Of a stretch of DNA of 64,000 nt, positions 1 to 64,000 are shown in pieces. The notes beneath the pieces were generated by a model. The model saw only the letters and a program-made list of their open reading frames with translations. It made no database searches and had not been told where the DNA came from. The translations under genes were made by a program, and so were the position numbers. The stretch is from Desulfomonilia bacterium (lineage in GTDB: Bacteria; Desulfobacterota; Desulfomonilia; UBA1062). Each line of letters starts with the position of its first letter. The stretch's first letter is position 1. Where the stretch lies: the NCBI GenBank assembly GCA_963664325.2, contig CAXXDQ010000004.1, forward strand, positions 288,001-352,000, written 5' to 3'.

Positions 1-20
1 CTGCTTTTGTCAAAGCCCTG

Positions 21-1409
21 TCAGCTTTTCAGTTTTTCCGCGTTTTTGTTCATGGCCTTTTCAAAGGCGGCAGTGCGGCCCTTTTCAAGGCTGCCGACAA
101 GGCTTGAAAGGTTGTCCAGGTAGGCCTTAAGCGTTTCAAGAATGAAGGGGTTTTCCCTGAGCATTGTTGCGTATAGATGCGGGTCCTGGCCGTGGATGCG
201 ACCCCATATCTCGGCGGACTTCCTGGAATTTGGCGTTGAAAAGGGTTCCAGCCTGTCAGGGTGTCCTGCAATATTTAGGATTGTTGCAAGTTTGGCGACG
301 CTGTCTATATGTTCGAGCCCCTGCGTCATGGTTACAAACCTGTCATGCTGTTCCGGAGTCGACCTTGTAATGTTCGCACCGTGCTTGAAAAGAAGGTCCT
401 CGAATTCCTGAGCCATGGGTCCCGACCTTTCAGTCGGGATCGATATTATGTTCTGGCCCCTCAGGCTCTCCACGCCGGGTCCGAACATCGTATGAATGGA
501 AAGCACCTCCACTCCCTTGGGCGCCGACTCCAGCATCGCCTTAACCGCCTTTGTTTTTATGCCGGTGTTGTCGATCAGGAGCTGGCCTTTTTTCATAAGG
601 GGCGCGATCTTTCTGATCACATCCGCCGAGTGGTCAATCGGGATATTTACAATTACCGCATCGCAGGTTTTCGCGCATTCCTCATGAGAGAGAAAGGTTT
701 TACGGCCTGCGACAAAAACCCTGTAACCGAGGCTTTCAAAAAACGGCACAAGGAACGAACCCATTTCACCGGTCCCGCCTATAATGCCTATAGATCTGAT
801 CAACGGCTCATTGAAAGGCTGGTAGGGATATGAGCCCAGCGTTATTACTTCTGTATCGGAGAGCGTCGCCTGAATATCTTTTATGCACGCCCTGACGCTT
901 TCGCTGCTTATATGCCCTTCTATATCAATATAAAAAATGGAAAGGCCTTTTTTATCAGGCCTGCGGTCTATGTCGGTCATGTTGAGGTTATAACGCACGC
1001 TTATTATTTCAATCATGTCAAAGAGGAGCTTGACCCGGTCGCGCTGGGGATAGATGACAAGGCTGGTTACGTCTTTGCCGGTAGGTTTTGTCTTTCCGCC
1101 GCCTACAAGAATGAACCGGGTTTTATCCTCGCGGCCGTCTTCTGTTTTGCCTGATGCAATTATCGTCGAGCCTGTAATCGACAGGCTGCCGTGATATTTG
1201 AGAAGGCCGTCAAGGGTCTGTGCATATCGGCCAGTGATCAGGTTTTCAACGGGCACAAAACCTGAAGCTACTTTGCCCGAAGAGACGGCATTGAAAACTG
1301 CATCAACGGACGGGCTCGCCGAAGGAAGCGCATGGGGCAGATAGGGTTTTAAAGCGTTAAGCGAAAGCCTCTCAAAATTTTGAGCATAAGCAACTGTTCT
1401 GCCTGACAT
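21..1409 (-). CDS. tyrA: Prephenate dehydrogenase (TyrA) fused to an N-terminal shortened prephenate-dehydratase/ACT module
   Basis: C-terminal half has GIIGGTGEMG Rossmann motif, D-x-x-G-I-K, HTMFGP and HD..MTQG, typical of TyrA. N-terminal part has the PDT motifs VPVEN and TRF followed by an ACT domain ending LGSYP. Confidence 0.85.
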   Translation of the reverse strand: MSGRTVAYAQNFERLSLNALKPYLPHALPSASPSVDAVFNAVSSGKVASGFVPVENLITGRYAQTLDGLLKYHGSLSITGSTIIASGKTEDGREDKTRFILVGGGKTKPTGKDVTSLVIYPQRDRVKLLFDMIEIISVRYNLNMTDIDRRPDKKGLSIFYIDIEGHISSESVRACIKDIQATLSDTEVITLGSYPYQPFNEPLIRSIGIIGGTGEMGSFLVPFFESLGYRVFVAGRKTFLSHEECAKTCDAVIVNIPIDHSADVIRKIAPLMKKGQLLIDNTGIKTKAVKAMLESAPKGVEVLSIHTMFGPGVESLRGQNIISIPTERSGPMAQEFEDLLFKHGANITRSTPEQHDRFVTMTQGLEHIDSVAKLATILNIAGHPDRLEPFSTPNSRKSAEIWGRIHGQDPHLYATMLRENPFILETLKAYLDNLSSLVGSLEKGRTAAFEKAMNKNAEKLKS

Positions 1410-1496
1410 ATCCTGTATTTACCACCTTTATGTGTGCTGAATACCATTCCTTAATTGTTTCATCAAACAAATTTCCCAGCATGATACCAGCAAACG

Positions 1497-2330
1497 CTAT
1501 TGAAGGTATGTGCACGCCCCCATATACCTGTCGCGGTAATACTGCATGTTAAGCGATTCCTGGCGAATGGGTTTGCCCTTGCCCGGGGCATGAATAAAAA
1601 TGCCGTCGCCTACATAAATCCCGACATGGCTTATCTGACCGGTTCCATTTGTCGTAAAGAAAAGAAGGTCTCCTCTGTCAAGGTTTTCAGGGGCCACCGG
1701 AGTGCCATTGCTGTACTGGTCCTTTGACGTCCTCGGCACAACCAGGCCGTTCAGCTGAAAAACGGCCATCACAAGGCTGCTGCAGTCAAAGCCCTTTGTG
1801 GGCGAGATATCCCCCCACTGGTAGGGCAGGCCGATAAAACCGTTTGCGGTTGCGGCAATGTGATCCCTTAGCGTATCGCCTGTTATGGTTATGCCTTTAC
1901 CCGGAGCAATCCCTTTTGTCTGGATATATTCACCCGGGGAGATAATATGAAAATTTTCGACAATACCCTTTCTGACAAGTTCAGCGGCCGCTTTTTCCGC
2001 CTCACTCTTTGACTTGTAATCCCCGAATCTGACCCTGTACAAGCCGGCGGAATTTTTATAATAAAATGCATCAAGGCCCTGTTTCTCAAGCGATTTCGTG
2101 AGCCTTACCGCATTATCTACATTGGAAAACGCGCCGACCTGAACGGTATACCCCATGCGCTTCAGCTCTGACGCAGCCGGTTTGCCGGTGACCTGTACCT
2201 GCTCTTTATTAACGGGATATCGGGGCAGCGGTTTTACACCGGGCTTGTGAGCACATCCTCCAAACAGAATCCCGGCAACGGTTAACGCTAGCGCGAAGGC
2301 AACAGTCCCTTTCAAATGCCCCAGGGCCAT
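1497..2330 (-). CDS. SPOR domain + NlpC/P60 (C40) peptidoglycan endopeptidase lipoprotein
   Basis: Lipobox-like LFGGC; SPOR signature YTVQVGAFS..NA..L and YRVRFG; NlpC/P60 motifs GFDCSSLV, SHVGIY, FIHA. Confidence 0.9.
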   Translation of the reverse strand: MALGHLKGTVAFALALTVAGILFGGCAHKPGVKPLPRYPVNKEQVQVTGKPAASELKRMGYTVQVGAFSNVDNAVRLTKSLEKQGLDAFYYKNSAGLYRVRFGDYKSKSEAEKAAAELVRKGIVENFHIISPGEYIQTKGIAPGKGITITGDTLRDHIAATANGFIGLPYQWGDISPTKGFDCSSLVMAVFQLNGLVVPRTSKDQYSNGTPVAPENLDRGDLLFFTTNGTGQISHVGIYVGDGIFIHAPGKGKPIRQESLNMQYYRDRYMGACTYLQ

Positions 2331-4637
2331 TTAGAATATCGCCTTCGGTTCTTCGGTTGTCCCGTCTTTCTTCCCGGTATCGGCTTCTCTTGGTTTGCCG
2401 GAACCTTCCGCCGGGATTTCTACAGGAGCCGGCAGCCCGTCCGAATACTCGGTGGGCTCGGTTCCCTGTACAAACGGGAGCGATATTTTGGGGGAATTTT
2501 CCATGGCAAGCTTTCCGCTTGCCGGATCGATATCCTTTATAACAATCCCCCCGGGCTGGGATATCTGTTTGACATTGCCCAATGACGCCATTACCATGGC
2601 GGCAATGGGCATGGCGCCTGTTGCACCTGTAAATCCCGCCGGGCTGTTGTTATCAAGCCCCACCCATGAAACCAGGGATATATCCCTCGTAAAACAGGCA
2701 AACCATGAATCGCGCAAATCGTTTGTAGTTCCGGTCTTGCCGCACACGCCGTCGGGCATGCCGTAATTAACGGCGGTCTTACCGGTTCCGAAACGGATCA
2801 CGTCCATAAGGCAAAAATCGACAAGGTAAACCGCATTATCTTCAAGGATCTTATCTGGTGATGCGGCACGGCCTCTGTAAACCACATGATCCTCGACCTT
2901 CACCGCCTTGATCGCCGAAGGCTTCACCCTGAATCCCCCGTTGGCAAAGGCGGAGAACATTATGGCCATATCAAGAGGAGAGCTTTCCATGGCGCCCAGG
3001 AGCAGGGAGGGGTTTTCCTTGACCTTGTAGCCGGGGTATAAATCCCTGATCACGGACGCTACGGACCCTACACCGATATCCATTCCGAGTCTTACTGTCG
3101 CTATGTTGTAGGACTGGATCAAGGCGTCCGCCATTGTCATGCTGCCGTGTGAAACGTTATCGAAGTTGGAAGGCGTCCACTCGGTGCCGTCCCCCTGAGG
3201 CATCGAATACGGGCTGTCATCGAGCATCCTGTTCAGCGCATATCCTTTTTTCACGGCCTCATAATAGACAAAAGGCTTGACCATAGAGCCTATCTGCCGC
3301 CTCATCTGAACCGCCCTGTTGAACTGCGAATACGCATAGCTGCGGCCCCCGGACATCCCAAGGATTTCACCTGTATTCGGATTCACTGCAACTACAGCCC
3401 CCTGCAAATCCTGCCTTCCCAGACTTTTAAGCCCTATGGCAAGTTTGTCTTCGAGAGACAGCTGGACACTCATGTCTAGCGTGGTATAAATGCTGTACCC
3501 GCCTTTTGACAGGTCGCCGGCCGGAATATCGTCTTCCAGCTGGTTCAGGATATAATCGACAAAATAAGGGGCATACCTTGTTTTCGGCGAAAACGGCGCA
3601 ACACCAAGCGGGGCCTTAATGGCTTTCTTATATTCCTTTTCCGTTATCTTTTCCTGGTTCAGCATCAGTGCAAGCACCGTGTTGCGCCTTTCTTTGGCAT
3701 TTTCGGGATGCTTCCAGGGGGAAAAGAGGCCGGGATTGCATATTATTCCTGCAAGAAATGCCGCCTGCTGAAGATTTAGATCCTTAACGTCCTTGTCGAA
3801 ATATACTCGAGCGGCCCTTCCAAACCCGCATACACTGGCGTTGCCGCGCTGGCCGAGATAGACTTCATTTATGTACATCTCGAGTATCTGGTCTTTGGAA
3901 TAAAGGACGTTCAACACGATAGACAGCCAGAGCTCCTTTATTTTCCTTGAAAAGGTCCTGTCACTTGTCAGGAAAATGTTCTTCACGAGCTGCTGTGTGA
4001 TGGTCGAGCCACCCTGGGATATCCGGCCTGCTTTGATGTTTACTATGCCTGCTTTGAAAATCCGGAGCGGGTCTATTCCCCAGTTGTCGTAAAACCGCTT
4101 GTCTTCAGTTGCTATGATCGCATTGACCAGTTCAGCCGGACAGTCTTTCAGCGTCACAAGCATGCGGTCTTCAAAACTCTGGTCATAGATCGCTGCAAAA
4201 TCTTCAGGTTCAAGTGCGGCTTCATCCAGTGTGCTGCCGGAATCCGGGTCGGTGATCTGTTTAACTACTGTGCCTTCGAGTTGAATCTTTATCTTCCGTG
4301 GCTCGGCTCTTCCATCAGGGTAATCAAACTCGTGCAGGTAAATAAAATATGCCTGTTCCGACTTTCTATAATCTCCCGGCGTGCTCAGCTTTTTTACCTG
4401 ATGGTACCGCAGGCGCTTCAACCTGGTATCAATACCGAGTGATTCGATGCTTATTCCGGGTTTAAGGACGGTCTCGCTCGAATATATACGGGAGGGTATA
4501 TGCCAGTCCGGACCTTTTCCGAGGTGCTTTATCCTGCCATATGCCATGTAAATCGAAAAGGATGATACCACTATCGCAACGACAAGAAAGCTAATTATAG
4601 AGACAAAGAAGATATACCTTTTTTTCACATGATTCAT
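2331..4637 (-). CDS. mrcB: Bifunctional penicillin-binding protein 1B (UB2H, transglycosylase, transpeptidase)
   Basis: N-terminal TM; TG motifs EDKRFY and GGSTITQQLVKN, RKxxE; TP motifs SMVK, SYN, KTG; UB2H-like insert after the TM. Confidence 0.88.
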   Translation of the reverse strand: MNHVKKRYIFFVSIISFLVVAIVVSSFSIYMAYGRIKHLGKGPDWHIPSRIYSSETVLKPGISIESLGIDTRLKRLRYHQVKKLSTPGDYRKSEQAYFIYLHEFDYPDGRAEPRKIKIQLEGTVVKQITDPDSGSTLDEAALEPEDFAAIYDQSFEDRMLVTLKDCPAELVNAIIATEDKRFYDNWGIDPLRIFKAGIVNIKAGRISQGGSTITQQLVKNIFLTSDRTFSRKIKELWLSIVLNVLYSKDQILEMYINEVYLGQRGNASVCGFGRAARVYFDKDVKDLNLQQAAFLAGIICNPGLFSPWKHPENAKERRNTVLALMLNQEKITEKEYKKAIKAPLGVAPFSPKTRYAPYFVDYILNQLEDDIPAGDLSKGGYSIYTTLDMSVQLSLEDKLAIGLKSLGRQDLQGAVVAVNPNTGEILGMSGGRSYAYSQFNRAVQMRRQIGSMVKPFVYYEAVKKGYALNRMLDDSPYSMPQGDGTEWTPSNFDNVSHGSMTMADALIQSYNIATVRLGMDIGVGSVASVIRDLYPGYKVKENPSLLLGAMESSPLDMAIMFSAFANGGFRVKPSAIKAVKVEDHVVYRGRAASPDKILEDNAVYLVDFCLMDVIRFGTGKTAVNYGMPDGVCGKTGTTNDLRDSWFACFTRDISLVSWVGLDNNSPAGFTGATGAMPIAAMVMASLGNVKQISQPGGIVIKDIDPASGKLAMENSPKISLPFVQGTEPTEYSDGLPAPVEIPAEGSGKPREADTGKKDGTTEEPKAIF

Positions 4638-4752
4638 ATATTAGGTGAATATCAGGGTGTCAATACTTCCTGAATATTTGAATTTAAGGTTTACATTCCA
4701 AAACCTGCGCCTGATTGCCGTTCTTTTTCTTTAATTGAAAAAGCATATTCTG

Positions 4753-4792
4753 TAGAAACAAATCTCTTTTTAAGGTATATTGGTCTGACCAA
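4753..4792 (+). promoter_or_regulatory. Putative sigma70 promoter overlapped by a FadR-subfamily (GntR) operator TTGGTC-T-GACCAA
   Basis: TAGAAA (4753-4758), 17 bp spacer, TATATT (4776-4781); perfect palindrome at 4780-4792 matching the TGGT-N3-ACCA FadR/PdhR/LldR consensus. Confidence 0.7.
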
Positions 4793-4842
4793 ATATTATC
4801 CGCACCATGAAATTAATTTATTCAATCCGACAGGAGGAGTTT

Positions 4843-6150
4843 ATGAAGCGTTCCTTAAAACAGGTTTGTTTGTTTGTATTTGCGTTTTGCCTGATTTCAT
4901 CAGTTGCATTGGCCGATGTAACACCCGGTGAAACAATCAACCAAACAAACTGGCAGAAAATCCAGGGGCTCGTCCCGGACTACATTGTCACGTGGGTGAA
5001 AAACGGTGATATGACGATGAAGATCGGCAAACTCGATTATGACCCCGCATCCTACTGGAGCGATGACGTAAAGGCAAACTGGAAGTCAAATGTCGGCCGC
5101 TATAAAATCGATGAAAATAATGGCATCATAGATGTAAAAACAGGAAAGCCGGCGCATGACATAAAGGGGCTCCCTTTCCCTGAACCCGATGTGAAAGACC
5201 CGAAGATGCCAGTCATGCTCATGTGGAACAACATCTTTGGTGAATATTTTCTTCAGGGAAACAAACACAGCATGAACTACTGGCTTGCTTTCGGCAGAAA
5301 AGACAAAAGACCTGAAAAAGTTTTTGCCCTGGAGGACCTTACTTACATCATGAAACCCTGGCGACCCGGCTGCGACTACGCGCAACTTTCGGTCTTCCGT
5401 CAGCCCATGAGCATGTCGGGAACCGGAACGCTTGCCCTCTACCCCATTTACCCGCTTGACATCGGCAAAGGGCAGCGATTCGCCTATTCAACTGAAATGA
5501 GGAGGGAGCTCCGTCTCGATACAAAACTGACAGGCTCTGACGACCATTTCGGGTTCGATGCCGCCCCCGATGATTCATGGGTTGGTGGACCCAAAACTGC
5601 CATTAACGAGGGTGTATACAAATTCGTTCGTGAGCAGGATGCGCTCGTGCCTTATGTAGTGGAAGGTCCGCTTAAGGTCTCCTGGAAGGATAAAAACTAT
5701 CTCGGGATCGGGAGTGCTGAAACCGGTTATGAACTTAAGATGGGGTATAACACACCGGGCTGGACAGGGGCCCCGTGGCACGTCACCAATATCATATGGG
5801 TGAAGTCGAAGGTCTGGGTCTTTACGGTTAAAAGTACGGATCGCAGCTATAAATACGGCGAATGCGAGGGCTGGGTAGAGAAAGGGACATTATCACATAT
5901 CTACAAACGCATAACCGACGTTAACGGCAAGCTGTGGAAGGGATTATACTATGTGAGCCTGCCTGTTGAGTGCACTGACGGCAAATTCAAGAAGATGTCC
6001 CTTGAAGGCCAGGTTGTCGTCGACATGAGGCGTGACCATGGTTCGGTTTATCCCGGCGTTTATTACAAGGGCGCCTATTTCAAGATTCTCATAAAGAACG
6101 CAGAGCCTACTCTTTTCACGGCAGGCGGCTTTAAGCAGTTTTATAAATAA
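4843..6150 (+). CDS. DUF1329-family periplasmic protein (LolA-like sorting fold)
   Basis: AGGAGG before ATG 4843; signal peptide ending ALA-D; N-terminus PGETINQTNWQKIQGLVP, GLPFP motif and late D..GKLWK typical of DUF1329; context with YCF48/MMPL/DUF1302 genes. Confidence 0.75.
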   Translation: MKRSLKQVCLFVFAFCLISSVALADVTPGETINQTNWQKIQGLVPDYIVTWVKNGDMTMKIGKLDYDPASYWSDDVKANWKSNVGRYKIDENNGIIDVKTGKPAHDIKGLPFPEPDVKDPKMPVMLMWNNIFGEYFLQGNKHSMNYWLAFGRKDKRPEKVFALEDLTYIMKPWRPGCDYAQLSVFRQPMSMSGTGTLALYPIYPLDIGKGQRFAYSTEMRRELRLDTKLTGSDDHFGFDAAPDDSWVGGPKTAINEGVYKFVREQDALVPYVVEGPLKVSWKDKNYLGIGSAETGYELKMGYNTPGWTGAPWHVTNIIWVKSKVWVFTVKSTDRSYKYGECEGWVEKGTLSHIYKRITDVNGKLWKGLYYVSLPVECTDGKFKKMSLEGQVVVDMRRDHGSVYPGVYYKGAYFKILIKNAEPTLFTAGGFKQFYK

Positions 6151-6169
6151 GGAAAGTCAGCACTTATGA

Positions 6170-6236
6170 AGACAGCAGCCAGTATGAAAGTGAATGAATT
6201 TTAAATAGTAACCATTCCGACTGCCGGCTGCTGTCT
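6170..6236 (+). other. Intercistronic stem-loop
   Basis: 11-bp inverted repeat AGACAGCAGCC (6170-6180) / GGCTGCTGTCT (6226-6236) with no U-tract. Confidence 0.5.
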
Positions 6237-6272
6237 CTTGACTACTATATTCTGAGATTTCAGGAGGCTACA

Positions 6273-9200
6273 ATGTCATACCTTATGGGGCTAGACCTGG
6301 GCGGCGGCAGCGGCCGTGCAGTGCTTGTAGATTCAGCAACCGGAGAATCACATTCATCATCAGTCGCTTGGACCCATCCTGCAATGCCGGGTTCCATGGG
6401 ATTCGAGTTTGACCTTGACACGACGGACATATGGAACAAGATCGCCCTTGCGTGCCGAAGGGTCATGAAAAAAGCCGGAGCAAAGCCGGAGGATATCTCG
6501 GGTATTGCAACGACCTCCATGCGCCACGGAATAGTGGTGATCGATGAAACCGGCAATCCCCTGATGGCAACCCCTGCCGTGGACGCCCGCGCTGCAATGG
6601 AATCGATCACTCTCGTGGTCGAGCGCGGCAGGGAGCTCTACGAGATAACGGGCCGCTGGCCGTGTCCTGTCTTCGCTGCATGCAGGCTGATGTGGATGAA
6701 GTCAAACATGCCGGAGGCGTTTTCAAGGGCAGTGGCCTATCTGTCCGTAGCCGATTGGATCGGCTACAAGCTTACAGGCACAATCGCCATAGAAGCATCC
6801 CTCGCAGCCGAGTCAATGGCCTATGACATAAACAAACGAGAATGGTCAGCATCTCTTGTTGATTCTTACGAACTTCCGCTGACGGTATTCCCCAAGGTTG
6901 TCAACAGCGGGGAGGCAATAGGAACACTCAGCAAATCGGCCGCACAGCACCTGGGACTGGCTTCAGGGATTCCCGTTTCGGCTGGCGGCAGCGACACCCA
7001 GTGCGGGCTTCTGGGCTCAGGGGTGACTGCACCCGGGCAACTGGGAATAATCGCCGGAACGACAGTCCCCATGATGATGATCTCGGAAAAGCCCTTAATT
7101 GACCCTGAAAACAGGCTTTGGACAGGACTTGGCCTTTCGAAGGGCCAGTATGTTCTTGAAAGCAACTCGGGACCAATGGGTACGATGCTCGAACTTTTCG
7201 CAAGGATAATATCACCTGAAAGGGACAATGCAGCAGAGATCATGATGGCCGAAGCGGCCCAGTCGGCTCCGGGCTCCAATGGCCTTGTTTCAACTCTGGG
7301 CGCCCAGGTGTTCAACGGGAGTGATCTGGGCGTCCCGATGGGCAACCTTTCGATATCATACATGAGCCTGCTCAAAGGCTCCGGAAGGCCTGACACCGCG
7401 CGTTCAATCATTGAGGGCATGGCCTTCGCTCTAAGGGCGAACATTGAATCGATAGGCCGCGTAGCAGGAAGCCCCCCGAAAGAAATCCGTATAACCGGCG
7501 GCATGTCGCATTCTGGTGTTTTCACGCAGATCGTATCGGATGTCATGAACACAGTCATAGGGGTTGCGAATCCTCAGGCAACATGCATAGGTTCTGCAAT
7601 CGCTGCGGGTGTCGGGGCAGGTGTTTTCAAAAACCTGGATGAAGGGGCAGGCAAGCTCGTTAAACTCGTAAGGGAGCATTCTCCTTCAGGCAGCTCGGCG
7701 AAATACCAGGGGCTCTATCAGGGATGGAAAGGCATACTGGCCCCGGCCAAAGAGCTCGACAGCGTAACAGGAGGGATCGTGCTCAATGCAATAATGGGCG
7801 AGTCCGAGACATGCGAAACCAAGACCGACCTGAAGTTCAGGCCAAAGATATTCATATCCGCAGAAGTTGACGAGGAGTCGCTGGAAGCACTTAAGGCCCT
7901 TGGAGATGTTGAGTATGCCAGCTACCGGGAGGCAAGGAGGCTGCTGACGGGCGACGACCTTGTGAAGGCGCTGACGGGCGTCAATATTTTTATTACCGAA
8001 GTCGATGTGGTGGACGCCAAATCGCTTGCAAAGCTGCCCGACCTCAGGATGATCGTAGTCTGCCGGGCAGATCCCGTTAACATAGATATAAAGGCAGCCA
8101 CGGAATTCGGCATACCCGTGGTCAATACACCCGGCCGCAATGCCCTTGCCGTAGCCGATCTGGCAACCGCTTACATATTGAACCTTGCCAGGAAGATAAT
8201 CCCGGCTGACAGCTTTATTCACGAACCTGGCGGCGAAGCAGGCGACATGGGGCGCATGGGCAAGGCTCACGACGCCTTTCAGGGTCATGAACTGGCAGGC
8301 CTCACCATAGGCCTTGTCGGTCTTGGCGCAGTAGGGAAAGAAACCGCCAAAAGGCTTAAGGCTTTCGGTGCAAACATCCTCGCATTTGATCCCTACATAA
8401 GTGCCGAGAAAGCTGTTGTCGCAGGCGCCAGGAAGGCGGAGCTTGACGAACTACTGGCGTGCAGCGATATGGTAAGCCTTCATGCCCCGGTCACAGAAGG
8501 CACCAGGAAAATTATAAATTCTGATGCTCTGAACAAGATGAAAGACGGCGCCTGCCTTATAAACACAGCCAGGGCCGCCCTTGTCGATTATGACGCTTTA
8601 CTTGATGCTCTAAAATCAGGGAAGATTGCGGGAGCAGCGCTTGACGTATTCAATGTGGAGCCCCCGGCCGCTGATGACCCGCTTGTAAACATGCCCAATG
8701 TGATTTCAACCCCGCATATAGGAGGCAACACTGTCGAGGTGGCGGCACATCAGGGCGGCAGCGCGGCAAACGCGGTATCTGCACTTTTAAAGGGAGGTAG
8801 ACCGCAATGCCTTCTAAATCCGGAGGCTCTCAAGGAATTCTGCTGGACGGAAAAGGCAAAGATACCAGACGCGGATGTGCTGGACAAACTCATAAAGAAA
8901 CCCGGGGCATCGGTGACCGATCTTGAGGCAGGCGGCAAAAAGCAGAAGCAGGCGGTCTCTTCATGCGCAGCCGATATTTCCGGTGCCGATGAGGCCGTCA
9001 GGGAACACATGCTGAAAATAATAAAATCATTTACCTCCCGCATCGAGGCGGATGCCGAGCTCAAGATTTTTGCAGCCGACAAGGATGTGGTGATGCTCTT
9101 TGTCATGACTGACCTGGGGCTTCCTTTCTACCTGTTCTTCAGGGAAGGCGAGGTCAAAGCCGAGGCCGTTGAACCGGCCGAGGCCGATGTCGTACTCAAG

Positions 9201-10106
9201 ATGAAGGCGGACATCCTTGACGGCATGTTCACCGGCAGGGTGAGCGGAATGGATGCGGCAATGAGCGGCAAGCTCTCATTCAGCGGTGATACCGCAAAAG
9301 CCATGACCTTCCAGCAGATTCAAAAAGACATGATGAGACTTTACCAGGAAGTCCGCACCGAGATCGGCGACCCGGGTGACCTGACGAAAATTGGAAAGAA
9401 GGATCAGGCCAAACCGGCGGTGGCAGGTCAGGCAACAGCTGCCTTCGGCGCACCCGCCATTATAAAGGTGGGCGATATCAGGGACGATCTGCTTCAGGTA
9501 ACCAACGAGCTCTACGCACTCGGACTCATAACGGCTACAGGAGGCAATCTGAGCGTCCGCATCCCCGACAGGCCGGGAGAGTTGTGGATTACACCCTCGC
9601 ATATTTTCAAGGGCGATCTTCAGCCGGAGATGATGGTCCGGATTGATATCAACGGAAAACCTCTTGATGATGACTGCGGATATCCGGCATCGTCTGAACG
9701 GCACATGCATGCGTCGATCTACAGGCTAAGGCCGGATGTAAAAGCCGTTGTCCATTCGCATCCTCCTCTGGCCACAATCCTTGACCTGTCCGGTACACCG
9801 CTCAGGCCTATCAACACGGAAGTAGCATTTATTGCAGACCTGCCGGTAGTGCCTTTTATAATGCCGGGGTCGAAGGAGCTGGCAGATGCCGTGGCAACTG
9901 CAATAGGCACCGGGCCTGCGGTTATGATGAGAAACCACGGGCTTATAGTAGCCGCTGTCTCTCTCAGACGGGCAGCCGATATGACTGAGGTTATAGAAAC
10001 GACTTCCAAGACGCTCTTGGCATGCCGGTCCCTTGGAGTGACACCGCCAGAGATACCGCATGAGGTCGTAGAAAAGCTCAGAAGCCTATCAGACATGATG
10101 GCATGA
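6273..10106 (+). CDS. Four-domain fusion: FGGY carbohydrate kinase + D-isomer 2-hydroxyacid dehydrogenase + SCP2 lipid-binding domain + class II aldolase
   Basis: FGGY DLGGGSGR, TSMRHG, GGSDTQC, ITGG (about aa 1-505); dehydrogenase GLVGLGAVG, DPY, NTAR, DVFNVEP, TPHIGG (about aa 520-865); SCP2 GRVSGMDAAMSGKLSFSGD (about aa 905-1035); aldolase GGNLS, SSE, HSH, NHG (about aa 1065-1277). One uninterrupted ORF with AGGAGG RBS. Confidence 0.9.
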   Translation: MSYLMGLDLGGGSGRAVLVDSATGESHSSSVAWTHPAMPGSMGFEFDLDTTDIWNKIALACRRVMKKAGAKPEDISGIATTSMRHGIVVIDETGNPLMATPAVDARAAMESITLVVERGRELYEITGRWPCPVFAACRLMWMKSNMPEAFSRAVAYLSVADWIGYKLTGTIAIEASLAAESMAYDINKREWSASLVDSYELPLTVFPKVVNSGEAIGTLSKSAAQHLGLASGIPVSAGGSDTQCGLLGSGVTAPGQLGIIAGTTVPMMMISEKPLIDPENRLWTGLGLSKGQYVLESNSGPMGTMLELFARIISPERDNAAEIMMAEAAQSAPGSNGLVSTLGAQVFNGSDLGVPMGNLSISYMSLLKGSGRPDTARSIIEGMAFALRANIESIGRVAGSPPKEIRITGGMSHSGVFTQIVSDVMNTVIGVANPQATCIGSAIAAGVGAGVFKNLDEGAGKLVKLVREHSPSGSSAKYQGLYQGWKGILAPAKELDSVTGGIVLNAIMGESETCETKTDLKFRPKIFISAEVDEESLEALKALGDVEYASYREARRLLTGDDLVKALTGVNIFITEVDVVDAKSLAKLPDLRMIVVCRADPVNIDIKAATEFGIPVVNTPGRNALAVADLATAYILNLARKIIPADSFIHEPGGEAGDMGRMGKAHDAFQGHELAGLTIGLVGLGAVGKETAKRLKAFGANILAFDPYISAEKAVVAGARKAELDELLACSDMVSLHAPVTEGTRKIINSDALNKMKDGACLINTARAALVDYDALLDALKSGKIAGAALDVFNVEPPAADDPLVNMPNVISTPHIGGNTVEVAAHQGGSAANAVSALLKGGRPQCLLNPEALKEFCWTEKAKIPDADVLDKLIKKPGASVTDLEAGGKKQKQAVSSCAADISGADEAVREHMLKIIKSFTSRIEADAELKIFAADKDVVMLFVMTDLGLPFYLFFREGEVKAEAVEPAEADVVLKMKADILDGMFTGRVSGMDAAMSGKLSFSGDTAKAMTFQQIQKDMMRLYQEVRTEIGDPGDLTKIGKKDQAKPAVAGQATAAFGAPAIIKVGDIRDDLLQVTNELYALGLITATGGNLSVRIPDRPGELWITPSHIFKGDLQPEMMVRIDINGKPLDDDCGYPASSERHMHASIYRLRPDVKAVVHSHPPLATILDLSGTPLRPINTEVAFIADLPVVPFIMPGSKELADAVATAIGTGPAVMMRNHGLIVAAVSLRRAADMTEVIETTSKTLLACRSLGVTPPEIPHEVVEKLRSLSDMMA

Positions 10107-10116
10107 GGCGCAGATT

Positions 10117-11178
10117 ATGAAGAAAGCGGGAAACATCATTATTGTGCTGATTGCGGTTGCGGTAGCTGTTTCGGTTGCTGTCATTCTGGCAAGGCCGGAA
10201 CAGAAAGCTGCCGCAATTGTGGAAAACCAGATAGGATCAAACCTGTTTTCGGGAGCCGTTCTGACTGAAACAGATATGCTTGTCGTTGGAGACCTCGGAA
10301 AAGTTTATCTGAGTGCAGACAGAGGTAAGATCTGGCGTGAAGTGCAGACGCCGACGAAGTTCGCTCTTCTCGATGTGAGCATGAACGACGATAAAAGCGG
10401 CTGGGCTGCAGGACAGGCAGGCGTAATCCTGCACACGGCAGACGGCGGGAAGACATGGTCGGTCCAGAAGTCGGGAGTTGAAGGATCCCTGCTCGGGATA
10501 CACGCCCTTGACGCCTTTCATGCATGTGCAGTGGGCGCGGATTCGACCGTGATCGTCACGAGTGACGGCGGCGCAACATGGATCAAGGCGTCCCGGCCTG
10601 GAGAAGAACCGGCAAAGGAAGGTCAGCCCCCGGCGGCGGGATTCAACGTCTTCGGGGTCAAAATGATTGATGCAAACACAATCTGCGTGGCAGGCTATAT
10701 GGGAAGGATTTTCCTGACAAAAGATGCGGGAAAGATATGGGCTGAAATAAAGTCTCCATTATATGATGCTGAGAATCAGGTAGGCAGGACAATATTCACG
10801 CTGGCCGGTGGAACAGGAGGAATCCTCGCCGCGGCCGGGACTGATATGGCGATTTTATTGTCTAAGGATGGTGCAATGACCTGGACTGAAACCGACGCCG
10901 GAATTCATGATCCTGAAATATTCGGCATAGACCTCGAAGGCCAGGCCGGTCTTGCAGCGGGTTCAGCAGGAACCGTGCTTGTTTCATCAGATGCGGGTAC
11001 GACATGGAAAAAGACGGATATTCCGGAAATGCTGAAGCGGGCCTGGCTTTCGGACGTGGACCTCAAGAGCACCCCTTCTGGCATCAAAGGCCTCATAGTC
11101 GGCCAGTACGGAATAATAGGAATTTATGAAAACGGGAATGTCTCCTGGCAGATCCCGGTAATCCCGGAGGTTCAGTGA
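10117..11178 (+). CDS. YCF48/BNR-repeat beta-propeller periplasmic protein
   Basis: N-terminal TM/signal; repeated (S/T)xDgGxTW Asp-box motifs. Confidence 0.85.
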   Translation: MKKAGNIIIVLIAVAVAVSVAVILARPEQKAAAIVENQIGSNLFSGAVLTETDMLVVGDLGKVYLSADRGKIWREVQTPTKFALLDVSMNDDKSGWAAGQAGVILHTADGGKTWSVQKSGVEGSLLGIHALDAFHACAVGADSTVIVTSDGGATWIKASRPGEEPAKEGQPPAAGFNVFGVKMIDANTICVAGYMGRIFLTKDAGKIWAEIKSPLYDAENQVGRTIFTLAGGTGGILAAAGTDMAILLSKDGAMTWTETDAGIHDPEIFGIDLEGQAGLAAGSAGTVLVSSDAGTTWKKTDIPEMLKRAWLSDVDLKSTPSGIKGLIVGQYGIIGIYENGNVSWQIPVIPEVQ

Positions 11179-13484
11179 TGAAAGATAACAAGACTCCGGT
11201 TAAGGTAATGCTAGGCGCTTTAGTATACCAGTTCAGGGTTTTGGTCCTAGCGGCAGTTTTAATCATATGCGCCCTTTGCATGGTATTTCTCAAGGACGTA
11301 AAACTTGACGAAGACCCGATGGCAAGTATGTATCCTGACGGAAACCCTTTCCTTAAAGGACTCAAGCCTATTGAAAAAATGGCTCCCAGAACCAATATGC
11401 TTGTCTGCCTGCTCAAAGCGAAAAACGGCGATATCTACAATACCGCGGCGATCAATAAGATAGATGAAGTGACAAAGGCCCTGATGGACTGTGAGGTGAT
11501 AAATCCGACCTCGGTAACTTCGCTTACGAAGGGGATGGATAATTATATATTCACGGCAAACGGCCTTAACATCGCATCGGTCATGGGAAGTTCCTGGCCG
11601 GAAACTCCCGCACAGTTTGAAGAGCTCAAGGAGAGAGTCGCCACAAACCCGATGGGGCCCGGCAAATACGTATCCTATGACGGCAAGGCGGTTATGATAA
11701 CGGCGAACCTTGTGAGCGTTGAGCAGATGGCTCAGTCTACCTGGCAGCTCCTCGACGACAAACAGAAGGCCGGAAGGACCTTTGAAAAATACAAGGCTGA
11801 TGCAGAGGGTGAATTCGATCCGAAGCTGATGAAAAAACTCGATGAATTGAAGAAGAAAGTTAATGATAAGAATTATGAGCTCCTGTTCATGGGTGAAGAG
11901 GTCATCAAGGCCGACATGACAAAGATGGGCATGACGCAAATGCCCGTTGCCGGCGGATTGATGTTTGCCCTGATGATAGTGCTGGCAGCAGTCTATTTCA
12001 GGAGCTGGCAGGCGGTGCTGATCTCGATAATCGCCATGATATTCCCTGCGGGCGCAGGACTCGGCCTCTTCAGCCTTTTCGGCGGAAGTCTAAATCCGAT
12101 GGCGGTTCTGTTCCCGCTCACGATTGCAATAACGAGTGTGGCGGCTTCGGTACTGGTGATGGATGGCTACTACAGGGCCGTGTCAGAAGGAAGCGACAGG
12201 ATATCGGCTGTCATGGCATCATGGGGTAAGGTTCCTGCAGGACTGGCAATCGCCGCGATATCCTTTCTTGCGCTCCTGGCCACAAAAGTTCTGATGTTAA
12301 GGGTACTTGGTATTCTTGGCGCAATAAGCTTTGTGATGGTGATTGCCGTAACATGCCTCGCGGTGCCTGCAATTGCCTCGATCCTGCCTCAGCCAAAAAA
12401 CAAGCCCCGCGCCTGGGAAGGTATTTCTTCAGCGCTTTCCCCTGCAGGAAGAATCAGGTACCTCGCAATTGCCGTTCTGGCCTTATTGTTAGCCCTCGGC
12501 GTCTTCTCGGTCTATACGATCAAGCCTGGAGACAATACCCCGGGGTCATCATACCTCTGGTATTCGAATCAGTGGAACAAGGCTTTCAATCTCTTTACGC
12601 AAAAATTCATGGGCCCGAATCAGCTCCTCGTCTATGTAAAGGCAAAAGAAGAAGGCGGGTTGTGTAAACCGGAAGCCCTACAGGATATAAGCGCTTTCAG
12701 CAATTTCCTGAAATACCGCTCTGGGGCCAAAGACTCAATCGCCTTTGATTACATGATCCAGATGGCCCGTTACACCATGAGCGACGGCAGTCCGAAGTGG
12801 CAGACTCTGCCGGAGACGGACCGAGAGGGGAAGGGCCTTGGCGGTACGGTGACCGAAAACAGCGATGTAAAGGAATTCATAGACCCTACATACACACAGG
12901 CGACCATATCACCGTTTTTTCCTTACAGGGACAGTGAAAGCATAAACGAATATGCAAGACTGATGCAGAATTATATTGATGCGCATCCGTCGGAATCGGT
13001 TTCATTCAGGCTTGGAGGCAGTCTGCTCGGTATGGTGAAACTGATAAATGACGGGATTGAAGGCAGCTACAAAATAATCCTTGCGGCAATGGCGACAATA
13101 ATTCTGATCCTTTCCATACTCCTGCTCCGATCATTCAAAACAGGCGTTTCTTATTCTGTCATTGTAATGGTTTCAACGATGGCCGTTTCCATGAAGCTGG
13201 CATTCTGGGGGATGCCTTTGTCCCTGCCCTTTGTTGCAGTGGCGGCTGCAGGAACGGGCGCCGCTGCCACCATGGCTGCAACTGCTCTGGAAAATACTAG
13301 AGCCGGCGCAGTCCTGTTTTCATCCGTGCTGGTTTTACTGATGTGCCTGCCGTGGTTCTTCATAGGCATGAGGTTCCAGGCGCTCATGATAATGGGATTT
13401 GCTGTTTCTGCAATATCGGGCGGTATTCTCGCCCTGATTTTTTTACCGGTTTTGTTAATCCGTAAAAACGAGGAGGTAAGCTGA
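11175..13484 (+). CDS. MMPL/RND-superfamily membrane transporter
   Basis: Two repeats of TM + large periplasmic loop + multiple TMs; overlaps the upstream stop (GTGATG). Confidence 0.8.
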   Translation: MMKDNKTPVKVMLGALVYQFRVLVLAAVLIICALCMVFLKDVKLDEDPMASMYPDGNPFLKGLKPIEKMAPRTNMLVCLLKAKNGDIYNTAAINKIDEVTKALMDCEVINPTSVTSLTKGMDNYIFTANGLNIASVMGSSWPETPAQFEELKERVATNPMGPGKYVSYDGKAVMITANLVSVEQMAQSTWQLLDDKQKAGRTFEKYKADAEGEFDPKLMKKLDELKKKVNDKNYELLFMGEEVIKADMTKMGMTQMPVAGGLMFALMIVLAAVYFRSWQAVLISIIAMIFPAGAGLGLFSLFGGSLNPMAVLFPLTIAITSVAASVLVMDGYYRAVSEGSDRISAVMASWGKVPAGLAIAAISFLALLATKVLMLRVLGILGAISFVMVIAVTCLAVPAIASILPQPKNKPRAWEGISSALSPAGRIRYLAIAVLALLLALGVFSVYTIKPGDNTPGSSYLWYSNQWNKAFNLFTQKFMGPNQLLVYVKAKEEGGLCKPEALQDISAFSNFLKYRSGAKDSIAFDYMIQMARYTMSDGSPKWQTLPETDREGKGLGGTVTENSDVKEFIDPTYTQATISPFFPYRDSESINEYARLMQNYIDAHPSESVSFRLGGSLLGMVKLINDGIEGSYKIILAAMATIILILSILLLRSFKTGVSYSVIVMVSTMAVSMKLAFWGMPLSLPFVAVAAAGTGAAATMAATALENTRAGAVLFSSVLVLLMCLPWFFIGMRFQALMIMGFAVSAISGGILALIFLPVLLIRKNEEVS

Positions 13485-13486
13485 CA

Positions 13487-15313
13487 ATGAAGATCTTTAG
13501 AACCGTGATTATGATGTTTATTCTCATGTTATTCATTCAGGGGCAGGCCTATGCCATCTGGACTGATGAATCAGGTAATTACAAGCTTATAGGAAAGGTC
13601 AAGTCACAGGCGACATGGCGCACAGAGGATACGCCGGTCAACAACCCCATCCCCATAGAAAAAGGTGACCTAATAAGCCAGAGGAATCTTCTTCTTGCTG
13701 AATTCAGCGGCGATTTCGGCGATCTCGGCAAAGGCTTCAAGTCAAAGTGCTTTTTGCAGGGCAGGGCCTTTTATGACGGTGCATATGATTACGGGGCCAA
13801 AATACTGACTACTGACGGCGATTATTATGACATTAACAACCCCGACAGGCTTTACAATCAAAAATGGAAAGAGCAGACAGGGGATTATCAGAACCAAAGG
13901 CGGTATTACACCTATGACAACCGCGACCAGATCAACAGCCTGAAATGGGATGTGGACCTGTACATGGCATATATCGATTTTATGAAAGGCGGGGCATTTT
14001 GCCGGCTGGGCAAACAGGTCATGGCATGGGGGGAAATGAGTACGCTTAGAATCCTTGAAGGACAAAACCCTCTCGACACATCATCGCTTGCCGTTGACCT
14101 TCTGGAAAGGCGCATTCCGCTCTGGATGGCCCGCGCCAACTATGCATTTGCCTATGTAGGACCATTCGATTCACTGTCATTCGAAGCTTATTACGTACCC
14201 GGAAAGATAGACAATACCTATGAGGAGCCGATGATAGACGGTTCCCCTATTCTGCCCAGTATCGGCAGAGATACTGTAGATGATTATAAGGATCCTTTTT
14301 CAATGGCATCGCTCAAACTCAACATGAATCAGGTCAACAGTGACATTGACTCAGACAGGTATGGCCTTAAAGCCGGTTTTGTATTCAAGGGGCTCAATCT
14401 CAACCTTGTATATTACAGGATGTATTCTGACATACCGGTTGCAGTTATTAATTCAGATGCGCTTGAACCTGTTGTCATAACGGATATAACACAGGTAAAT
14501 CCCAAGAACCCTATGGGTTCGATACTTGGCGGTCAGCTTCTTGAAGTGGACCTTACTCGCGACAATGTCAATGTTTACGGCGGTAGTTTCAATTACCAGA
14601 TGGAAGCAATAAACACAGTATTCAGAGGCGAGTTCGCTTATTTTTCACAGGTGCCGTATATGACCCCGGGCAAGCTTTCGGATATGGTGGACCAGTTCAA
14701 CCCCAAAATAACAATATACTTCGACGGACAACCGCATGATGTTGTCTGGTTTTTAAATACATTTTACAAGAGGGACCTTGAAAACATCGATAAAATGATC
14801 TTGCCCTTTTCCACAGGCGAGGTGGAAAAATATGATGTGCTGAAGTACGGTATCGGAATCGACAAGTTCTACAATTTTTCATGGCTGGCGCCGAAAAAAC
14901 ATATCCCCGTTATTTCTGATATCATTCCCAGCGATGATGTCATGTTCAAGTTCGAATACGTAGGCAACAAGATACTCGGATGGAAGGAAGACCACCTCCT
15001 GGAACCATGGTATGAGCCATGGGATGATAATCAGGATGGCCAGTTTGATACGGTTTATTATCCCGAATATTCAAACACGTTTATATTGATTACGAGGCTT
15101 TCATATCTGACCGCGAACCTTACACCGCAGCTTGTAGTGATGTACGAGCTTGAACCAAAATCTCTGGTTTTCATACCGTCCATTGCATACACTTACAGGA
15201 ACTGGGAATTTGAAATCGATTATTTTGAATCGGGGGCAAACAACTATTCAGGTACTCTCGGCATGATGGACAAGAGGGATGAATTAAGCATTATGGTCAC
15301 CTACAATTTCTAG
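13487..15313 (+). CDS. DUF1302-family outer-membrane beta-barrel protein
   Basis: Signal peptide AYA; RLGKQVMAWGE, RIPLW motifs; C-terminal DKRDELSIMVTYNF beta-signal ending in Phe. Confidence 0.8.
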   Translation: MKIFRTVIMMFILMLFIQGQAYAIWTDESGNYKLIGKVKSQATWRTEDTPVNNPIPIEKGDLISQRNLLLAEFSGDFGDLGKGFKSKCFLQGRAFYDGAYDYGAKILTTDGDYYDINNPDRLYNQKWKEQTGDYQNQRRYYTYDNRDQINSLKWDVDLYMAYIDFMKGGAFCRLGKQVMAWGEMSTLRILEGQNPLDTSSLAVDLLERRIPLWMARANYAFAYVGPFDSLSFEAYYVPGKIDNTYEEPMIDGSPILPSIGRDTVDDYKDPFSMASLKLNMNQVNSDIDSDRYGLKAGFVFKGLNLNLVYYRMYSDIPVAVINSDALEPVVITDITQVNPKNPMGSILGGQLLEVDLTRDNVNVYGGSFNYQMEAINTVFRGEFAYFSQVPYMTPGKLSDMVDQFNPKITIYFDGQPHDVVWFLNTFYKRDLENIDKMILPFSTGEVEKYDVLKYGIGIDKFYNFSWLAPKKHIPVISDIIPSDDVMFKFEYVGNKILGWKEDHLLEPWYEPWDDNQDGQFDTVYYPEYSNTFILITRLSYLTANLTPQLVVMYELEPKSLVFIPSIAYTYRNWEFEIDYFESGANNYSGTLGMMDKRDELSIMVTYNF

Positions 15314-15322
15314 CACATTTTA

Positions 15323-15347
15323 ACCCTCTCCCACAAAGGGAGAGGGT
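15323..15347. repeat. GC-rich hairpin of the BoxC/REP-like CCCTCTCCC-loop-GGGAGAGGG type
   Basis: Perfect 10-bp stem ACCCTCTCCC-ACAAA-GGGAGAGGGT between DUF1302 and AOR; single copy seen in the window. Confidence 0.6.
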
Positions 15348-15365
15348 GGTGTTGAAGGATATGAT

Positions 15366-17348
15366 ATGCCGAACGGCTACATGGGTAAAATTCTCTGGGT
15401 TGATCTATCGAACGGCACATTTGAAGAAGAAACTCCCCCGGAAGAGATCTACCGAAAATACCTGGGCGGATACGGACTTGGAGCATATTTCATTTATTCC
15501 CGCATTAAACCGGGTTGTGATCCGCTGGGTCCGGATAATATTCTCGGCTTTTGCCCGGGCCTTTTTACAGGCACGCCCGCACCTTTCACAGGCCGTTACA
15601 TGGTCTGCGGCAAAAGCCCGCTGACCGGCGGCTGGGGCGACGCGAATTCGGGCGGACATTTCGGTCCAGTTATCAAACAGGCCGGTTATGACGCTATACT
15701 TTTCACGGGAATTTCTGATAAACCGGTTTACCTGCTTATCGATAATGAGAGGAAAGAGCTTTGTGACGCCTCCGAATTATGGGGAACAGATATTGTCAGA
15801 ACCGAGGAAAAACTCATTGAAAGGCACGGTAAAAGTTTTAAGGTGGCGGCGATCGGCAAAGGCGGAGAGAATAAAGTTCTCTTTTCTGGCATTGTCTGTG
15901 ACCGCGGCAGGATTGCAGCAAGAAGCGGGCTGGGTGCTGTCATGGGCAGCAAGAATCTCAAGGCGCTGTGCATCAGGGGCTCGCTCAAAAGAAATTATGC
16001 GGACAGGACAAAAGCAATCGAGCTTGCAAAGGATTATAACCAGAAACTGAAACTCACCATGACCAATCCGATGATAGGAATGCTTACATCAATGTCGGAT
16101 AATTTCACATTTTTCATGCGCCTTTTTAATATCGGATTTGATATAGCAGGCAAGTTGCAGGGTATTGCTCCGCTCTTATTCAGGTATTTTTTTCACAGGT
16201 GGGGCACACCTTATGCGACTGTCATCAGCCATGAAACTGGCGACACTCCGATAAAAAACTATATCGGGGATGTCAGTGATTTTCCGAAAAGGCTATCAAA
16301 GAAGCTGAACAAGCATGCAAGCTCTCCATACAAAACAAAGGCCTTCGGCTGCTTCGGTTGTCCTGTTCAGTGCGGTGCGATTTTAACCGCTCCTCCGCTC
16401 GATTATGCGGACAAGGAGACTCACAGGCCGGAATATGAAACGATGGCTGCTTTCGGGGGGCTGATCCTCAACAATGATTTCAATACTGTTTTAAATATCA
16501 ACGAATACCTGAACCGTGAGGGAGTGGATACCATATCAGCTGGAGGCGTGGTCGCCTATGCGCTTGAATGCGTGGAAAAAGGGCTGCTGAAAAAGAATGA
16601 CTTCGAATGCAGGGAATTCCCTGACGGGTTCCTTCCCGGATGGGGAAAAGCCGAGACAATCATGCCGCTTCTGAAACTCATCGTAAACAGGGAAGGTATC
16701 GGCGATGTGCTTGCCCTTGGGGCAGGAGCGGCATCAGAAAGGATCCCCGGGTCGAAGGAATTTGCCGTAACATCGGGCGGCCAGGAACTGCCTATGCATG
16801 ATGCACGCAAAATGCCAGGGCTGATGCTGACCTATGCGGCAGACCCGACTCCGGGCCGCCATACCGCAGGAGGCGTGGATTTCCTGCTTATGGGTTCTGC
16901 CAACCGGTTTGCAAAAGGCATTTCCTTCAAGTCAGGCAAAGACCCTGATAAAAAAGGTGCGGGCCAGGCTCATGCGGTTAAATTCAAGCAGGCGTTTAAT
17001 GCTATGGGTTTCTGCGAGTTCAGTGCCTGGTGCGGGTGGTATCCCCTATGGGAGATGTTCAGGGCGATCACCGGCTGGGACATGACTCCCGAAGAACTGC
17101 TGAAAACCGGGTGGCGGATTCAGACATTAAGGCAGCAGTTCAATGCGCGCGAAGGTGCTATAAAGATTGATGTCAACAGACGCGCACTCGGCATCCCGCC
17201 TCGAAAAAACGGTGTGCACAAAAACGTTACAATCGACATTGAGCCTTTTGTTCAGTCTTATTACAAGCACATAGGATTTGACGAAAAAGGATTCCCGAAG
17301 AAGGAAACCCTTGAACTGCTGTGTCTTGCAGATTGCCTTTTAAGGTGA
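15366..17348 (+). CDS. aor: Aldehyde:ferredoxin oxidoreductase family protein (W/Mo-pterin, 4Fe-4S)
   Basis: GYMGKILWVDLS, YLGGYGLG, KSPLTGG..DANSGG, GLGAVMGSKNLKA, CFGCPVQC, PEYET, DTISAG. Confidence 0.93.
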   Translation: MPNGYMGKILWVDLSNGTFEEETPPEEIYRKYLGGYGLGAYFIYSRIKPGCDPLGPDNILGFCPGLFTGTPAPFTGRYMVCGKSPLTGGWGDANSGGHFGPVIKQAGYDAILFTGISDKPVYLLIDNERKELCDASELWGTDIVRTEEKLIERHGKSFKVAAIGKGGENKVLFSGIVCDRGRIAARSGLGAVMGSKNLKALCIRGSLKRNYADRTKAIELAKDYNQKLKLTMTNPMIGMLTSMSDNFTFFMRLFNIGFDIAGKLQGIAPLLFRYFFHRWGTPYATVISHETGDTPIKNYIGDVSDFPKRLSKKLNKHASSPYKTKAFGCFGCPVQCGAILTAPPLDYADKETHRPEYETMAAFGGLILNNDFNTVLNINEYLNREGVDTISAGGVVAYALECVEKGLLKKNDFECREFPDGFLPGWGKAETIMPLLKLIVNREGIGDVLALGAGAASERIPGSKEFAVTSGGQELPMHDARKMPGLMLTYAADPTPGRHTAGGVDFLLMGSANRFAKGISFKSGKDPDKKGAGQAHAVKFKQAFNAMGFCEFSAWCGWYPLWEMFRAITGWDMTPEELLKTGWRIQTLRQQFNAREGAIKIDVNRRALGIPPRKNGVHKNVTIDIEPFVQSYYKHIGFDEKGFPKKETLELLCLADCLLR

Positions 17349-17381
17349 CCTGCTCTCTACCGGTCACCCGGCCTGAAACAT

Positions 17382-18479
17382 TCATTTATAAACGCTGAAA
17401 TCAATCCCCCGGTTGTTTCCCCGCTCTTCGAACCATTCATTTTCAGTCAGAGGCGGAACGGCAATTTCCGATTCGGGTTTTCGAACAAGTTTCATTGCTG
17501 AGGCCGGACAGGTTGTTATGCATAACCCGCATCCTATACATCGTTCTTTGATAATCCCGTAAACATCTCCCGGAGCGATAGCATTAACCTGGCAGCGCTC
17601 CGAGGCGCATATACCGCAGCCGGTACAGGCATCAGTATTAATATCTGCAACATACATGGAATTCACAACCTGCGCGGCAGGGACATTAAATCTGTTGATG
17701 GACAAAAGCACTCCGCAGCAGCATGAGCAGCAGTTGCAGATAAATATTCTGCCATGCTGCAAATTGAATGTTAGATGTACCAGCGCCATATCTTCGGTTT
17801 CTTTCAGCAGTTCGTAAGCCTGTTGTCTGGTCAGGGTCCGGCCGGAGCCGTAATCTTCAAAGGCATCCGGGATCGGGGCCATTGCCATGCAGACCTGCAG
17901 GGGACGGTCGCAGGCGTGTCCGGTAAGCCTCATTTTCTTTTTACATACACAATCCATTACCTTGAATGACTGGGACTGTTCAATCAGGGCGGATATTTTT
18001 TCAAACGGTAATGCCTCGTGCACTCCCTTGATTTCTTCTTCAACAGGCAAAACCTGCATCAGTTGAGGAGTATATGCCGTGAACGATTCCTCAAAAAAGG
18101 GCTGATACTCATCGAGCAGGATTGCCATTTCCCTGTCCATTCGATCGTTTTGAAATTCAAATATCCCGAAAACCCAGGGCATCATTTTATACCAGCGGAA
18201 CTCACCGAATTTCACTGAAAAGACCTGTCCGTCTTCACGCATTGTTTCGAGGATATCCCTTGTCTGCAGCGGATCACGCCCTGTTCGCAGGGAAACCTCA
18301 TCGGCCGTCTCCATGGTGAGTCTTAATTCGCAGAACATCTCGGCCTGTTCGGGCGTGAATATTTTCTTAAGCAGCTTTATTTCGATCCCAGATTCGGTCG
18401 GAGGAAAGCCATTCGGCAGCGTATCAAGGACACGTGCAAGCTTTTTATAAATAGAATCGTTCATAAGTGGCTTCTCCAT
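17382..18479 (-). CDS. 4Fe-4S binding protein (Cys-rich, C-terminal ferredoxin dicluster)
   Basis: CVC, ICNCCSCCC, CTGCGICASERC and CIGCGLCITTCP motifs. Confidence 0.8.
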   Translation of the reverse strand: MEKPLMNDSIYKKLARVLDTLPNGFPPTESGIEIKLLKKIFTPEQAEMFCELRLTMETADEVSLRTGRDPLQTRDILETMREDGQVFSVKFGEFRWYKMMPWVFGIFEFQNDRMDREMAILLDEYQPFFEESFTAYTPQLMQVLPVEEEIKGVHEALPFEKISALIEQSQSFKVMDCVCKKKMRLTGHACDRPLQVCMAMAPIPDAFEDYGSGRTLTRQQAYELLKETEDMALVHLTFNLQHGRIFICNCCSCCCGVLLSINRFNVPAAQVVNSMYVADINTDACTGCGICASERCQVNAIAPGDVYGIIKERCIGCGLCITTCPASAMKLVRKPESEIAVPPLTENEWFEERGNNRGIDFSVYK

Positions 18480-18581
18480 ATGATTTTTGTTATGCAGTTT
18501 TATTTCTATACCTCCCCCGGAAAAGAAATAGAAGAAGATATATAGGGGTTTTCAGTTATTTCTCAAGGAAAGTTATTGACA

Positions 18582-18608
18582 GGCGGCAGGAAAAAAGATC
18601 CTGCCGCC
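18582..18608 (-). terminator. Putative intrinsic terminator hairpin downstream of the 18621-20417 gene
   Basis: 10-bp stem GGCGGCAGGA / TCCTGCCGCC about 12 bp past the stop; weak U-tract. Confidence 0.5.
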
Positions 18609-18620
18609 ATCGGATAATAA

Positions 18621-20417
18621 TCAGTTTGCTGCGGTGCCGATAAAACAGAGCCCGCTAACAGGCAGTTTTGAAGCATCAAGATCGCCTACAGCCATTTTCA
18701 TATAACAGTTTCCGGAATTGTCATATGCCACTTTGCCAGGATCTGCCCCCGTCTTTGGAAGAATGCCGTAATCTGCAAGCGGCAGACTCATGCTGATATC
18801 GGCGTTCCCGCCGGTAAAACCGGAAACAATCAGCGGGAAGTATGAGCTATGGTCAAACATGCTCATGTCCATATTGTCCTTCATGATATGAATGTGGCAG
18901 ATGTCATATTGAGGAGAAATTTTCAGATCTAGATACGAAGTCTTATTGTCAGAATGGAAACTGGCCTCGAACATTATCGTCACGTCAAGGGAAAGTTCCG
19001 TCCTCGGTCTAGGCGTGCCAGCTTCAACCTCAAAAAGCTTCAGCCGTACGTCGTTTATAGCCACCCTCTGGTTGATCATGTCGATTGCTATGCCGCCCGG
19101 GTTTATTGAAACATCCAGGTTCATGGAATTGTTAGGATCATCGGGTGAAAAGAAATCGGTAAGCTTCTGGATATCCTTTATCTCAATAGAAAAACCGTTC
19201 ATAAGCGCAGACAGCACCTGATTGAGATTATAGTCTGAAAGGGCAAGACCGATGTCTGCATTATCACCCTGCAGCATCGTCATATCCATCTTAAGCGTAT
19301 TCGTATTGTCTTCAGTCACAGCTGGCCAGATATAATTCCCATCTTTGTCTTTTTGAACAGTACCAGCCGGAGCGGCATAAAGGCCGGCACTGATTGCGGC
19401 ATTATTTTCCGTAGTCGAGTCCGGCAGCCCTTTGAGATCCAGGAACATTACCGAATCCAGCTTGAGCCCGGATAGAATCCCGGCAAGAGGGTCGTCGCTG
19501 TTAGGGTCTGTTGGACCTGCAAGACCGGATATCATGTCAGGAATATTAAATCCGAGCGCCCCAACTGAGATACCGTTTATATCAAGGCCCTTACCCAGAA
19601 TGCCTTTCAGGATTGCGCTGATTACAGTATTTAAAATACTGCCGCTGCCGCTGCCGCCGGTTATATTCTCAAGTCCAATGAACAGGCCCCTGGTATTTTT
19701 GTTCATATCGTTTATGGCGACATCACAGCCTATGCTTCCGAGATCGACATGAATGATCCCGTTCCCACCTACAGCAGGACTTAAATTCTGTATTGAAATA
19801 CCTTTTACCTGCTGGGCGATCAGGGGATTTGCAACCTTTACAGCTTGCTTGAGAAAACTTTTGCTGAGTGATATGCCTAGGCCTTTATCCACAAGCATAT
19901 CTGCAGGCGCCCCCATTCCTTCTTCGGTCCTGACAACAAATTTTTCCTTTGAAGCCAGCGCATCTTCATAAATCACCTGGATCAGTATCGGGCATGTAAG
20001 CAAATAATCAGCCGGGGCCAGCTTATATTCACAGACATAATAACCCGAATCAGGGTCCGGCAGAGCCTCTACCTGATAATCATTTCCTCCGTCGCTTATA
20101 AATACGCGCTCCGGTACGACGACACCGTCAATTTTTCTTTGAGTGACATCAATGCCGAATTTATGTTTTCCGGGTGTAAAAACATCACCGTTTGCAACCT
20201 TAACAAACTTGTAGCTTTTATCGTCTCCTGTCTGTTTCCAGACATAAAGAGTTATTGTCTGCGCATCGCTGAAGTCAACGGCTTTCACGGATGAGCCGGT
20301 ATCGTAAAAGGATTCGTCTTTTGCAAGATCTTCATTATGATTACCCCCACCGCAAGCTGAAAAGAACATTGCCATCAGACCAAAAAGAATAATTGAGAAA
20401 TAATTTTTATTCTTCAT
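18621..20417 (-). CDS. Uncharacterised lipoprotein, possible BPI/LBP (TULIP) lipid-binding fold, C-terminal CFI-box-like tail
   Basis: Lipobox FSAC; GAGGAGG RBS; IGLALSDYNLNQVLSAL resembles the BPI/LBP C-domain motif; ends GLCFIGTAAN. The ORF is solid; the fold is inference. Confidence 0.6.
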   Translation of the reverse strand: MKNKNYFSIILFGLMAMFFSACGGGNHNEDLAKDESFYDTGSSVKAVDFSDAQTITLYVWKQTGDDKSYKFVKVANGDVFTPGKHKFGIDVTQRKIDGVVVPERVFISDGGNDYQVEALPDPDSGYYVCEYKLAPADYLLTCPILIQVIYEDALASKEKFVVRTEEGMGAPADMLVDKGLGISLSKSFLKQAVKVANPLIAQQVKGISIQNLSPAVGGNGIIHVDLGSIGCDVAINDMNKNTRGLFIGLENITGGSGSGSILNTVISAILKGILGKGLDINGISVGALGFNIPDMISGLAGPTDPNSDDPLAGILSGLKLDSVMFLDLKGLPDSTTENNAAISAGLYAAPAGTVQKDKDGNYIWPAVTEDNTNTLKMDMTMLQGDNADIGLALSDYNLNQVLSALMNGFSIEIKDIQKLTDFFSPDDPNNSMNLDVSINPGGIAIDMINQRVAINDVRLKLFEVEAGTPRPRTELSLDVTIMFEASFHSDNKTSYLDLKISPQYDICHIHIMKDNMDMSMFDHSSYFPLIVSGFTGGNADISMSLPLADYGILPKTGADPGKVAYDNSGNCYMKMAVGDLDASKLPVSGLCFIGTAAN

Positions 20418-20535
20418 ACTTGCCTCCTCATGATTGAGAACCTTCCGGATATATTAATATATTTCATAATTATACTCCTTTTAAGTTTTCTATAAAACCT
20501 GTTAGGAATAAAGTGTTTTATTATTAAAATATATA

Positions 20536-20552
20536 AGCAATGTATATGCCTA
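20536..20552 (-). promoter_or_regulatory. Putative sigma54 (-24/-12) promoter for the lipoprotein gene
   Basis: Minus strand reads TAGGCATATACATTGCT (GG-N10-GC with TTGC), about 120 bp upstream of the start in an AT-rich spacer. Confidence 0.55.
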
Positions 20553-20692
20553 TAATAACCTATTGATATTATTAAAACCCTCTTCTATCATAAGAAATTA
20601 ATTACCTCTTTTACAGACAATTCATTTCTTATTTGGATATTCATTGAGATAAAATTTCCACACTCATTAATATACAATTATCATGTTTAACC

Positions 20693-20733
20693 TTGACAAA
20701 AATGAAGCTATTTGTCAATTGGTAAGACCATTT
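20693..20733 (+). promoter_or_regulatory. Putative promoter with FadR-subfamily operator AATTGGTAAGACCATTT
   Basis: TTGACA at 20693-20698; operator at 20717-20733 is one base from the PdhR box AATTGGTAAGACCAATT; also the inverted repeat TTGACAAA-N10-TTTGTCAA (20693-20718). Confidence 0.72.
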
Positions 20734-20762
20734 TGTTTCAACTTCTAATACAGGAGGTCTCA

Positions 20763-21893
20763 TTGAAAGGAGTCCGTTTCGAACCGATAGGCTTTTACAA
20801 GGAATCCCTGATCAAGAGAATGAAGGAAAAAGGCCTCGATGCTGTTTTACTGACCACGCCTGAAAATGTAATGTATACTACCGGATACCCGTGCCTGCCC
20901 GGAAGCGGTAACCCTATTTTATTTGCGCTCAAAAACCAGTTCCCGTTTCTATCTTTTATTGAACTTGACGGCAAAGTTACCCTTGGCTGCTGGATCGGGG
21001 CGATACTGGGTGATGTAGAGTTTGAATGCGATCATATGGAACTCTGGGCCGACAGGTCAGGTGCAGAGGTTACGCTTAATAACTTTTTTCAGGCAAAAAA
21101 TCTTTCCGGAAAAAAAGTAGGCGTTGAATCAGGGATGCCCGTTTATCTGCGGGACATAATCATTAAAACCTCACCTGGTGTAGAACTGGAATACATTGAC
21201 AATGTTATGGATTCACTAAGGTTGATCAAATCCGATTATGAACTTGAAATGATCAGAAAGGCAACAATGATAGCAGAAACGACTGTGAAAGAACTGATCA
21301 GTGAAGTCATAAAGCCTGGCATTACCAGGCCGGAGCTGATTCAGGAGGCCAAGTGGCGCATGATTAGAAACGGGGCCACGGGAATCGGTCATGTTACCAT
21401 TTCATTCGGCACTTCAAACCCGGAGGTTTCAATCAATGAAACGCTGGGTACAGGACAGCTCGTTGCACTCGACCTTGGAGCTAGTTATTACGGCTATCTC
21501 TCGGACATAAGACGGCATGCCTTTACCGGGACAATCCCCGAAGGTCTGACCTTACTGCATAATAAAATGATTGGTATTGTGAATGAGGTGAGCAGGTATC
21601 TCGTCCCGGGAGCAACGGCCAAAGAAATATATGATATGGCCGTTAAAATTTATGAACGCGAAAGATTGGTCCCGCTTATTGTGACGGCCGGCCATTCAAT
21701 AGGCCTTATGACTGAAGAAGTCTGGCTTTATAACCTTAGCGATCTAGTGCTGAATCCCGGTATGGTGATTAATATCGAGTTGTATTACAGCTATGAAGAA
21801 GGAATAGAAATAGGCGATGAAGAAACATACATCATCACTGAAACCATACCTGAAAAGATAACTGTTCTGCCGGTGGATATAATAAGCGTATAA
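20763..21893 (+). CDS. M24-family (Xaa-Pro peptidase/creatinase-like) metallohydrolase
   Basis: Creatinase-N-like domain; LRLIKS..E; metal ligands in DLG..GYLSD, GHSIG, NIE, DEE. TTG start at 20763 follows AGGAGG. Confidence 0.85.
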   Translation: MKGVRFEPIGFYKESLIKRMKEKGLDAVLLTTPENVMYTTGYPCLPGSGNPILFALKNQFPFLSFIELDGKVTLGCWIGAILGDVEFECDHMELWADRSGAEVTLNNFFQAKNLSGKKVGVESGMPVYLRDIIIKTSPGVELEYIDNVMDSLRLIKSDYELEMIRKATMIAETTVKELISEVIKPGITRPELIQEAKWRMIRNGATGIGHVTISFGTSNPEVSINETLGTGQLVALDLGASYYGYLSDIRRHAFTGTIPEGLTLLHNKMIGIVNEVSRYLVPGATAKEIYDMAVKIYERERLVPLIVTAGHSIGLMTEEVWLYNLSDLVLNPGMVINIELYYSYEEGIEIGDEETYIITETIPEKITVLPVDIISV

Positions 21894-21916
21894 GCACACC
21901 GGATTGGAGATATCCA

Positions 21917-22672
21917 GTGACACAGAAAAGCAAATCGGTTTTAAAAAAAGATCGCTCAGGAAATCAGGCAAAACCGTCTGAAACATATGCCAACGGAGAA
22001 GTCCTGCCGGAAAAGCTTGCCCAGAGGGTTCTGACGCTTATAAGAGAAAAAGGGCTTAAAGCCGGAGACAAGCTCCCTCCTGAAAGAGTGCTTTCGGCTA
22101 TTTTTAATGTGAGCAGGCCTTCGCTAAGAGAGGCTCTCCACGCCCTGAAGCTTATGAATATTATTGAAAACCGACAGGGTTCGGGGACCTTTGTCTCATC
22201 GCTTACCCCTGAAAAGCTTGTCGAGCACCTCGACATCGAGTTTGCCCTTGACGATTCCACTTATGCAAACCTGCTCCAGGCAAGAACCATTCTTGAAGCG
22301 GGAATGGTGGCCCTTGCTGCCGAAAATATCGATGAAAACGATATATGTGAAATCGAGCGCTGTCTTGATGAGGCCGTCAAGGTTATAGACGACCCCGAAA
22401 TATTCATGGCATGTGATATTGACTTGCATAGGCGTATTATGGAAGTTGCCGGAAACAGGATCATAAAGGCATTCATGCATTCAATAGACAGGATAAGCAT
22501 CTACAGCAGGCGGAGAACCGGTGATGACATGGAGGTTCGCAGGCAGGCCGTAAAAGACCACAGGGAGATCGTGACGGCCCTGAAGGCTCATGACCCCGAT
22601 GCGGCAAGAAAGGCCATGATCGCGCACCTTTCGCATGTAGGCAAAAAGTTCAATTTATTGAGCGTGTCATGA
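21917..22672 (+). CDS. FadR/GntR-family transcriptional regulator
   Basis: GDKLPPERVL..FNVSRPSLREAL..L, GSGTFV winged HTH; FCD domain D..LH...H..I...D..A...M..HL. Confidence 0.93.
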   Translation: MTQKSKSVLKKDRSGNQAKPSETYANGEVLPEKLAQRVLTLIREKGLKAGDKLPPERVLSAIFNVSRPSLREALHALKLMNIIENRQGSGTFVSSLTPEKLVEHLDIEFALDDSTYANLLQARTILEAGMVALAAENIDENDICEIERCLDEAVKVIDDPEIFMACDIDLHRRIMEVAGNRIIKAFMHSIDRISIYSRRRTGDDMEVRRQAVKDHREIVTALKAHDPDAARKAMIAHLSHVGKKFNLLSVS

Positions 22673-23842
22673 CTAGGAATGTTTCGGGCTGAATATCCTG
22701 CTTAAAATATTACCCTGAATCCTAATTGCCGCCTCCGGGCAGACTTCTATGCAGCAGAAACAGCGAATGCATGTATCATAGTTGAAGCGGGCAACTGTGC
22801 TGCCTTTGTCAATAGCCTGTGCCGAGCATATCTGTCTGCACTGATAACAGAGTGTGCATTTTCCTTCGATAGGCACAGGCCTTTCAACGGTCAGTCTTTT
22901 TATGAGGTTGTTGATCCTTTTAAATTTCTCCATCCTGACCTGGAAAGGCAGCGGTGCCGGTTCGAATTTATGAAGCTTGAGTTTGTTGAAGACATCCCGG
23001 TCAAATTCAATTTCATTAAAGCCTTTTTTCCCAAGGCCGCGCCCTGCAGCAATGGAGATTGTTTTAATCAGCTTAGGATTGAACCCGACCAGGCTTGCTG
23101 CAATAAAATCCGCTGCAACGGCATCTTCAGACACAATGACTGCACCGATTTCCCTTGGTTTTCCACCGGTGCTTGGGCCGTTTCCCTCCATGCCGACAAT
23201 GGCATCTATCAGGTGCACGATGCCTTTGGGCTTGAAGAATACCGAGCATACGGCCTCAAAATAGTCTACCAGAAAGTCGCAGAAGAGCTCCCTGGTATTG
23301 GCCTTTAAGTGCCACTGCGTTTTTGCCATTCCGGGTATCAGGCCGAAAAGGTTTTTCATGGCGCCTGTTATATAGGTAAGTCCGTGCGTCTTTAATTTTG
23401 GCAGATTGAAGATAAAATCGGTACCGGCAACACTTTTCATGATCTCGAAATGCCTGTATCTTAGGCCGTTATCATTTGTAACAGTCATGATGTCCTGTTC
23501 AAGGTCGACCTCGACGCATTCCTCCTTAACGACTTTATCATAGCCTGTTGTACGAAAGACTTTGGGAAGCGAGTGAATCGCCGGGGATTCTATAAGAACC
23601 GGCACCCCTCCGGCATCTTTTATTATTTGAACAGCTGCCCGGAAGAATTCCGGGTGGGTTACTATTGCCTGCTCCGGTTTGCTTGACAATAACAGATTGG
23701 GCTTCACTGCAACCTTTTTGCCCTTCAGCCGGGCAAGATCGAACCCGATTTCATTAAGGCCCTTATAAAGGTTATCTTTGATAAGGTTATTATCATAATG
23801 GCGTACTTCCCTTATCGAAACCCTGGACATATCTTCTCCCAT
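22673..23842 (-). CDS. DUF362 domain iron-sulfur protein
   Basis: VKPNLL..THP, NLPKLKTH, AMKNLFG, GMEGNGP; two C-terminal CxxCxxCxxxC motifs. Confidence 0.88.
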   Translation of the reverse strand: MGEDMSRVSIREVRHYDNNLIKDNLYKGLNEIGFDLARLKGKKVAVKPNLLLSSKPEQAIVTHPEFFRAAVQIIKDAGGVPVLIESPAIHSLPKVFRTTGYDKVVKEECVEVDLEQDIMTVTNDNGLRYRHFEIMKSVAGTDFIFNLPKLKTHGLTYITGAMKNLFGLIPGMAKTQWHLKANTRELFCDFLVDYFEAVCSVFFKPKGIVHLIDAIVGMEGNGPSTGGKPREIGAVIVSEDAVAADFIAASLVGFNPKLIKTISIAAGRGLGKKGFNEIEFDRDVFNKLKLHKFEPAPLPFQVRMEKFKRINNLIKRLTVERPVPIEGKCTLCYQCRQICSAQAIDKGSTVARFNYDTCIRCFCCIEVCPEAAIRIQGNILSRIFSPKHS

Positions 23843-23846
23843 AAGG

Positions 23847-24926
23847 CTATACGCTGAACCTGATGTTTAAGACATCGCCGTCCTTGACAGTGTAAGTCTT
23901 CCCTTCCAGCCTTATCAGTCCCTTTTCCTTGAGGTGTTTTTCCGAACCGTGAGCCATTATTTCATCATAGGTGAAGCACTCCGCCCTTATGAAGCCCCTC
24001 GCCAGGTCTGAATGTATCGTGCCTGCGGCCTCCAGTGCTGTTTCACCTTTGTGTATGGTCCATGCCTTCACCTCATCAGGACCCACCGTAAAGAACGTGA
24101 TCAATCCCAGAACGTCATAGGCCATTTGGGTGAGCCTGTCTCTGGCTGAGGATTCAATACACATATCGTCCATGAACAATTTCGCCTCATCTGAACTCAG
24201 GCGGCAGAGTTCCATTTCAAACTCCCCTGCAAATTCTATTGCAGGGAAAATGTCCTTCAGCCCGGCAAGAATATTTTCATTTTTCCCGTAAGACATATCA
24301 TCGGAATTCAGAATAATCAGGGTGGGCTTGAGTGTCAGGAACTGGAAACCTCTGATTGACTTTAGCTCTTCAGGAGCAAACCCCGCCGGATCCGGCCTCT
24401 TGTTGTCATTCAGGTAGGCAAGCACCTTTACCAGCGTCGCCCTTTCGAGATCAAGGGCCGGGGTTTTGCCTCCCTTTTTATACTGCGTATCTATTCGCTC
24501 TATCCTCGTTTCAGCTATTATAAGATCAGACAGGATCATATCCGAAATCACGTTTTCCAGGTCTCTTACCGGGTCATGCCGGCCTATGGCGGCATCAAGC
24601 ATTTCATTGGCAAAATTCCTGAGGACGACGGCCAGGGCCTCGGAGGTTTTGATCAGACCGAGCTCGCTTGCCGTAAATGACTGTTTTTTATCCTCGTCTC
24701 TGGAAATGCCCACAAAATCCATGAATTCGATTGAGGCATGCGTGGTTTTCTTGGGATTAAAAATTGAGCTCAAACTGTCAACGCGCGTATCCGCCACCTC
24801 CACAACCGAGATATTCGGTTCCGGCTTTCCAGATGTGAATGCTCCGGTTTCAGCCTCAGAACGCGTGATTGCATTGAACACAGTTGTCTTTCCTGCTTTT
24901 GCCAATCCGATCAGTCCTATCTTCAT
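23847..24926 (-). CDS. ychF: YchF/Ola1-family ATPase (divergent P-loop)
   Basis: GLAKAGKTT P-loop; FFTVGPDEVKAW, AAGTIHSDL.RGFIRAE, RLEGKTY.VKDGDV..RF C-terminal domain. Confidence 0.88.
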   Translation of the reverse strand: MKIGLIGLAKAGKTTVFNAITRSEAETGAFTSGKPEPNISVVEVADTRVDSLSSIFNPKKTTHASIEFMDFVGISRDEDKKQSFTASELGLIKTSEALAVVLRNFANEMLDAAIGRHDPVRDLENVISDMILSDLIIAETRIERIDTQYKKGGKTPALDLERATLVKVLAYLNDNKRPDPAGFAPEELKSIRGFQFLTLKPTLIILNSDDMSYGKNENILAGLKDIFPAIEFAGEFEMELCRLSSDEAKLFMDDMCIESSARDRLTQMAYDVLGLITFFTVGPDEVKAWTIHKGETALEAAGTIHSDLARGFIRAECFTYDEIMAHGSEKHLKEKGLIRLEGKTYTVKDGDVLNIRFSV

Positions 24927-25104
24927 TACGCTATTTTACAACAATTCGGCTCTTATATAAAGCGGGTTTATACCGATGGATGAATGGACTGTTTACGTCA
25001 ATGAATTTAAACAGAGAAAAATATATGAAATGAATCGGTTGAGTTATATCCGGATTTTTCTTCTTCAGTTATTTCCTTCATGCGCCGATTAATTGAGGGT
25101 AACC

Positions 25105-25752
25105 ATGATTACGAAGAATCCATTTCCAGAGTTTGTAGGTTATGCAGCTCTCACCCCGGAAACTGCCCGCGGATTTGCGCTTTCCAGACAGGAATCGGCC
25201 TTGCTGGGTCCAAAGGCGGTAAAAAAGAGAAGGGATGAGTTTCTTCTGGGGCGGGCGGCATGCAATTCGGCACTCAAGTCAATCGGAATAGAGAATCCTG
25301 CGCCCATTCTCAAGGGTCCGGCCAGCGAACCGTTATGGCCCAAAGGCATTATAGGGGCGTTAAGCCACTGCCAGGGCATGGCGGTCTGTGCCGTATGCCA
25401 TGATGATAAACTTAAAGGCCTTGGCGTTGACATCGAAGAACTTTCCGGCGAAATGCCTCAGGATGTCATCAAGCTGGTCTGCACCAGGCAGGAAATGGAA
25501 TGGGTCAGCGGGGAGATTTATAAGATGAAGATGATTTTTTCCTCAAAGGAAGCGGCTTTTAAAGCCTTCTTCCCGTCCGTTAGAACGTATATGGATTTTA
25601 AAGATGCCGAACTTAAATGGAACGAGCAAAAATCCGTGTTTGATGCCAGGCTTTTGAAAGGTTATGAACCGTTTGAGCCGGGTTTTTCCTTTGAAGTGGG
25701 AAGCTTGATAGATTCACGCTATATCCTGAGCTACGTCATGCTTAAAATTTAA
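25105..25752 (+). CDS. 4'-phosphopantetheinyl transferase (EntD/Sfp-like)
   Basis: KRRDEFLLGR, PLWPKG..GALSH, GVDIE, FSSKEAAFKA. Confidence 0.9.
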   Translation: MITKNPFPEFVGYAALTPETARGFALSRQESALLGPKAVKKRRDEFLLGRAACNSALKSIGIENPAPILKGPASEPLWPKGIIGALSHCQGMAVCAVCHDDKLKGLGVDIEELSGEMPQDVIKLVCTRQEMEWVSGEIYKMKMIFSSKEAAFKAFFPSVRTYMDFKDAELKWNEQKSVFDARLLKGYEPFEPGFSFEVGSLIDSRYILSYVMLKI

Positions 25753-25761
25753 GCGCTATTC

Positions 25762-27240
25762 TCAGAATTTATCCACAAGCTCCTTCGGCCTGCCTATGCT
25801 TGACTTTATCTGTATGACCTTTCCGCTTACAGGGTCTTTGGGTATCATGTCCAGTACTTCGCCTTCGAAAGTCATCCTTCCTGCAAGGCCCTCGCGCTCC
25901 ATGTTGAATTCCATGATTTTCACAAGGTCCTCTGGTGTTATGGTGCCGGGCTTTTCAGGTACGATCCTGAAAACAGCCTTATCCCTTTCAACCTGATCTA
26001 TCTGATATTCCTTGAATCCCTGCATATTCAGGGCCGGTACAAGGAAGATATATGGATGGACCGGCTCATAGCCTCCGCCGGGTTTTGATATAAAGAGTAT
26101 CTCTTCGGTCCTCCCCTCAACTGCTTTTATTTTCGGGAGCCTGTTTCCGCATGTACAGCCATCCTGTTCCATGATGACGCGGTCGTTTACCTCATACCTG
26201 ATCATCGGCTGGGCATAAGTATAAAGATTGGTAACCAGCACCTTGTTGCTGGATTTCCCGGGGGCTACAGGCTTATAGTTCTCATCAACAGGTTCGAAAA
26301 TTACAAGGTCGCTGTTTATATGCATGCCCGAATGAAGCTCGCATTCCCGGGCCATAATAATGCTTTCGCATGCCCCGTAGGTATTCGTTACGTCGATGCC
26401 GAAGGCCTTCCTGACCATTTTCCGGGTTTTATCGCTAAGCGGCTCACTGATTGATATTATCGAGCATCTCGGGTCGTCGAATTTCAGCTTCAGTCTTCCG
26501 TCGAGCTGCTCGTAGGCAAGGTAGTTCAGGGAGCTCGGATATATCTGTATAACGTGCGGCTGAAATTCATTCAGCTGTTCCACAAGTTTGTCGATTGGTG
26601 TGAATATCGAGAAGAACCTGTTTTTCATGAGAGGATGGTCTTCAACCGTGCACACCCTGAAAGTGACCACAAAGCTTGCCGAGTGGCTGTTGATAAGCAT
26701 GATGTTGGCAATTTTGAGTGGTTTGTACACAATGGATTTCAGCAGTGTCAGGGGGTTTGCCGCGTCGTTGCTGCCCCTTGCCATCGCAACGGCAAACACG
26801 TTCCTGAACTCCTCCCAGAGATAGCCCATAATGGCTTTCTCGCCTGTCGTACCCGATGAGTTAAGAATTACAAAGTCGTTTTTATAATTGATTGATGCGT
26901 TCTCAGGTATTTTAAGATATTCAGTAAGGTCTTTTCTGTTAAGCCTTTTGTCGGTGACCAGCCTGTCATAATTGTCCATCATCCTTCTTTTGGTAAGGGT
27001 AGGCAGGTCGGTTATATCGCATGTATCGGTATTTATGCCTTTATAATATTCCCTGTAGAATTCCGAATTGGCAACGGCATGCTTGAGCAGCCTGCGGAAC
27101 TTCAGCTCTTGTATTTGCGCAATTTTATCAGCAGGAAGTTTCTGGTTTCTGTCGAATTCTTTCTTCACGCCGAGTGTCTTGATGACCTGTTTCGCATCGA
27201 TGGCGTATGACCTCATTTTCTCATATAAACTCATTTCCAT
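25762..27240 (-). CDS. Phenylacetate-CoA ligase/F390 synthetase-like adenylate-forming enzyme
   Basis: SSGTTG, YGACE, PMIRYEVND, CTCG, EGR motifs. Confidence 0.82.
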   Translation of the reverse strand: MEMSLYEKMRSYAIDAKQVIKTLGVKKEFDRNQKLPADKIAQIQELKFRRLLKHAVANSEFYREYYKGINTDTCDITDLPTLTKRRMMDNYDRLVTDKRLNRKDLTEYLKIPENASINYKNDFVILNSSGTTGEKAIMGYLWEEFRNVFAVAMARGSNDAANPLTLLKSIVYKPLKIANIMLINSHSASFVVTFRVCTVEDHPLMKNRFFSIFTPIDKLVEQLNEFQPHVIQIYPSSLNYLAYEQLDGRLKLKFDDPRCSIISISEPLSDKTRKMVRKAFGIDVTNTYGACESIIMARECELHSGMHINSDLVIFEPVDENYKPVAPGKSSNKVLVTNLYTYAQPMIRYEVNDRVIMEQDGCTCGNRLPKIKAVEGRTEEILFISKPGGGYEPVHPYIFLVPALNMQGFKEYQIDQVERDKAVFRIVPEKPGTITPEDLVKIMEFNMEREGLAGRMTFEGEVLDMIPKDPVSGKVIQIKSSIGRPKELVDKF

Positions 27241-27332
27241 ATCAATACCCTGCCGATCTGTTTTGTTATCGTTGCATTATAGCACAATTAGCTGATAATC
27301 TCATGAAAAATATTCAAGGCGGAATATCAGCG

Positions 27333-27668
27333 ATGCGAAAACTGAAAGGATTTGAAAGGACTTACCTGCGGGGTCTGGCGCACAGCCTCAGGCCGGTTGT
27401 TCAGGTGGGCAGAGGAGGTCTTAGCGGAGAGGTTATGGCATCGATTGACGAAGCGCTTGCAGCAAGAGAGCTTATCAAGATTAAATTCAACGAGTTCAAG
27501 GAAGAAAAGAAAGCCTTCTCGAAAGAGATCGAAGAAGCCACCAAAAGCGAGATGGTGGGAATGATAGGCAATACAGCCGTATTTTTCAGAGAGCACCCGG
27601 ATGAGGCAAAACGCAGGGTCAGGCTGCCGGCCAGGGGGAAAAAGAGTGGATTACCAAAAGCCGGATGA
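27333..27668 (+). CDS. yhbY: CRM-domain RNA-binding protein YhbY
   Basis: YLRGLAHSLRPVVQVGRGG, ELIKIK, IGNTAVFFR; start moved to ATG 27333. Confidence 0.9.
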   Translation: MRKLKGFERTYLRGLAHSLRPVVQVGRGGLSGEVMASIDEALAARELIKIKFNEFKEEKKAFSKEIEEATKSEMVGMIGNTAVFFREHPDEAKRRVRLPARGKKSGLPKAG

Positions 27669-29061
27669 CAGAATTCTCGATGCCCTGAAGCGAATTGCCG
27701 GGCCTGGAAATGTCATAATAGAAGAGTCTCTGCTTGAACCATATTCCCATGATGAATTCGCAGAAAAGGAGATAAGACATTTCCCGTCATGCGTCGTCAG
27801 GCCTGGCAATACAGGCGAAGTAAGCGAAATCCTCAAGCTGGCCGGCAGCAATAAAATACCCGTGACCCCAAGAGGTGGAGGAACCGGCCTGTGCGGCGGC
27901 TGCGTGCCTTTTGCAGGCGGGATCGTGCTTTCGCTTGAGAGGATGAAACGCATACTCGAGATCGACACCGCCAACCTGATGGCTGTCGTCGAAGCCGGGG
28001 TCACGTTAAAGGAATTTTACGAAGCGATAGAAGGCAGCGGCCTTCTGTTCCCCCCTCATCCCGGGGATGAAGGGGCGCAGATAGGCGGCCTTATCGCCAC
28101 GAATGCCGGCGGGGCCCGCGCTGTAAAATACGGCGTGATAAGGAATTATGTTCGGGGGCTGGAGGTTGTCCTTGCCGATGGAAGGATAATCGAACCCGGC
28201 GGCAAGCTCATGAAAAGCTCCACCGGCTACAACCTGCTCAACCTGATGATTGGTTCTGAAGGCACGCTCGGCGTGGTTACAAAGGCAACCCTAAACCTTA
28301 CCCCTCCGCCGGGTGCAATGTTTACGCTGGTGGTCCCTTTTCCCACGATTACGGAAGCCATCAGGACCGTCCCCCTGATCCTGATGAACCGCATCATACC
28401 GATGGCCGTAGAGTTCATCGACAGAAAAGCAATTGCCGTAACCGAGCGCCACCTGAACAGAAAATGGCCGTACAGCGATGGCGAGGCGCATCTGATGTTC
28501 ATCGTGGATGCGCATGACAGGGACGGCCTGATCGGCCTTTCAAACAGGATTTCGGAAATATGCCTTTCACAGGGCGCGATCGATGTCTATGTGGCCGATG
28601 ACAGCGAAAAGCAGAAGAATGTGCTTGCGATCAGGAGCCTGATGTACGAGGCCATGCGGGACCACATGGTTGATATGCTTGATGTGTGCGTTCCAAGGGC
28701 GTCCATTGACGCATTTGTTACCGAGGTTCGTGAGACTGAGCAGTTGTTTAATGTCTGGCTCCCGACCTACGGGCATGCCGCTGACGGCAATGTCCATGTG
28801 CACCTCATGAAGGACAGCTGGGAGGGCGGAGTCTGGCTGGAGATACCGGGCTCGGCCAAAAAGGCCCATGAGATAAGGGACCGGCTGCATGAAGTTGGCA
28901 GGAGGCTTGGAGGGGTAGTATCAGGCGAGCACGGGATCGGCATTGTGAAGAAACAATACATGTCTTTATTCCTCGATGCGGCTCAGCTCGAGATCATGAA
29001 GGGGATAAAAAAGGTGTTCGATCCCAACGGGATCATGAACCCGGGCAAGGTCCTCCCCTGA
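27646..29061 (+). CDS. FAD-linked oxidase, GlcD/D-lactate dehydrogenase family
   Basis: PRGGGTGL.GG, IGG.IATNAGG, GSEGTLG, GHAADGNVH, SGEHGIG, DPNGIMNPGK; GTG start at 27646 likely. Confidence 0.9.
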   Translation: MDYQKPDDRILDALKRIAGPGNVIIEESLLEPYSHDEFAEKEIRHFPSCVVRPGNTGEVSEILKLAGSNKIPVTPRGGGTGLCGGCVPFAGGIVLSLERMKRILEIDTANLMAVVEAGVTLKEFYEAIEGSGLLFPPHPGDEGAQIGGLIATNAGGARAVKYGVIRNYVRGLEVVLADGRIIEPGGKLMKSSTGYNLLNLMIGSEGTLGVVTKATLNLTPPPGAMFTLVVPFPTITEAIRTVPLILMNRIIPMAVEFIDRKAIAVTERHLNRKWPYSDGEAHLMFIVDAHDRDGLIGLSNRISEICLSQGAIDVYVADDSEKQKNVLAIRSLMYEAMRDHMVDMLDVCVPRASIDAFVTEVRETEQLFNVWLPTYGHAADGNVHVHLMKDSWEGGVWLEIPGSAKKAHEIRDRLHEVGRRLGGVVSGEHGIGIVKKQYMSLFLDAAQLEIMKGIKKVFDPNGIMNPGKVLP

Positions 29062-29129
29062 AGCAAGCTGTGTCTTGACGCCATGAGTAAAATGCCGATA
29101 GAAAAATATAAAAACTTTCAGAGGAAAAT

Positions 29130-30353
29130 ATGATAAAAGTTAATGAAAATTACCTGAAGCTTCAGTCTTCATACCTGTTTTCCGAGATTGCAAGGCGCGT
29201 TACCGCATTTCAAAAGGAGAATCCGGCAAAGGAGATCATCCGTCTCGGCATCGGCGATGTTACCAGGGCTTTGCCGCAGGTGTGCATTGAGGCCTTTCAC
29301 AAGGCGACGGATGAAATGTCTTATGATGAGAGTTTTCGCGGCTACGGCCCGGAGCAGGGATATGACTTCCTGCGCGAGGCGATTGCAAGAGAGGATTTCA
29401 GGGCAAGGGGTGCGGATATCAATGCGGACGAGGTCTTTGTAAGCGATGGTGCCAAATGCGATACCGGAAATATTCAGGAGCTGTTTTCAAACGATTGCCG
29501 TGTAGCCATTCCCGACCCGGTTTATCCGGTCTATATCGACACCAATGTAATGGCGGGCCGGACCGGAAATTATAACGACGGCCGTTATGAAGGGGTTGTC
29601 TACCTCGATTGCACTCGGGAAAACCACTTTGTGCCGGACCTGCCCAAAGAGACAGTCGACCTTATTTACCTGTGCTTTCCGAATAATCCTACTGGTGCGA
29701 CCATTTCCAGGGCCGAGCTTGAAAAGTGGGTCGAGTATGCGAAGAAAAACAAGGCGCTGATTATATATGATGCGGCTTATGAGGCATTCATACGTGACCC
29801 TGAACTGCCCAGAAGCATATTCGAGATACAAGGCGCCCGCGAGGTGGCGATAGAGTCCCGCAGCTATTCGAAGACCGCCGGTTTCACCGGGACGCGCTGC
29901 GCCTATACCGTTATCCCGAAAGAATGCATGGTCTATGATGCAGCCGGGAATAAACACCCCCTGCACGGATTCTGGAACAGGCGCCATACGACCAAGTTCA
30001 ACGGCGTGAGCTACCCGGTGCAGCGTGCGGCAGAGTCTATTTATTCGGAAGAAGGCAAAAAACAGGTGCGCGAACTGAGCGAGTATTACATGGAAAACGC
30101 AAAGCTCATCAGGCGGGTATTGACCGGGCTGGGCTTTGCCTGCACGGGAGGCGAAAACTCACCTTACATATGGATAGACAGCGGCAGGGATTCCTGGGAA
30201 TTCTTCAGCATGCTGCTTACCCGGGCGGGCGTCGTGACTACGCCCGGGGCCGGCTTCGGACGCTGCGGCCAGGGCTTTATCCGCGTAAGCGCATTCAATT
30301 CAAAGGAAAATGTGGAAAAGGCGCTGGCCAGGATCGAGGAAGCCCTGAAATAA
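29130..30353 (+). CDS. dapL: LL-diaminopimelate aminotransferase
   Basis: SYLF, LGIGDVT, GYGPEQGY, SDGAKCD, PNNPTG, SYSKTAGFTGTR. Confidence 0.95.
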   Translation: MIKVNENYLKLQSSYLFSEIARRVTAFQKENPAKEIIRLGIGDVTRALPQVCIEAFHKATDEMSYDESFRGYGPEQGYDFLREAIAREDFRARGADINADEVFVSDGAKCDTGNIQELFSNDCRVAIPDPVYPVYIDTNVMAGRTGNYNDGRYEGVVYLDCTRENHFVPDLPKETVDLIYLCFPNNPTGATISRAELEKWVEYAKKNKALIIYDAAYEAFIRDPELPRSIFEIQGAREVAIESRSYSKTAGFTGTRCAYTVIPKECMVYDAAGNKHPLHGFWNRRHTTKFNGVSYPVQRAAESIYSEEGKKQVRELSEYYMENAKLIRRVLTGLGFACTGGENSPYIWIDSGRDSWEFFSMLLTRAGVVTTPGAGFGRCGQGFIRVSAFNSKENVEKALARIEEALK

Positions 30354-30437
30354 TCCTTATGCCAGCCCATGGACGCTTCGAAGATCTGCCGGTTTGGAAC
30401 TAAGACATAAACCGTTACAGGATAAAGGAGGTGTAAA

Positions 30438-32084
<1,647 letters not shown>

Positions 32085-32113
32085 TAAGAATTGCTGTGGA
32101 GGATTAGCCGATT

Positions 32114-33094
32114 ATGAAAAAGCTTGTCACAGGCTCGACGGGATTCATAGGCTCCGCAATCGCGAGAGAGCTCCTCAGGGATGGCGTTGAGGTAAAGGTT
32201 TTAATAAGAACAACCAGTGATACCCGCAATATCGATAAGCTTGATGTCGAAAGGGTATATGGAGATATCCGCGACGGCGGTTCCATGAAAAGGGCGCTTA
32301 AGGATTGTGACACGCTCTATTTTACGGCCGCATATTTTGCCCACTGGGCGCCGGACCCGAAACTGCTCTACGATGTCAATGTCGGCGGCACGAAGGCGAC
32401 AATGCAGGCGGCGCTTGAAGCCGGGGTGGAAAAGGTCGTCTATACCAGCACCAACAACGCGATAGCCGCGAGCGGCCCTGTGCCTGCCAACGAGGAAAAG
32501 GCCTTTAATTACTGGGAAGCGCGCGATCACTATTCCATGTCCAAATATATTGCCGAAAACGAAGCAAGGATATTTGTCACGCGGGGGCTGCCGGTCGTGA
32601 TGGTCAATCCCACCCTTGTCATCGGCGTAAACGACATAAAGCCGACTCCGTCAGGGCAGATGATCATCGATGTGGCCAGACGGAAGATGCCGGGCTACAT
32701 CGACGGCGGAGTAAACATCATCGATGTCGAAGACGTCGCCCGCGGCCATATCCTTGCCGCAAAAAAGGGCCGGGTGGGCGAAAGATACCTCCTGGGAAAC
32801 AGAAACATCACGGTTCACGATTACCTGTGGCTGATAGCAGATATTGCGGGCGTGAAGCCGCCGGCCTTCAAGCTGCCATACCGGCTGGCCCTTGCGTTCG
32901 GATACGCCTTTGAGCTGGGCGCCTTCATAACCAAAAAGGCACCGGTGGTTACGGCCAGCGAGGTAAGGATAGGCAAGATGACGGAGTGGTATGACTGCTC
33001 CAAGGCGGTCAATGAACTGGGCCTGCCCCAGACACCGATCGATATGACCGTCAGAAAGGCTCTCAACTGGTTCAGGGAAAATGGATATCTGTGA
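32114..33094 (+). CDS. Extended SDR, dihydroflavonol-reductase/HpnA-like NAD-dependent epimerase/reductase
   Basis: TGSTGFIG, YSMSK, NPT..G..DIKPTPSG, GERYLLG. Confidence 0.85.
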   Translation: MKKLVTGSTGFIGSAIARELLRDGVEVKVLIRTTSDTRNIDKLDVERVYGDIRDGGSMKRALKDCDTLYFTAAYFAHWAPDPKLLYDVNVGGTKATMQAALEAGVEKVVYTSTNNAIAASGPVPANEEKAFNYWEARDHYSMSKYIAENEARIFVTRGLPVVMVNPTLVIGVNDIKPTPSGQMIIDVARRKMPGYIDGGVNIIDVEDVARGHILAAKKGRVGERYLLGNRNITVHDYLWLIADIAGVKPPAFKLPYRLALAFGYAFELGAFITKKAPVVTASEVRIGKMTEWYDCSKAVNELGLPQTPIDMTVRKALNWFRENGYL

Positions 33095-33254
33095 GGGGTT
33101 TGCAGAAATCCGGATCCGATCTTATAGATCACTCCGGGAAGATATGACCTTGTCATACAATCCCGGGAACCATGATTTTTTGGTGATATGTTAATAAAGT
33201 CAGACTTTCTATTTCCTCAAGATATGTGTACTTAATAGTATACCTTCCGGCACC

Positions 33255-33282
33255 TTGACAGATGCTCTCGAAGGTGTATGCT
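33255..33282 (+). promoter_or_regulatory. Putative sigma70 promoter for the surface-protein pair
   Basis: TTGACA (33255-33260), 16 bp spacer, TATGCT (33277-33282). Confidence 0.45.
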
Positions 33283-33338
33283 ATAAAAACTTGCAGCTTT
33301 GCACATGCTTATCTTTATTATGAATGGGGAGGCATTTC

Positions 33339-36300
33339 ATGAAACGATCTATTTGTTTACTGGCTGTTGTCCTTTTAGCTTCTATTCTGAGCGGGTGTAT
33401 AATTTCCTCCACACCTAAAAACAATGAGGTGAACGTACTCATTACTGCATCACAGTCATTTTCAATCAAGGTATTTCCTACAGGTACCCAATATGTATGG
33501 ACTCTGGACGGTAATGCTATCTCGAACACCACAAACACCTATATATATACCCCCAAAGATGATGGTTTATCTGAGCATGTGCTGAAAGTTGAAGCCAGTC
33601 ATCTCTTCGGGAAAGACACAAGGGAATGGAAGATTGTTGATGCCCTCGCTTCTCAAACAGTAGGTCCCGATGGTGGAACAATCACACTTGATAACTCTGA
33701 TTACTTTGCAAACGGATTCGAGATTCAGATACCCGAAGGGGCACTTACTAAGAAAACTGTCATAACACTAGCAGAACTTTCATCCTGCCCCGTTTACAAG
33801 GATAACGAGGTGGGCTTGAATTTCCCAATAAAACTTCTTCCGGAAGGACAGATTTTTTCAAAACCAGTCCGAATTAAAATGCCTTTCTCTGAAAATGCCA
33901 TGACCGAGTCAGGAAATATAGACCTTACATATGCAAACCTCATGTCTTTTAATGAGTCTACCCAGACCTGGGAGAATAATCCCATTCTCTCAGTAGACTA
34001 TACAAACCACATAATCGAAGCTGAAATCACACATTTTTCGAAATGGCGCATCTGGGTACCGTGGGCGAAGAAGGATGAATTGGATGTCATTGACCAGGAA
34101 GTCCATTATATACAGAATGTCTGGGGTTTAGCCGGAACGACTGACGAAATCAAACAGGCATTAGTTGGTGGAGAAGGACTTCTCGATGGAATACCTTTCA
34201 AGAATGGAATTGGAGCTATCCTGATTGCAGGTGATCTTTCATATAAACTGGTTAACAAGGATATAAAAGGGGCTTGCTCCACATTAGCAAAATGGGGAAT
34301 TGAAAAAGGTATTTCAGCAGCAGGGTTGCCTTTGCTTTCAGGTATCACCAGTATGGGTTTTATGACCTATTCATATTTTGATTATCTCGTTACCAGCCTG
34401 GATGATGGTGCATTCGTAGCGCAGACAAATTATTACGTCACTTGGATAAAAGATATGGGATACACTGAGCAGGATCTTCTTGTTGATGATGAGTGCGGGA
34501 TAACAATAGACGGGTGGCTTTTCAATCCGCACTGCATGATGCAAAGTCTATGTGGAATACGGCCGGTTTTAAAAGACAAATATACGATTGAACAAGTCTT
34601 TGCTGTCGGAAGGGTAAACCTTGCCATACAAAACAACATCTCGAACAAAGCATATGAAGAAGACCAGCTGAAAGAGCTCTTTATTCAGGAGTTGAATGAT
34701 GTAAAGAATAGAAACAATCCCGTCGCCCAGATAACTTTACAATCCGCCAGCTCAGGATTAGTGCCTTTCTCGGTTTCACTTGATGCAAGTAGTTCGTATG
34801 CGAAATCCGGCACTATAAGTAAGTATGAGTGGGACATGGGAGATGGGACAGGAAATAGTGAGGGGGCAATTGCACAGTATACCTACAACCGTCCCGGGAA
34901 CTATATTATCACTCTTAAAGTAACCGATTCAGAGGGAAGAGAAGGAAGCACTACTGTCAAGGTATTCTCCACAGTAGCGAACCCGAACAATGTAGCTCCT
35001 GTTGCCAGCTTCACATATACTATTGCTCAGGATAACACAGTAACATTCGATGCCACCTCATCGACTGACAGTGATGGTTCTATCATTAAATATGCCTGGC
35101 AGTTCGGTGAAGGGAACACGGCCAAGGGCATGACCGTATCCTTCCAGTATTCTACAGAAGGTGTATATCCAGTGACCCTGGAGGTTGTGGACAATGATTT
35201 CGGGACAACTAAAATCACCAAGAACATTATCATAGGGCCCTATAATCCTCCGGTTGTAGAAGCCGGTTCAGACCAGCTTGTCTCTGTGGGGAGTTCAGTG
35301 ACACTCGAAGGGTCAGGTTCATCAGACCCTGACAATAACATAGTGTCCTATCAATGGTGGCAGCTGAGCGGTCCAGCTGTTGGACTCAACAACGGCTCTT
35401 CAGCTACTGCACAGTTTATTGCGAATGTCCCTGCTGATTCAGTACTGGCATTTGCACTTATCGTAACCGACGCTGAAGGATTGGTGTCAACCGATACATG
35501 CACAATTCGAGTCATCAGTGGGAAGCCTCCAGTTAAAACGTTCGGAAAACTATTCAACAGAGGTAGTCATGACTTCATTCGTTCAGTTGAGCAGGACATG
35601 GATGGGGGTTATGTCCTTGCTGGCAACACAATGACTGGAGGAGAGGAATATTATGATGTCTGGCTATTAAAGTTCGATATAAATGGCAACAAGTTATGGG
35701 ACAGGACATTCGGTTGGAAGAGGAATGAATACGCAACAACTGTCCAACAAACCCTCGATGGAGGATATATACTGGCTGGGGGTTCATCAAAAGATCCTTA
35801 TGGTGGAGGAGAGGGAGACTTCCTTCTTATCAAAACTGATCATAATGGTCTTGAATGGTGGCATAAGTTGTATGGTGATGAAGGTTATGACCAAGGTAAT
35901 TCAGTCCAGCAGACCAGTAGTGGTGGCTATATATTAGCTGGATGGACATCATATTGTAACAACCTTGGTTGTTATTACGGACGACTTATCAATACCGATG
36001 CAAACGGTAATATATTGTGGGACAAGTTTTATGGATCAGGCGGTGATTTATTTTATTCAGTCCAGCAGACCAGCGATGGCGGATATGTCGCTGCCGGTAC
36101 AACTGCATCTCATGGAGACATCAATAGTGAATTCTGGCTTGTTAAAACGGATTCAGGCGGAAATGTAGTCTGGGAGAAAACCTATGGCGGTATAGGTGAA
36201 GTTGCTTACTCAGTCGAGCAGACCAATGACGGTGGTTATATCATGGCTGGAGTGGCACAATACCCCAACGGAAGCAATGGGAACAGGCTAATAAAGATCG

Positions 36301-36632
36301 ATCCTTCAGGGAACATGCAATGGAGCCAGATGTTGTATTCGCCGGGTATAGGTTCATCTGCCTGTTCGGTGAAACAAACCTCTGATGGTGGTTATGCAGT
36401 TGCCGGGTCAGGAACTGCAGCATGGTCATATAGCTGGCTCATTAAAACTGATACTTATGGGAATGTCATGTGGGACAAATTTTATTGGGAATGCATAATA
36501 AAGAATGTCGCCCGATCAATGAAGCTAACAAGTGATGGTGGTTACGTTTTGGCAGGATATACTGAAGATGACTATAAGGGCTTTATTATAAAAACAGACG
36601 AGAATGGCAATACACCTGAAAGTCCTAATTAA
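33339..36632 (+). CDS. Large surface lipoprotein: Ig-like, ZU5-like (THFS), helical domain, 3 PKD, beta-propeller repeats
   Basis: Lipobox LSGC; ZU5-like GPDGGTI..IPEGAL..PEGQIFSKPV; PKD motifs YEWDMGDG, YAWQFGEG, SDPD..YQWWQ; repeats W.K.YG..QQT.DGGY..AG. Confidence 0.8.
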   Translation: MKRSICLLAVVLLASILSGCIISSTPKNNEVNVLITASQSFSIKVFPTGTQYVWTLDGNAISNTTNTYIYTPKDDGLSEHVLKVEASHLFGKDTREWKIVDALASQTVGPDGGTITLDNSDYFANGFEIQIPEGALTKKTVITLAELSSCPVYKDNEVGLNFPIKLLPEGQIFSKPVRIKMPFSENAMTESGNIDLTYANLMSFNESTQTWENNPILSVDYTNHIIEAEITHFSKWRIWVPWAKKDELDVIDQEVHYIQNVWGLAGTTDEIKQALVGGEGLLDGIPFKNGIGAILIAGDLSYKLVNKDIKGACSTLAKWGIEKGISAAGLPLLSGITSMGFMTYSYFDYLVTSLDDGAFVAQTNYYVTWIKDMGYTEQDLLVDDECGITIDGWLFNPHCMMQSLCGIRPVLKDKYTIEQVFAVGRVNLAIQNNISNKAYEEDQLKELFIQELNDVKNRNNPVAQITLQSASSGLVPFSVSLDASSSYAKSGTISKYEWDMGDGTGNSEGAIAQYTYNRPGNYIITLKVTDSEGREGSTTVKVFSTVANPNNVAPVASFTYTIAQDNTVTFDATSSTDSDGSIIKYAWQFGEGNTAKGMTVSFQYSTEGVYPVTLEVVDNDFGTTKITKNIIIGPYNPPVVEAGSDQLVSVGSSVTLEGSGSSDPDNNIVSYQWWQLSGPAVGLNNGSSATAQFIANVPADSVLAFALIVTDAEGLVSTDTCTIRVISGKPPVKTFGKLFNRGSHDFIRSVEQDMDGGYVLAGNTMTGGEEYYDVWLLKFDINGNKLWDRTFGWKRNEYATTVQQTLDGGYILAGGSSKDPYGGGEGDFLLIKTDHNGLEWWHKLYGDEGYDQGNSVQQTSSGGYILAGWTSYCNNLGCYYGRLINTDANGNILWDKFYGSGGDLFYSVQQTSDGGYVAAGTTASHGDINSEFWLVKTDSGGNVVWEKTYGGIGEVAYSVEQTNDGGYIMAGVAQYPNGSNGNRLIKIDPSGNMQWSQMLYSPGIGSSACSVKQTSDGGYAVAGSGTAAWSYSWLIKTDTYGNVMWDKFYWECIIKNVARSMKLTSDGGYVLAGYTEDDYKGFIIKTDENGNTPESPN

Positions 36633-36704
36633 AGAAATATGGAAGAAGAGGAAGTGTTTCTTTCTTATATATGAATAATTGCCAGTAATAAGAGGAGGGT
36701 TATC

Positions 36705-39700
36705 ATGAAAAGGGTTGTTTTTATCTTTCTGGCATTGTTTCCACTTATTTTCACAGGTTGCATCGTCTCTTCCACGCCCAAAGAATCATCGGTTGCAGTA
36801 TGGTATGGCGACCAACAGGCATTCCAGATAACTGTCTTTCCAAAAAGTGCCTCAACCGTATGGAAATTGGACGGTACAATTTGCTCTACAGGAAGTACTG
36901 AGTTCATCTATGCTCCACAGATTGGCACATCAACAAGCCATACCCTTGAAGTTGAGGAAAAGAGCTTCCTGGGAACACATAAACATACATGGACATTAAC
37001 CGATCAGGCTACTCCAGCAGCTTCAATTGAGAGAAAGAAGGCTTTGATAAACGCATCAGAGGGTGGAACAATAACAGTATCCGAAGAAGAAAGTTTATAT
37101 TCCAGCCGGCTTGAAGTTATCATACCCCCTGATGCATTGTCACAGGACACTGAGATAACCATAGGAGACCTGGTTGCTGCGATACCTCAGGCTCCTGCAG
37201 ACTATGTGCATGGAGGACTGCCCATCGAGCTGAAACCGGACGGATTAACCTTTAACAAACCGGTTACATTGAAAATACCGTTCAAAGATGATGAGATGTT
37301 CTATGCCGGGGCAACTGATCCGAACTCTGTCATGATAGCCTATTATGACCAGACCACTATGCGATGGGAATCCGTGGATATCGTATCAATAGACACTCAG
37401 AACAAGTACATCATCGTGAATACGACGCATTTCAGCTTGTGGCAGAAGTTCTGGCCTTTTGGCAACAACAAGAAAGATCCAAAACCAGTCACCCATGATG
37501 ACATCAGAAATTATGTCCAGAACACCTGGGGTGTGGTGGGAAATATTGATGATATCAATGCCCTCATTAATGATCAGAGTCTTGACGTACCCTATGCAGG
37601 TCTTATAGGCGGCCTTCTTACCTGGGAATCCATGTGGGATTCCATCGGCAACAAGGATTATTCCCGCGCCATAAATGAGGGCCTGGTATTTACTGGCGAG
37701 TTTATTCTATCTGAAACCGGATACCTGTTTGCTAGCTCTATTGTCGGCCTTTCAAGTCTTTCCTATAAGTTAATGGATTCATATGCCAATATGCTTGATG
37801 ATTCGGCATTCAATGTCCAGACAAGTTTCTATGTGCAATGGAGGACGCAGGGTGTCACCAGGGAGGAACTGGCAAAAAAAGGTGGAGACTTCACGGATGA
37901 CAACGGATGGGTATTGAATCCTTCAGGGAGCTATTCATGGCACCCGGCTTTCAATACGAAATTGCAGCCGGAGGTCATCTGGGCTGAAGGAGAGTATCTC
38001 TTCCAGATGGGTAAAGCCAAGGAACGGACAGTTGAAGAAAGTAATACCCTGAAGAATAGTTTCATAAATGACCTTGCAGAAATTGTAGCTCAAAAAAACC
38101 CTGTGGCCACATTCACGATTTCGCCCTCTCGCTATGGCAATCCGCCCTATTCAGTCACACTTGATCCCAGCGGAAGCAGTGCCAAGGAGAATGCTACAAT
38201 CACCCAGTACCGTTGGAAGATCAACAGCGAGGTAATAATAAAGAATTCTCCGGAAGTTATTTCACGCACTTTCGACAAACCCGGGGACTACCCTGTCTGT
38301 CTTGATGTCACTGACAGCAACGGACGCATATCTTATGCATGTGATATAATCTCTGTGGCAAACAAGAATCCCAACGATCAGCCTCCCACAGCTGATTTCA
38401 CATACACCCTCACCGACCAGAATTATCTGACATTGAAGGTGGACGCATCACCATCACATGATCCAGATGGTTCTATCATTTCCTATGAATGGTCCCTTGG
38501 TGACGGGCACATCAAACGTGGAATGCAGGTCGATGAAACATATGATGCTCCAGGGTGGTACACAATAGAACTCAGAGTGACGGATAACAACTTAATTACT
38601 ACGCGGTTAAGCAAGAAGATCCTCCTGGGAAATGCTTCTCCTATAGCTGAGGCTGGTCCCAATCAATCGGTTCAGCCCGGGGTAACTGTGACTCTCGATG
38701 GATCAGGATCGTCGGACCCGGACAACAACATTGTTTCGTATCACTGGCAGCAGACTGGTGGACCTACTATTACACTCTCGGATCCCAATGTGGTCAATCC
38801 TCAGTTTGTTGCTCCCGGTTTGCCAAGTGGGGCTGTTCTAGTCTTCAAATTGTTAGTAACGGATGCGGGTGGTTTTCAATCAACTGATACGTGCCTTGTT
38901 ACAGTACAACCATCAGGGCCAATAATTACCTTTCAGGGAATGTATGGTGGCTCAGGTGGCGATAGTGGATGGCCATCGATCATGCAAACGAAGGATGGGG
39001 GTTATATAGTCGTTAGTTCTTCAGAGTCTGTAGACATACAAGGTGTTACCAATCATGGAAGTACTGATATGTATATTGTTAAATTGGATGCCTATGGAGA
39101 TGTCGTATGGCAAAAGATGTATGGCGGTTTAGCGGATGATTATCCTCTTTCTGTCCAACAAGATACTGATGGTGACTACATGGTCGCAGGTTTTTCGAGA
39201 TCCAGTGATATTGTAGGTGTCACCAATCATGGCTGGTATGACTATTATGTATTAAAGCTCGATACCAACGGTGAGATCATTTGGCAGAAAATGTACGGTG
39301 GATCTGGTGACGATAGAGCCACTTCCATCAAGCAGACAATCGATGGGGGTTATATAGTCGTCGGTGTTGCGCAATCAAACATCATACCGGGAGTCATATA
39401 TCATGGTGGATACTCCGATGTATATGTCATCAAACTTAGTAAAAATGGTGATGTCGTCTGGCAGAAAACGTATGGTGGGAATTATGATGATATTGCTAAT
39501 GATATTCAACTCACTAGCGATGGAAGTTACATAATCGCTGGTGAATCAAGTTCCACAGACATCCCTGGTACTGTTAATCATGGTGGAGCTTATGATTCTT
39601 ATATTTTAAAAATAAATTCTGATGGGGATGTAATTTGGCAGCAATTGTATGGCACTATAGAGGATGATCGTGCTTTTTCCATTTGTTTGACAACTGGTGG

Positions 39701-40124
39701 AGGATACATGTTCACAGGATGGCAGACCCCAAACGATATCCCTGTAACTAGATTGGATGCTAACGGCGGATTAATCTGGCGGAAAATGTATGGAGGATCA
39801 GAACCCGAGCTATCTTGGCACATAACGCAAGCAAGCGATGGGGGGTATATCATTGCTGGAGAATCTTATTCTACAGACATCGTTGGCACTATCAACCATG
39901 GAACTTGGGATGCATACTTATTTGAGGTGGATATTAATGGTGAAGTAGCGTGGCAGCGATTGTATGGCGGTTCAAGTGTTGATAAAGCCTATGATATAAA
40001 ACAGACATTCGACGGTGGATACATCATCGCTGGAGGATCAAGTTCTACCGATATACCGGGAGTAATCAATTCTGGATCAAATGATCTTTATATAATTAAG
40101 ATCAATAGTGATGGAAATTTTTGA
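36705..40124 (+). CDS. Paralogous large surface lipoprotein with the same architecture
   Basis: Lipobox FTGC; IPPDAL..PDGLTFNKPV..THFS; three PKD-like units; WQKMYGG..QT.DGGYI repeats with NHG inserts; GAGGAGG RBS. Confidence 0.8.
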   Translation: MKRVVFIFLALFPLIFTGCIVSSTPKESSVAVWYGDQQAFQITVFPKSASTVWKLDGTICSTGSTEFIYAPQIGTSTSHTLEVEEKSFLGTHKHTWTLTDQATPAASIERKKALINASEGGTITVSEEESLYSSRLEVIIPPDALSQDTEITIGDLVAAIPQAPADYVHGGLPIELKPDGLTFNKPVTLKIPFKDDEMFYAGATDPNSVMIAYYDQTTMRWESVDIVSIDTQNKYIIVNTTHFSLWQKFWPFGNNKKDPKPVTHDDIRNYVQNTWGVVGNIDDINALINDQSLDVPYAGLIGGLLTWESMWDSIGNKDYSRAINEGLVFTGEFILSETGYLFASSIVGLSSLSYKLMDSYANMLDDSAFNVQTSFYVQWRTQGVTREELAKKGGDFTDDNGWVLNPSGSYSWHPAFNTKLQPEVIWAEGEYLFQMGKAKERTVEESNTLKNSFINDLAEIVAQKNPVATFTISPSRYGNPPYSVTLDPSGSSAKENATITQYRWKINSEVIIKNSPEVISRTFDKPGDYPVCLDVTDSNGRISYACDIISVANKNPNDQPPTADFTYTLTDQNYLTLKVDASPSHDPDGSIISYEWSLGDGHIKRGMQVDETYDAPGWYTIELRVTDNNLITTRLSKKILLGNASPIAEAGPNQSVQPGVTVTLDGSGSSDPDNNIVSYHWQQTGGPTITLSDPNVVNPQFVAPGLPSGAVLVFKLLVTDAGGFQSTDTCLVTVQPSGPIITFQGMYGGSGGDSGWPSIMQTKDGGYIVVSSSESVDIQGVTNHGSTDMYIVKLDAYGDVVWQKMYGGLADDYPLSVQQDTDGDYMVAGFSRSSDIVGVTNHGWYDYYVLKLDTNGEIIWQKMYGGSGDDRATSIKQTIDGGYIVVGVAQSNIIPGVIYHGGYSDVYVIKLSKNGDVVWQKTYGGNYDDIANDIQLTSDGSYIIAGESSSTDIPGTVNHGGAYDSYILKINSDGDVIWQQLYGTIEDDRAFSICLTTGGGYMFTGWQTPNDIPVTRLDANGGLIWRKMYGGSEPELSWHITQASDGGYIIAGESYSTDIVGTINHGTWDAYLFEVDINGEVAWQRLYGGSSVDKAYDIKQTFDGGYIIAGGSSSTDIPGVINSGSNDLYIIKINSDGNF

Positions 40125-40512
40125 AGTAGATGAACTTAAGCAATAAAAAATGGGATTGGTGGTTTTACTGCCGGGTATGGGAATGACACTATATGTGTCA
40201 AGGCATTCTATCTTGATGGGTCGAGTAGCAATTGTGGAATAAGCCATATCAGGCCTTTATCCTTGCAAATATTGAAATGACATCTTTAATAAAACATCTC
40301 TCAAACTGCACATATCTGCGATATATCTTTATTCATTGCTCAATCTCCGGGATTATAATCTGCTGAAGATATCTCTGTTTTTCCATGGGGTAACAATGAC
40401 ATTATGCTGGAAATAATCATAGTCCATATCTTTTATTTATCAGACCGGATTGCGACTGATACAAATGATTTCAAGGCAACAGGATTTTCTATGAAGGAAT
40501 CTTGCCGGGATG

Positions 40513-40770
40513 TTATTTCTTCCTGTTGGCGGCGATATATTCGACCATGGTCCCGAAAGTCTTGAACACTTTTGCGCCGAGTTCCTTGTTGTCGATCTTG
40601 ATGCCGTAATCTTCTTCAATCATTATGACCAGTTCAAGTATGTCAATGGAATCGATCCCGAGGCCCTCGCCTATCATGGGGGTTTCTCCGTCTATTTCCT
40701 CGGGTGTTATGTCTTTGATATTGAGCCTTTCCAGGACCTTCAGCTTGAGTTCTTCCATCAAATCGTTCAT
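40513..40770 (-). CDS. Acyl carrier protein (polyene/aryl-polyene type)
   Basis: Acidic ~85 aa protein with GEGLGIDSIDILEL phosphopantetheine site. Confidence 0.93.
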   Translation of the reverse strand: MNDLMEELKLKVLERLNIKDITPEEIDGETPMIGEGLGIDSIDILELVIMIEEDYGIKIDNKELGAKVFKTFGTMVEYIAANRKK

Positions 40771-40832
40771 CAATGATTACCGCCCGTCATAATGTAATCT
40801 GCTTTACTACAAAGAAGGCTTAATATATAAAT

Positions 40833-40848
40833 TGAAAACCGGTTTTCA
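40833..40848. promoter_or_regulatory. Perfect 16-bp palindrome, candidate operator in the divergent acp/radical-SAM promoter region
   Basis: TGAAAACCGGTTTTCA is its own reverse complement. Confidence 0.5.
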
Positions 40849-40883
40849 GTCAACAGCTATAGTTTTTTTAGGGGGACAACCAG

Positions 40884-42131
40884 TTGAAATTTCATATAAT
40901 TTATCCAAGGTGGCCAAAGCTTAAATATCAGACCGAATTCAACCTGCCCCCGCTTGGCGTGATTACTGCGGCCGCTTCGGTCCCGGAGGGAACTGATGTT
41001 TTCATCACCGATGAAAATGTCCAGGAAGTCGATATGGACCGGGATTGCGACCTCGTGGGAATCGGCTGCATGCTTACCTGCCAGGCTCCCAGGGCGTATG
41101 AGCTGGCCGCCGAGTTCAGGAAAAAAGGAAAGAAGGTCGTTATGGGAGGCCTTCATGTGGCGCTTTGTCCCGAAGAGGCCGCTCTTCATGCCGATTCCAT
41201 AGTTGTAGGCGAGGGCGAGGGGCTTATAGAACAGATGCTCTCCGACTTTCAGGACGGCAGGCTGAAGGCTTCATACGTAATGAAGTCCTTTCCTGATATC
41301 AACAATATCCCCAATCCCAGGCGGGATCTCTTTGACAAGAAAAGGCACTACTCGCATAAGGGCTGGGAGCTTGTCGATCTTGTTCAGACATCACGCGGGT
41401 GCCGCTTCAACTGCTACCCATGCTGCGTCCCGTATCTGGGAGGACGCGTGCACCGGACCAGGCCGATCGGCCATGTCCTTAGCGATATTGAAGCCGCATC
41501 GGACAGGCTCTTTATCGTGGACAATTCCCTTGAGCAGAGCATCCCCTGGCAGAAGGAACTGTTCACGGCGATGAGGGGAATGGGCAAGGACTGGGTGGCA
41601 CACCCCATCTCTGCGGAGCCGGAGTTGCTCAAGCTGGCCAAAGATGCCGGCTGCTGGTATGTCTATCATGCCGTCTATACGATATCCGACAAGATAAAGG
41701 ACCGGATCAAGCTTTATCATGACCACGGCATCGGCGTTGAGGGCACAATCCTTCTGGGCATGGATGAGCATACCGAAGACTTCCTGAAGCGCTTCATCGA
41801 TTTTCTCCTGGAGATCAACCTCGACCTGGCTGAATTCACCGTCCTCACGCCCTTTCCCAGAACCCGGGTCTGGGACGAACTCCAGGCACAGGGCCGGATC
41901 ATCGATACGAACTGGGCCAGATACAATGCCGGAAACGTCGTATTCAAACCTCTTCAGATGAGCCCGGAAAGGCTTCAGGAGCTGTATGATTATGCCTGGG
42001 ACTCCTTCTATCGAGAGCAGCCGCAAAGCGTGAAAATGACAAAACTCATTACTAATCTCCTCAGGGAAAAGCGCAGGAAGGAACGGCTGGGCCCGGGTAT
42101 TGAAAAGAACAGCTCCATTCCGGGGGACTGA
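40884..42131 (+). CDS. B12-binding domain radical SAM protein
   Basis: PPLG, MGGLH, VVGEGE cobalamin-binding domain; SRGCRFNCYPC; LTPFP.T; TTG start after GGGGG. Confidence 0.9.
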   Translation: MKFHIIYPRWPKLKYQTEFNLPPLGVITAAASVPEGTDVFITDENVQEVDMDRDCDLVGIGCMLTCQAPRAYELAAEFRKKGKKVVMGGLHVALCPEEAALHADSIVVGEGEGLIEQMLSDFQDGRLKASYVMKSFPDINNIPNPRRDLFDKKRHYSHKGWELVDLVQTSRGCRFNCYPCCVPYLGGRVHRTRPIGHVLSDIEAASDRLFIVDNSLEQSIPWQKELFTAMRGMGKDWVAHPISAEPELLKLAKDAGCWYVYHAVYTISDKIKDRIKLYHDHGIGVEGTILLGMDEHTEDFLKRFIDFLLEINLDLAEFTVLTPFPRTRVWDELQAQGRIIDTNWARYNAGNVVFKPLQMSPERLQELYDYAWDSFYREQPQSVKMTKLITNLLREKRRKERLGPGIEKNSSIPGD

Positions 42132-42133
42132 AC

Positions 42134-44287
42134 ATGCCGAGGGCCTTTATTACAGGTCTTGGTCTGGTTTCTCCTGCAGGCGCAAACGCCGATGAGCATC
42201 TTTCTTCCCTTCGGGAAGGCAGAACATTCATAAAAAAGCTTTCCCGTTTCCGGTTCGAGGCCGCCGAGGACGCCTTTCCTGCGGGTGAAATCGCGTTTCC
42301 CGTCAATGAAATGCCCGGGCTTCCCAGGACGCATGCCCTGGCAATCATGGCTGCAATGGAGGCCGTCAGGGGTTCAGGCCCGCCTGATGCCGTTATAATC
42401 GGATGCACAACAGGCGGCATGCCGCTCACTGAAGAATATTTAAAGGATAATATCAAGGCCCCTTTGGCCTATAAATATCACGGGACCGGGACCGTTGCGG
42501 AATATGTCGCACAGGAGCTCGGATGCACGGGCCCCGGCCTTACGGTTTCAACGGCCTGCTCGAGCGGCGCGCTGGCGCTGAAAACAGGCCTTGAAATGAT
42601 ACGCTCGGGCCGGGCCGGAAAGGTCCTTGCAGGCGGGGTGGACGCCCTGTGCAGGCTTACATGCTACGGGTTCTACACGCTTCAGCTCATTGACCCTTCA
42701 GGCTGCCGGCCCCTGGACAAGAGCAGGCTCGGAATGACAGTAGGCGAAGGCGCAGGCATGCTGCTCCTTGAGGCGGCTGATACACCGCCGGCAAATGCAA
42801 TCGCCGAACTGAGAGGCGGAGGCCTCAGCTGCGACGCCTATCATGCGACAAAACCGCATCCCGACGGCGACGGCGCAATAGCGGCCATGAACGCATGCCT
42901 TAGCGATGCAGGCATCGAGCCTGTGGAGGTGGATTATATAAACCTTCACGGCACCGGCACGCTTGACAACGATGCGGCAGAGGCAAAGGCCGTGCTGAAA
43001 GTGTTCGGCGGAAAACCGCCTCTTCTGTCCTCGACAAAAGGCCTTGCAGGCCATCCGCTGGCCGCAGCCGGTGCGATTGAGGCTGGTTTCGCCTTCCTTG
43101 CCGTAAAGCATGGTTTCGTGCCGCCCAATATTGGATTTTCCCAGACGGACGAATCCCTTGGCATTGTTCCGGTTTCCCGGGCTTTAAACGTTGGAATAGA
43201 TACTGTATTGTCAAATTCATTCGGCTTCGGCGGAAACAACGCTTCCCTTGTAATTTCAAAACCGGCTGTTACCGGTGCAATTGATATAAACAGGCCGCGA
43301 AACCTTAAGGTCAAAGGCGTTTCCCTGATCACAGGCGCCGGCCATACGGCCGAGACCCTGATCATGCTGGAAAAGGGGCTGCCCTGCGCGGGCAGACTGG
43401 CAATTGAGGCTGTTGCCAAAGACCTTCCTCCGCGTCTTGTCAGAAGGCTGGGCAGACTCTCCCAGATCGTACTGGCCCTGAGCGAGGCCGCATACAAGGA
43501 CTCCGGTGAGGCAGAAAAACCCGGGTCCGTTTATTTCGGAACCGGATGGGGCGCCCTCAGCGAGACAAGCGACTTTCTCGCTAAAATTTTCGAGACCGGA
43601 GGCAAATACGGCAGCCCAACGGATTTTGTGGGCTCGGTTCACAATGCCCCTGCAGGCCAGGCGGCTTTGTTTTTCGGAGCAAAGGGCGCCAATGTCTCGG
43701 CCACTTCAGGTGATTCAAGCTTTGAGCAGGCTCTCTTCATGGCGCAGATGCTCATCGAAAAGGGCGGAGGTGATGCCATACTTATCGGCGCCGACGAATT
43801 CCATGAGGAAATGACCCCTCTGCTGGATGCTTCATCCGCCCTTTCTCCAAGCCCGTCGGACGGAGGGGCGGCCCTGCTCGTAAGTGCAGATGAAGCGCTT
43901 CCCGGCCCTTCATTAAACCTGGTTTTCTATGAAAGAACTTCTGAAGAGCTGCTGATAAGGTTTATTGAAAGGCTTAAGGCAGCCGGGATAGATAAACGCT
44001 TTGCCGCCATATTTGCAGGAATTCCCGCTAAAGAAAACGGCCTTGCCAGATCGCAGATTGAAAAGATTATGAAGGAAACGGCCTTTTCAGGTCCTTTTTT
44101 CGACTACAGGAAATTTTTCGGCCAGTTCGCTACATCAGGCGCCGTGGCTGCGGCTTATGCAGCGGACTGTGTCAGGAAAGGGGCTTTGCCCTTTCTCATC
44201 GCAAACGGGAATGGAGCTCTCGCCGGACGCGGGATCCTTCTGCTCGGGCTCGGCGGAACATTAAGCGCCATAGAAATTACCCCGTAA
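42134..44287 (+). CDS. Fused ketosynthase + chain-length-factor (KS-CLF)
   Basis: N-half STACSSG, HGTGT, GH, SNSFGFGG; C-half non-catalytic thiolase fold with RRLGRLS and SPTDFVGSVHNAPAG typical of aryl-polyene CLFs. Confidence 0.85.
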   Translation: MPRAFITGLGLVSPAGANADEHLSSLREGRTFIKKLSRFRFEAAEDAFPAGEIAFPVNEMPGLPRTHALAIMAAMEAVRGSGPPDAVIIGCTTGGMPLTEEYLKDNIKAPLAYKYHGTGTVAEYVAQELGCTGPGLTVSTACSSGALALKTGLEMIRSGRAGKVLAGGVDALCRLTCYGFYTLQLIDPSGCRPLDKSRLGMTVGEGAGMLLLEAADTPPANAIAELRGGGLSCDAYHATKPHPDGDGAIAAMNACLSDAGIEPVEVDYINLHGTGTLDNDAAEAKAVLKVFGGKPPLLSSTKGLAGHPLAAAGAIEAGFAFLAVKHGFVPPNIGFSQTDESLGIVPVSRALNVGIDTVLSNSFGFGGNNASLVISKPAVTGAIDINRPRNLKVKGVSLITGAGHTAETLIMLEKGLPCAGRLAIEAVAKDLPPRLVRRLGRLSQIVLALSEAAYKDSGEAEKPGSVYFGTGWGALSETSDFLAKIFETGGKYGSPTDFVGSVHNAPAGQAALFFGAKGANVSATSGDSSFEQALFMAQMLIEKGGGDAILIGADEFHEEMTPLLDASSALSPSPSDGGAALLVSADEALPGPSLNLVFYERTSEELLIRFIERLKAAGIDKRFAAIFAGIPAKENGLARSQIEKIMKETAFSGPFFDYRKFFGQFATSGAVAAAYAADCVRKGALPFLIANGNGALAGRGILLLGLGGTLSAIEITP

Positions 44288-44297
44288 TCATCCGGCC

Positions 44298-45644
44298 ATG
44301 AAAGTCCTGTTGATTTCAGCAAACAAAGTCAGCGTGCCTTTCCCGGTATATCCGATCGGTCTTGATTACCTGGCAGGCGCTCTTAAGCCGGGACATATTG
44401 TCAGACTGCTCGATCTCATGGACAAGGATGCGGCAACGGCAGTCCCTCTTGAGATAAACGATTTTATGCCGGACTGCATAGGCCTTTCAATACGTAATAT
44501 AGACAACAGCGAGGCCACGGACTCCAAAAGTTATATCGATGAATATAAGGAAATTGCCCAAATTATCCGTGGTGCAACCGGTGTGCCTCTGATACTGGGA
44601 GGGGCCGGTTTTTCCCTGTTCCCCGGGAGACTCTTGACCGACCTGGGAGCCGATTACGGCATTGCGGGCGAGGGCGAGCGCCTGCCTGCCCTTTTGGACG
44701 CCCTAGGAAAAGGCGTCGACGCCCTGAAGATTCCGGGTGTCATATCCGCCGGAGCACAACCAGAAAGGCCCCGACCCTGGGATGGAGAGATCAGAAGGGA
44801 TCTGCCCGTAAATAATGCATCAAGCTCATTTTACATTCAGAACTCCGGCATGCTCAATCTGCAGACAAAGCGCGGATGCCCGTTCAACTGCATATACTGC
44901 ACTTATCCTGTAATAGAGGGCTCCCATATCAGACCCGCTGACCCCGGGCTTTGCGCTGGCACAGCCCTCGGGCTTAAAGAAAGCGGGGCAAAATATATCT
45001 ATATTGCAGACAGCGTTTTCAACTCGGATCAAGAGCACTGCCTTAAGATAGCCGATGAATTTACCAGGGCCGGGCTTGATATCCCATGGGGCGGGTTTTT
45101 CGCTCCCTTAAAGGGGCAGGAGGGGCTGTATCGAATACTCAAAAAGGCAGGGCTCTCGCATGTTGAATTCGGTACGGAGTCGCTGTCCGGGCGCATGCTG
45201 TCGTCCTACCGCAAGCCTTTCGAGGTAAGAGATGTTTTCAGTGCGCACGAATCGGCAAAAAAGGCGGGCCTGAATGTCTGCCACTATTTCCTGCTCGGAG
45301 GTCCGGGAGAGAGCCTTGACAGCATTGAAGAAACGCTTGAGAATGCCGAAAGGCTGGTTTCGGCGGTTTTTTTCTTTTTCTGCGGGATAAGGATATACCC
45401 CGGGACCGAGCTTTACAATATTGCGCTTGCCGAGGGCCGGGTTTCACCTGATGATAGTCTGCTCAAGCCAGTTTACTATCAGGCGGACGGCGTTTCCCCG
45501 TCCGAGATTGAGGACATGATAATTAAAAAGGCGGCCGGAAGAAGGAACTGGGTCATAGGTTCGGGCGGCAGCGAGATGAACAGGATTATGGCAAGGCTCT
45601 ATTCAAGAGGCCGGGTCGGGCCGCTATGGGAAAAGCTTATTTGA
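44298..45644 (+). CDS. Lipid-biosynthesis B12-binding/radical SAM protein (ladderane-island type)
   Basis: LLISAN..PFPVYPIG, SIRNIDN, QTKRGCPFNCIYCTYP, IRIYP.T; matches my recollection of the TIGR04072-type family. Confidence 0.8.
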   Translation: MKVLLISANKVSVPFPVYPIGLDYLAGALKPGHIVRLLDLMDKDAATAVPLEINDFMPDCIGLSIRNIDNSEATDSKSYIDEYKEIAQIIRGATGVPLILGGAGFSLFPGRLLTDLGADYGIAGEGERLPALLDALGKGVDALKIPGVISAGAQPERPRPWDGEIRRDLPVNNASSSFYIQNSGMLNLQTKRGCPFNCIYCTYPVIEGSHIRPADPGLCAGTALGLKESGAKYIYIADSVFNSDQEHCLKIADEFTRAGLDIPWGGFFAPLKGQEGLYRILKKAGLSHVEFGTESLSGRMLSSYRKPFEVRDVFSAHESAKKAGLNVCHYFLLGGPGESLDSIEETLENAERLVSAVFFFFCGIRIYPGTELYNIALAEGRVSPDDSLLKPVYYQADGVSPSEIEDMIIKKAAGRRNWVIGSGGSEMNRIMARLYSRGRVGPLWEKLI

Positions 45645-45645
45645 T

Positions 45646-47013
45646 ATGGGCAGAAATAATAAATCAGAAATCAACAGTCAGATCACTGGCTTTCTTGAGG
45701 GGCTTTCTGATAATTCCGGCTTTGATTATGTTTCAGGAGGGGCAGAAAGTTTCAGCCTGTTTGGAAAAGCAGCGATAATCAGGAATGCGCTTGTAAGTGC
45801 TGCACTGCAGGAAAAGTCCGTTTGCATCTGCACCGAAGACAGGGGTTTTATTATGGCGGCAATCCTGGCTGCGCTTGCCGGCGGGCCGGATTTGATATTG
45901 CCTCATGTCACGACGGAACAGGTTATTATTGATGCCTGCAAGGCAAGAAAAACACAAACAGTCCTTTCAGACGCCAGGCAAAAACTGAACGAGCACCTGC
46001 TGCAGATTATTCCAGATAATAGCGAGGCATCTGCAAAACCCTTAAGCTTTTCAAGGGACATCTCTTGCCCGTTTTTATGGCTTTACTCGGGAGGTTCTAC
46101 GGGACGGCCTATAATCTGGCCCAAGACCCCTTTGAACCTTTTGGGAGAGGCTTTTTTCCTTAAAGAATATTTTAAAATAACCCGTGAGGACATCCTTCTT
46201 GCATCCGTCTCTCCCAGACACATTTACGGGCTGCTCTTCTCCGTGCTCCTTCCTTTTGTCGCCCAGGCCCGCGTCATCAACGATTCTCCGGTGTTTCCGG
46301 GAGAGATTATCAGCTCAGCAGCATCAAGCAGGGCGACAGTCTATATAGGGGCGCCCATGCACTTTAAGGCGCTTGCAGCCGGCAATTCCAACCCGGGAAA
46401 TATCAGGCTGGCCTTTTCCTCGGGAGGATTTCTCGACAGAGCACACAGTCTGGCCTTTTCAAGGGCGGCCAAAGCGCCGGTTGAGGAGGTGTACGGGTCG
46501 ACTGAAACAGGCGGGATTGCGCACAGGAGCCGGGTGCGTGATGAAAACGAATTCAAACCTTTTCCCGTTGTCAAATGGAAGGTTGAAGATGAAAGGCTGT
46601 TCATTAAATCTCCGTTCATTTCCCCGGGCCTTCCTCTGGACGGGGAAGGCTATTTCAGGACAGGCGACAGGGTCAGCCCTTCCGGTGAAGGGTTTGAACT
46701 CCTGGGCAGGGTGGATAATGTCGTAAAGGTGGGAGGCAACCGTGTCGAGCTCGATGCAGTAGAACAGAAAATCAGGACATTAAAAGCCATCAAAGATATT
46801 TTTATAATTCAGGTCGCGGCGGAACAGGGGCGTGATAACGCGGTTGCAGCCATTGTTGTAGCAGATACGGATATAAAAGAATTAAGAAGGCTTTTCAGAA
46901 AAGTACTTAACCCTGTTGAAATGCCGCGGCATATCCTGAAGGTCGGCGCCATCCCCGTGACGCCCTCCGGCAAACGGGACAGGCAGGCCGCCCTGAGCCT
47001 GATTCAGGGATGA
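45646..47013 (+). CDS. AMP-dependent acyl-CoA/acyl-ACP synthetase (ApeH-like)
   Basis: YSGGSTG.P, HIYGLLF, EVYGSTETGGIA, TGD, GR.D..VK, PSGK. Confidence 0.85.
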   Translation: MGRNNKSEINSQITGFLEGLSDNSGFDYVSGGAESFSLFGKAAIIRNALVSAALQEKSVCICTEDRGFIMAAILAALAGGPDLILPHVTTEQVIIDACKARKTQTVLSDARQKLNEHLLQIIPDNSEASAKPLSFSRDISCPFLWLYSGGSTGRPIIWPKTPLNLLGEAFFLKEYFKITREDILLASVSPRHIYGLLFSVLLPFVAQARVINDSPVFPGEIISSAASSRATVYIGAPMHFKALAAGNSNPGNIRLAFSSGGFLDRAHSLAFSRAAKAPVEEVYGSTETGGIAHRSRVRDENEFKPFPVVKWKVEDERLFIKSPFISPGLPLDGEGYFRTGDRVSPSGEGFELLGRVDNVVKVGGNRVELDAVEQKIRTLKAIKDIFIIQVAAEQGRDNAVAAIVVADTDIKELRRLFRKVLNPVEMPRHILKVGAIPVTPSGKRDRQAALSLIQG

Positions 47014-47065
47014 TGTATTATCCTGCAGCCTGAACCGGCATCAATTCAGCTCAATCACTGATTTT

Positions 47066-47167
47066 TTATTTGGCTGCTTTTTTCGATGCCTTTTCAAGCC
47101 TTTTTTCTTTCAATGTTTTTGTGGGTTTCTTTTTTGCATCCTTTTTTATATCCTGGCTCTTGGACAT
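47066..47167 (-). CDS. 33-aa lysine-rich small protein (absent from the ORF track)
   Basis: MSKSQDIKKDAKKKPTKTLKEKRLEKASKKAAK, preceded by AAAGGAG-aacccc-ATG. Confidence 0.7.
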   Translation of the reverse strand: MSKSQDIKKDAKKKPTKTLKEKRLEKASKKAAK

Positions 47168-47229
47168 GGGGTTCTCCTTTTCTGATTTTTATTGACCCTT
47201 ACTGATTATATTTTAATCAGATTTAGTTT

Positions 47230-47610
47230 TCAATCAACCCCGGATTTATCTGCATGTTTTTTTATAAAGACCCTTATCATGTACCTCGATATCAAATCGG
47301 CCCCCTTGTAGCTGTGAATTCCGAGTAACAACATAGATATTCCGAACACGGCCCAGGACAGTCCATAGGTGACTGGGCCGCCGATGACAAGGATCAGCGG
47401 TTCATGGAAATAAAACGCCAGAATCCCGCATAATCCCACTGCCGGCCATCCTATCAGATAGCTCAAGCCCAGAAGGATGAGCCCGATTATAACCTTCGGA
47501 GGCGGAGCCTGCTTGAAATAGCCGAGGTCGATTTCTTCTTCAAGGGCCTTGCGCCCGTATTCGGTGCGGGCAACCCTCTCGGCTATTTTTTTAAGAACAG
47601 GCATTTCCAA
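47230..47610 (-). CDS. Small hypothetical membrane protein (2 TM)
   Basis: Two hydrophobic segments; starts 2 bp after the upstream KS stop. Confidence 0.65.
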   Translation of the reverse strand: MEMPVLKKIAERVARTEYGRKALEEEIDLGYFKQAPPPKVIIGLILLGLSYLIGWPAVGLCGILAFYFHEPLILVIGGPVTYGLSWAVFGISMLLLGIHSYKGADLISRYMIRVFIKKHADKSGVD

Positions 47611-47612
47611 GT

Positions 47613-48845
47613 CTATACTTTTTTAAATATAAGAGAAGTGTTTATGCCGCCGAATGCGAAGTTGTTGTTCATGCCGATTGCAAAAGGCTTCTCCACGGCC
47701 TCGTTCATTATGTGGTTGAGCCTTGGAAATTGAGGGTCCGGCGTTTCGAGGTTTTTAGTATGCGCCATAAATCCTTCATTCATCATGCATATGGTGATTA
47801 TGGACTCAAGCGCTCCGCATGCGCCCAACGTATGCCCCATGTAGCCCTTGAAAGCGCTTACAGGGACCTTGTCACCGAACACCATTGATATGGCTGCGGC
47901 CTCGGCTGTGTCGCCTACATCGGTGGCAGTGGCATGGGCATTGACATGCCCTATTTCATCAGGATCCATACCTGCATCCTTGAGCGCAAGAAGCATCACC
48001 CCTGCCATGCCGTCAGCGCTCGGATTGGTCAGGTGCGCACCGTCGCAGTTGGTTGCATATCCGGTTATCTCGGCATATATTTTCGCACCGCGCACTTTGG
48101 CATGCTCATATTCCTCCAGCACCAGGCAGCCTGCACCTTCCCCTACCACCAGGCCGTCGCGTTCCGCATCGAAAGGTCTGGGTGTTTTGTCCGGAGTGTC
48201 GTTGTATTTTACCGATGTCGCCCTAAGGAGCTCGAATATGGCCGCATTGTAAAAATGCATTTCTTCGGCTCCTCCCGAGAGCATAACGGTTGCCTTGCCG
48301 TTTTTAATCGCCTCATATCCGAAACCTATCCCCTGCGAGCCCGAAACACAGGCCGTGCAGGATGCAACCAGAGGCCCCTTTGTATGAAACATCATTGAAA
48401 TATTTGCAGCGCATGTGTGGCTCATGAACTTAAGGTATGTGGATGATTCAAGTCCTAAGAGGCTGCCATTTTTTGAATAATCCCTTGTGAATTCCTCCAT
48501 GGCCTGCGAACTGCCTTCCGTTGAACCGTATGAAACACCGCACTTCCCGGAGCCTATGAAATCATCATCGAGCCCGGAATCTTTAACCGCATCCATAACC
48601 GAAAGGGCGGCCAGTATCGACAGGCGTCCCATGCTCCTCCTGACCGGCCTGGGAATTACTTTTTCATCGATGCCATCGCATACCCCTGAAAGGCGGGTGC
48701 GCATATGTCCTACCTTTTCCCATTCAGGAATATATCTTACCCCGCTCTTGCCTTCGATCAGTGATTTCTTCAGCTCATTCATCGTGTGGCCTATCGGCGA
48801 ACGGAAGCCTATCCCGGTAACAACCACCCGGATATCGTTTGTCAT
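47613..48845 (-). CDS. Beta-ketoacyl-ACP synthase (FabF/ApeR-like)
   Basis: KFMSHT, TACVSGSQ, HATAT, GHTLGACG, NNFAFGG. Confidence 0.92.
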   Translation of the reverse strand: MTNDIRVVVTGIGFRSPIGHTMNELKKSLIEGKSGVRYIPEWEKVGHMRTRLSGVCDGIDEKVIPRPVRRSMGRLSILAALSVMDAVKDSGLDDDFIGSGKCGVSYGSTEGSSQAMEEFTRDYSKNGSLLGLESSTYLKFMSHTCAANISMMFHTKGPLVASCTACVSGSQGIGFGYEAIKNGKATVMLSGGAEEMHFYNAAIFELLRATSVKYNDTPDKTPRPFDAERDGLVVGEGAGCLVLEEYEHAKVRGAKIYAEITGYATNCDGAHLTNPSADGMAGVMLLALKDAGMDPDEIGHVNAHATATDVGDTAEAAAISMVFGDKVPVSAFKGYMGHTLGACGALESIITICMMNEGFMAHTKNLETPDPQFPRLNHIMNEAVEKPFAIGMNNNFAFGGINTSLIFKKV

Positions 48846-48866
48846 ATACGGCTCCTGATTATGATT

Positions 48867-49649
48867 TTATTTTTTATGGTTTTTATCATGACCGAGCCCC
48901 AGATGCTCCCTGAACGTCTTTTCCAGTTCCTTTGCCGCCTTCATTTCCCGGCCTGCCTTCGGGGGAGGGACAGGTTCAAGAAATTCGGCTTCGAAAACAG
49001 ATTTTTCATACTGCGGGTAATACCACTTGTCTTCTTTGGGCATGAACGGCGGATTGTTTCTGATCAGCACGGGCTGTATCGGCACGCCCGCCACCCTTGC
49101 AACCTTGAAGGCCCCCGACTTGAACCCCAGCAGTTCCCCTTTCGGAGACCGGGTGCCTTCGGGAAAAAGCATGAACCTGCGGCCTGATTTAAGCACATCG
49201 ACTATACTGCTGGTCAACTGTACGGCTGCAGACAAATCATCTTCACCGGATGCAAATATAAAGCCGGCGTGCGCGAATATCCTTCCTAAACCCGGAAGCG
49301 CTTTCAGGGACTGTTTCGCCAGCAATGACAATCCCGGGATGTCGCGAACCAATACAAGCACGTCAAAGAGTCCGGGATGGTTTGCCACAATGACACACGG
49401 ACCGCTGGCCATCGTCCCCTTTATCCTTTCCGCCTTGAAAAGACCGCCTGCATCGAGCAGCTTCAGCCATAAGCTGAAATGAAACCGGTTAATGCGCTGC
49501 ATCAGGTACCTGTCTTTTCCGCCAAGGGCATTATAGACGTTTATGAACGGGATGAAAAAAAGGAAGGCCGACAGCATGCCGATTTCGAATACGGCGAACA
49601 TGAAAAACATATAAACGCCCTTGGCATATCTGACGGCAGGCCTGATCAT
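48867..49649 (-). CDS. Lysophospholipid acyltransferase (PlsC/ApeD-like)
   Basis: ANHPGLFD (HX4D), FPEGTRS. Confidence 0.9.
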   Translation of the reverse strand: MIRPAVRYAKGVYMFFMFAVFEIGMLSAFLFFIPFINVYNALGGKDRYLMQRINRFHFSLWLKLLDAGGLFKAERIKGTMASGPCVIVANHPGLFDVLVLVRDIPGLSLLAKQSLKALPGLGRIFAHAGFIFASGEDDLSAAVQLTSSIVDVLKSGRRFMLFPEGTRSPKGELLGFKSGAFKVARVAGVPIQPVLIRNNPPFMPKEDKWYYPQYEKSVFEAEFLEPVPPPKAGREMKAAKELEKTFREHLGLGHDKNHKK

Positions 49650-51376
49650 TATCTGCCTTCCCGTCTTATCTTGAGCCCGTTAGTATAGGGCATGACTGCA
49701 ACCGCCCATGTGCCAGGCCCCATATGTGTGCCGGAAGTAAGCGAGAGCGGCTGCAATATTATTTCAGAGCCGTTGAATTCTTCTTGTAAAAGCGGTTTTA
49801 TTTCCGCCTCAAGCATTTCCCGGTTGTCTGAATACTCGAGCATTATAATTGCGTCCCTGCCCTTTAAAAGCTCCCGGAGCCTCTTTAAGGCAAACGCTGT
49901 CTGGTCTTTGCGGTTGCGTACTACCCCAAGCTTTTTCACGCCTTCAGGCTGCGGGCTTACAACAGGTTTCATGTTCAGCATATCTGCAAAAAAACCGCTT
50001 GCCTTCGAAACCCTGCCGCCTGCGACAAGGTACTGAAGCTTGTCTATAAAGACATATTCCTCGCATAAAAGGGCGGCCCTGCCGGCAAATTCGATCACAT
50101 CTTCAGGAGATGCCGCTTCGAGTGAATACCGCGCAACCGCCAGCACCATAAGGCCCAGCCTTCCCGATGCTGCGCCCGTATCTATTACGGTAAGCCTGTT
50201 ATCAGGGTCGTGAGCGGCTTTCCATTCGGATGCAACCTGATAATTGCCGGTGAAGGCGGAACCCACGCAAAGGTAGAGAGCTCTACCGTAAAGTCCGAGC
50301 ACTTTCTCATAGTGCTGGTACCTTTCAAAGACCGAGGCCTGGGCCGTTGTGGCCCTTATTCCTTTCCTCATCGACGAGTACAGCAGCGAAGGCTCCAGGC
50401 ATGTTTCGGGCATGTCCAGTCTGCCCAGGGATATGTAGCTGTCAAGCAGTGAAAACCCCAGTCCTGCGGCATCATTTCTCGTGACGCTGCCTGCGGCATC
50501 GGTAACGATATGCAGAGCGGGCTTTAACGAAACACAGAAATTTTTTGTCTGCTCCTTAAGATCATCTTCAGACCACTTTACCACTCTCCCCAGCTTTGAT
50601 ACGGAGCTGCGGACCGACTCCGAAGAATTTGAATGCAGGTGAATCTTGATATAGTCATCTTGCCTTATTGCCACAACGCTCTCATCAAAGCGTCCGATTT
50701 CATCGCTGAGGTTCTGGTTGTCGCCGTTGATCTTCATGACGAAATCGATGCAGCTCCCTGAAATGCCTTCTTCCTTTTTCCAGTCGGCGCTTATGGAAAG
50801 GCGGTCGTTGAAGAGTTCTGCAATATGATTCATCTCGTCGCGGGTGCCATTCAGGGCGTTGAAAAACGCATCAAAAAAAATGAACATGCCCAGGGCGCCG
50901 GAATCGACCACCATGGCCTTTTTAAGCTCCGGATTTATCTCGGTGGTTGCCATCACCGCGTCCTTCAGGTTTTCCAGTATGTTTTTTTTGTCGGCAATTT
51001 TTTCACCGGTTTTGGCCAGCTCTTCAAGAGTTACGAATATATCCAGCATGGTCCCTTTTCTGGGCTCCGGCACTGCGCCAAACGCCCTCTTCCTGCCCAC
51101 ACTTACGGCATGTGCCATGTCCCGGTGCGGATTACTGGACAGGAATCCGGTAAAAAAGCTCGCGGCAATGTTTCCGGAATTCCCCCTGGCCGAAAGCAGA
51201 AGGTCGTTTATAATCGAATCGCTGGGGAGGACCCTCAGGGGAGCAAGGCTCAGAACAAGGTTTCTGCCGGTATCTCCGTCGGCAACCGGAAACACGTTTA
51301 TGCTGTCAAGCAGGTCCGACCATGCAGCAAGCCTTTCGGTACCGGCGGAAAGCGCAGAGAGGAATTCAGATGTCAT
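49649..51376 (-). CDS. DAK2 (FakA-like) - DegV (FakB-like) fusion protein
   Basis: INVFPVADGDTG.N, ARGNSG, GTMLD, VVDSGA; then DegV IVTDA, TTAQ, DTGAAS, GGRVS, HMGPG; start moved to ATG 51376. Confidence 0.85.
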   Translation of the reverse strand: MTSEFLSALSAGTERLAAWSDLLDSINVFPVADGDTGRNLVLSLAPLRVLPSDSIINDLLLSARGNSGNIAASFFTGFLSSNPHRDMAHAVSVGRKRAFGAVPEPRKGTMLDIFVTLEELAKTGEKIADKKNILENLKDAVMATTEINPELKKAMVVDSGALGMFIFFDAFFNALNGTRDEMNHIAELFNDRLSISADWKKEEGISGSCIDFVMKINGDNQNLSDEIGRFDESVVAIRQDDYIKIHLHSNSSESVRSSVSKLGRVVKWSEDDLKEQTKNFCVSLKPALHIVTDAAGSVTRNDAAGLGFSLLDSYISLGRLDMPETCLEPSLLYSSMRKGIRATTAQASVFERYQHYEKVLGLYGRALYLCVGSAFTGNYQVASEWKAAHDPDNRLTVIDTGAASGRLGLMVLAVARYSLEAASPEDVIEFAGRAALLCEEYVFIDKLQYLVAGGRVSKASGFFADMLNMKPVVSPQPEGVKKLGVVRNRKDQTAFALKRLRELLKGRDAIIMLEYSDNREMLEAEIKPLLQEEFNGSEIILQPLSLTSGTHMGPGTWAVAVMPYTNGLKIRREGR

Positions 51377-51791
51377 TCGGGGTCTCCAATGCGTCACGGA
51401 TATCCTTTGGTATCTCAAGGTCCATCCCCGAACCCGTAAACAGGACAGCGGCCTGCTCGGTCGTTCCTGTGGCGCAGAGCAAGTTGTCCGATATCCTGCG
51501 GATGGCGAAATCCATGATGATTTTTCTTTTGGCCCCCTTCAAATAGGCCGTGCAAATGATTTCATCCCTAACCTTTAAAGGTGCGATGTACTTTACGGAA
51601 ACCCGGATGACAGGGAAAAGGTAGTGGAATCTGCAAAAGTAGTCATAGAGGTCAATGCCCTTTTCAGAAAACAGGGCGTCTCTGGCGATCTCGAAATACT
51701 TCAGGTAATTTCCGTGCCACACGACCTGCATCGCATCAGTGTCATGAAAGGGAATGCTCAGTTTTACCGAATGTTCAAACAAGGAGCCCAT
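51366..51791 (-). CDS. 4HBT-family hotdog thioesterase (ApeK-like)
   Basis: FHDTDAMQVVWHGNYLKYFE.AR. Confidence 0.9.
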   Translation of the reverse strand: MGSLFEHSVKLSIPFHDTDAMQVVWHGNYLKYFEIARDALFSEKGIDLYDYFCRFHYLFPVIRVSVKYIAPLKVRDEIICTAYLKGAKRKIIMDFAIRRISDNLLCATGTTEQAAVLFTGSGMDLEIPKDIRDALETPNDI

Positions 51792-51795
51792 TTTA

Positions 51796-53328
51796 TCAAT
51801 CCCACGTCATTTCATATAAAGCCGAGGCCAGCCTGCCGATGTCCTTTCCCATTTCCCTGTCTGTTGCCGCATCTTGAACGACATCTCGAACCAAGGATAC
51901 GATTTTCTTGATTTCGGGTCTCAATTCAAGCCCTCCCCTTATCTCGCAGGCCTGCACAGCCGCCATAAGATGGACCGCAACCATGCTTGATACCAGCTCG
52001 CACTGCCTCAGCGCATCCCGGGCCGCAATCGTCCCAAGGCTGACCTTGTCCTGGTTGTGCGATTCGGTCGAGCGGGAAAAAGACGCCACGGGCATGGTGT
52101 TTTTGAGCGCCTCGGCGGCCAGGGCCGAGGCCGTTATCTGCATGCCCTTGAATCCATGGTGCTTGATGTACTGATTCCCTTTTACCTTGACAAGGTTAGA
52201 AGGCAGGCCGCGGTTGAAACGCGTATCGACAAGCAGCGCCATCTGGCGGTCGAGGAGGTCGGCCATCTGCGCAAGGGCGCTTTTCAGGCTATCCATTGCA
52301 AAGGCTATGTGGCCTCCATAAAAATTTCCTCCCATTAAAACGGCTCCGGTCTCAGAATCGAACAGGGGGTTGTCATTTGAGCTGTTGATTTCCGTAACCA
52401 CCCATTTTTCCACCCAGCAAACGGCATCTGCGACAACGCCCAGTATCTGAGGTACGCATCTTATCGAATAGGGGTCCTGCAGGTGGTCGTTATGCCCTGA
52501 CTCCCCGGGGTTTCCCCCTGATTCAAGCAGCTTCCTTAATTTTCTCCCTGTCATTATCTGGCCGGGATGCGCTTTGGAATCGGTTATAACTTCGTGGAAG
52601 TGGTCTGCGTGCCCCTTCAACGCATGCACGGTAAGGGCGGTTGCCGCTATTGCGGCTTCAAGTATCTTTTTTGAACGGTACAGCGCCACAGCGGCGATGC
52701 CGGTCATGACCGAGGTCCCGTTCAAGATGCCGAGCGGTTCCTTGGGTTTGAAGGTGTACGGCTTAAGACCTGCCGTAGCGAGGGCCCTGGCAGACTCCAT
52801 GATTTCCCCTTTGTAGACGACCTCCCTCTTTCCGGCCAGGCAGGCCGCCAGATATGAAAGCGGAGTGAGGTCACCGGATGCGCCTACCGAGCCCAGTGAC
52901 GGGATAACAGGGGTAATACCTGCGTTTAAAAAAGCTGCAATCTGACTGAGCAGCTCGACCGTGACACCGGACAGCCCCCTTGAAAGCGAGATTATCCTGC
53001 ACATCATAGCAGCGCGCGTCTCTTTTACACCCAGGGGTTCCCCGGTGCCGCATCCGTGATATGTAATGAGGTTATTGCCAAGGCTTTCAATATCTTCAGG
53101 GCCTATCCTGTTTCCGCATGAGGCGCCGTAACCAGTGGTCACACCATATACAGGGGTTCCCTGAGATATAGCCATGTTAAGGACTTTCCTGCTTGCCTCC
53201 ATTCTTGAAACAAACTCATCAGATTTGCTTATAAAGACCTTTGCCCGTGCATCGGCAATATCGATAAGTCTGACAAGGCTAATGCTTTTATCTCCGATGA
53301 TAACATCCGATTTCTTGTGGGCGTTCAT
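51796..53328 (-). CDS. MIO-dependent aromatic amino acid ammonia-lyase (PAL/TAL-like)
   Basis: YGVTTG, GASGDL (MIO), QDPYSIRC, DNP, GGNF, SHNQDKVS. Confidence 0.92.
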   Translation of the reverse strand: MNAHKKSDVIIGDKSISLVRLIDIADARAKVFISKSDEFVSRMEASRKVLNMAISQGTPVYGVTTGYGASCGNRIGPEDIESLGNNLITYHGCGTGEPLGVKETRAAMMCRIISLSRGLSGVTVELLSQIAAFLNAGITPVIPSLGSVGASGDLTPLSYLAACLAGKREVVYKGEIMESARALATAGLKPYTFKPKEPLGILNGTSVMTGIAAVALYRSKKILEAAIAATALTVHALKGHADHFHEVITDSKAHPGQIMTGRKLRKLLESGGNPGESGHNDHLQDPYSIRCVPQILGVVADAVCWVEKWVVTEINSSNDNPLFDSETGAVLMGGNFYGGHIAFAMDSLKSALAQMADLLDRQMALLVDTRFNRGLPSNLVKVKGNQYIKHHGFKGMQITASALAAEALKNTMPVASFSRSTESHNQDKVSLGTIAARDALRQCELVSSMVAVHLMAAVQACEIRGGLELRPEIKKIVSLVRDVVQDAATDREMGKDIGRLASALYEMTWD

Positions 53329-53360
53329 TTGTTAACTGCTATAAGCATTGCCCCTAATTG

Positions 53361-54786
53361 TCAAGAAACGGGTTTGAAGTGCCGGATCAGGCCTTTCTTG
53401 ACAAACATGTTTTTTATTGATTTCCGGGTGAGCGAGACAAAATCTGTAAATGAATATTCGGGAAACTTGATCAGACCTTCGGTCATGGAAATGGTTTTCC
53501 TGTCCTCTTTGTCCCAGAAGGTGATGCTCCTGGGTTTGTAGACCTCGGGCGCCCTGAGCAGGAAATCAACGTCCAGCAGTTCGCCGGGGCAGCATATATC
53601 GACCTTTAACCCTTGAAGAAAAGGCCTCGCAAAGCTTTTCATAAGACTCCGGGGAGTACTCCTTCTTTTTATTGTGCGTTTCGACCCTCAGCACGATTTT
53701 GCCGCCTTCAACGATCAGATAATAGACAGGGCTGTCAAACTGTTTTGAAAAGTCCATGACGGCATCCTCTGCGTTCAGGAAATAGACCTTTTTCTTATCA
53801 GAGCTTATCACCTCATCGGACCTTCCCAGCACCTCGATAACAGGATTCGGGTTGCCGCAGACGCATGTTTTCTCCGATATACGCGCATAGTCGCCCGTGT
53901 TGTATCTGATCATTGGAGCAGCCTGTCTGTAATATGAAGTTATTACAGCCAGGCCGACATCCCCTTTTTGAACCGGCTTTGCTGTTTTATCATCGAGAAT
54001 TTCAACGATATGCGCACCTTCATGAATATGCAGGTTTCCCTTTTCGCAGGTTGATGCAATTCCCCCGCATTCGGTGCTGCCGTAGACCGTCGACATTTTC
54101 GCATCCCATTTTTCCTCGATGTAATTCCTGAGCGAGTCCGGTACTATCCGGCCGGAAGTCAGGATGTGGCCCACGGTTTTAAAATCCCTCCTGATATCGT
54201 AGTTCATATACTTTGCAACCATTTCAAGGATGATCATTTCAGTGGGAAGGCAGCATATCGCCTCAACCTCGAGCCTTTTTATTATGTCCAGGACCCTGGC
54301 ATAAGGCATATTCCAGCTCAAATAACCTACAGGCAGGACTATTCCGCCGTCCTGCCTGCATTTTTCCTCAATCACAAAGGGAGGGATGGCAAAGCTGTAT
54401 GGAAACCTGTTGAGCACCTTCATCCCGGGTTTTATGCACGAGGTCCAGTCGCGGGTGATCTTGACCTCGTTAAGATAGTCTTCACCCGAATACCATGACG
54501 AGATGGGCGCGCCCGTCGTGCCGAATGATTCATGGTAATGCCAGACCCCTGCTTTATCCATAATGAGATTGTCCGCCGGGCGAATGCTTCTCAGTATTTC
54601 TTTTGAAGTGAGCGGAAGACCGATAAAATCATCCCAGGTTAAAAGTTCTTTGTTTTGAAACGAGGATTTATAAAGCGGCGTTTCTTTCAGCCTGTTGAAC
54701 AATGCTTTGATAACATCAAAATCCGGCAGACTGCTGTTTGAGTCGAGCAAAGACTGAGCCAAAGAATCCATGGGGTCTCCAATCAT
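53361..54786 (-). pseudogene. Phenylacetate-CoA ligase-family gene with a +1 frameshift near the 3' end (or a sequencing error)
   Basis: HESFGTTG, YGSTE, PMIRYNTGD; removing one T from TTT 53605-53607 joins ..FSSRV to KVDICCPGELL..YKP and ends at 53361, 33 bp before the lyase start. Confidence 0.75.
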
Positions 54787-55245
54787 AGAATTTGACGGTT
54801 CAAAATTGTTAACATAATAGACTCATTGACACAAGCCGATCGTACCGAGACATTACTGTTCAAAACATCTGGCCGCAAAATATCGGCCCGATACAGAGAG
54901 TCATACCTTATATTTTAAAAGTCTTTCAGCTCTCAAAATTCGTCCTGATTGCCATCTGTCAAATCTATTCTGAAACTTTTCCCAGATCGAAATTATTTAG
55001 GCTGTTACCTTTTGCCGCTGGTCTCCTGTTGACAGCCACGAGGGTCAATGTTATCCAAACTGCAGAGAAAAATTTACACCCGCCGGACCACTCATTCTGC
55101 GGATCTTAGGATCGACATGAGAGGGTTCGCGCAAGAGAACATCAACAGCCCTTGCAATGCTTGTGACAGGCACGATATGGGCGAGGAAATGCATCCCTGA
55201 GACGTAAAGAGGCATGATGGGAAAATTTAATCATATGAGGAGAGA

Positions 55246-56359
55246 ATGATGAGGTGTATCGCTGTTATTAACCAAAAAGGCGGATGCGGCAAGACAACAA
55301 CGACGATGAATCTCGGGGCCTGTCTGGGATTGCTGCAGAAAAAAACCCTCATCGTTGATCTGGACCCCCAGGCACATGCCACTCTGGGCCTCGGTCACGC
55401 GAGAGACAACGACGCCCCGAGCGTTTCAGACCTCCTGATGGAGGACCCTCCAGGCGCCACTGCGGTCGCAACCGCCATCGCAAAGCTCCCCTACAGGCTG
55501 CACCTGCTCCCGTCCGATATCAGCCTCAGCATGGCCGAGCCGGTCCTGCTCCAGCGTCAGAACCGCGAAACAGCCCTGGCCACCATACTTGCACCTCTTG
55601 CCGACCAGTACGATTTCATCCTCATCGACTGTCCGCCTAACATCGGAATCCTGACCTTCAATGCGATCTTCGCCTGCACCGAGGCGATCATACCGATCGA
55701 GAGCGGGCTGTTCGCATTGCACGGCCTGGCCAGGCTCCTGGAAACAATAGAAATCGTGAGCCGGCAGCGCAACCGGGAAATCCCGGCATACGCCCTGGCT
55801 ACGATGTTCGACCGCAGGACGAGGATCGCTCACGAATCGCTCAAGGAAATCAGGACCCACATGCAGGAACATGCATTCAAAACGATCATCAACTACACTG
55901 TGAAGCTGAAGGAAGCCGCCGGATACGGGCAGAGCATCATCGACTATGACATACTGAGCTCGGGCTTCAATGACTACATAAGCCTGGCGCGCGAGGTCAT
56001 AGCGCTGCGCAAAACCAGACAGGTCAGCGACCAGTTCGATTCGACACTTCCTTCCAAATTTCCCCATGAGGTCAGGCCGGACAGGGGCGCCCATGACATC
56101 GGCAGCCTCACACCGGTGGTTACAGAGGAAGGGGTCCTGTTCCGTTATTATTCCCAGGAGGCCTCCCGGGTCCACGTGGTGGCCGGTTCCAAGGAATGGA
56201 CCATCGGAGATGCGCCCATGGAGAACGTCGACCATGGTATGGAAGAGGCTCGTGCCGCTTGCCAGGGGGAAATATGAATATAAATTCTATGTCGATGATA
56301 AAAAATTGTTGAACCATATGATGAAATGCTCTGAAAACATACTTCCTATTTATATATAG
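55246..56359 (+). CDS. ParA/Soj-family ATPase with a frameshifted, truncated C-terminal glycogen-binding (CBM48/AMPK-like) domain
   Basis: NQKGGCGKTTT, DLDPQ, IDCPP; tail GVLFRY..ASRVHVVAG..W..PM continues in another frame as VWKRLVPLARGKYEYKFYVD. The ATPase frame stops at 56277. Confidence 0.75.
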
Positions 56360-56444
56360 CTATATTATTTTACTTAATAACCTTCCTGATTAATAAAACT
56401 AATCAGCATTGACATCTTACAACAGTTTATTTTACACCCGACGG

Positions 56445-57155
56445 ATGCGGTTCTCTTTTGTCATTCCAGTTTATAACCATGCCGGTTCACTGGCCTCCGT
56501 GCTTGACGGGTGCATTAAACTCGGCCTGCCCGTCATCGTCGTGGATGACGGATCCACAGACGGCATATCTGAAGTTTTAAGCCGGTATAGTGATATATCT
56601 GTTGTCAGGCATGAAAAGAACCTGGGCAAAGGAGCGGCAATCCGTTCAGGCCTGAAGGCGGCTTTAGGAATTGCCGATTTTGCCGTGACCCTTGACGCCG
56701 ACGGGCAGCATGCGCCAAGTGATGCCGTTAAACTTATTGAATCGATAAAAGCGGGCGTAAGGCCGATGGTCATAGGAGCGAGAAAAAACATGCAGGGTGA
56801 TGCGGCCGTACCCTGGACCAGCAGGTTCGGCCGTAAGTTTTCCAATTTCTGGGTAAGGCTTTCCGGAGGTCCCGTGCTGACGGACACCCAGAGCGGATTC
56901 CGGATTTATCCGGTGAAAGAAATCCTGGGGCTTAAAAGCAGGGCCAAAAGGTTTCAGTTCGAGGTGGAGATCCTTGTGCTGGCCCACTGGCAAAAAATAC
57001 CTGTCTATGAGGTGCCCGTAAGCGTTGTTTATCCCGAGGCAGGGATGAGGATTTCACATTTCAGGCCTTTTGTCGATTTTCTCAGGAACTCTTTAACCTT
57101 CACCCGTTTGATTGCCATGAGGCTTTTAATACCCCATTCCCTCAGAGGAGCCTGA
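56445..57155 (+). CDS. GT2-family glycosyltransferase (ApeJ N-domain-like)
   Basis: VIPVYN, VDDGSTD, NLGKG, DADGQH, DTQSGFRIYP, SHFRP. Confidence 0.92.
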   Translation: MRFSFVIPVYNHAGSLASVLDGCIKLGLPVIVVDDGSTDGISEVLSRYSDISVVRHEKNLGKGAAIRSGLKAALGIADFAVTLDADGQHAPSDAVKLIESIKAGVRPMVIGARKNMQGDAAVPWTSRFGRKFSNFWVRLSGGPVLTDTQSGFRIYPVKEILGLKSRAKRFQFEVEILVLAHWQKIPVYEVPVSVVYPEAGMRISHFRPFVDFLRNSLTFTRLIAMRLLIPHSLRGA

Positions 57156-57162
57156 GACTGTC

Positions 57163-60100
57163 ATGAAATTCCGAGGATACAGCATCAGCCTGAGGCTTCT
57201 GATTTTCGTCCTTGTCTCTCTTTGCCTGATGACCTTCTGGACTCAGGCCCATTTGAAGTTAAGTTCGGACCTCCTTTCATCGGTGCCGGTTAACGACCCG
57301 GTAATATCAGATGCAAAAAAGATATTTGAACGCTACAGGCTGCCTGACAAGGTGGCTGTAGATCTTTCAATCGACGGTGAGGCTGCGCCGGATAAAGACA
57401 TGCTGGCCTCCTCCGCCGGGTATCTCGAAAACGAGATGAAAAAATGCGGCCTGTTTGAAAAAGTCGGTGTGGATCAGCCGGGAAGTGTATTCGCTCAAAT
57501 CATGGACACGATAACGGATAACCTGCCCGGGAGTTTTTCGGCTGGCGACCTCAATAAACGCGTGTCGCCGCTTCTTGATACCGATAAAATCAGGGGCAGC
57601 CTTAAAGATGACATTGAAATGCTCGGTGGCTTCGAGGGTATCGGGCAGGCGGATATGATTTCAAAAGACCCTCTCGGCTTGAGGTTTATTGTCCTGGAAA
57701 GGCTCAGGAATTTTATGGAGGAAAAAGGTTCATCCGTCTACAAAGGCCATATATTCACCTCTGACGGCAGGCATTGCCTTGTTGTTGCGCACACAAAAAG
57801 TAACGGCATGGACACTGAGGGCGCCAGGCAGATTGCTGATGTCTTCAAAAAAGTGTCCGATGAATTCATATACAAGGCGGTCCGGGATAACGCCAGGCCG
57901 GTAAAGCTTAATGCAATAGGGTCGTACCGTGCAGCCCTCGATAACGAAAAAACGGCAAAAAGAGATGTAATATTTGCGGCAATAGCATCGACAATAGGCA
58001 TTGCACTGCTCCTCATAACGTGCTTTCCAAGGCCCTATATAGGTCTGCTCTCCCTTTTGCCCGGTCTTGTCGGCACAACAGTTGCCATGTTTATGTTATC
58101 CATCATAAGGCCTGAAATGTCGCTCCTGGCGCTGGGATTCGGAGGGGCCATCCTGTCATTCACCGTGGACAGCGGAATATCCTTTTTCCTCTTCCTTGAC
58201 CGGACTTCCGAGACAACTGGAAAAGAGACCTCACACGAGATCTACTCCGTGGAACTCATGGCCATGTTTACAACCGCAGGGGCGTTTCTTGCACTCGTTT
58301 TCAGCGGATTCCGGATCATGGCCGATGTCGGCATGTTCGCTGCGCTTGGTGCGATATTCACATTCATATTCGTTCACACGATGCAGCCGAGAATTTTTAT
58401 AAGCATGCCGCCAGCAAAAAGAAATGCCCTGCTCCCGGTCGAGCGGATTGCAGATTTTCTGAGCCTGAAGCCGGGATGGACCGGGTTTCTTCTTGCCTCC
58501 GTCCTGGGGATTGTCATGGCCCTTGCAGCAAGGCCTGTCTTCAATGCCGATCTGAACAGGATGAACGCGGTCGGCCCGGTTACGCTCAAGGCCGAGGAGA
58601 CGTTTAAACAAATATGGGGAGACGTTTTCAGCAGGATATATTTTCTCTCCGAGGCGGGATCTGTTGAAGAGCTCAGAAATATTTCCGACAGGATGTCGGT
58701 TTTTTTCAGGCGGCAGGCTGAAATGAAAACCCTGGCCTCGTCATTCACGCTGTCCGACCTGTTGCCGTCAACGCATCTTTCGGGACAGAACCTTGAAGCG
58801 TGGAAAGGCTTCTGGAACCAGGGCAGGGTGTCGTCTATTAAATCAACGCTGCTCTCGGCATCAAGAGATTATGGTTTCATGAATAATGCCTTCGTTCCTT
58901 TTATCGGTTCAATCGAACATCCACGGATAAAAAATACTGCAATCTCAGGCAATTCATACGAAATCCTGGGGTTCTTCAATGGCAGCAATGATAAAAAACC
59001 CATACTGATAAGTTCAGCCATGCCCGGAGTTTTTTACAAGGCACAGGCGCTTTTCGATGAGTTCCACAAGAACAGGCTAGGCAGTATGCTTGATTATGGT
59101 CTTTTCACCGAAAGGCTGTCCGGCCTGGTACACGGAATTTTCATGAGGACGCTCATCACTGCAGGAAGTGCTCTTGCCATTTTGCTGCTTTTCTATTACC
59201 TCGACTTCACCCTTGTGTTTCTGACCCTTCTGCCCGTGGTCTTTTCCATAATCTGCACCCTCGGGACTTTTACCCTGATCGGCCATCCTATCGATATACC
59301 CGGACTTATGCTGGCGGTGGTGGTCCTGGGCCTGGGAATTGTATTTTCCATATATATAGTAAGGATGCAGCAGCGGTATATCGATGAAAGCCACCCCTCC
59401 ATGAAGACGATCAGGGCCTCGGTCCTCATGGCCGCAACGGCCATCTTTACGGGGTTTTCAGTTCTGGCGGCTGCCAGGCATCCCCTGTTGTCAAGCGCTG
59501 GACTGTCCGCGACACTGGGCATATTATATACCTATGCGGGAACAAGCCTTCTCCTGCCGCCCCTTCTAAGGTATGTGTTCAGAGAACATCCGTTTCCTCA
59601 AGAAAAACTTGTCTTGCCGGGATCGCCTGCACACCGGAAAATGGTAATGTCGCGCTTTAAACACCTTGAAGTCTATGCCCGCATGTTTGCCAGATTCAAG
59701 ATGAAATTCGACCCCATGTTCCCAAAACTGGCCGGGTTCATAAAAGGCAGGGGTACAGTCCTGGATATAGGCTGCGGGTACGGGGTACAGGGCGTATGGC
59801 TTAAGACCCTTCTCCCGGGTACAAGGATATGCGCCCTTGACCCCGACACTGAACGCATCAGGATTGCCCGAAGGGTCCTTGGCAGGGACGACTGTGCTTT
59901 TGTTTCAACAGCCCAGGCATTCAACTCGTATCCGGAAACCATAGATACGGCACTGATGCTGGACATGATACATTATATCCCTGATGATGAACTAAAAAAG
60001 ATATTGAGTGATATAAGATCAAGGCTTGCAGACAGCGGACGGCTTATATTGCGCGTGACGATTCCGTCTGAGAAAAAAGTCCCTTGGGAGAGATGGCTTG

Positions 60101-60276
60101 AAATAATCAGGAACAGGTTAACCAGAAACACAATCTGGCTCCGTTCGAAAGACGGCATCACTTCTCTGCTTAAAGATACCGGCTACAAACTGGTGTTCTG
60201 TGAAGTAACCGCTCCGGGAAGGGAAGAGACCTGGTTTTTATCCGAGCCTGATGAAGGGCGCAGGGTTCTGTCATGA
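57163..60276 (+). CDS. MMPL-family exporter fused to a C-terminal class I SAM methyltransferase
   Basis: Two TM clusters with periplasmic loops and KDPLG motif; C-terminal VLDIGCGYG, LDPD..RI, LDMIHY. Confidence 0.85.
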   Translation: MKFRGYSISLRLLIFVLVSLCLMTFWTQAHLKLSSDLLSSVPVNDPVISDAKKIFERYRLPDKVAVDLSIDGEAAPDKDMLASSAGYLENEMKKCGLFEKVGVDQPGSVFAQIMDTITDNLPGSFSAGDLNKRVSPLLDTDKIRGSLKDDIEMLGGFEGIGQADMISKDPLGLRFIVLERLRNFMEEKGSSVYKGHIFTSDGRHCLVVAHTKSNGMDTEGARQIADVFKKVSDEFIYKAVRDNARPVKLNAIGSYRAALDNEKTAKRDVIFAAIASTIGIALLLITCFPRPYIGLLSLLPGLVGTTVAMFMLSIIRPEMSLLALGFGGAILSFTVDSGISFFLFLDRTSETTGKETSHEIYSVELMAMFTTAGAFLALVFSGFRIMADVGMFAALGAIFTFIFVHTMQPRIFISMPPAKRNALLPVERIADFLSLKPGWTGFLLASVLGIVMALAARPVFNADLNRMNAVGPVTLKAEETFKQIWGDVFSRIYFLSEAGSVEELRNISDRMSVFFRRQAEMKTLASSFTLSDLLPSTHLSGQNLEAWKGFWNQGRVSSIKSTLLSASRDYGFMNNAFVPFIGSIEHPRIKNTAISGNSYEILGFFNGSNDKKPILISSAMPGVFYKAQALFDEFHKNRLGSMLDYGLFTERLSGLVHGIFMRTLITAGSALAILLLFYYLDFTLVFLTLLPVVFSIICTLGTFTLIGHPIDIPGLMLAVVVLGLGIVFSIYIVRMQQRYIDESHPSMKTIRASVLMAATAIFTGFSVLAAARHPLLSSAGLSATLGILYTYAGTSLLLPPLLRYVFREHPFPQEKLVLPGSPAHRKMVMSRFKHLEVYARMFARFKMKFDPMFPKLAGFIKGRGTVLDIGCGYGVQGVWLKTLLPGTRICALDPDTERIRIARRVLGRDDCAFVSTAQAFNSYPETIDTALMLDMIHYIPDDELKKILSDIRSRLADSGRLILRVTIPSEKKVPWERWLEIIRNRLTRNTIWLRSKDGITSLLKDTGYKLVFCEVTAPGREETWFLSEPDEGRRVLS

Positions 60277-61145
60277 TGATGCTTTTTTATAAAGTCATGC
60301 ATGTCCTTGCGGGCTCCAGGGCCGGGATATGCCTTGCCGAGTTTGCCACCTGGTGCATTACTACATGTTATTTCCTCATGCCCAGGCCGCAGGTGGGATG
60401 GAGCATGGACTTTTACAGCTCCCTCTTTCCCGGCAGGTCAAGGCTTTACTACCTTCTGTGCGCATGGCGGCAGTTTCATCATTTTTCAACCGTGTTTACA
60501 GACAGGCTGATCGTGGAATCCTCGGGAGAAATATCATGCGAGAGCATCGGCTGGGAGCATATATACAATGCACATGCAAGCGGCAGGCATGGTATTCTTC
60601 TCATGTCGCATGTAGGCAACTGGGAGCTTGCAGCGAGGAAGCTAAGTGCTTTCGGGATAAAGGTGGCCCTGTTCGTGGGCTCGAAACAGGCACAGAAGAT
60701 CGAAGCGCAGATGAAAAGGGAAATAGCCGGCAAGGGGATAAAAATCCTGGCCATCGACGAGAACGAGAATGCTGCACTTAATGTCTTTGAAGTGCTTCAT
60801 TACCTCAAGAATGAAGGCTTTGTGTCAATGACAGGGGACCGGGTCTGGAGCGACAAACAGAAATCAATAGAGCTTGAATTTCTTAACCGGTCGGTGAGGC
60901 TGCCGTATTCCCCGTTTGCACTTGCATACGCACTCAGGGTTCCCCTCTTCGTTTTCTTCATAATCAGGACAGGCCGCGCAAAATACCGGATTGAATACAA
61001 CCCGCCGATCAGTCTTGAAACGGAAGACCGCTCTGAAAGGGAAAAGGTTATACATGAGGCGGCTAAAAAATATCTCGGCTTGTATGAAAGCGTAATACGC
61101 AGGCACCCGGATCACTGGTACTGTTTCGAGCCGTTCCTCTTTTAA
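60273..61145 (+). CDS. LpxL/lipid A-type acyltransferase (ApeJ C-domain-like)
   Basis: SHVGNWE, MTGDR, HPDHWY.F. Confidence 0.88.
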   Translation: MMMLFYKVMHVLAGSRAGICLAEFATWCITTCYFLMPRPQVGWSMDFYSSLFPGRSRLYYLLCAWRQFHHFSTVFTDRLIVESSGEISCESIGWEHIYNAHASGRHGILLMSHVGNWELAARKLSAFGIKVALFVGSKQAQKIEAQMKREIAGKGIKILAIDENENAALNVFEVLHYLKNEGFVSMTGDRVWSDKQKSIELEFLNRSVRLPYSPFALAYALRVPLFVFFIIRTGRAKYRIEYNPPISLETEDRSEREKVIHEAAKKYLGLYESVIRRHPDHWYCFEPFLF

Positions 61146-61155
61146 AAGGCGGAAA

Positions 61156-61965
61156 ATGTTAAGCAGCAGCCATCCCAGGATTTTTTATATAGGTATCACT
61201 GCAATGGTTATTGCTATCATGTTATTTCCGATAAGGCCGGTTTATGCACTGCTCCCGCTGTCAGTATTTGTCCTTCTTTCAATAGCGGCTCCGTTTTTTC
61301 CAGGTGCCCAGATGTTTCTTCCTTCTATCATGCGGGGTGTATCAGGTTCACAGGGTGTTGCCCTGACCTTTGACGACGGTCCGGACCCCTTCAGCACCCC
61401 TCTTCTTATCGAACACCTGAAAAGGCACGGCATCCATGCACATTTTTTCATTATCGGTCAAAAAGCTTCAGCACATCCTGAACTTATAAGGCTTATCCTG
61501 GATAACGGCCATACGCTCGGCAACCACACCATGCATCATGATGTGTTCATAATGCTGAAGCCTGCAGCAAGGCTTGATCAGGAAATCACGCTTTGCCAGG
61601 AGCTCATGAAGGGTTTCGGCATAAAGGCATATACATTCAGACCCCCTGCCTCAATTGTTAATCCAAGGCTGGGGCCGGTACTTTCAAGGCTTGGTCTTCT
61701 GTGTGTGATATTCAACAGGCGCGGAAGAGATTTCGGCAACCGCTGCCTGGACAATATAAGCAGGAATGTCATAAATGGCATTAAAGCGGGTGACATTATC
61801 ATGCTTCATGACAGGGCCCCGGCACAGGATGTTCCTGTTTCAAAGCTGATCGGACAGGTGGAAGAAACAGTTACCGGCATCAGGAAAAAGGGCCTTGATT
61901 TTTTACCCCTTGAGAAGCTTATAGGCAGGAAAGTGATGGAGGATTTATGGCAGAAAGAGAAATAG
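61156..61965 (+). CDS. NodB-type polysaccharide deacetylase with N-terminal TM
   Basis: LTFDDGP, GNHTMHH, FRPP, IIMLHD. Confidence 0.9.
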   Translation: MLSSSHPRIFYIGITAMVIAIMLFPIRPVYALLPLSVFVLLSIAAPFFPGAQMFLPSIMRGVSGSQGVALTFDDGPDPFSTPLLIEHLKRHGIHAHFFIIGQKASAHPELIRLILDNGHTLGNHTMHHDVFIMLKPAARLDQEITLCQELMKGFGIKAYTFRPPASIVNPRLGPVLSRLGLLCVIFNRRGRDFGNRCLDNISRNVINGIKAGDIIMLHDRAPAQDVPVSKLIGQVEETVTGIRKKGLDFLPLEKLIGRKVMEDLWQKEK

Positions 61966-62676
61966 CACTGGTTACAGGCGGCAGCCGCGGCATAGGTCGG
62001 GCGATATGTATGGAGCTTGCGGCAAACGGATATTATGTAATCATCAACTACCGCTCACAAAAGGATGCGGCGGCTGAAACGCTCTCAAAGATAAAAGAAG
62101 CGGGCGGCGAAGGCGAAACCGTGCAGTTCGATGTTGCAAACAGCGACGAGACCGCATCTGCATTGAAGGAACTTCTGGATAAGCACAAATATATCAGGGT
62201 GCTTGTAAACAATGCGGGCATAACCAGCGACAGCCTCTTTCCCATGACATCGAGACAGGGCTGGGAAAGCGTTATAGACACCTCTCTCAAGGGCTTTTAC
62301 AACGTCACGAAGCCGGTGCTCAGAAGCATGATCAGGCAGAAGAACGGAAATATAATAGCCATTGCCTCTATCTCGGGTCTTGCAGGAAATGCAGGACAGG
62401 TGAACTATTCCGCAGCCAAGGCGGGCCTGATTGGCGCATGCAAGGCCCTTGCAAAGGAGATGGCCAAGCTCGGCATAAGGGTAAATGCCGTGGCGCCGGG
62501 ACTTATCGAGACCGAAATGATAAAAGACCTGCCCCTGGACGCTCTTGTCCAGTACATTCCGATGGGCCGTGTGGGCAGACCGGAAGAGGTTGCGAAGGCC
62601 GTCATGTTCCTGTGCTCTGAGAATGCATCGTACATTACCGGACAGGTACTGTCGGTCAACGGGGGGCATGGTCTGA
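61947..62676 (+). CDS. fabG: 3-oxoacyl-ACP reductase (FabG/ApeQ-like); stop lost to a +1G frameshift in this sequence
   Basis: TGGSRGIG, NNAG, YSAAK, NAVAPG; with one G fewer in G6 (62661-62666) it ends NGGMV-TGA at 62676. Confidence 0.85.
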
Positions 62677-63287
62677 TGAAGCCTTATTTTAAGGCCCTTG
62701 TCCTTCTTCTTGCCTTCTCTGCGCTTGTCCTGGCGGGCTGGACCCTTAACTGGGAATCAATTGAAAAGAACATGTCCCAGGTAAAGTCCATCTCTGGAAC
62801 ATTCACCCAGAAAAAAAACGTGAAGATCCTCACCAGGCCGCTGATCAGCAAAGGCCGGCTCTATTACCTCTCGCCTGATTCGATAAGGTGGGAATATACC
62901 GAACCCGTTAAAAGCATCCTTCTTGTGCATAAAGGAAATGTGAAACGTTACATCATGAAGGACAATAAGCTGATTGAAGATTCAAGCGCAAGGCTTGAGG
63001 CCGTCAGGATAGTTGTAGGCCAGATTACCGAGTGGTTTGCCGGCAGGTTTAACGGGAACAGGGATTTCAAGGCGGAAATTATTGAAGGAAGAGTGGTGCT
63101 GACCCCTCAGAATACAACCATCCGGAATTTTATTCAGAAGGTTGTAATAACCTTTTCAAAAAACGACGGCGTGATCTCTGCCATTGAGATTGTCGAGGTA
63201 CAGGCGGGTGCGTCGATATACCTGGAATTTGACGATATAGCTATTAACAAACCCGTCCCTGACGGCATCTTCGAGAGAGCCAGATGA
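62676..63287 (+). CDS. LolA-like outer-membrane lipoprotein carrier (ApeL-like)
   Basis: Own signal peptide MKPYFKALVLLLAFSALVLAG; FTQKK..L..PLISKG, IRWEYTEP; TGATG overlap with the corrected fabG stop. Confidence 0.82.
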   Translation: MKPYFKALVLLLAFSALVLAGWTLNWESIEKNMSQVKSISGTFTQKKNVKILTRPLISKGRLYYLSPDSIRWEYTEPVKSILLVHKGNVKRYIMKDNKLIEDSSARLEAVRIVVGQITEWFAGRFNGNRDFKAEIIEGRVVLTPQNTTIRNFIQKVVITFSKNDGVISAIEIVEVQAGASIYLEFDDIAINKPVPDGIFERAR

Positions 63288-63934
63288 GAAGGGCCGTCTG
63301 TTTTTTGCTGCCGCTCTGCTGTCTGCTCTTTCAATGCGCGCATCAGGAAAAACCGGCAGGTTTGACAATAAACCCCGAGATTGAAAAAGAGTGCCTGTCG
63401 GTTTACCCGTCTAAATCCTTCCGGGCGGTCCACAAGATAGAGGCGGACCTTCCTTTCGGCGGGTACGAGACTTTTATCGGTGTGACAGAGGTTCATCCCG
63501 ATACCGGCCTTATCAAGGTGATCCTATTGTCTCCTGAGGGCATAACCCTTCTTGATGCCGAATGCTCGAGCCAGGGAACAACGGTCAATTCTGGTATTCC
63601 ACCGCTTGATAAAAAAGATTTTGCAGAAAAGTTCTCGGATAACATACGTTTTCTTTTCATGCCCCCCAAGGGCCGTCTCGAAGGTTCTTTAACTAATTCA
63701 GACAGCTCATGCCTCTGCATCTGGACAAAAGATAATTTCAGGACGGAAATTAAAAAAGAAAAAGGCCGTGCTGTTTTAAGCGAGATAGAAGGCTCGTCAA
63801 GAATCTCCCGTCAGGTTGTCTTTACGCCGCCTGCAACTGATGGATTGTACTCAAGGATGACACTTCAGACAAAAGGCCTCGGCGGATACAGGCTGAACTT
63901 TGAATTGCTTCAGACCGAAGATACCGGCAACTGA
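63284..63934 (+). CDS. Putative lipoprotein (DUF3261-like, cluster accessory)
   Basis: Signal peptide with Cys (LLFQC); LLSPEGITL motif; ATGA overlap with the upstream gene. Confidence 0.55.
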   Translation: MRRAVCFLLPLCCLLFQCAHQEKPAGLTINPEIEKECLSVYPSKSFRAVHKIEADLPFGGYETFIGVTEVHPDTGLIKVILLSPEGITLLDAECSSQGTTVNSGIPPLDKKDFAEKFSDNIRFLFMPPKGRLEGSLTNSDSSCLCIWTKDNFRTEIKKEKGRAVLSEIEGSSRISRQVVFTPPATDGLYSRMTLQTKGLGGYRLNFELLQTEDTGN

Positions 63935-64000
63935 ACGGTTAGCAACAGTTGCCGGTATTGCGTTTAATACAGAATGATTATTTGACTTTCTTGAGGACCA

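Follow-up and report, generated by a model that had tools for sequence, protein, structure and literature searches.

The locus raises the question of what a cytoplasmic enzyme that combines kinase, dehydrogenase, lipid-binding and aldolase modules does in the midst of genes for envelope proteins. In the window, the whole 64,000-nucleotide stretch of a Desulfomonilia genome that was analysed, six genes lie on the same strand at 4843-17348 (Table 1), and the co-directional run described in the initial annotation was borne out by open reading frame (ORF) coordinates and Pfam domains. The intergenic gaps along the run are 122, 10, -4 (overlap), 2 and 52 nt; the BNR gene begins 10 nt past the fusion gene, the RND and BNR genes share 4 nt, and the AOR gene starts 52 nt past the DUF1302 gene. 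For the DUF1329-type gene, the ATG at 4843 is preceded by a GGAGGAG ribosome-binding site and is therefore a likelier start than 4807. The genes are presumably co-transcribed, and the host appears to be anaerobic. The reading that we favour, with a probability of roughly 0.5, is that one operon handles a hydrophobic molecule with a terminal polyol; the fusion enzyme probably removes a three-carbon sugar phosphate from the polyol terminus of this greasy molecule.

Table 1 Features of the locus, with positions in the window.
Feature	Position	Strand	Basis
DUF1329-type gene, longest ORF	4807-6150	+	ORF list
DUF1329-type, LolA-like envelope protein with N-terminal signal peptide	4843..6150	+	homology
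Four-module cytoplasmic fusion enzyme, 1277 aa	6273..10106	+	Pfam
FGGY kinase module, residues 1-495	6273..7757	+	FGGY_N, FGGY_C
D-2-hydroxyacid dehydrogenase module, PGDH-like, NAD-type, residues 523-854	7839..8834	+	2-Hacid_dh_C
SCP2 lipid-binding module, residues 940-1018	9090..9326	+	PF02036
Class II (zinc, DHAP-type) aldolase module, residues 1072-1248	9486..10016	+	Aldolase_II
Ycf48-like BNR beta-propeller, 353 aa	10117..11178	+	PSII_BNR/Ycf48
RND-superfamily inner-membrane transporter (MMPL/HAE3/HpnN-like), 769 aa	11175..13484	+	weak MMPL
DUF1302 outer-membrane beta-barrel, 608 aa	13487..15313	+	PF06980
Aldehyde:ferredoxin oxidoreductase (tungsten AOR family), 660 aa	15366..17348	+	AFOR_N + AFOR_C
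365-aa protein, C-terminal 2x[4Fe-4S] domain, convergent with AOR gene	17382..18479	-	Fer4 families
M24 peptidase/creatinase-like gene and GntR(FCD) regulator	20712..22672	+	Pfam

The kinase/dehydrogenase/SCP2/aldolase fusion reported in the initial annotation proved to be real, with Pfam matches for four modules and invariant catalytic motifs. The kinase module matched FGGY_N (4.9e-47) and FGGY_C (2.2e-18); it is closest to LsrK (PDB 5ya0, 197.9 bits) and scored 255.9 bits against the NCBIfam autoinducer-2 kinase model, under the cut-off of 528. The dehydrogenase module matched 2-Hacid_dh_C (3.6e-58) and the phosphoglycerate dehydrogenase (PGDH) structure 1wwk (181.7 bits). The SCP2 module matched PF02036 (1.8e-12, 47.9 bits against a cut-off of 21.3), with weak sequence matches alone to solved SCP2 structures (E 0.15-0.8), and the aldolase module matched Aldolase_II (8.8e-45), its closest PDB entries being near-equal (6voq 82.5, FucA 4c24 81.2 and 6btd 80.3 bits). 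All NCBIfam equivalog scores of the modules were under their cut-offs. Among the 23 aligned family members on which motif conservation was judged, the invariant residues were D241/T242 and G409/G410 in the kinase, GxGxxG (G683/G685/G688), D706, R767, E796 and H815 in the dehydrogenase, and S1140, S1141, E1142, H1161, H1163 and H1222 in the aldolase. LsrK targets an open-chain diol at its terminal OH, and PGDH oxidises the CHOH beside a CH2-O-phosphate. The order of the domains and the PGDH-like nature of the dehydrogenase would fit phosphorylation before oxidation, contrary to the sequence of steps proposed in the initial annotation.

The fusion family is large, with 417 relatives in one-genome-per-species contigs, and our literature search found no paper on it. 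Since the best kinase match, LsrK, is a small-molecule kinase, the fusion might break down small soluble molecules, whether polyols or sugar-like compounds (an alditol or an AI-2-like dione), with SCP2 as a mere linker and the cassette serving a separate purpose. All four modules are present in 120 of 120 homologues among the matches listed, and SCP2 is kept in all of them with conserved residues, which argues against this alternative. On the other hand, SCP2-less FGGY-dehydrogenase fusions occur in five genomes, the window's own included, with a stand-alone Aldolase_II gene after the fusion in 5/5; the kinase-dehydrogenase-aldolase triad thus persists where SCP2 is absent, suggesting that the chemistry has no need for SCP2. 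The neighbours of the fusion, surveyed in 80 related loci (with full 10-kb flanks in 36), likewise point both ways. Lipid-type genes (acyl-CoA ligase, ACAD, P450, KshA-like) lie near the fusion in 29 loci, against the soluble-substrate alternative; counts were 18 for acyl-CoA ligase, 7 for ACAD, 5 for P450, 5 for KshA-like Rieske and 4 for thiolase, and these neighbours recur in aerobes. In G341, of the same phylum as the window, three ACAD genes and a FACS-TetR-P450-fusion run were found, and in L012, from the window's family, an ACAD and a FadB-like gene lie 5' of the fusion on the same strand; the window's operon has no acyl-CoA ligase. A soluble substrate would agree with some Chloroflexota loci that look sugar-like (GH38, alpha-amylase, SorC-type regulator, ribulose-phosphate epimerase, MFS), with MFS permeases near the fusion in 5 loci, and with the 34 of 80 loci that have no recurring neighbour and are uninformative. 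However, no sugar ABC or PTS importer was found among the annotated neighbours (clusters in at least three loci plus 88 immediate neighbours), and the fusion lies inside the cassette in six genomes and adjoins a DUF1329-type gene in L046. We therefore consider a soluble substrate unlikely.

The window AOR matched AFOR_N (9e-76) and AFOR_C (9.1e-85), and its nearest PDB entry is 1aor (294.5 bits). The proposal that it oxidises the aldehyde released by the aldolase stood in part: an aldehyde-oxidising enzyme recurs within 10 kb of the fusion in 15 of the 80 loci (AOR 10, ALDH 5). AOR genes abut the fusion, 24-44 nt apart, in L024, L028, L030 and L060, while an ALDH gene is immediately 3' of the fusion in 4/5 Mycobacterium loci and 5' of it in L045. 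AOR linkage requires at least eight changes on the fusion tree. Since the AORs near fusions group by host lineage, they were probably recruited separately. In Chloroflexota, the AOR is accompanied by a class-III aminotransferase in 5/9 AOR loci, so the aldehyde that it oxidises could derive from an amine. The source genome has five AOR-family matches, the window's own included, two of which are distant (25-28% identity), and the window AOR groups with its own paralogues, apart from the Chloroflexota fusion-adjacent AORs. Together, AOR or ALDH and lipid-type neighbours fit the conversion of a polyol head to DHAP and of the resulting aldehyde to an acid.

The DUF1329 label of the first gene was upheld by homology but not by a direct Pfam match. 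The protein did not match Pfam DUF1329 at 1e-3, gave LolA_like alone (E 0.0075) at a relaxed E<=10, and had no PF07044 match at its position in a whole-genome HMM scan. The label holds because the protein shares 49% identity along its entire length (E about 1e-150) with L128:9623-10930 and L129:10093-11460, which clear PF07044 with 55.8 and 62.8 bits against a cut-off of 23.1. The BNR protein matched PSII_BNR/Ycf48 (5.3e-20, 72.3 bits) and carries an N-terminal membrane anchor or signal. The RND protein matched MMPL weakly (23.1 bits against a cut-off of 20.5), its scores against HpnN (23.5 bits) and HAE3 (19.7 bits) being far under the cut-offs. The barrel matched DUF1302 (PF06980, 9.6e-31, 107.8 bits) and has a signal peptide and a C-terminal ...TYNF. 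The DUF1329-type protein is predicted to contact this barrel: the complex, modelled from custom 7-row alignments, reached an ipSAE of 0.77 versus 0.00 for the best of three controls, with at least 90% of contacts agreeing between runs and a partner pLDDT of at least 86. The ipSAE mark is reached by 58/80 solved complexes and 2/110 mismatched pairs. The genome also has a related RND/LolA-like/DUF1302 trio, which adjoins isoprenoid-synthesis genes; its neighbours are an HMG-CoA reductase-EcKL fusion, a B12-radical-SAM gene and a UbiA-like match that is weak and under threshold (28.1 bits against a cut-off of 34.2).

RND/MmpL/HpnN-type proteins are exporters, and aldolases and AORs are reversible, so the operon might instead make or remodel an envelope lipid and export it. 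A reversed AOR or an acyl reductase would yield a fatty aldehyde, the aldolase would add DHAP, the dehydrogenase would reduce the ketone, and the RND module would take the polyol lipid to the outer membrane. The setting of the related trio is in keeping with such a route, as are WS/DGAT genes in 4/5 Mycobacterium loci and a recurrent 'NAD epimerase' neighbour that also matches the fatty-acyl reductase domain PF07993. However, the ATP-dependent FGGY kinase is invariant, yet would have no role in that direction, and the genes that recur beside the fusion are of catabolic kinds (TetR and GntR repressors, ACAD, thiolase, FadB-like, P450, KshA-like). Published work bears on both directions: the four-gene module was cofit in several bacteria and was proposed by Price et al. 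to export a cell-wall component (10.1101/072470), whereas it is required in P. putida for growth on the fatty esters Tween 20 and butyl stearate (10.1101/2020.07.04.188060), and a role in substrate transport has also been suggested for it (PMC10866462). On balance, we regard synthesis and export as distinctly improbable.

The pairing of fusion and cassette noted in the initial annotation holds for one clade and for L046, but is not supported as a general trait of the family. In the window and in L010-L014, the fusion gene is flanked by DUF1329 and BNR; identity between the window's fusion and those of the five loci is 53-86%. The gene order DUF1329-fusion-BNR-RND(-DUF1302), repeated in these loci, two of whose contigs stop inside the RND gene, exceeds chance. 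This clade accounts for 5 of the 80 related loci plus the window, and cassette linkage (6/79 rows) required one change on the fusion tree. In L046, a distant second case in another part of the tree, a DUF1329-type gene (hhalign probability 99.4%) comes after the fusion and an RND-like gene after that; one genus has a split TetR-dehydrogenase-FGGY set with a DUF1302-family barrel (PF06980, 30 and 29 bits) next in order. Against a general link are the single tree event and cassettes that stand alone: orthologous cassettes in another family (DUF1329 49-53% identical) have no fusion nearby, and G393, from the window's family and 96% complete, has the cassette with no fusion found. Among 401 sampled genomes of the phylum, 17 have this DUF1329 subfamily, 3 the four-domain fusion and 2 both. 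Such cassettes, the five AOR-family matches and the grouping of the window AOR with its paralogues would suit neighbours that share no pathway, with the cassette as general envelope lipid housekeeping and the AOR as a general aldehyde scavenger, but this is very improbable given the spacing of fusion and cassette genes (10, -4 and 2 nt), the fusion insertion between DUF1329 and BNR conserved down to 53% identity, and AOR adjacency repeated in many Chloroflexota sub-clades.

Two further stretches of the window may belong to the locus. The 365-aa protein is 38.9% identical to the product of the gene two upstream of the L020 fusion and 33% identical to that of a gene about 5 kb 5' of the SCP2-less fusion in L133, but has at least five paralogues in the genome, so these matches may be due to chance; it is a possible locus member. 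The GntR shares 49.6% identity with the one immediately 5' of the L016 fusion, and the M24 protein shares 43.7% with the product of a gene in L016, making M24 and GntR(FCD) a candidate regulator pair.

Known systems resemble parts of the proposed operon. FGGY-type kinases and class II aldolases serve the ketose-1-phosphate routes of L-fucose (FucK/FucA), L-rhamnose (RhaB/RhaD) and 5-deoxyribose (the 'DHAP shunt' DrdK-DrdI-DrdA), in which, as proposed here, phosphorylation at the terminus precedes the release of DHAP and an aldehyde by a zinc aldolase, and the aldehyde is then oxidised; the window aldolase scores similarly to FucA (4c24) and 6btd. Unlike in these routes, no aldose-ketose isomerase is present here, and a PGDH-like NAD dehydrogenase would make the ketone instead; the modules are fused together with SCP2, and in many loci the fusion has lipid-type, not sugar-type, neighbours. 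Erythritol degradation by EryA/EryB also phosphorylates a polyol first and then oxidises the adjacent carbinol, but EryB is a flavoenzyme of the GlpD type, and the pathway continues with isomerases, no aldolase, no SCP2 and no envelope cassette. The aldolase's best PDB match, 6voq, presumably belongs to the 3-oxo-tetronate 4-phosphate decarboxylase neighbourhood; the window aldolase scored 106.9 bits against an OtnC cut-off of 250, and the kinase of the fusion is FGGY, whereas OtnK belongs to another family (DUF1537). In the OtnK/OtnC route (PMC12994016), a class II aldolase-fold enzyme likewise gives DHAP after a dehydrogenase and a kinase, but the substrates are soluble sugar acids, and the Ltn3D variant uses an SDR rather than a 2-Hacid_dh dehydrogenase. 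The module of Pseudomonas and Shewanella (PP_0765/PP_0766 with PP_2018/PP_2019; Sama_1588-1591) comprises the same four protein families as the window cassette; both are linked to hydrophobic ester use, and both have a predicted barrel-partner contact (ECLIPSE, ipTM 0.84 for a Pseudomonas pair; PMC13499233). The window differs in having a cytoplasmic catabolic enzyme gene inside the module and then an AOR, a host that looks anaerobic, and a DUF1329 too divergent for the Pfam model. The RND protein belongs to the same superfamily as the HpnN/MmpL/HAE3 lipid exporters, with weak matches, HpnN being far under its cut-off of 751.85. We rejected it as a hopanoid producer's exporter because no squalene-hopene cyclase was found in the source genome (95.6% complete).

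Under the favoured reading of a polyol-ended hydrophobic substrate, the greasy molecule would pass the outer membrane through the DUF1302 barrel and its DUF1329 partner, and the periplasmic Ycf48-like propeller and the inner-membrane RND protein would continue the crossing. Transport would most likely run into the cell and serve catabolism; alternatively, some of the module's components may expel the leftover greasy acid. In the cytoplasm, SCP2 would grip the hydrophobic tail while the LsrK-like kinase phosphorylates the terminal CH2OH, the PGDH-like NAD dehydrogenase turns the adjacent CHOH into a ketone, giving a ketose-1-phosphate-type head, and the zinc aldolase releases DHAP and a hydrophobic aldehyde by retro-aldol cleavage. 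We infer these steps, their order, the transport direction and the lipid nature of the substrate from homology and gene context. Bacteriohopanetetrol would be a chemically apt substrate, although this is a guess. The AOR would oxidise the aldehyde to an acid, reducing ferredoxin, and DHAP would enter glycolysis; the data support this scheme in part.

The six-gene run was confirmed by ORF coordinates and Pfam domains as the initial annotation had described it, leading from a DUF1329-type gene through the four-module fusion to an aldehyde:ferredoxin oxidoreductase (AOR) gene. All six ORFs are co-directional, with gaps of 122, 10, -4, 2 and 52 nt, the negative value being a 4-nt overlap of the BNR and RND genes. 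The genes bordering the run lie on the opposite strand: upstream a PBP1-type gene ending at 4637, and downstream the genes of a Fer4 protein of 365 aa and a lipoprotein of 598 aa. Since GGAGGAG precedes ATG 4843, this annotated start of the first gene is likelier than 4807. The DUF1329 label of that gene stood by homology, not by model: PF07044 gave no match in Pfam or in a whole-genome HMM scan, but from end to end the protein shares 49% identity with proteins passing PF07044 at 55.8 and 62.8 bits. A scan of promoters and terminators returned 14 promoter-like sites (15.9 expected) and 25 terminator-like sites (14.8 expected), with no terminator-like site within the intergenic gaps of the run. 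Judged by its sequence, the last gene encodes a full-length member of the tungsten AOR family, with 1aor as its best PDB match (294.5 bits).

Features of the gene run and of the rest of the window
Feature	Position	Strand	Remarks
DUF1329-type protein ORF	4807-6150 (longest ORF; likelier start 4843)	+	
Four-module fusion ORF, 1277 aa	6273-10106	+	
Ycf48-like BNR propeller ORF	10117-11178	+	PSII_BNR 72.3 bits
RND protein ORF	11175-13484	+	MMPL 23.1 bits, just above cut-off 20.5
DUF1302 outer-membrane barrel ORF	13487-15313	+	PF06980 107.8 bits, cut-off 23.2
AOR ORF	15366-17348	+	AFOR_N 254.5 bits, AFOR_C 285.5 bits, full length
Predicted lipoprotein, 598 aa	18621-20417	-	cysteine after ...MFFSA; no Pfam family
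Palindrome TTGGTCTGACCAA	4780-4792		perfect
Copy of TTGGTCTGACCAA	20719-20731		2 mismatches
GntR(FCD) regulator	21917-22672		
Tandem pair of PKD proteins	33324-40124		
Lipid biosynthesis cluster	40884-63934		

In the fusion, Pfam recognises FGGY_N/C, 2-Hacid_dh(_C), SCP2 and Aldolase_II modules, and across 23 aligned family members no variation is seen at the nucleotide-binding and catalytic positions of the three enzymes. Among the invariant residues are D8, G10, D241, T242, G409 and G410 of the kinase module, which we take to be the FGGY kinase catalytic motifs, and E1142, H1161, H1163 and H1222 of the aldolase module, presumably, by analogy with FucA residues, the catalytic Glu and the metal His triad. 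The aldolase module spans positions 2-182 of the 183 of the Aldolase_II profile. The SCP2 module scores 47.9 bits with PF02036 (cut-off 21.3) and finds weak sequence matches among solved SCP2 structures (E 0.15-0.8). No equivalog-level match of the fusion to any named kinase or aldolase was found in NCBIfam. Against the respective cut-offs, the kinase module reached 255.9 of 528 for LsrK (autoinducer-2 kinase), 206 of 380 for XylB and 137 of 471 for FucK; the dehydrogenase module reached 237.6 of 454 for phosphoglycerate dehydrogenase; and the aldolase module reached 106.9 of 250 for OtnC (3-oxo-tetronate-4-phosphate decarboxylase) and 103 of 251 for L-ribulose-5-phosphate 4-epimerase. Identities as LsrK, an OtnC-type decarboxylase or the L-ribulose-5-phosphate epimerase were set aside, every score being below its cut-off. 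Among solved chains, LsrK (5ya0), a phosphoglycerate dehydrogenase (1wwk) and McyI come closest. The aldolase module scores much the same, at about 80-82 bits, with 6voq/6vop, FucA (4c24) and 6btd, so that sequence cannot separate an aldolase from a decarboxylase, and decarboxylase or epimerase chemistry is compatible with it.

All four modules are present in each of the 120 best database clusters of the fusion (43-97% identity), and 417 relatives were confirmed in a one-genome-per-species collection, in Chloroflexota, Myxococcota, Desulfobacterota-type MAGs, five Mycobacterium species, Halioglobus/Haliea, Uabimicrobium and others. The genome of the window also encodes an SCP2-less paralogue, an 888-aa FGGY-dehydrogenase fusion of 46% identity (locus L009, G000:C3:987000-1006999, ORF 10281-12947), which is followed by a separate 227-aa class II aldolase (ORF 12992-13675) and adjoined by a divergent sulfatase, a gamma-glutamyltranspeptidase and a PKD protein. 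Four more SCP2-less fusions occur in the phylum (L133-L136), each with an aldolase gene after it. Since the triad is kept without SCP2, kinase, dehydrogenase and aldolase are the conserved core and SCP2 is an addition.

The neighbours of the fusion were surveyed in the best 80 of the 417 relatives' loci, where full 10-kb flanks were available in 36 and many contigs were short; phyla were assigned to the loci by record title. ORFs were called with a simple longest-ORF script and then clustered, and clusters found in at least three loci were annotated together with 88 further immediate neighbours. Among these 80 loci, an acyl-CoA ligase lies near the fusion in 18, an NAD epimerase/3beta-HSD-type gene in 11, an AOR in 10 (by tblastn, in nine Chloroflexota loci and in L014, one of the loci closest to the window) and an SDR in 9. 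Lower counts were obtained for ACAD and class-III aminotransferase (7 each), M28 peptidase and TetR (6 each), ALDH, P450, KshA-like Rieske, MFS and GntR-UTRA (5 each), and thiolase, sulfatase and WS/DGAT (4 each). Lipid-type genes accompany the fusion in 29 loci, and 34 are without any recurring neighbour. The AOR abuts the fusion at a spacing of 24-44 nt in four loci (L024, L028, L030 and L060), and an ALDH directly follows the fusion in four of the five Mycobacterium loci. Co-occurrence of the fusion with both the envelope cassette and an AOR, for which the initial annotation had proposed a search, was borne out on the side of aldehyde oxidation, with an AOR or ALDH near 15 of the best 80 fusions, but the cassette link proved narrow. 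On a tree of 79 fusions, from which two rows were left out for frame problems, cassette linkage takes a minimum of 1 change, AOR linkage at least 8 and acyl-CoA ligase linkage 12.

A tree of 13 AOR rows shows grouping by host lineage, a pattern that agrees with separate recruitment and speaks against one co-inherited AOR. The AORs of the window and L014 join the paralogues from the genome of the window, and a dedicated cross-phylum AOR subfamily is thus unsupported. Counter to a lipid reading, genes for GH38, an alpha-amylase, a SorC-type regulator, a ribulose-phosphate epimerase or MFS proteins are found in several of the Chloroflexota loci. The Chloroflexota AOR is often accompanied by an aminotransferase, which could be the source of its aldehyde.

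The cassette of the window appears from its sequences to be a member of the known DUF1302/DUF1329/BNR/RND module. Its Ycf48-like BNR and RND genes are adjacent, and we take the RND gene of the module to be of the COG1033 type. A complex of the DUF1302 and DUF1329-type proteins of the window was predicted with an ipSAE of 0.77, compared with 0.00 for the best of three controls; among solved complexes 58 of 80 reach this mark, and among mismatched pairs 2 of 110. The prediction runs, which used custom 7-row alignments, agreed in at least 90% of contacts, with a partner pLDDT of at least 86. The predicted contacts run across many barrel strands, suggesting that the partner may be placed in or on the lumen, and the model supports a divergent DUF1329-type protein that would work with the DUF1302 barrel. 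AlphaFold2 of the DUF1329-type protein alone, from a 6-row alignment, was unusable (mean pLDDT 31.4), and the sole match of its family profile among PDB sequences was 9tp6, an outer membrane lipoprotein-sorting protein (E 0.095). In published work, the DUF1302, DUF1329, Ycf48-like BNR and RND genes show cofitness in several bacteria and export of a wall component was proposed for the module (10.1101/072470), use of Tween 20 and butyl stearate requires the module genes of P. putida (10.1101/2020.07.04.188060), co-folding led to the proposal of a substrate transport system (PMC10866462), and DUF1302 was modelled as an 18-strand barrel paired with DUF1329 (PMC13499233).

The fusion gene sits between the DUF1329 and BNR genes in the window and in its closest relatives, L010-L014. 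Ahead of the cassette, L014 (3-8451) and L010 (228-2061) carry an Amidohydro_2 gene and an EamA/NIPA-like (DMT) permease gene, with a split transketolase, a Zn-ADH, an SDR, a class-III aminotransferase and an NAD epimerase-type gene as further upstream genes in L014; in their place the window has the opposite-strand PBP1 gene. In a phylum sample of 401 genomes, the DUF1329 subfamily was found in 17 and the four-domain fusion in 3 (G000, the genome of the window, G345 and G341). Both occur together in two genomes, where they are adjacent; the G341 fusion lies instead behind three ACAD genes, in the order ligase-TetR-P450-fusion. In G393, from the window's own family, the cassette is present and the fusion was not found. 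Orthologous cassettes and many paralogues without the four-domain fusion occur in one large-genome family, with at least four DUF1329 paralogues per genome. Such fusion-free cassettes have the order DUF1329-BNR-RND-DUF1302 (L128, G297:C138; L129, G083:C25; L125, G045:C1). Ahead of the G297 cassette stand acyl-CoA ligase, ACAD, DUF35/ChsH2-like and DMT-type permease genes, a short transaldolase/fructose-6-phosphate-aldolase (TAL/FSA) gene follows the cassette in G297 and G083, which belong to one genus, and the G045 cassette adjoins an M28 peptidase.

Other arrangements were also observed. On a distant branch, L046 has the order fusion, DUF1329-type gene, RND-like gene. In L124 (5756-10774) and L131 (6244-11231), from two genomes of one genus, TetR, a stand-alone 2-Hacid_dh, a stand-alone FGGY and a 514-aa DUF1302-family barrel stand in a row; the split enzymes are 38-43% (2-Hacid_dh) and 31-32% (FGGY) identical to the fusion modules, no class II aldolase was seen near the set, and a FadL/TodX gene lies 4 kb from it in L124. 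The split dehydrogenase-kinase pair is beside a DUF1302-family barrel in a single genus (G045, G297), and no such barrel was found beside the pair in G241 or G211. A second trio in the genome of the window, RND (MMPL with a sterol-sensing domain)/LolA-like-DUF1329/DUF1302-like (L137, G000:C7:446000-465999), adjoins a 913-aa HMG-CoA reductase-EcKL kinase fusion, a B12-radical-SAM gene and a sub-threshold UbiA-like match (28.1 bits, cut-off 34.2). This trio looks like an exporter of a self-made isoprenoid lipid, and its biosynthetic setting indicates that modules of the RND/LolA-like/DUF1302 kind are not all catabolic importers.

Ahead of the first gene of the run, and itself preceded by a promoter-like site, is the perfect palindrome TTGGTCTGACCAA; its imperfect copy stands at the head of an M24-GntR(FCD) gene pair. 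At two mismatches or fewer, the window holds four matches, a number reached by 7 of 100 shuffles and hence not above chance, and the core pattern is missing from related loci except for copies of the window DNA and L119. The form is, to our eye, reminiscent of FadR-type GntR operators, and its position in front of two operons is a lead. The GntR(FCD) regulator shares 49.6% identity with the one encoded directly upstream of the L016 fusion, and with the M24 peptidase gene it is a candidate for the wider locus. The predicted lipoprotein has a single paralogue in the genome (27% identity). Its Atlas look-up, with a top score of 0.85, under the 0.9 level, points to Myxococcota hypothetical proteins, with BPI-like families first at ranks 19 and 26; a few Myxococcota clusters among these weak leads bear BPI/LBP/CETP lipid-binding domains. 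Elsewhere in the window, a tandem pair of proteins of about 1100 aa carries PKD and K319L-like PKD domains. The lipid biosynthesis cluster, which we take to be akin to aryl-polyene-type clusters, comprises two B12-binding radical-SAM-type, three ketosynthase-type and AMP-binding genes, an aromatic amino acid ammonia-lyase, a FakA/DegV-like fusion, a GT2, a 1037-aa MMPL and methyltransferase fusion, an LpxL-like acyltransferase, a polysaccharide deacetylase and an SDR-LolA fusion.

The best-supported account of the operon is a four-step kinase/dehydrogenase/aldolase/AOR scheme, in which we infer every step from protein families and neighbours. The kinase module would add phosphate to a terminal CH2OH, the phosphoglycerate dehydrogenase-like module would oxidise the CHOH next to the phosphorylated end, and the aldolase module would free DHAP and an aldehyde, with the SCP2 module gripping the hydrophobic tail. 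AOR, or ALDH in aerobes, would then turn the aldehyde into an acid, which a ligase would activate in aerobes. The scheme needs a free 1,2,3,4-tetrol end on the substrate. Bacteriohopanetetrol-type side chains are C-linked ribitol, that is, a terminal 1,2,3,4-tetrol on hopane, and so fit this head group exactly; C32 hopanoic acid would result. C32 bishomohopanoic acid is the dominant hopanoic acid of sediments and is usually put down to unspecified oxidative diagenesis. That the operon represents, in its anaerobic version, a pathway so far undescribed but widespread that harvests such side-chain ends is a long shot, to which we give roughly one chance in eight. The kinase would act at C35 and the dehydrogenase at C34, a retro-aldol cut between C33 and C32 would yield DHAP and C32 hopanal, and AOR would convert the hopanal to C32 bishomohopanoic acid. 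No squalene-hopene cyclase match was found in the genome of the window, and the hopanoid would therefore come from outside. Class-III aminotransferase, M28 and NAD-reductase genes (Chloroflexota, L013/L014) would feed in amino- or N-substituted hopanepolyols; amine and amide variants may also be handled, as hinted at by aminotransferase, M28 and amidohydrolase neighbours. Nothing was found that sets hopanoids apart from other lipids with a tetrol end or an aminopolyol, phytosphingosine-type bases for example. As to direction, the DUF1302/DUF1329/BNR/RND module would either import the hopanoid or, since the operon is without an acyl-CoA ligase, expel a ring acid that the anaerobe cannot degrade. 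The catabolic context and the Pseudomonas phenotypes agree with uptake; the RND precedent and the lack of a ligase in the window operon agree with export of the residual acid.

The operon would work like the fucose (FucK/FucA), rhamnose (RhaB/RhaD) and DHAP-shunt routes, with which it apparently has an FGGY kinase and a class II aldolase in common. In contrast, the aldose-ketose isomerase of those routes is missing from the fusion and the operon and a 2-hydroxyacid dehydrogenase module is present instead; because of this replacement, and because no equivalog cut-off was reached, we place the operon outside them. Literature searches returned no paper on the fusion (FGGY with SCP2 and aldolase/kinase combinations) and, over titles and the start of abstracts, none on hopanoid catabolic genes. 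Newly added by the window are the fusion embedded in an envelope module, the AOR in an anaerobe, the predicted contact between barrel and partner, and the measured narrowness of the cassette link. If the scheme is true, it would be a compact bacterial means of removing a glycolytic C3 unit at a lipid's polar end, with a single protein carrying the lipid through SCP2 and performing three reactions. In anaerobes it would be coupled to a ferredoxin-reducing AOR and, in the lineage of the window, to a lipid conduit across the envelope, the function of which has been under debate since 2016; the DUF1302/DUF1329/BNR/RND module would thereby gain a concrete substrate class. Lipid acids with a trimmed polyol in anoxic sediments, hopanoic acids being the obvious candidate, would likewise have an enzymatic source.
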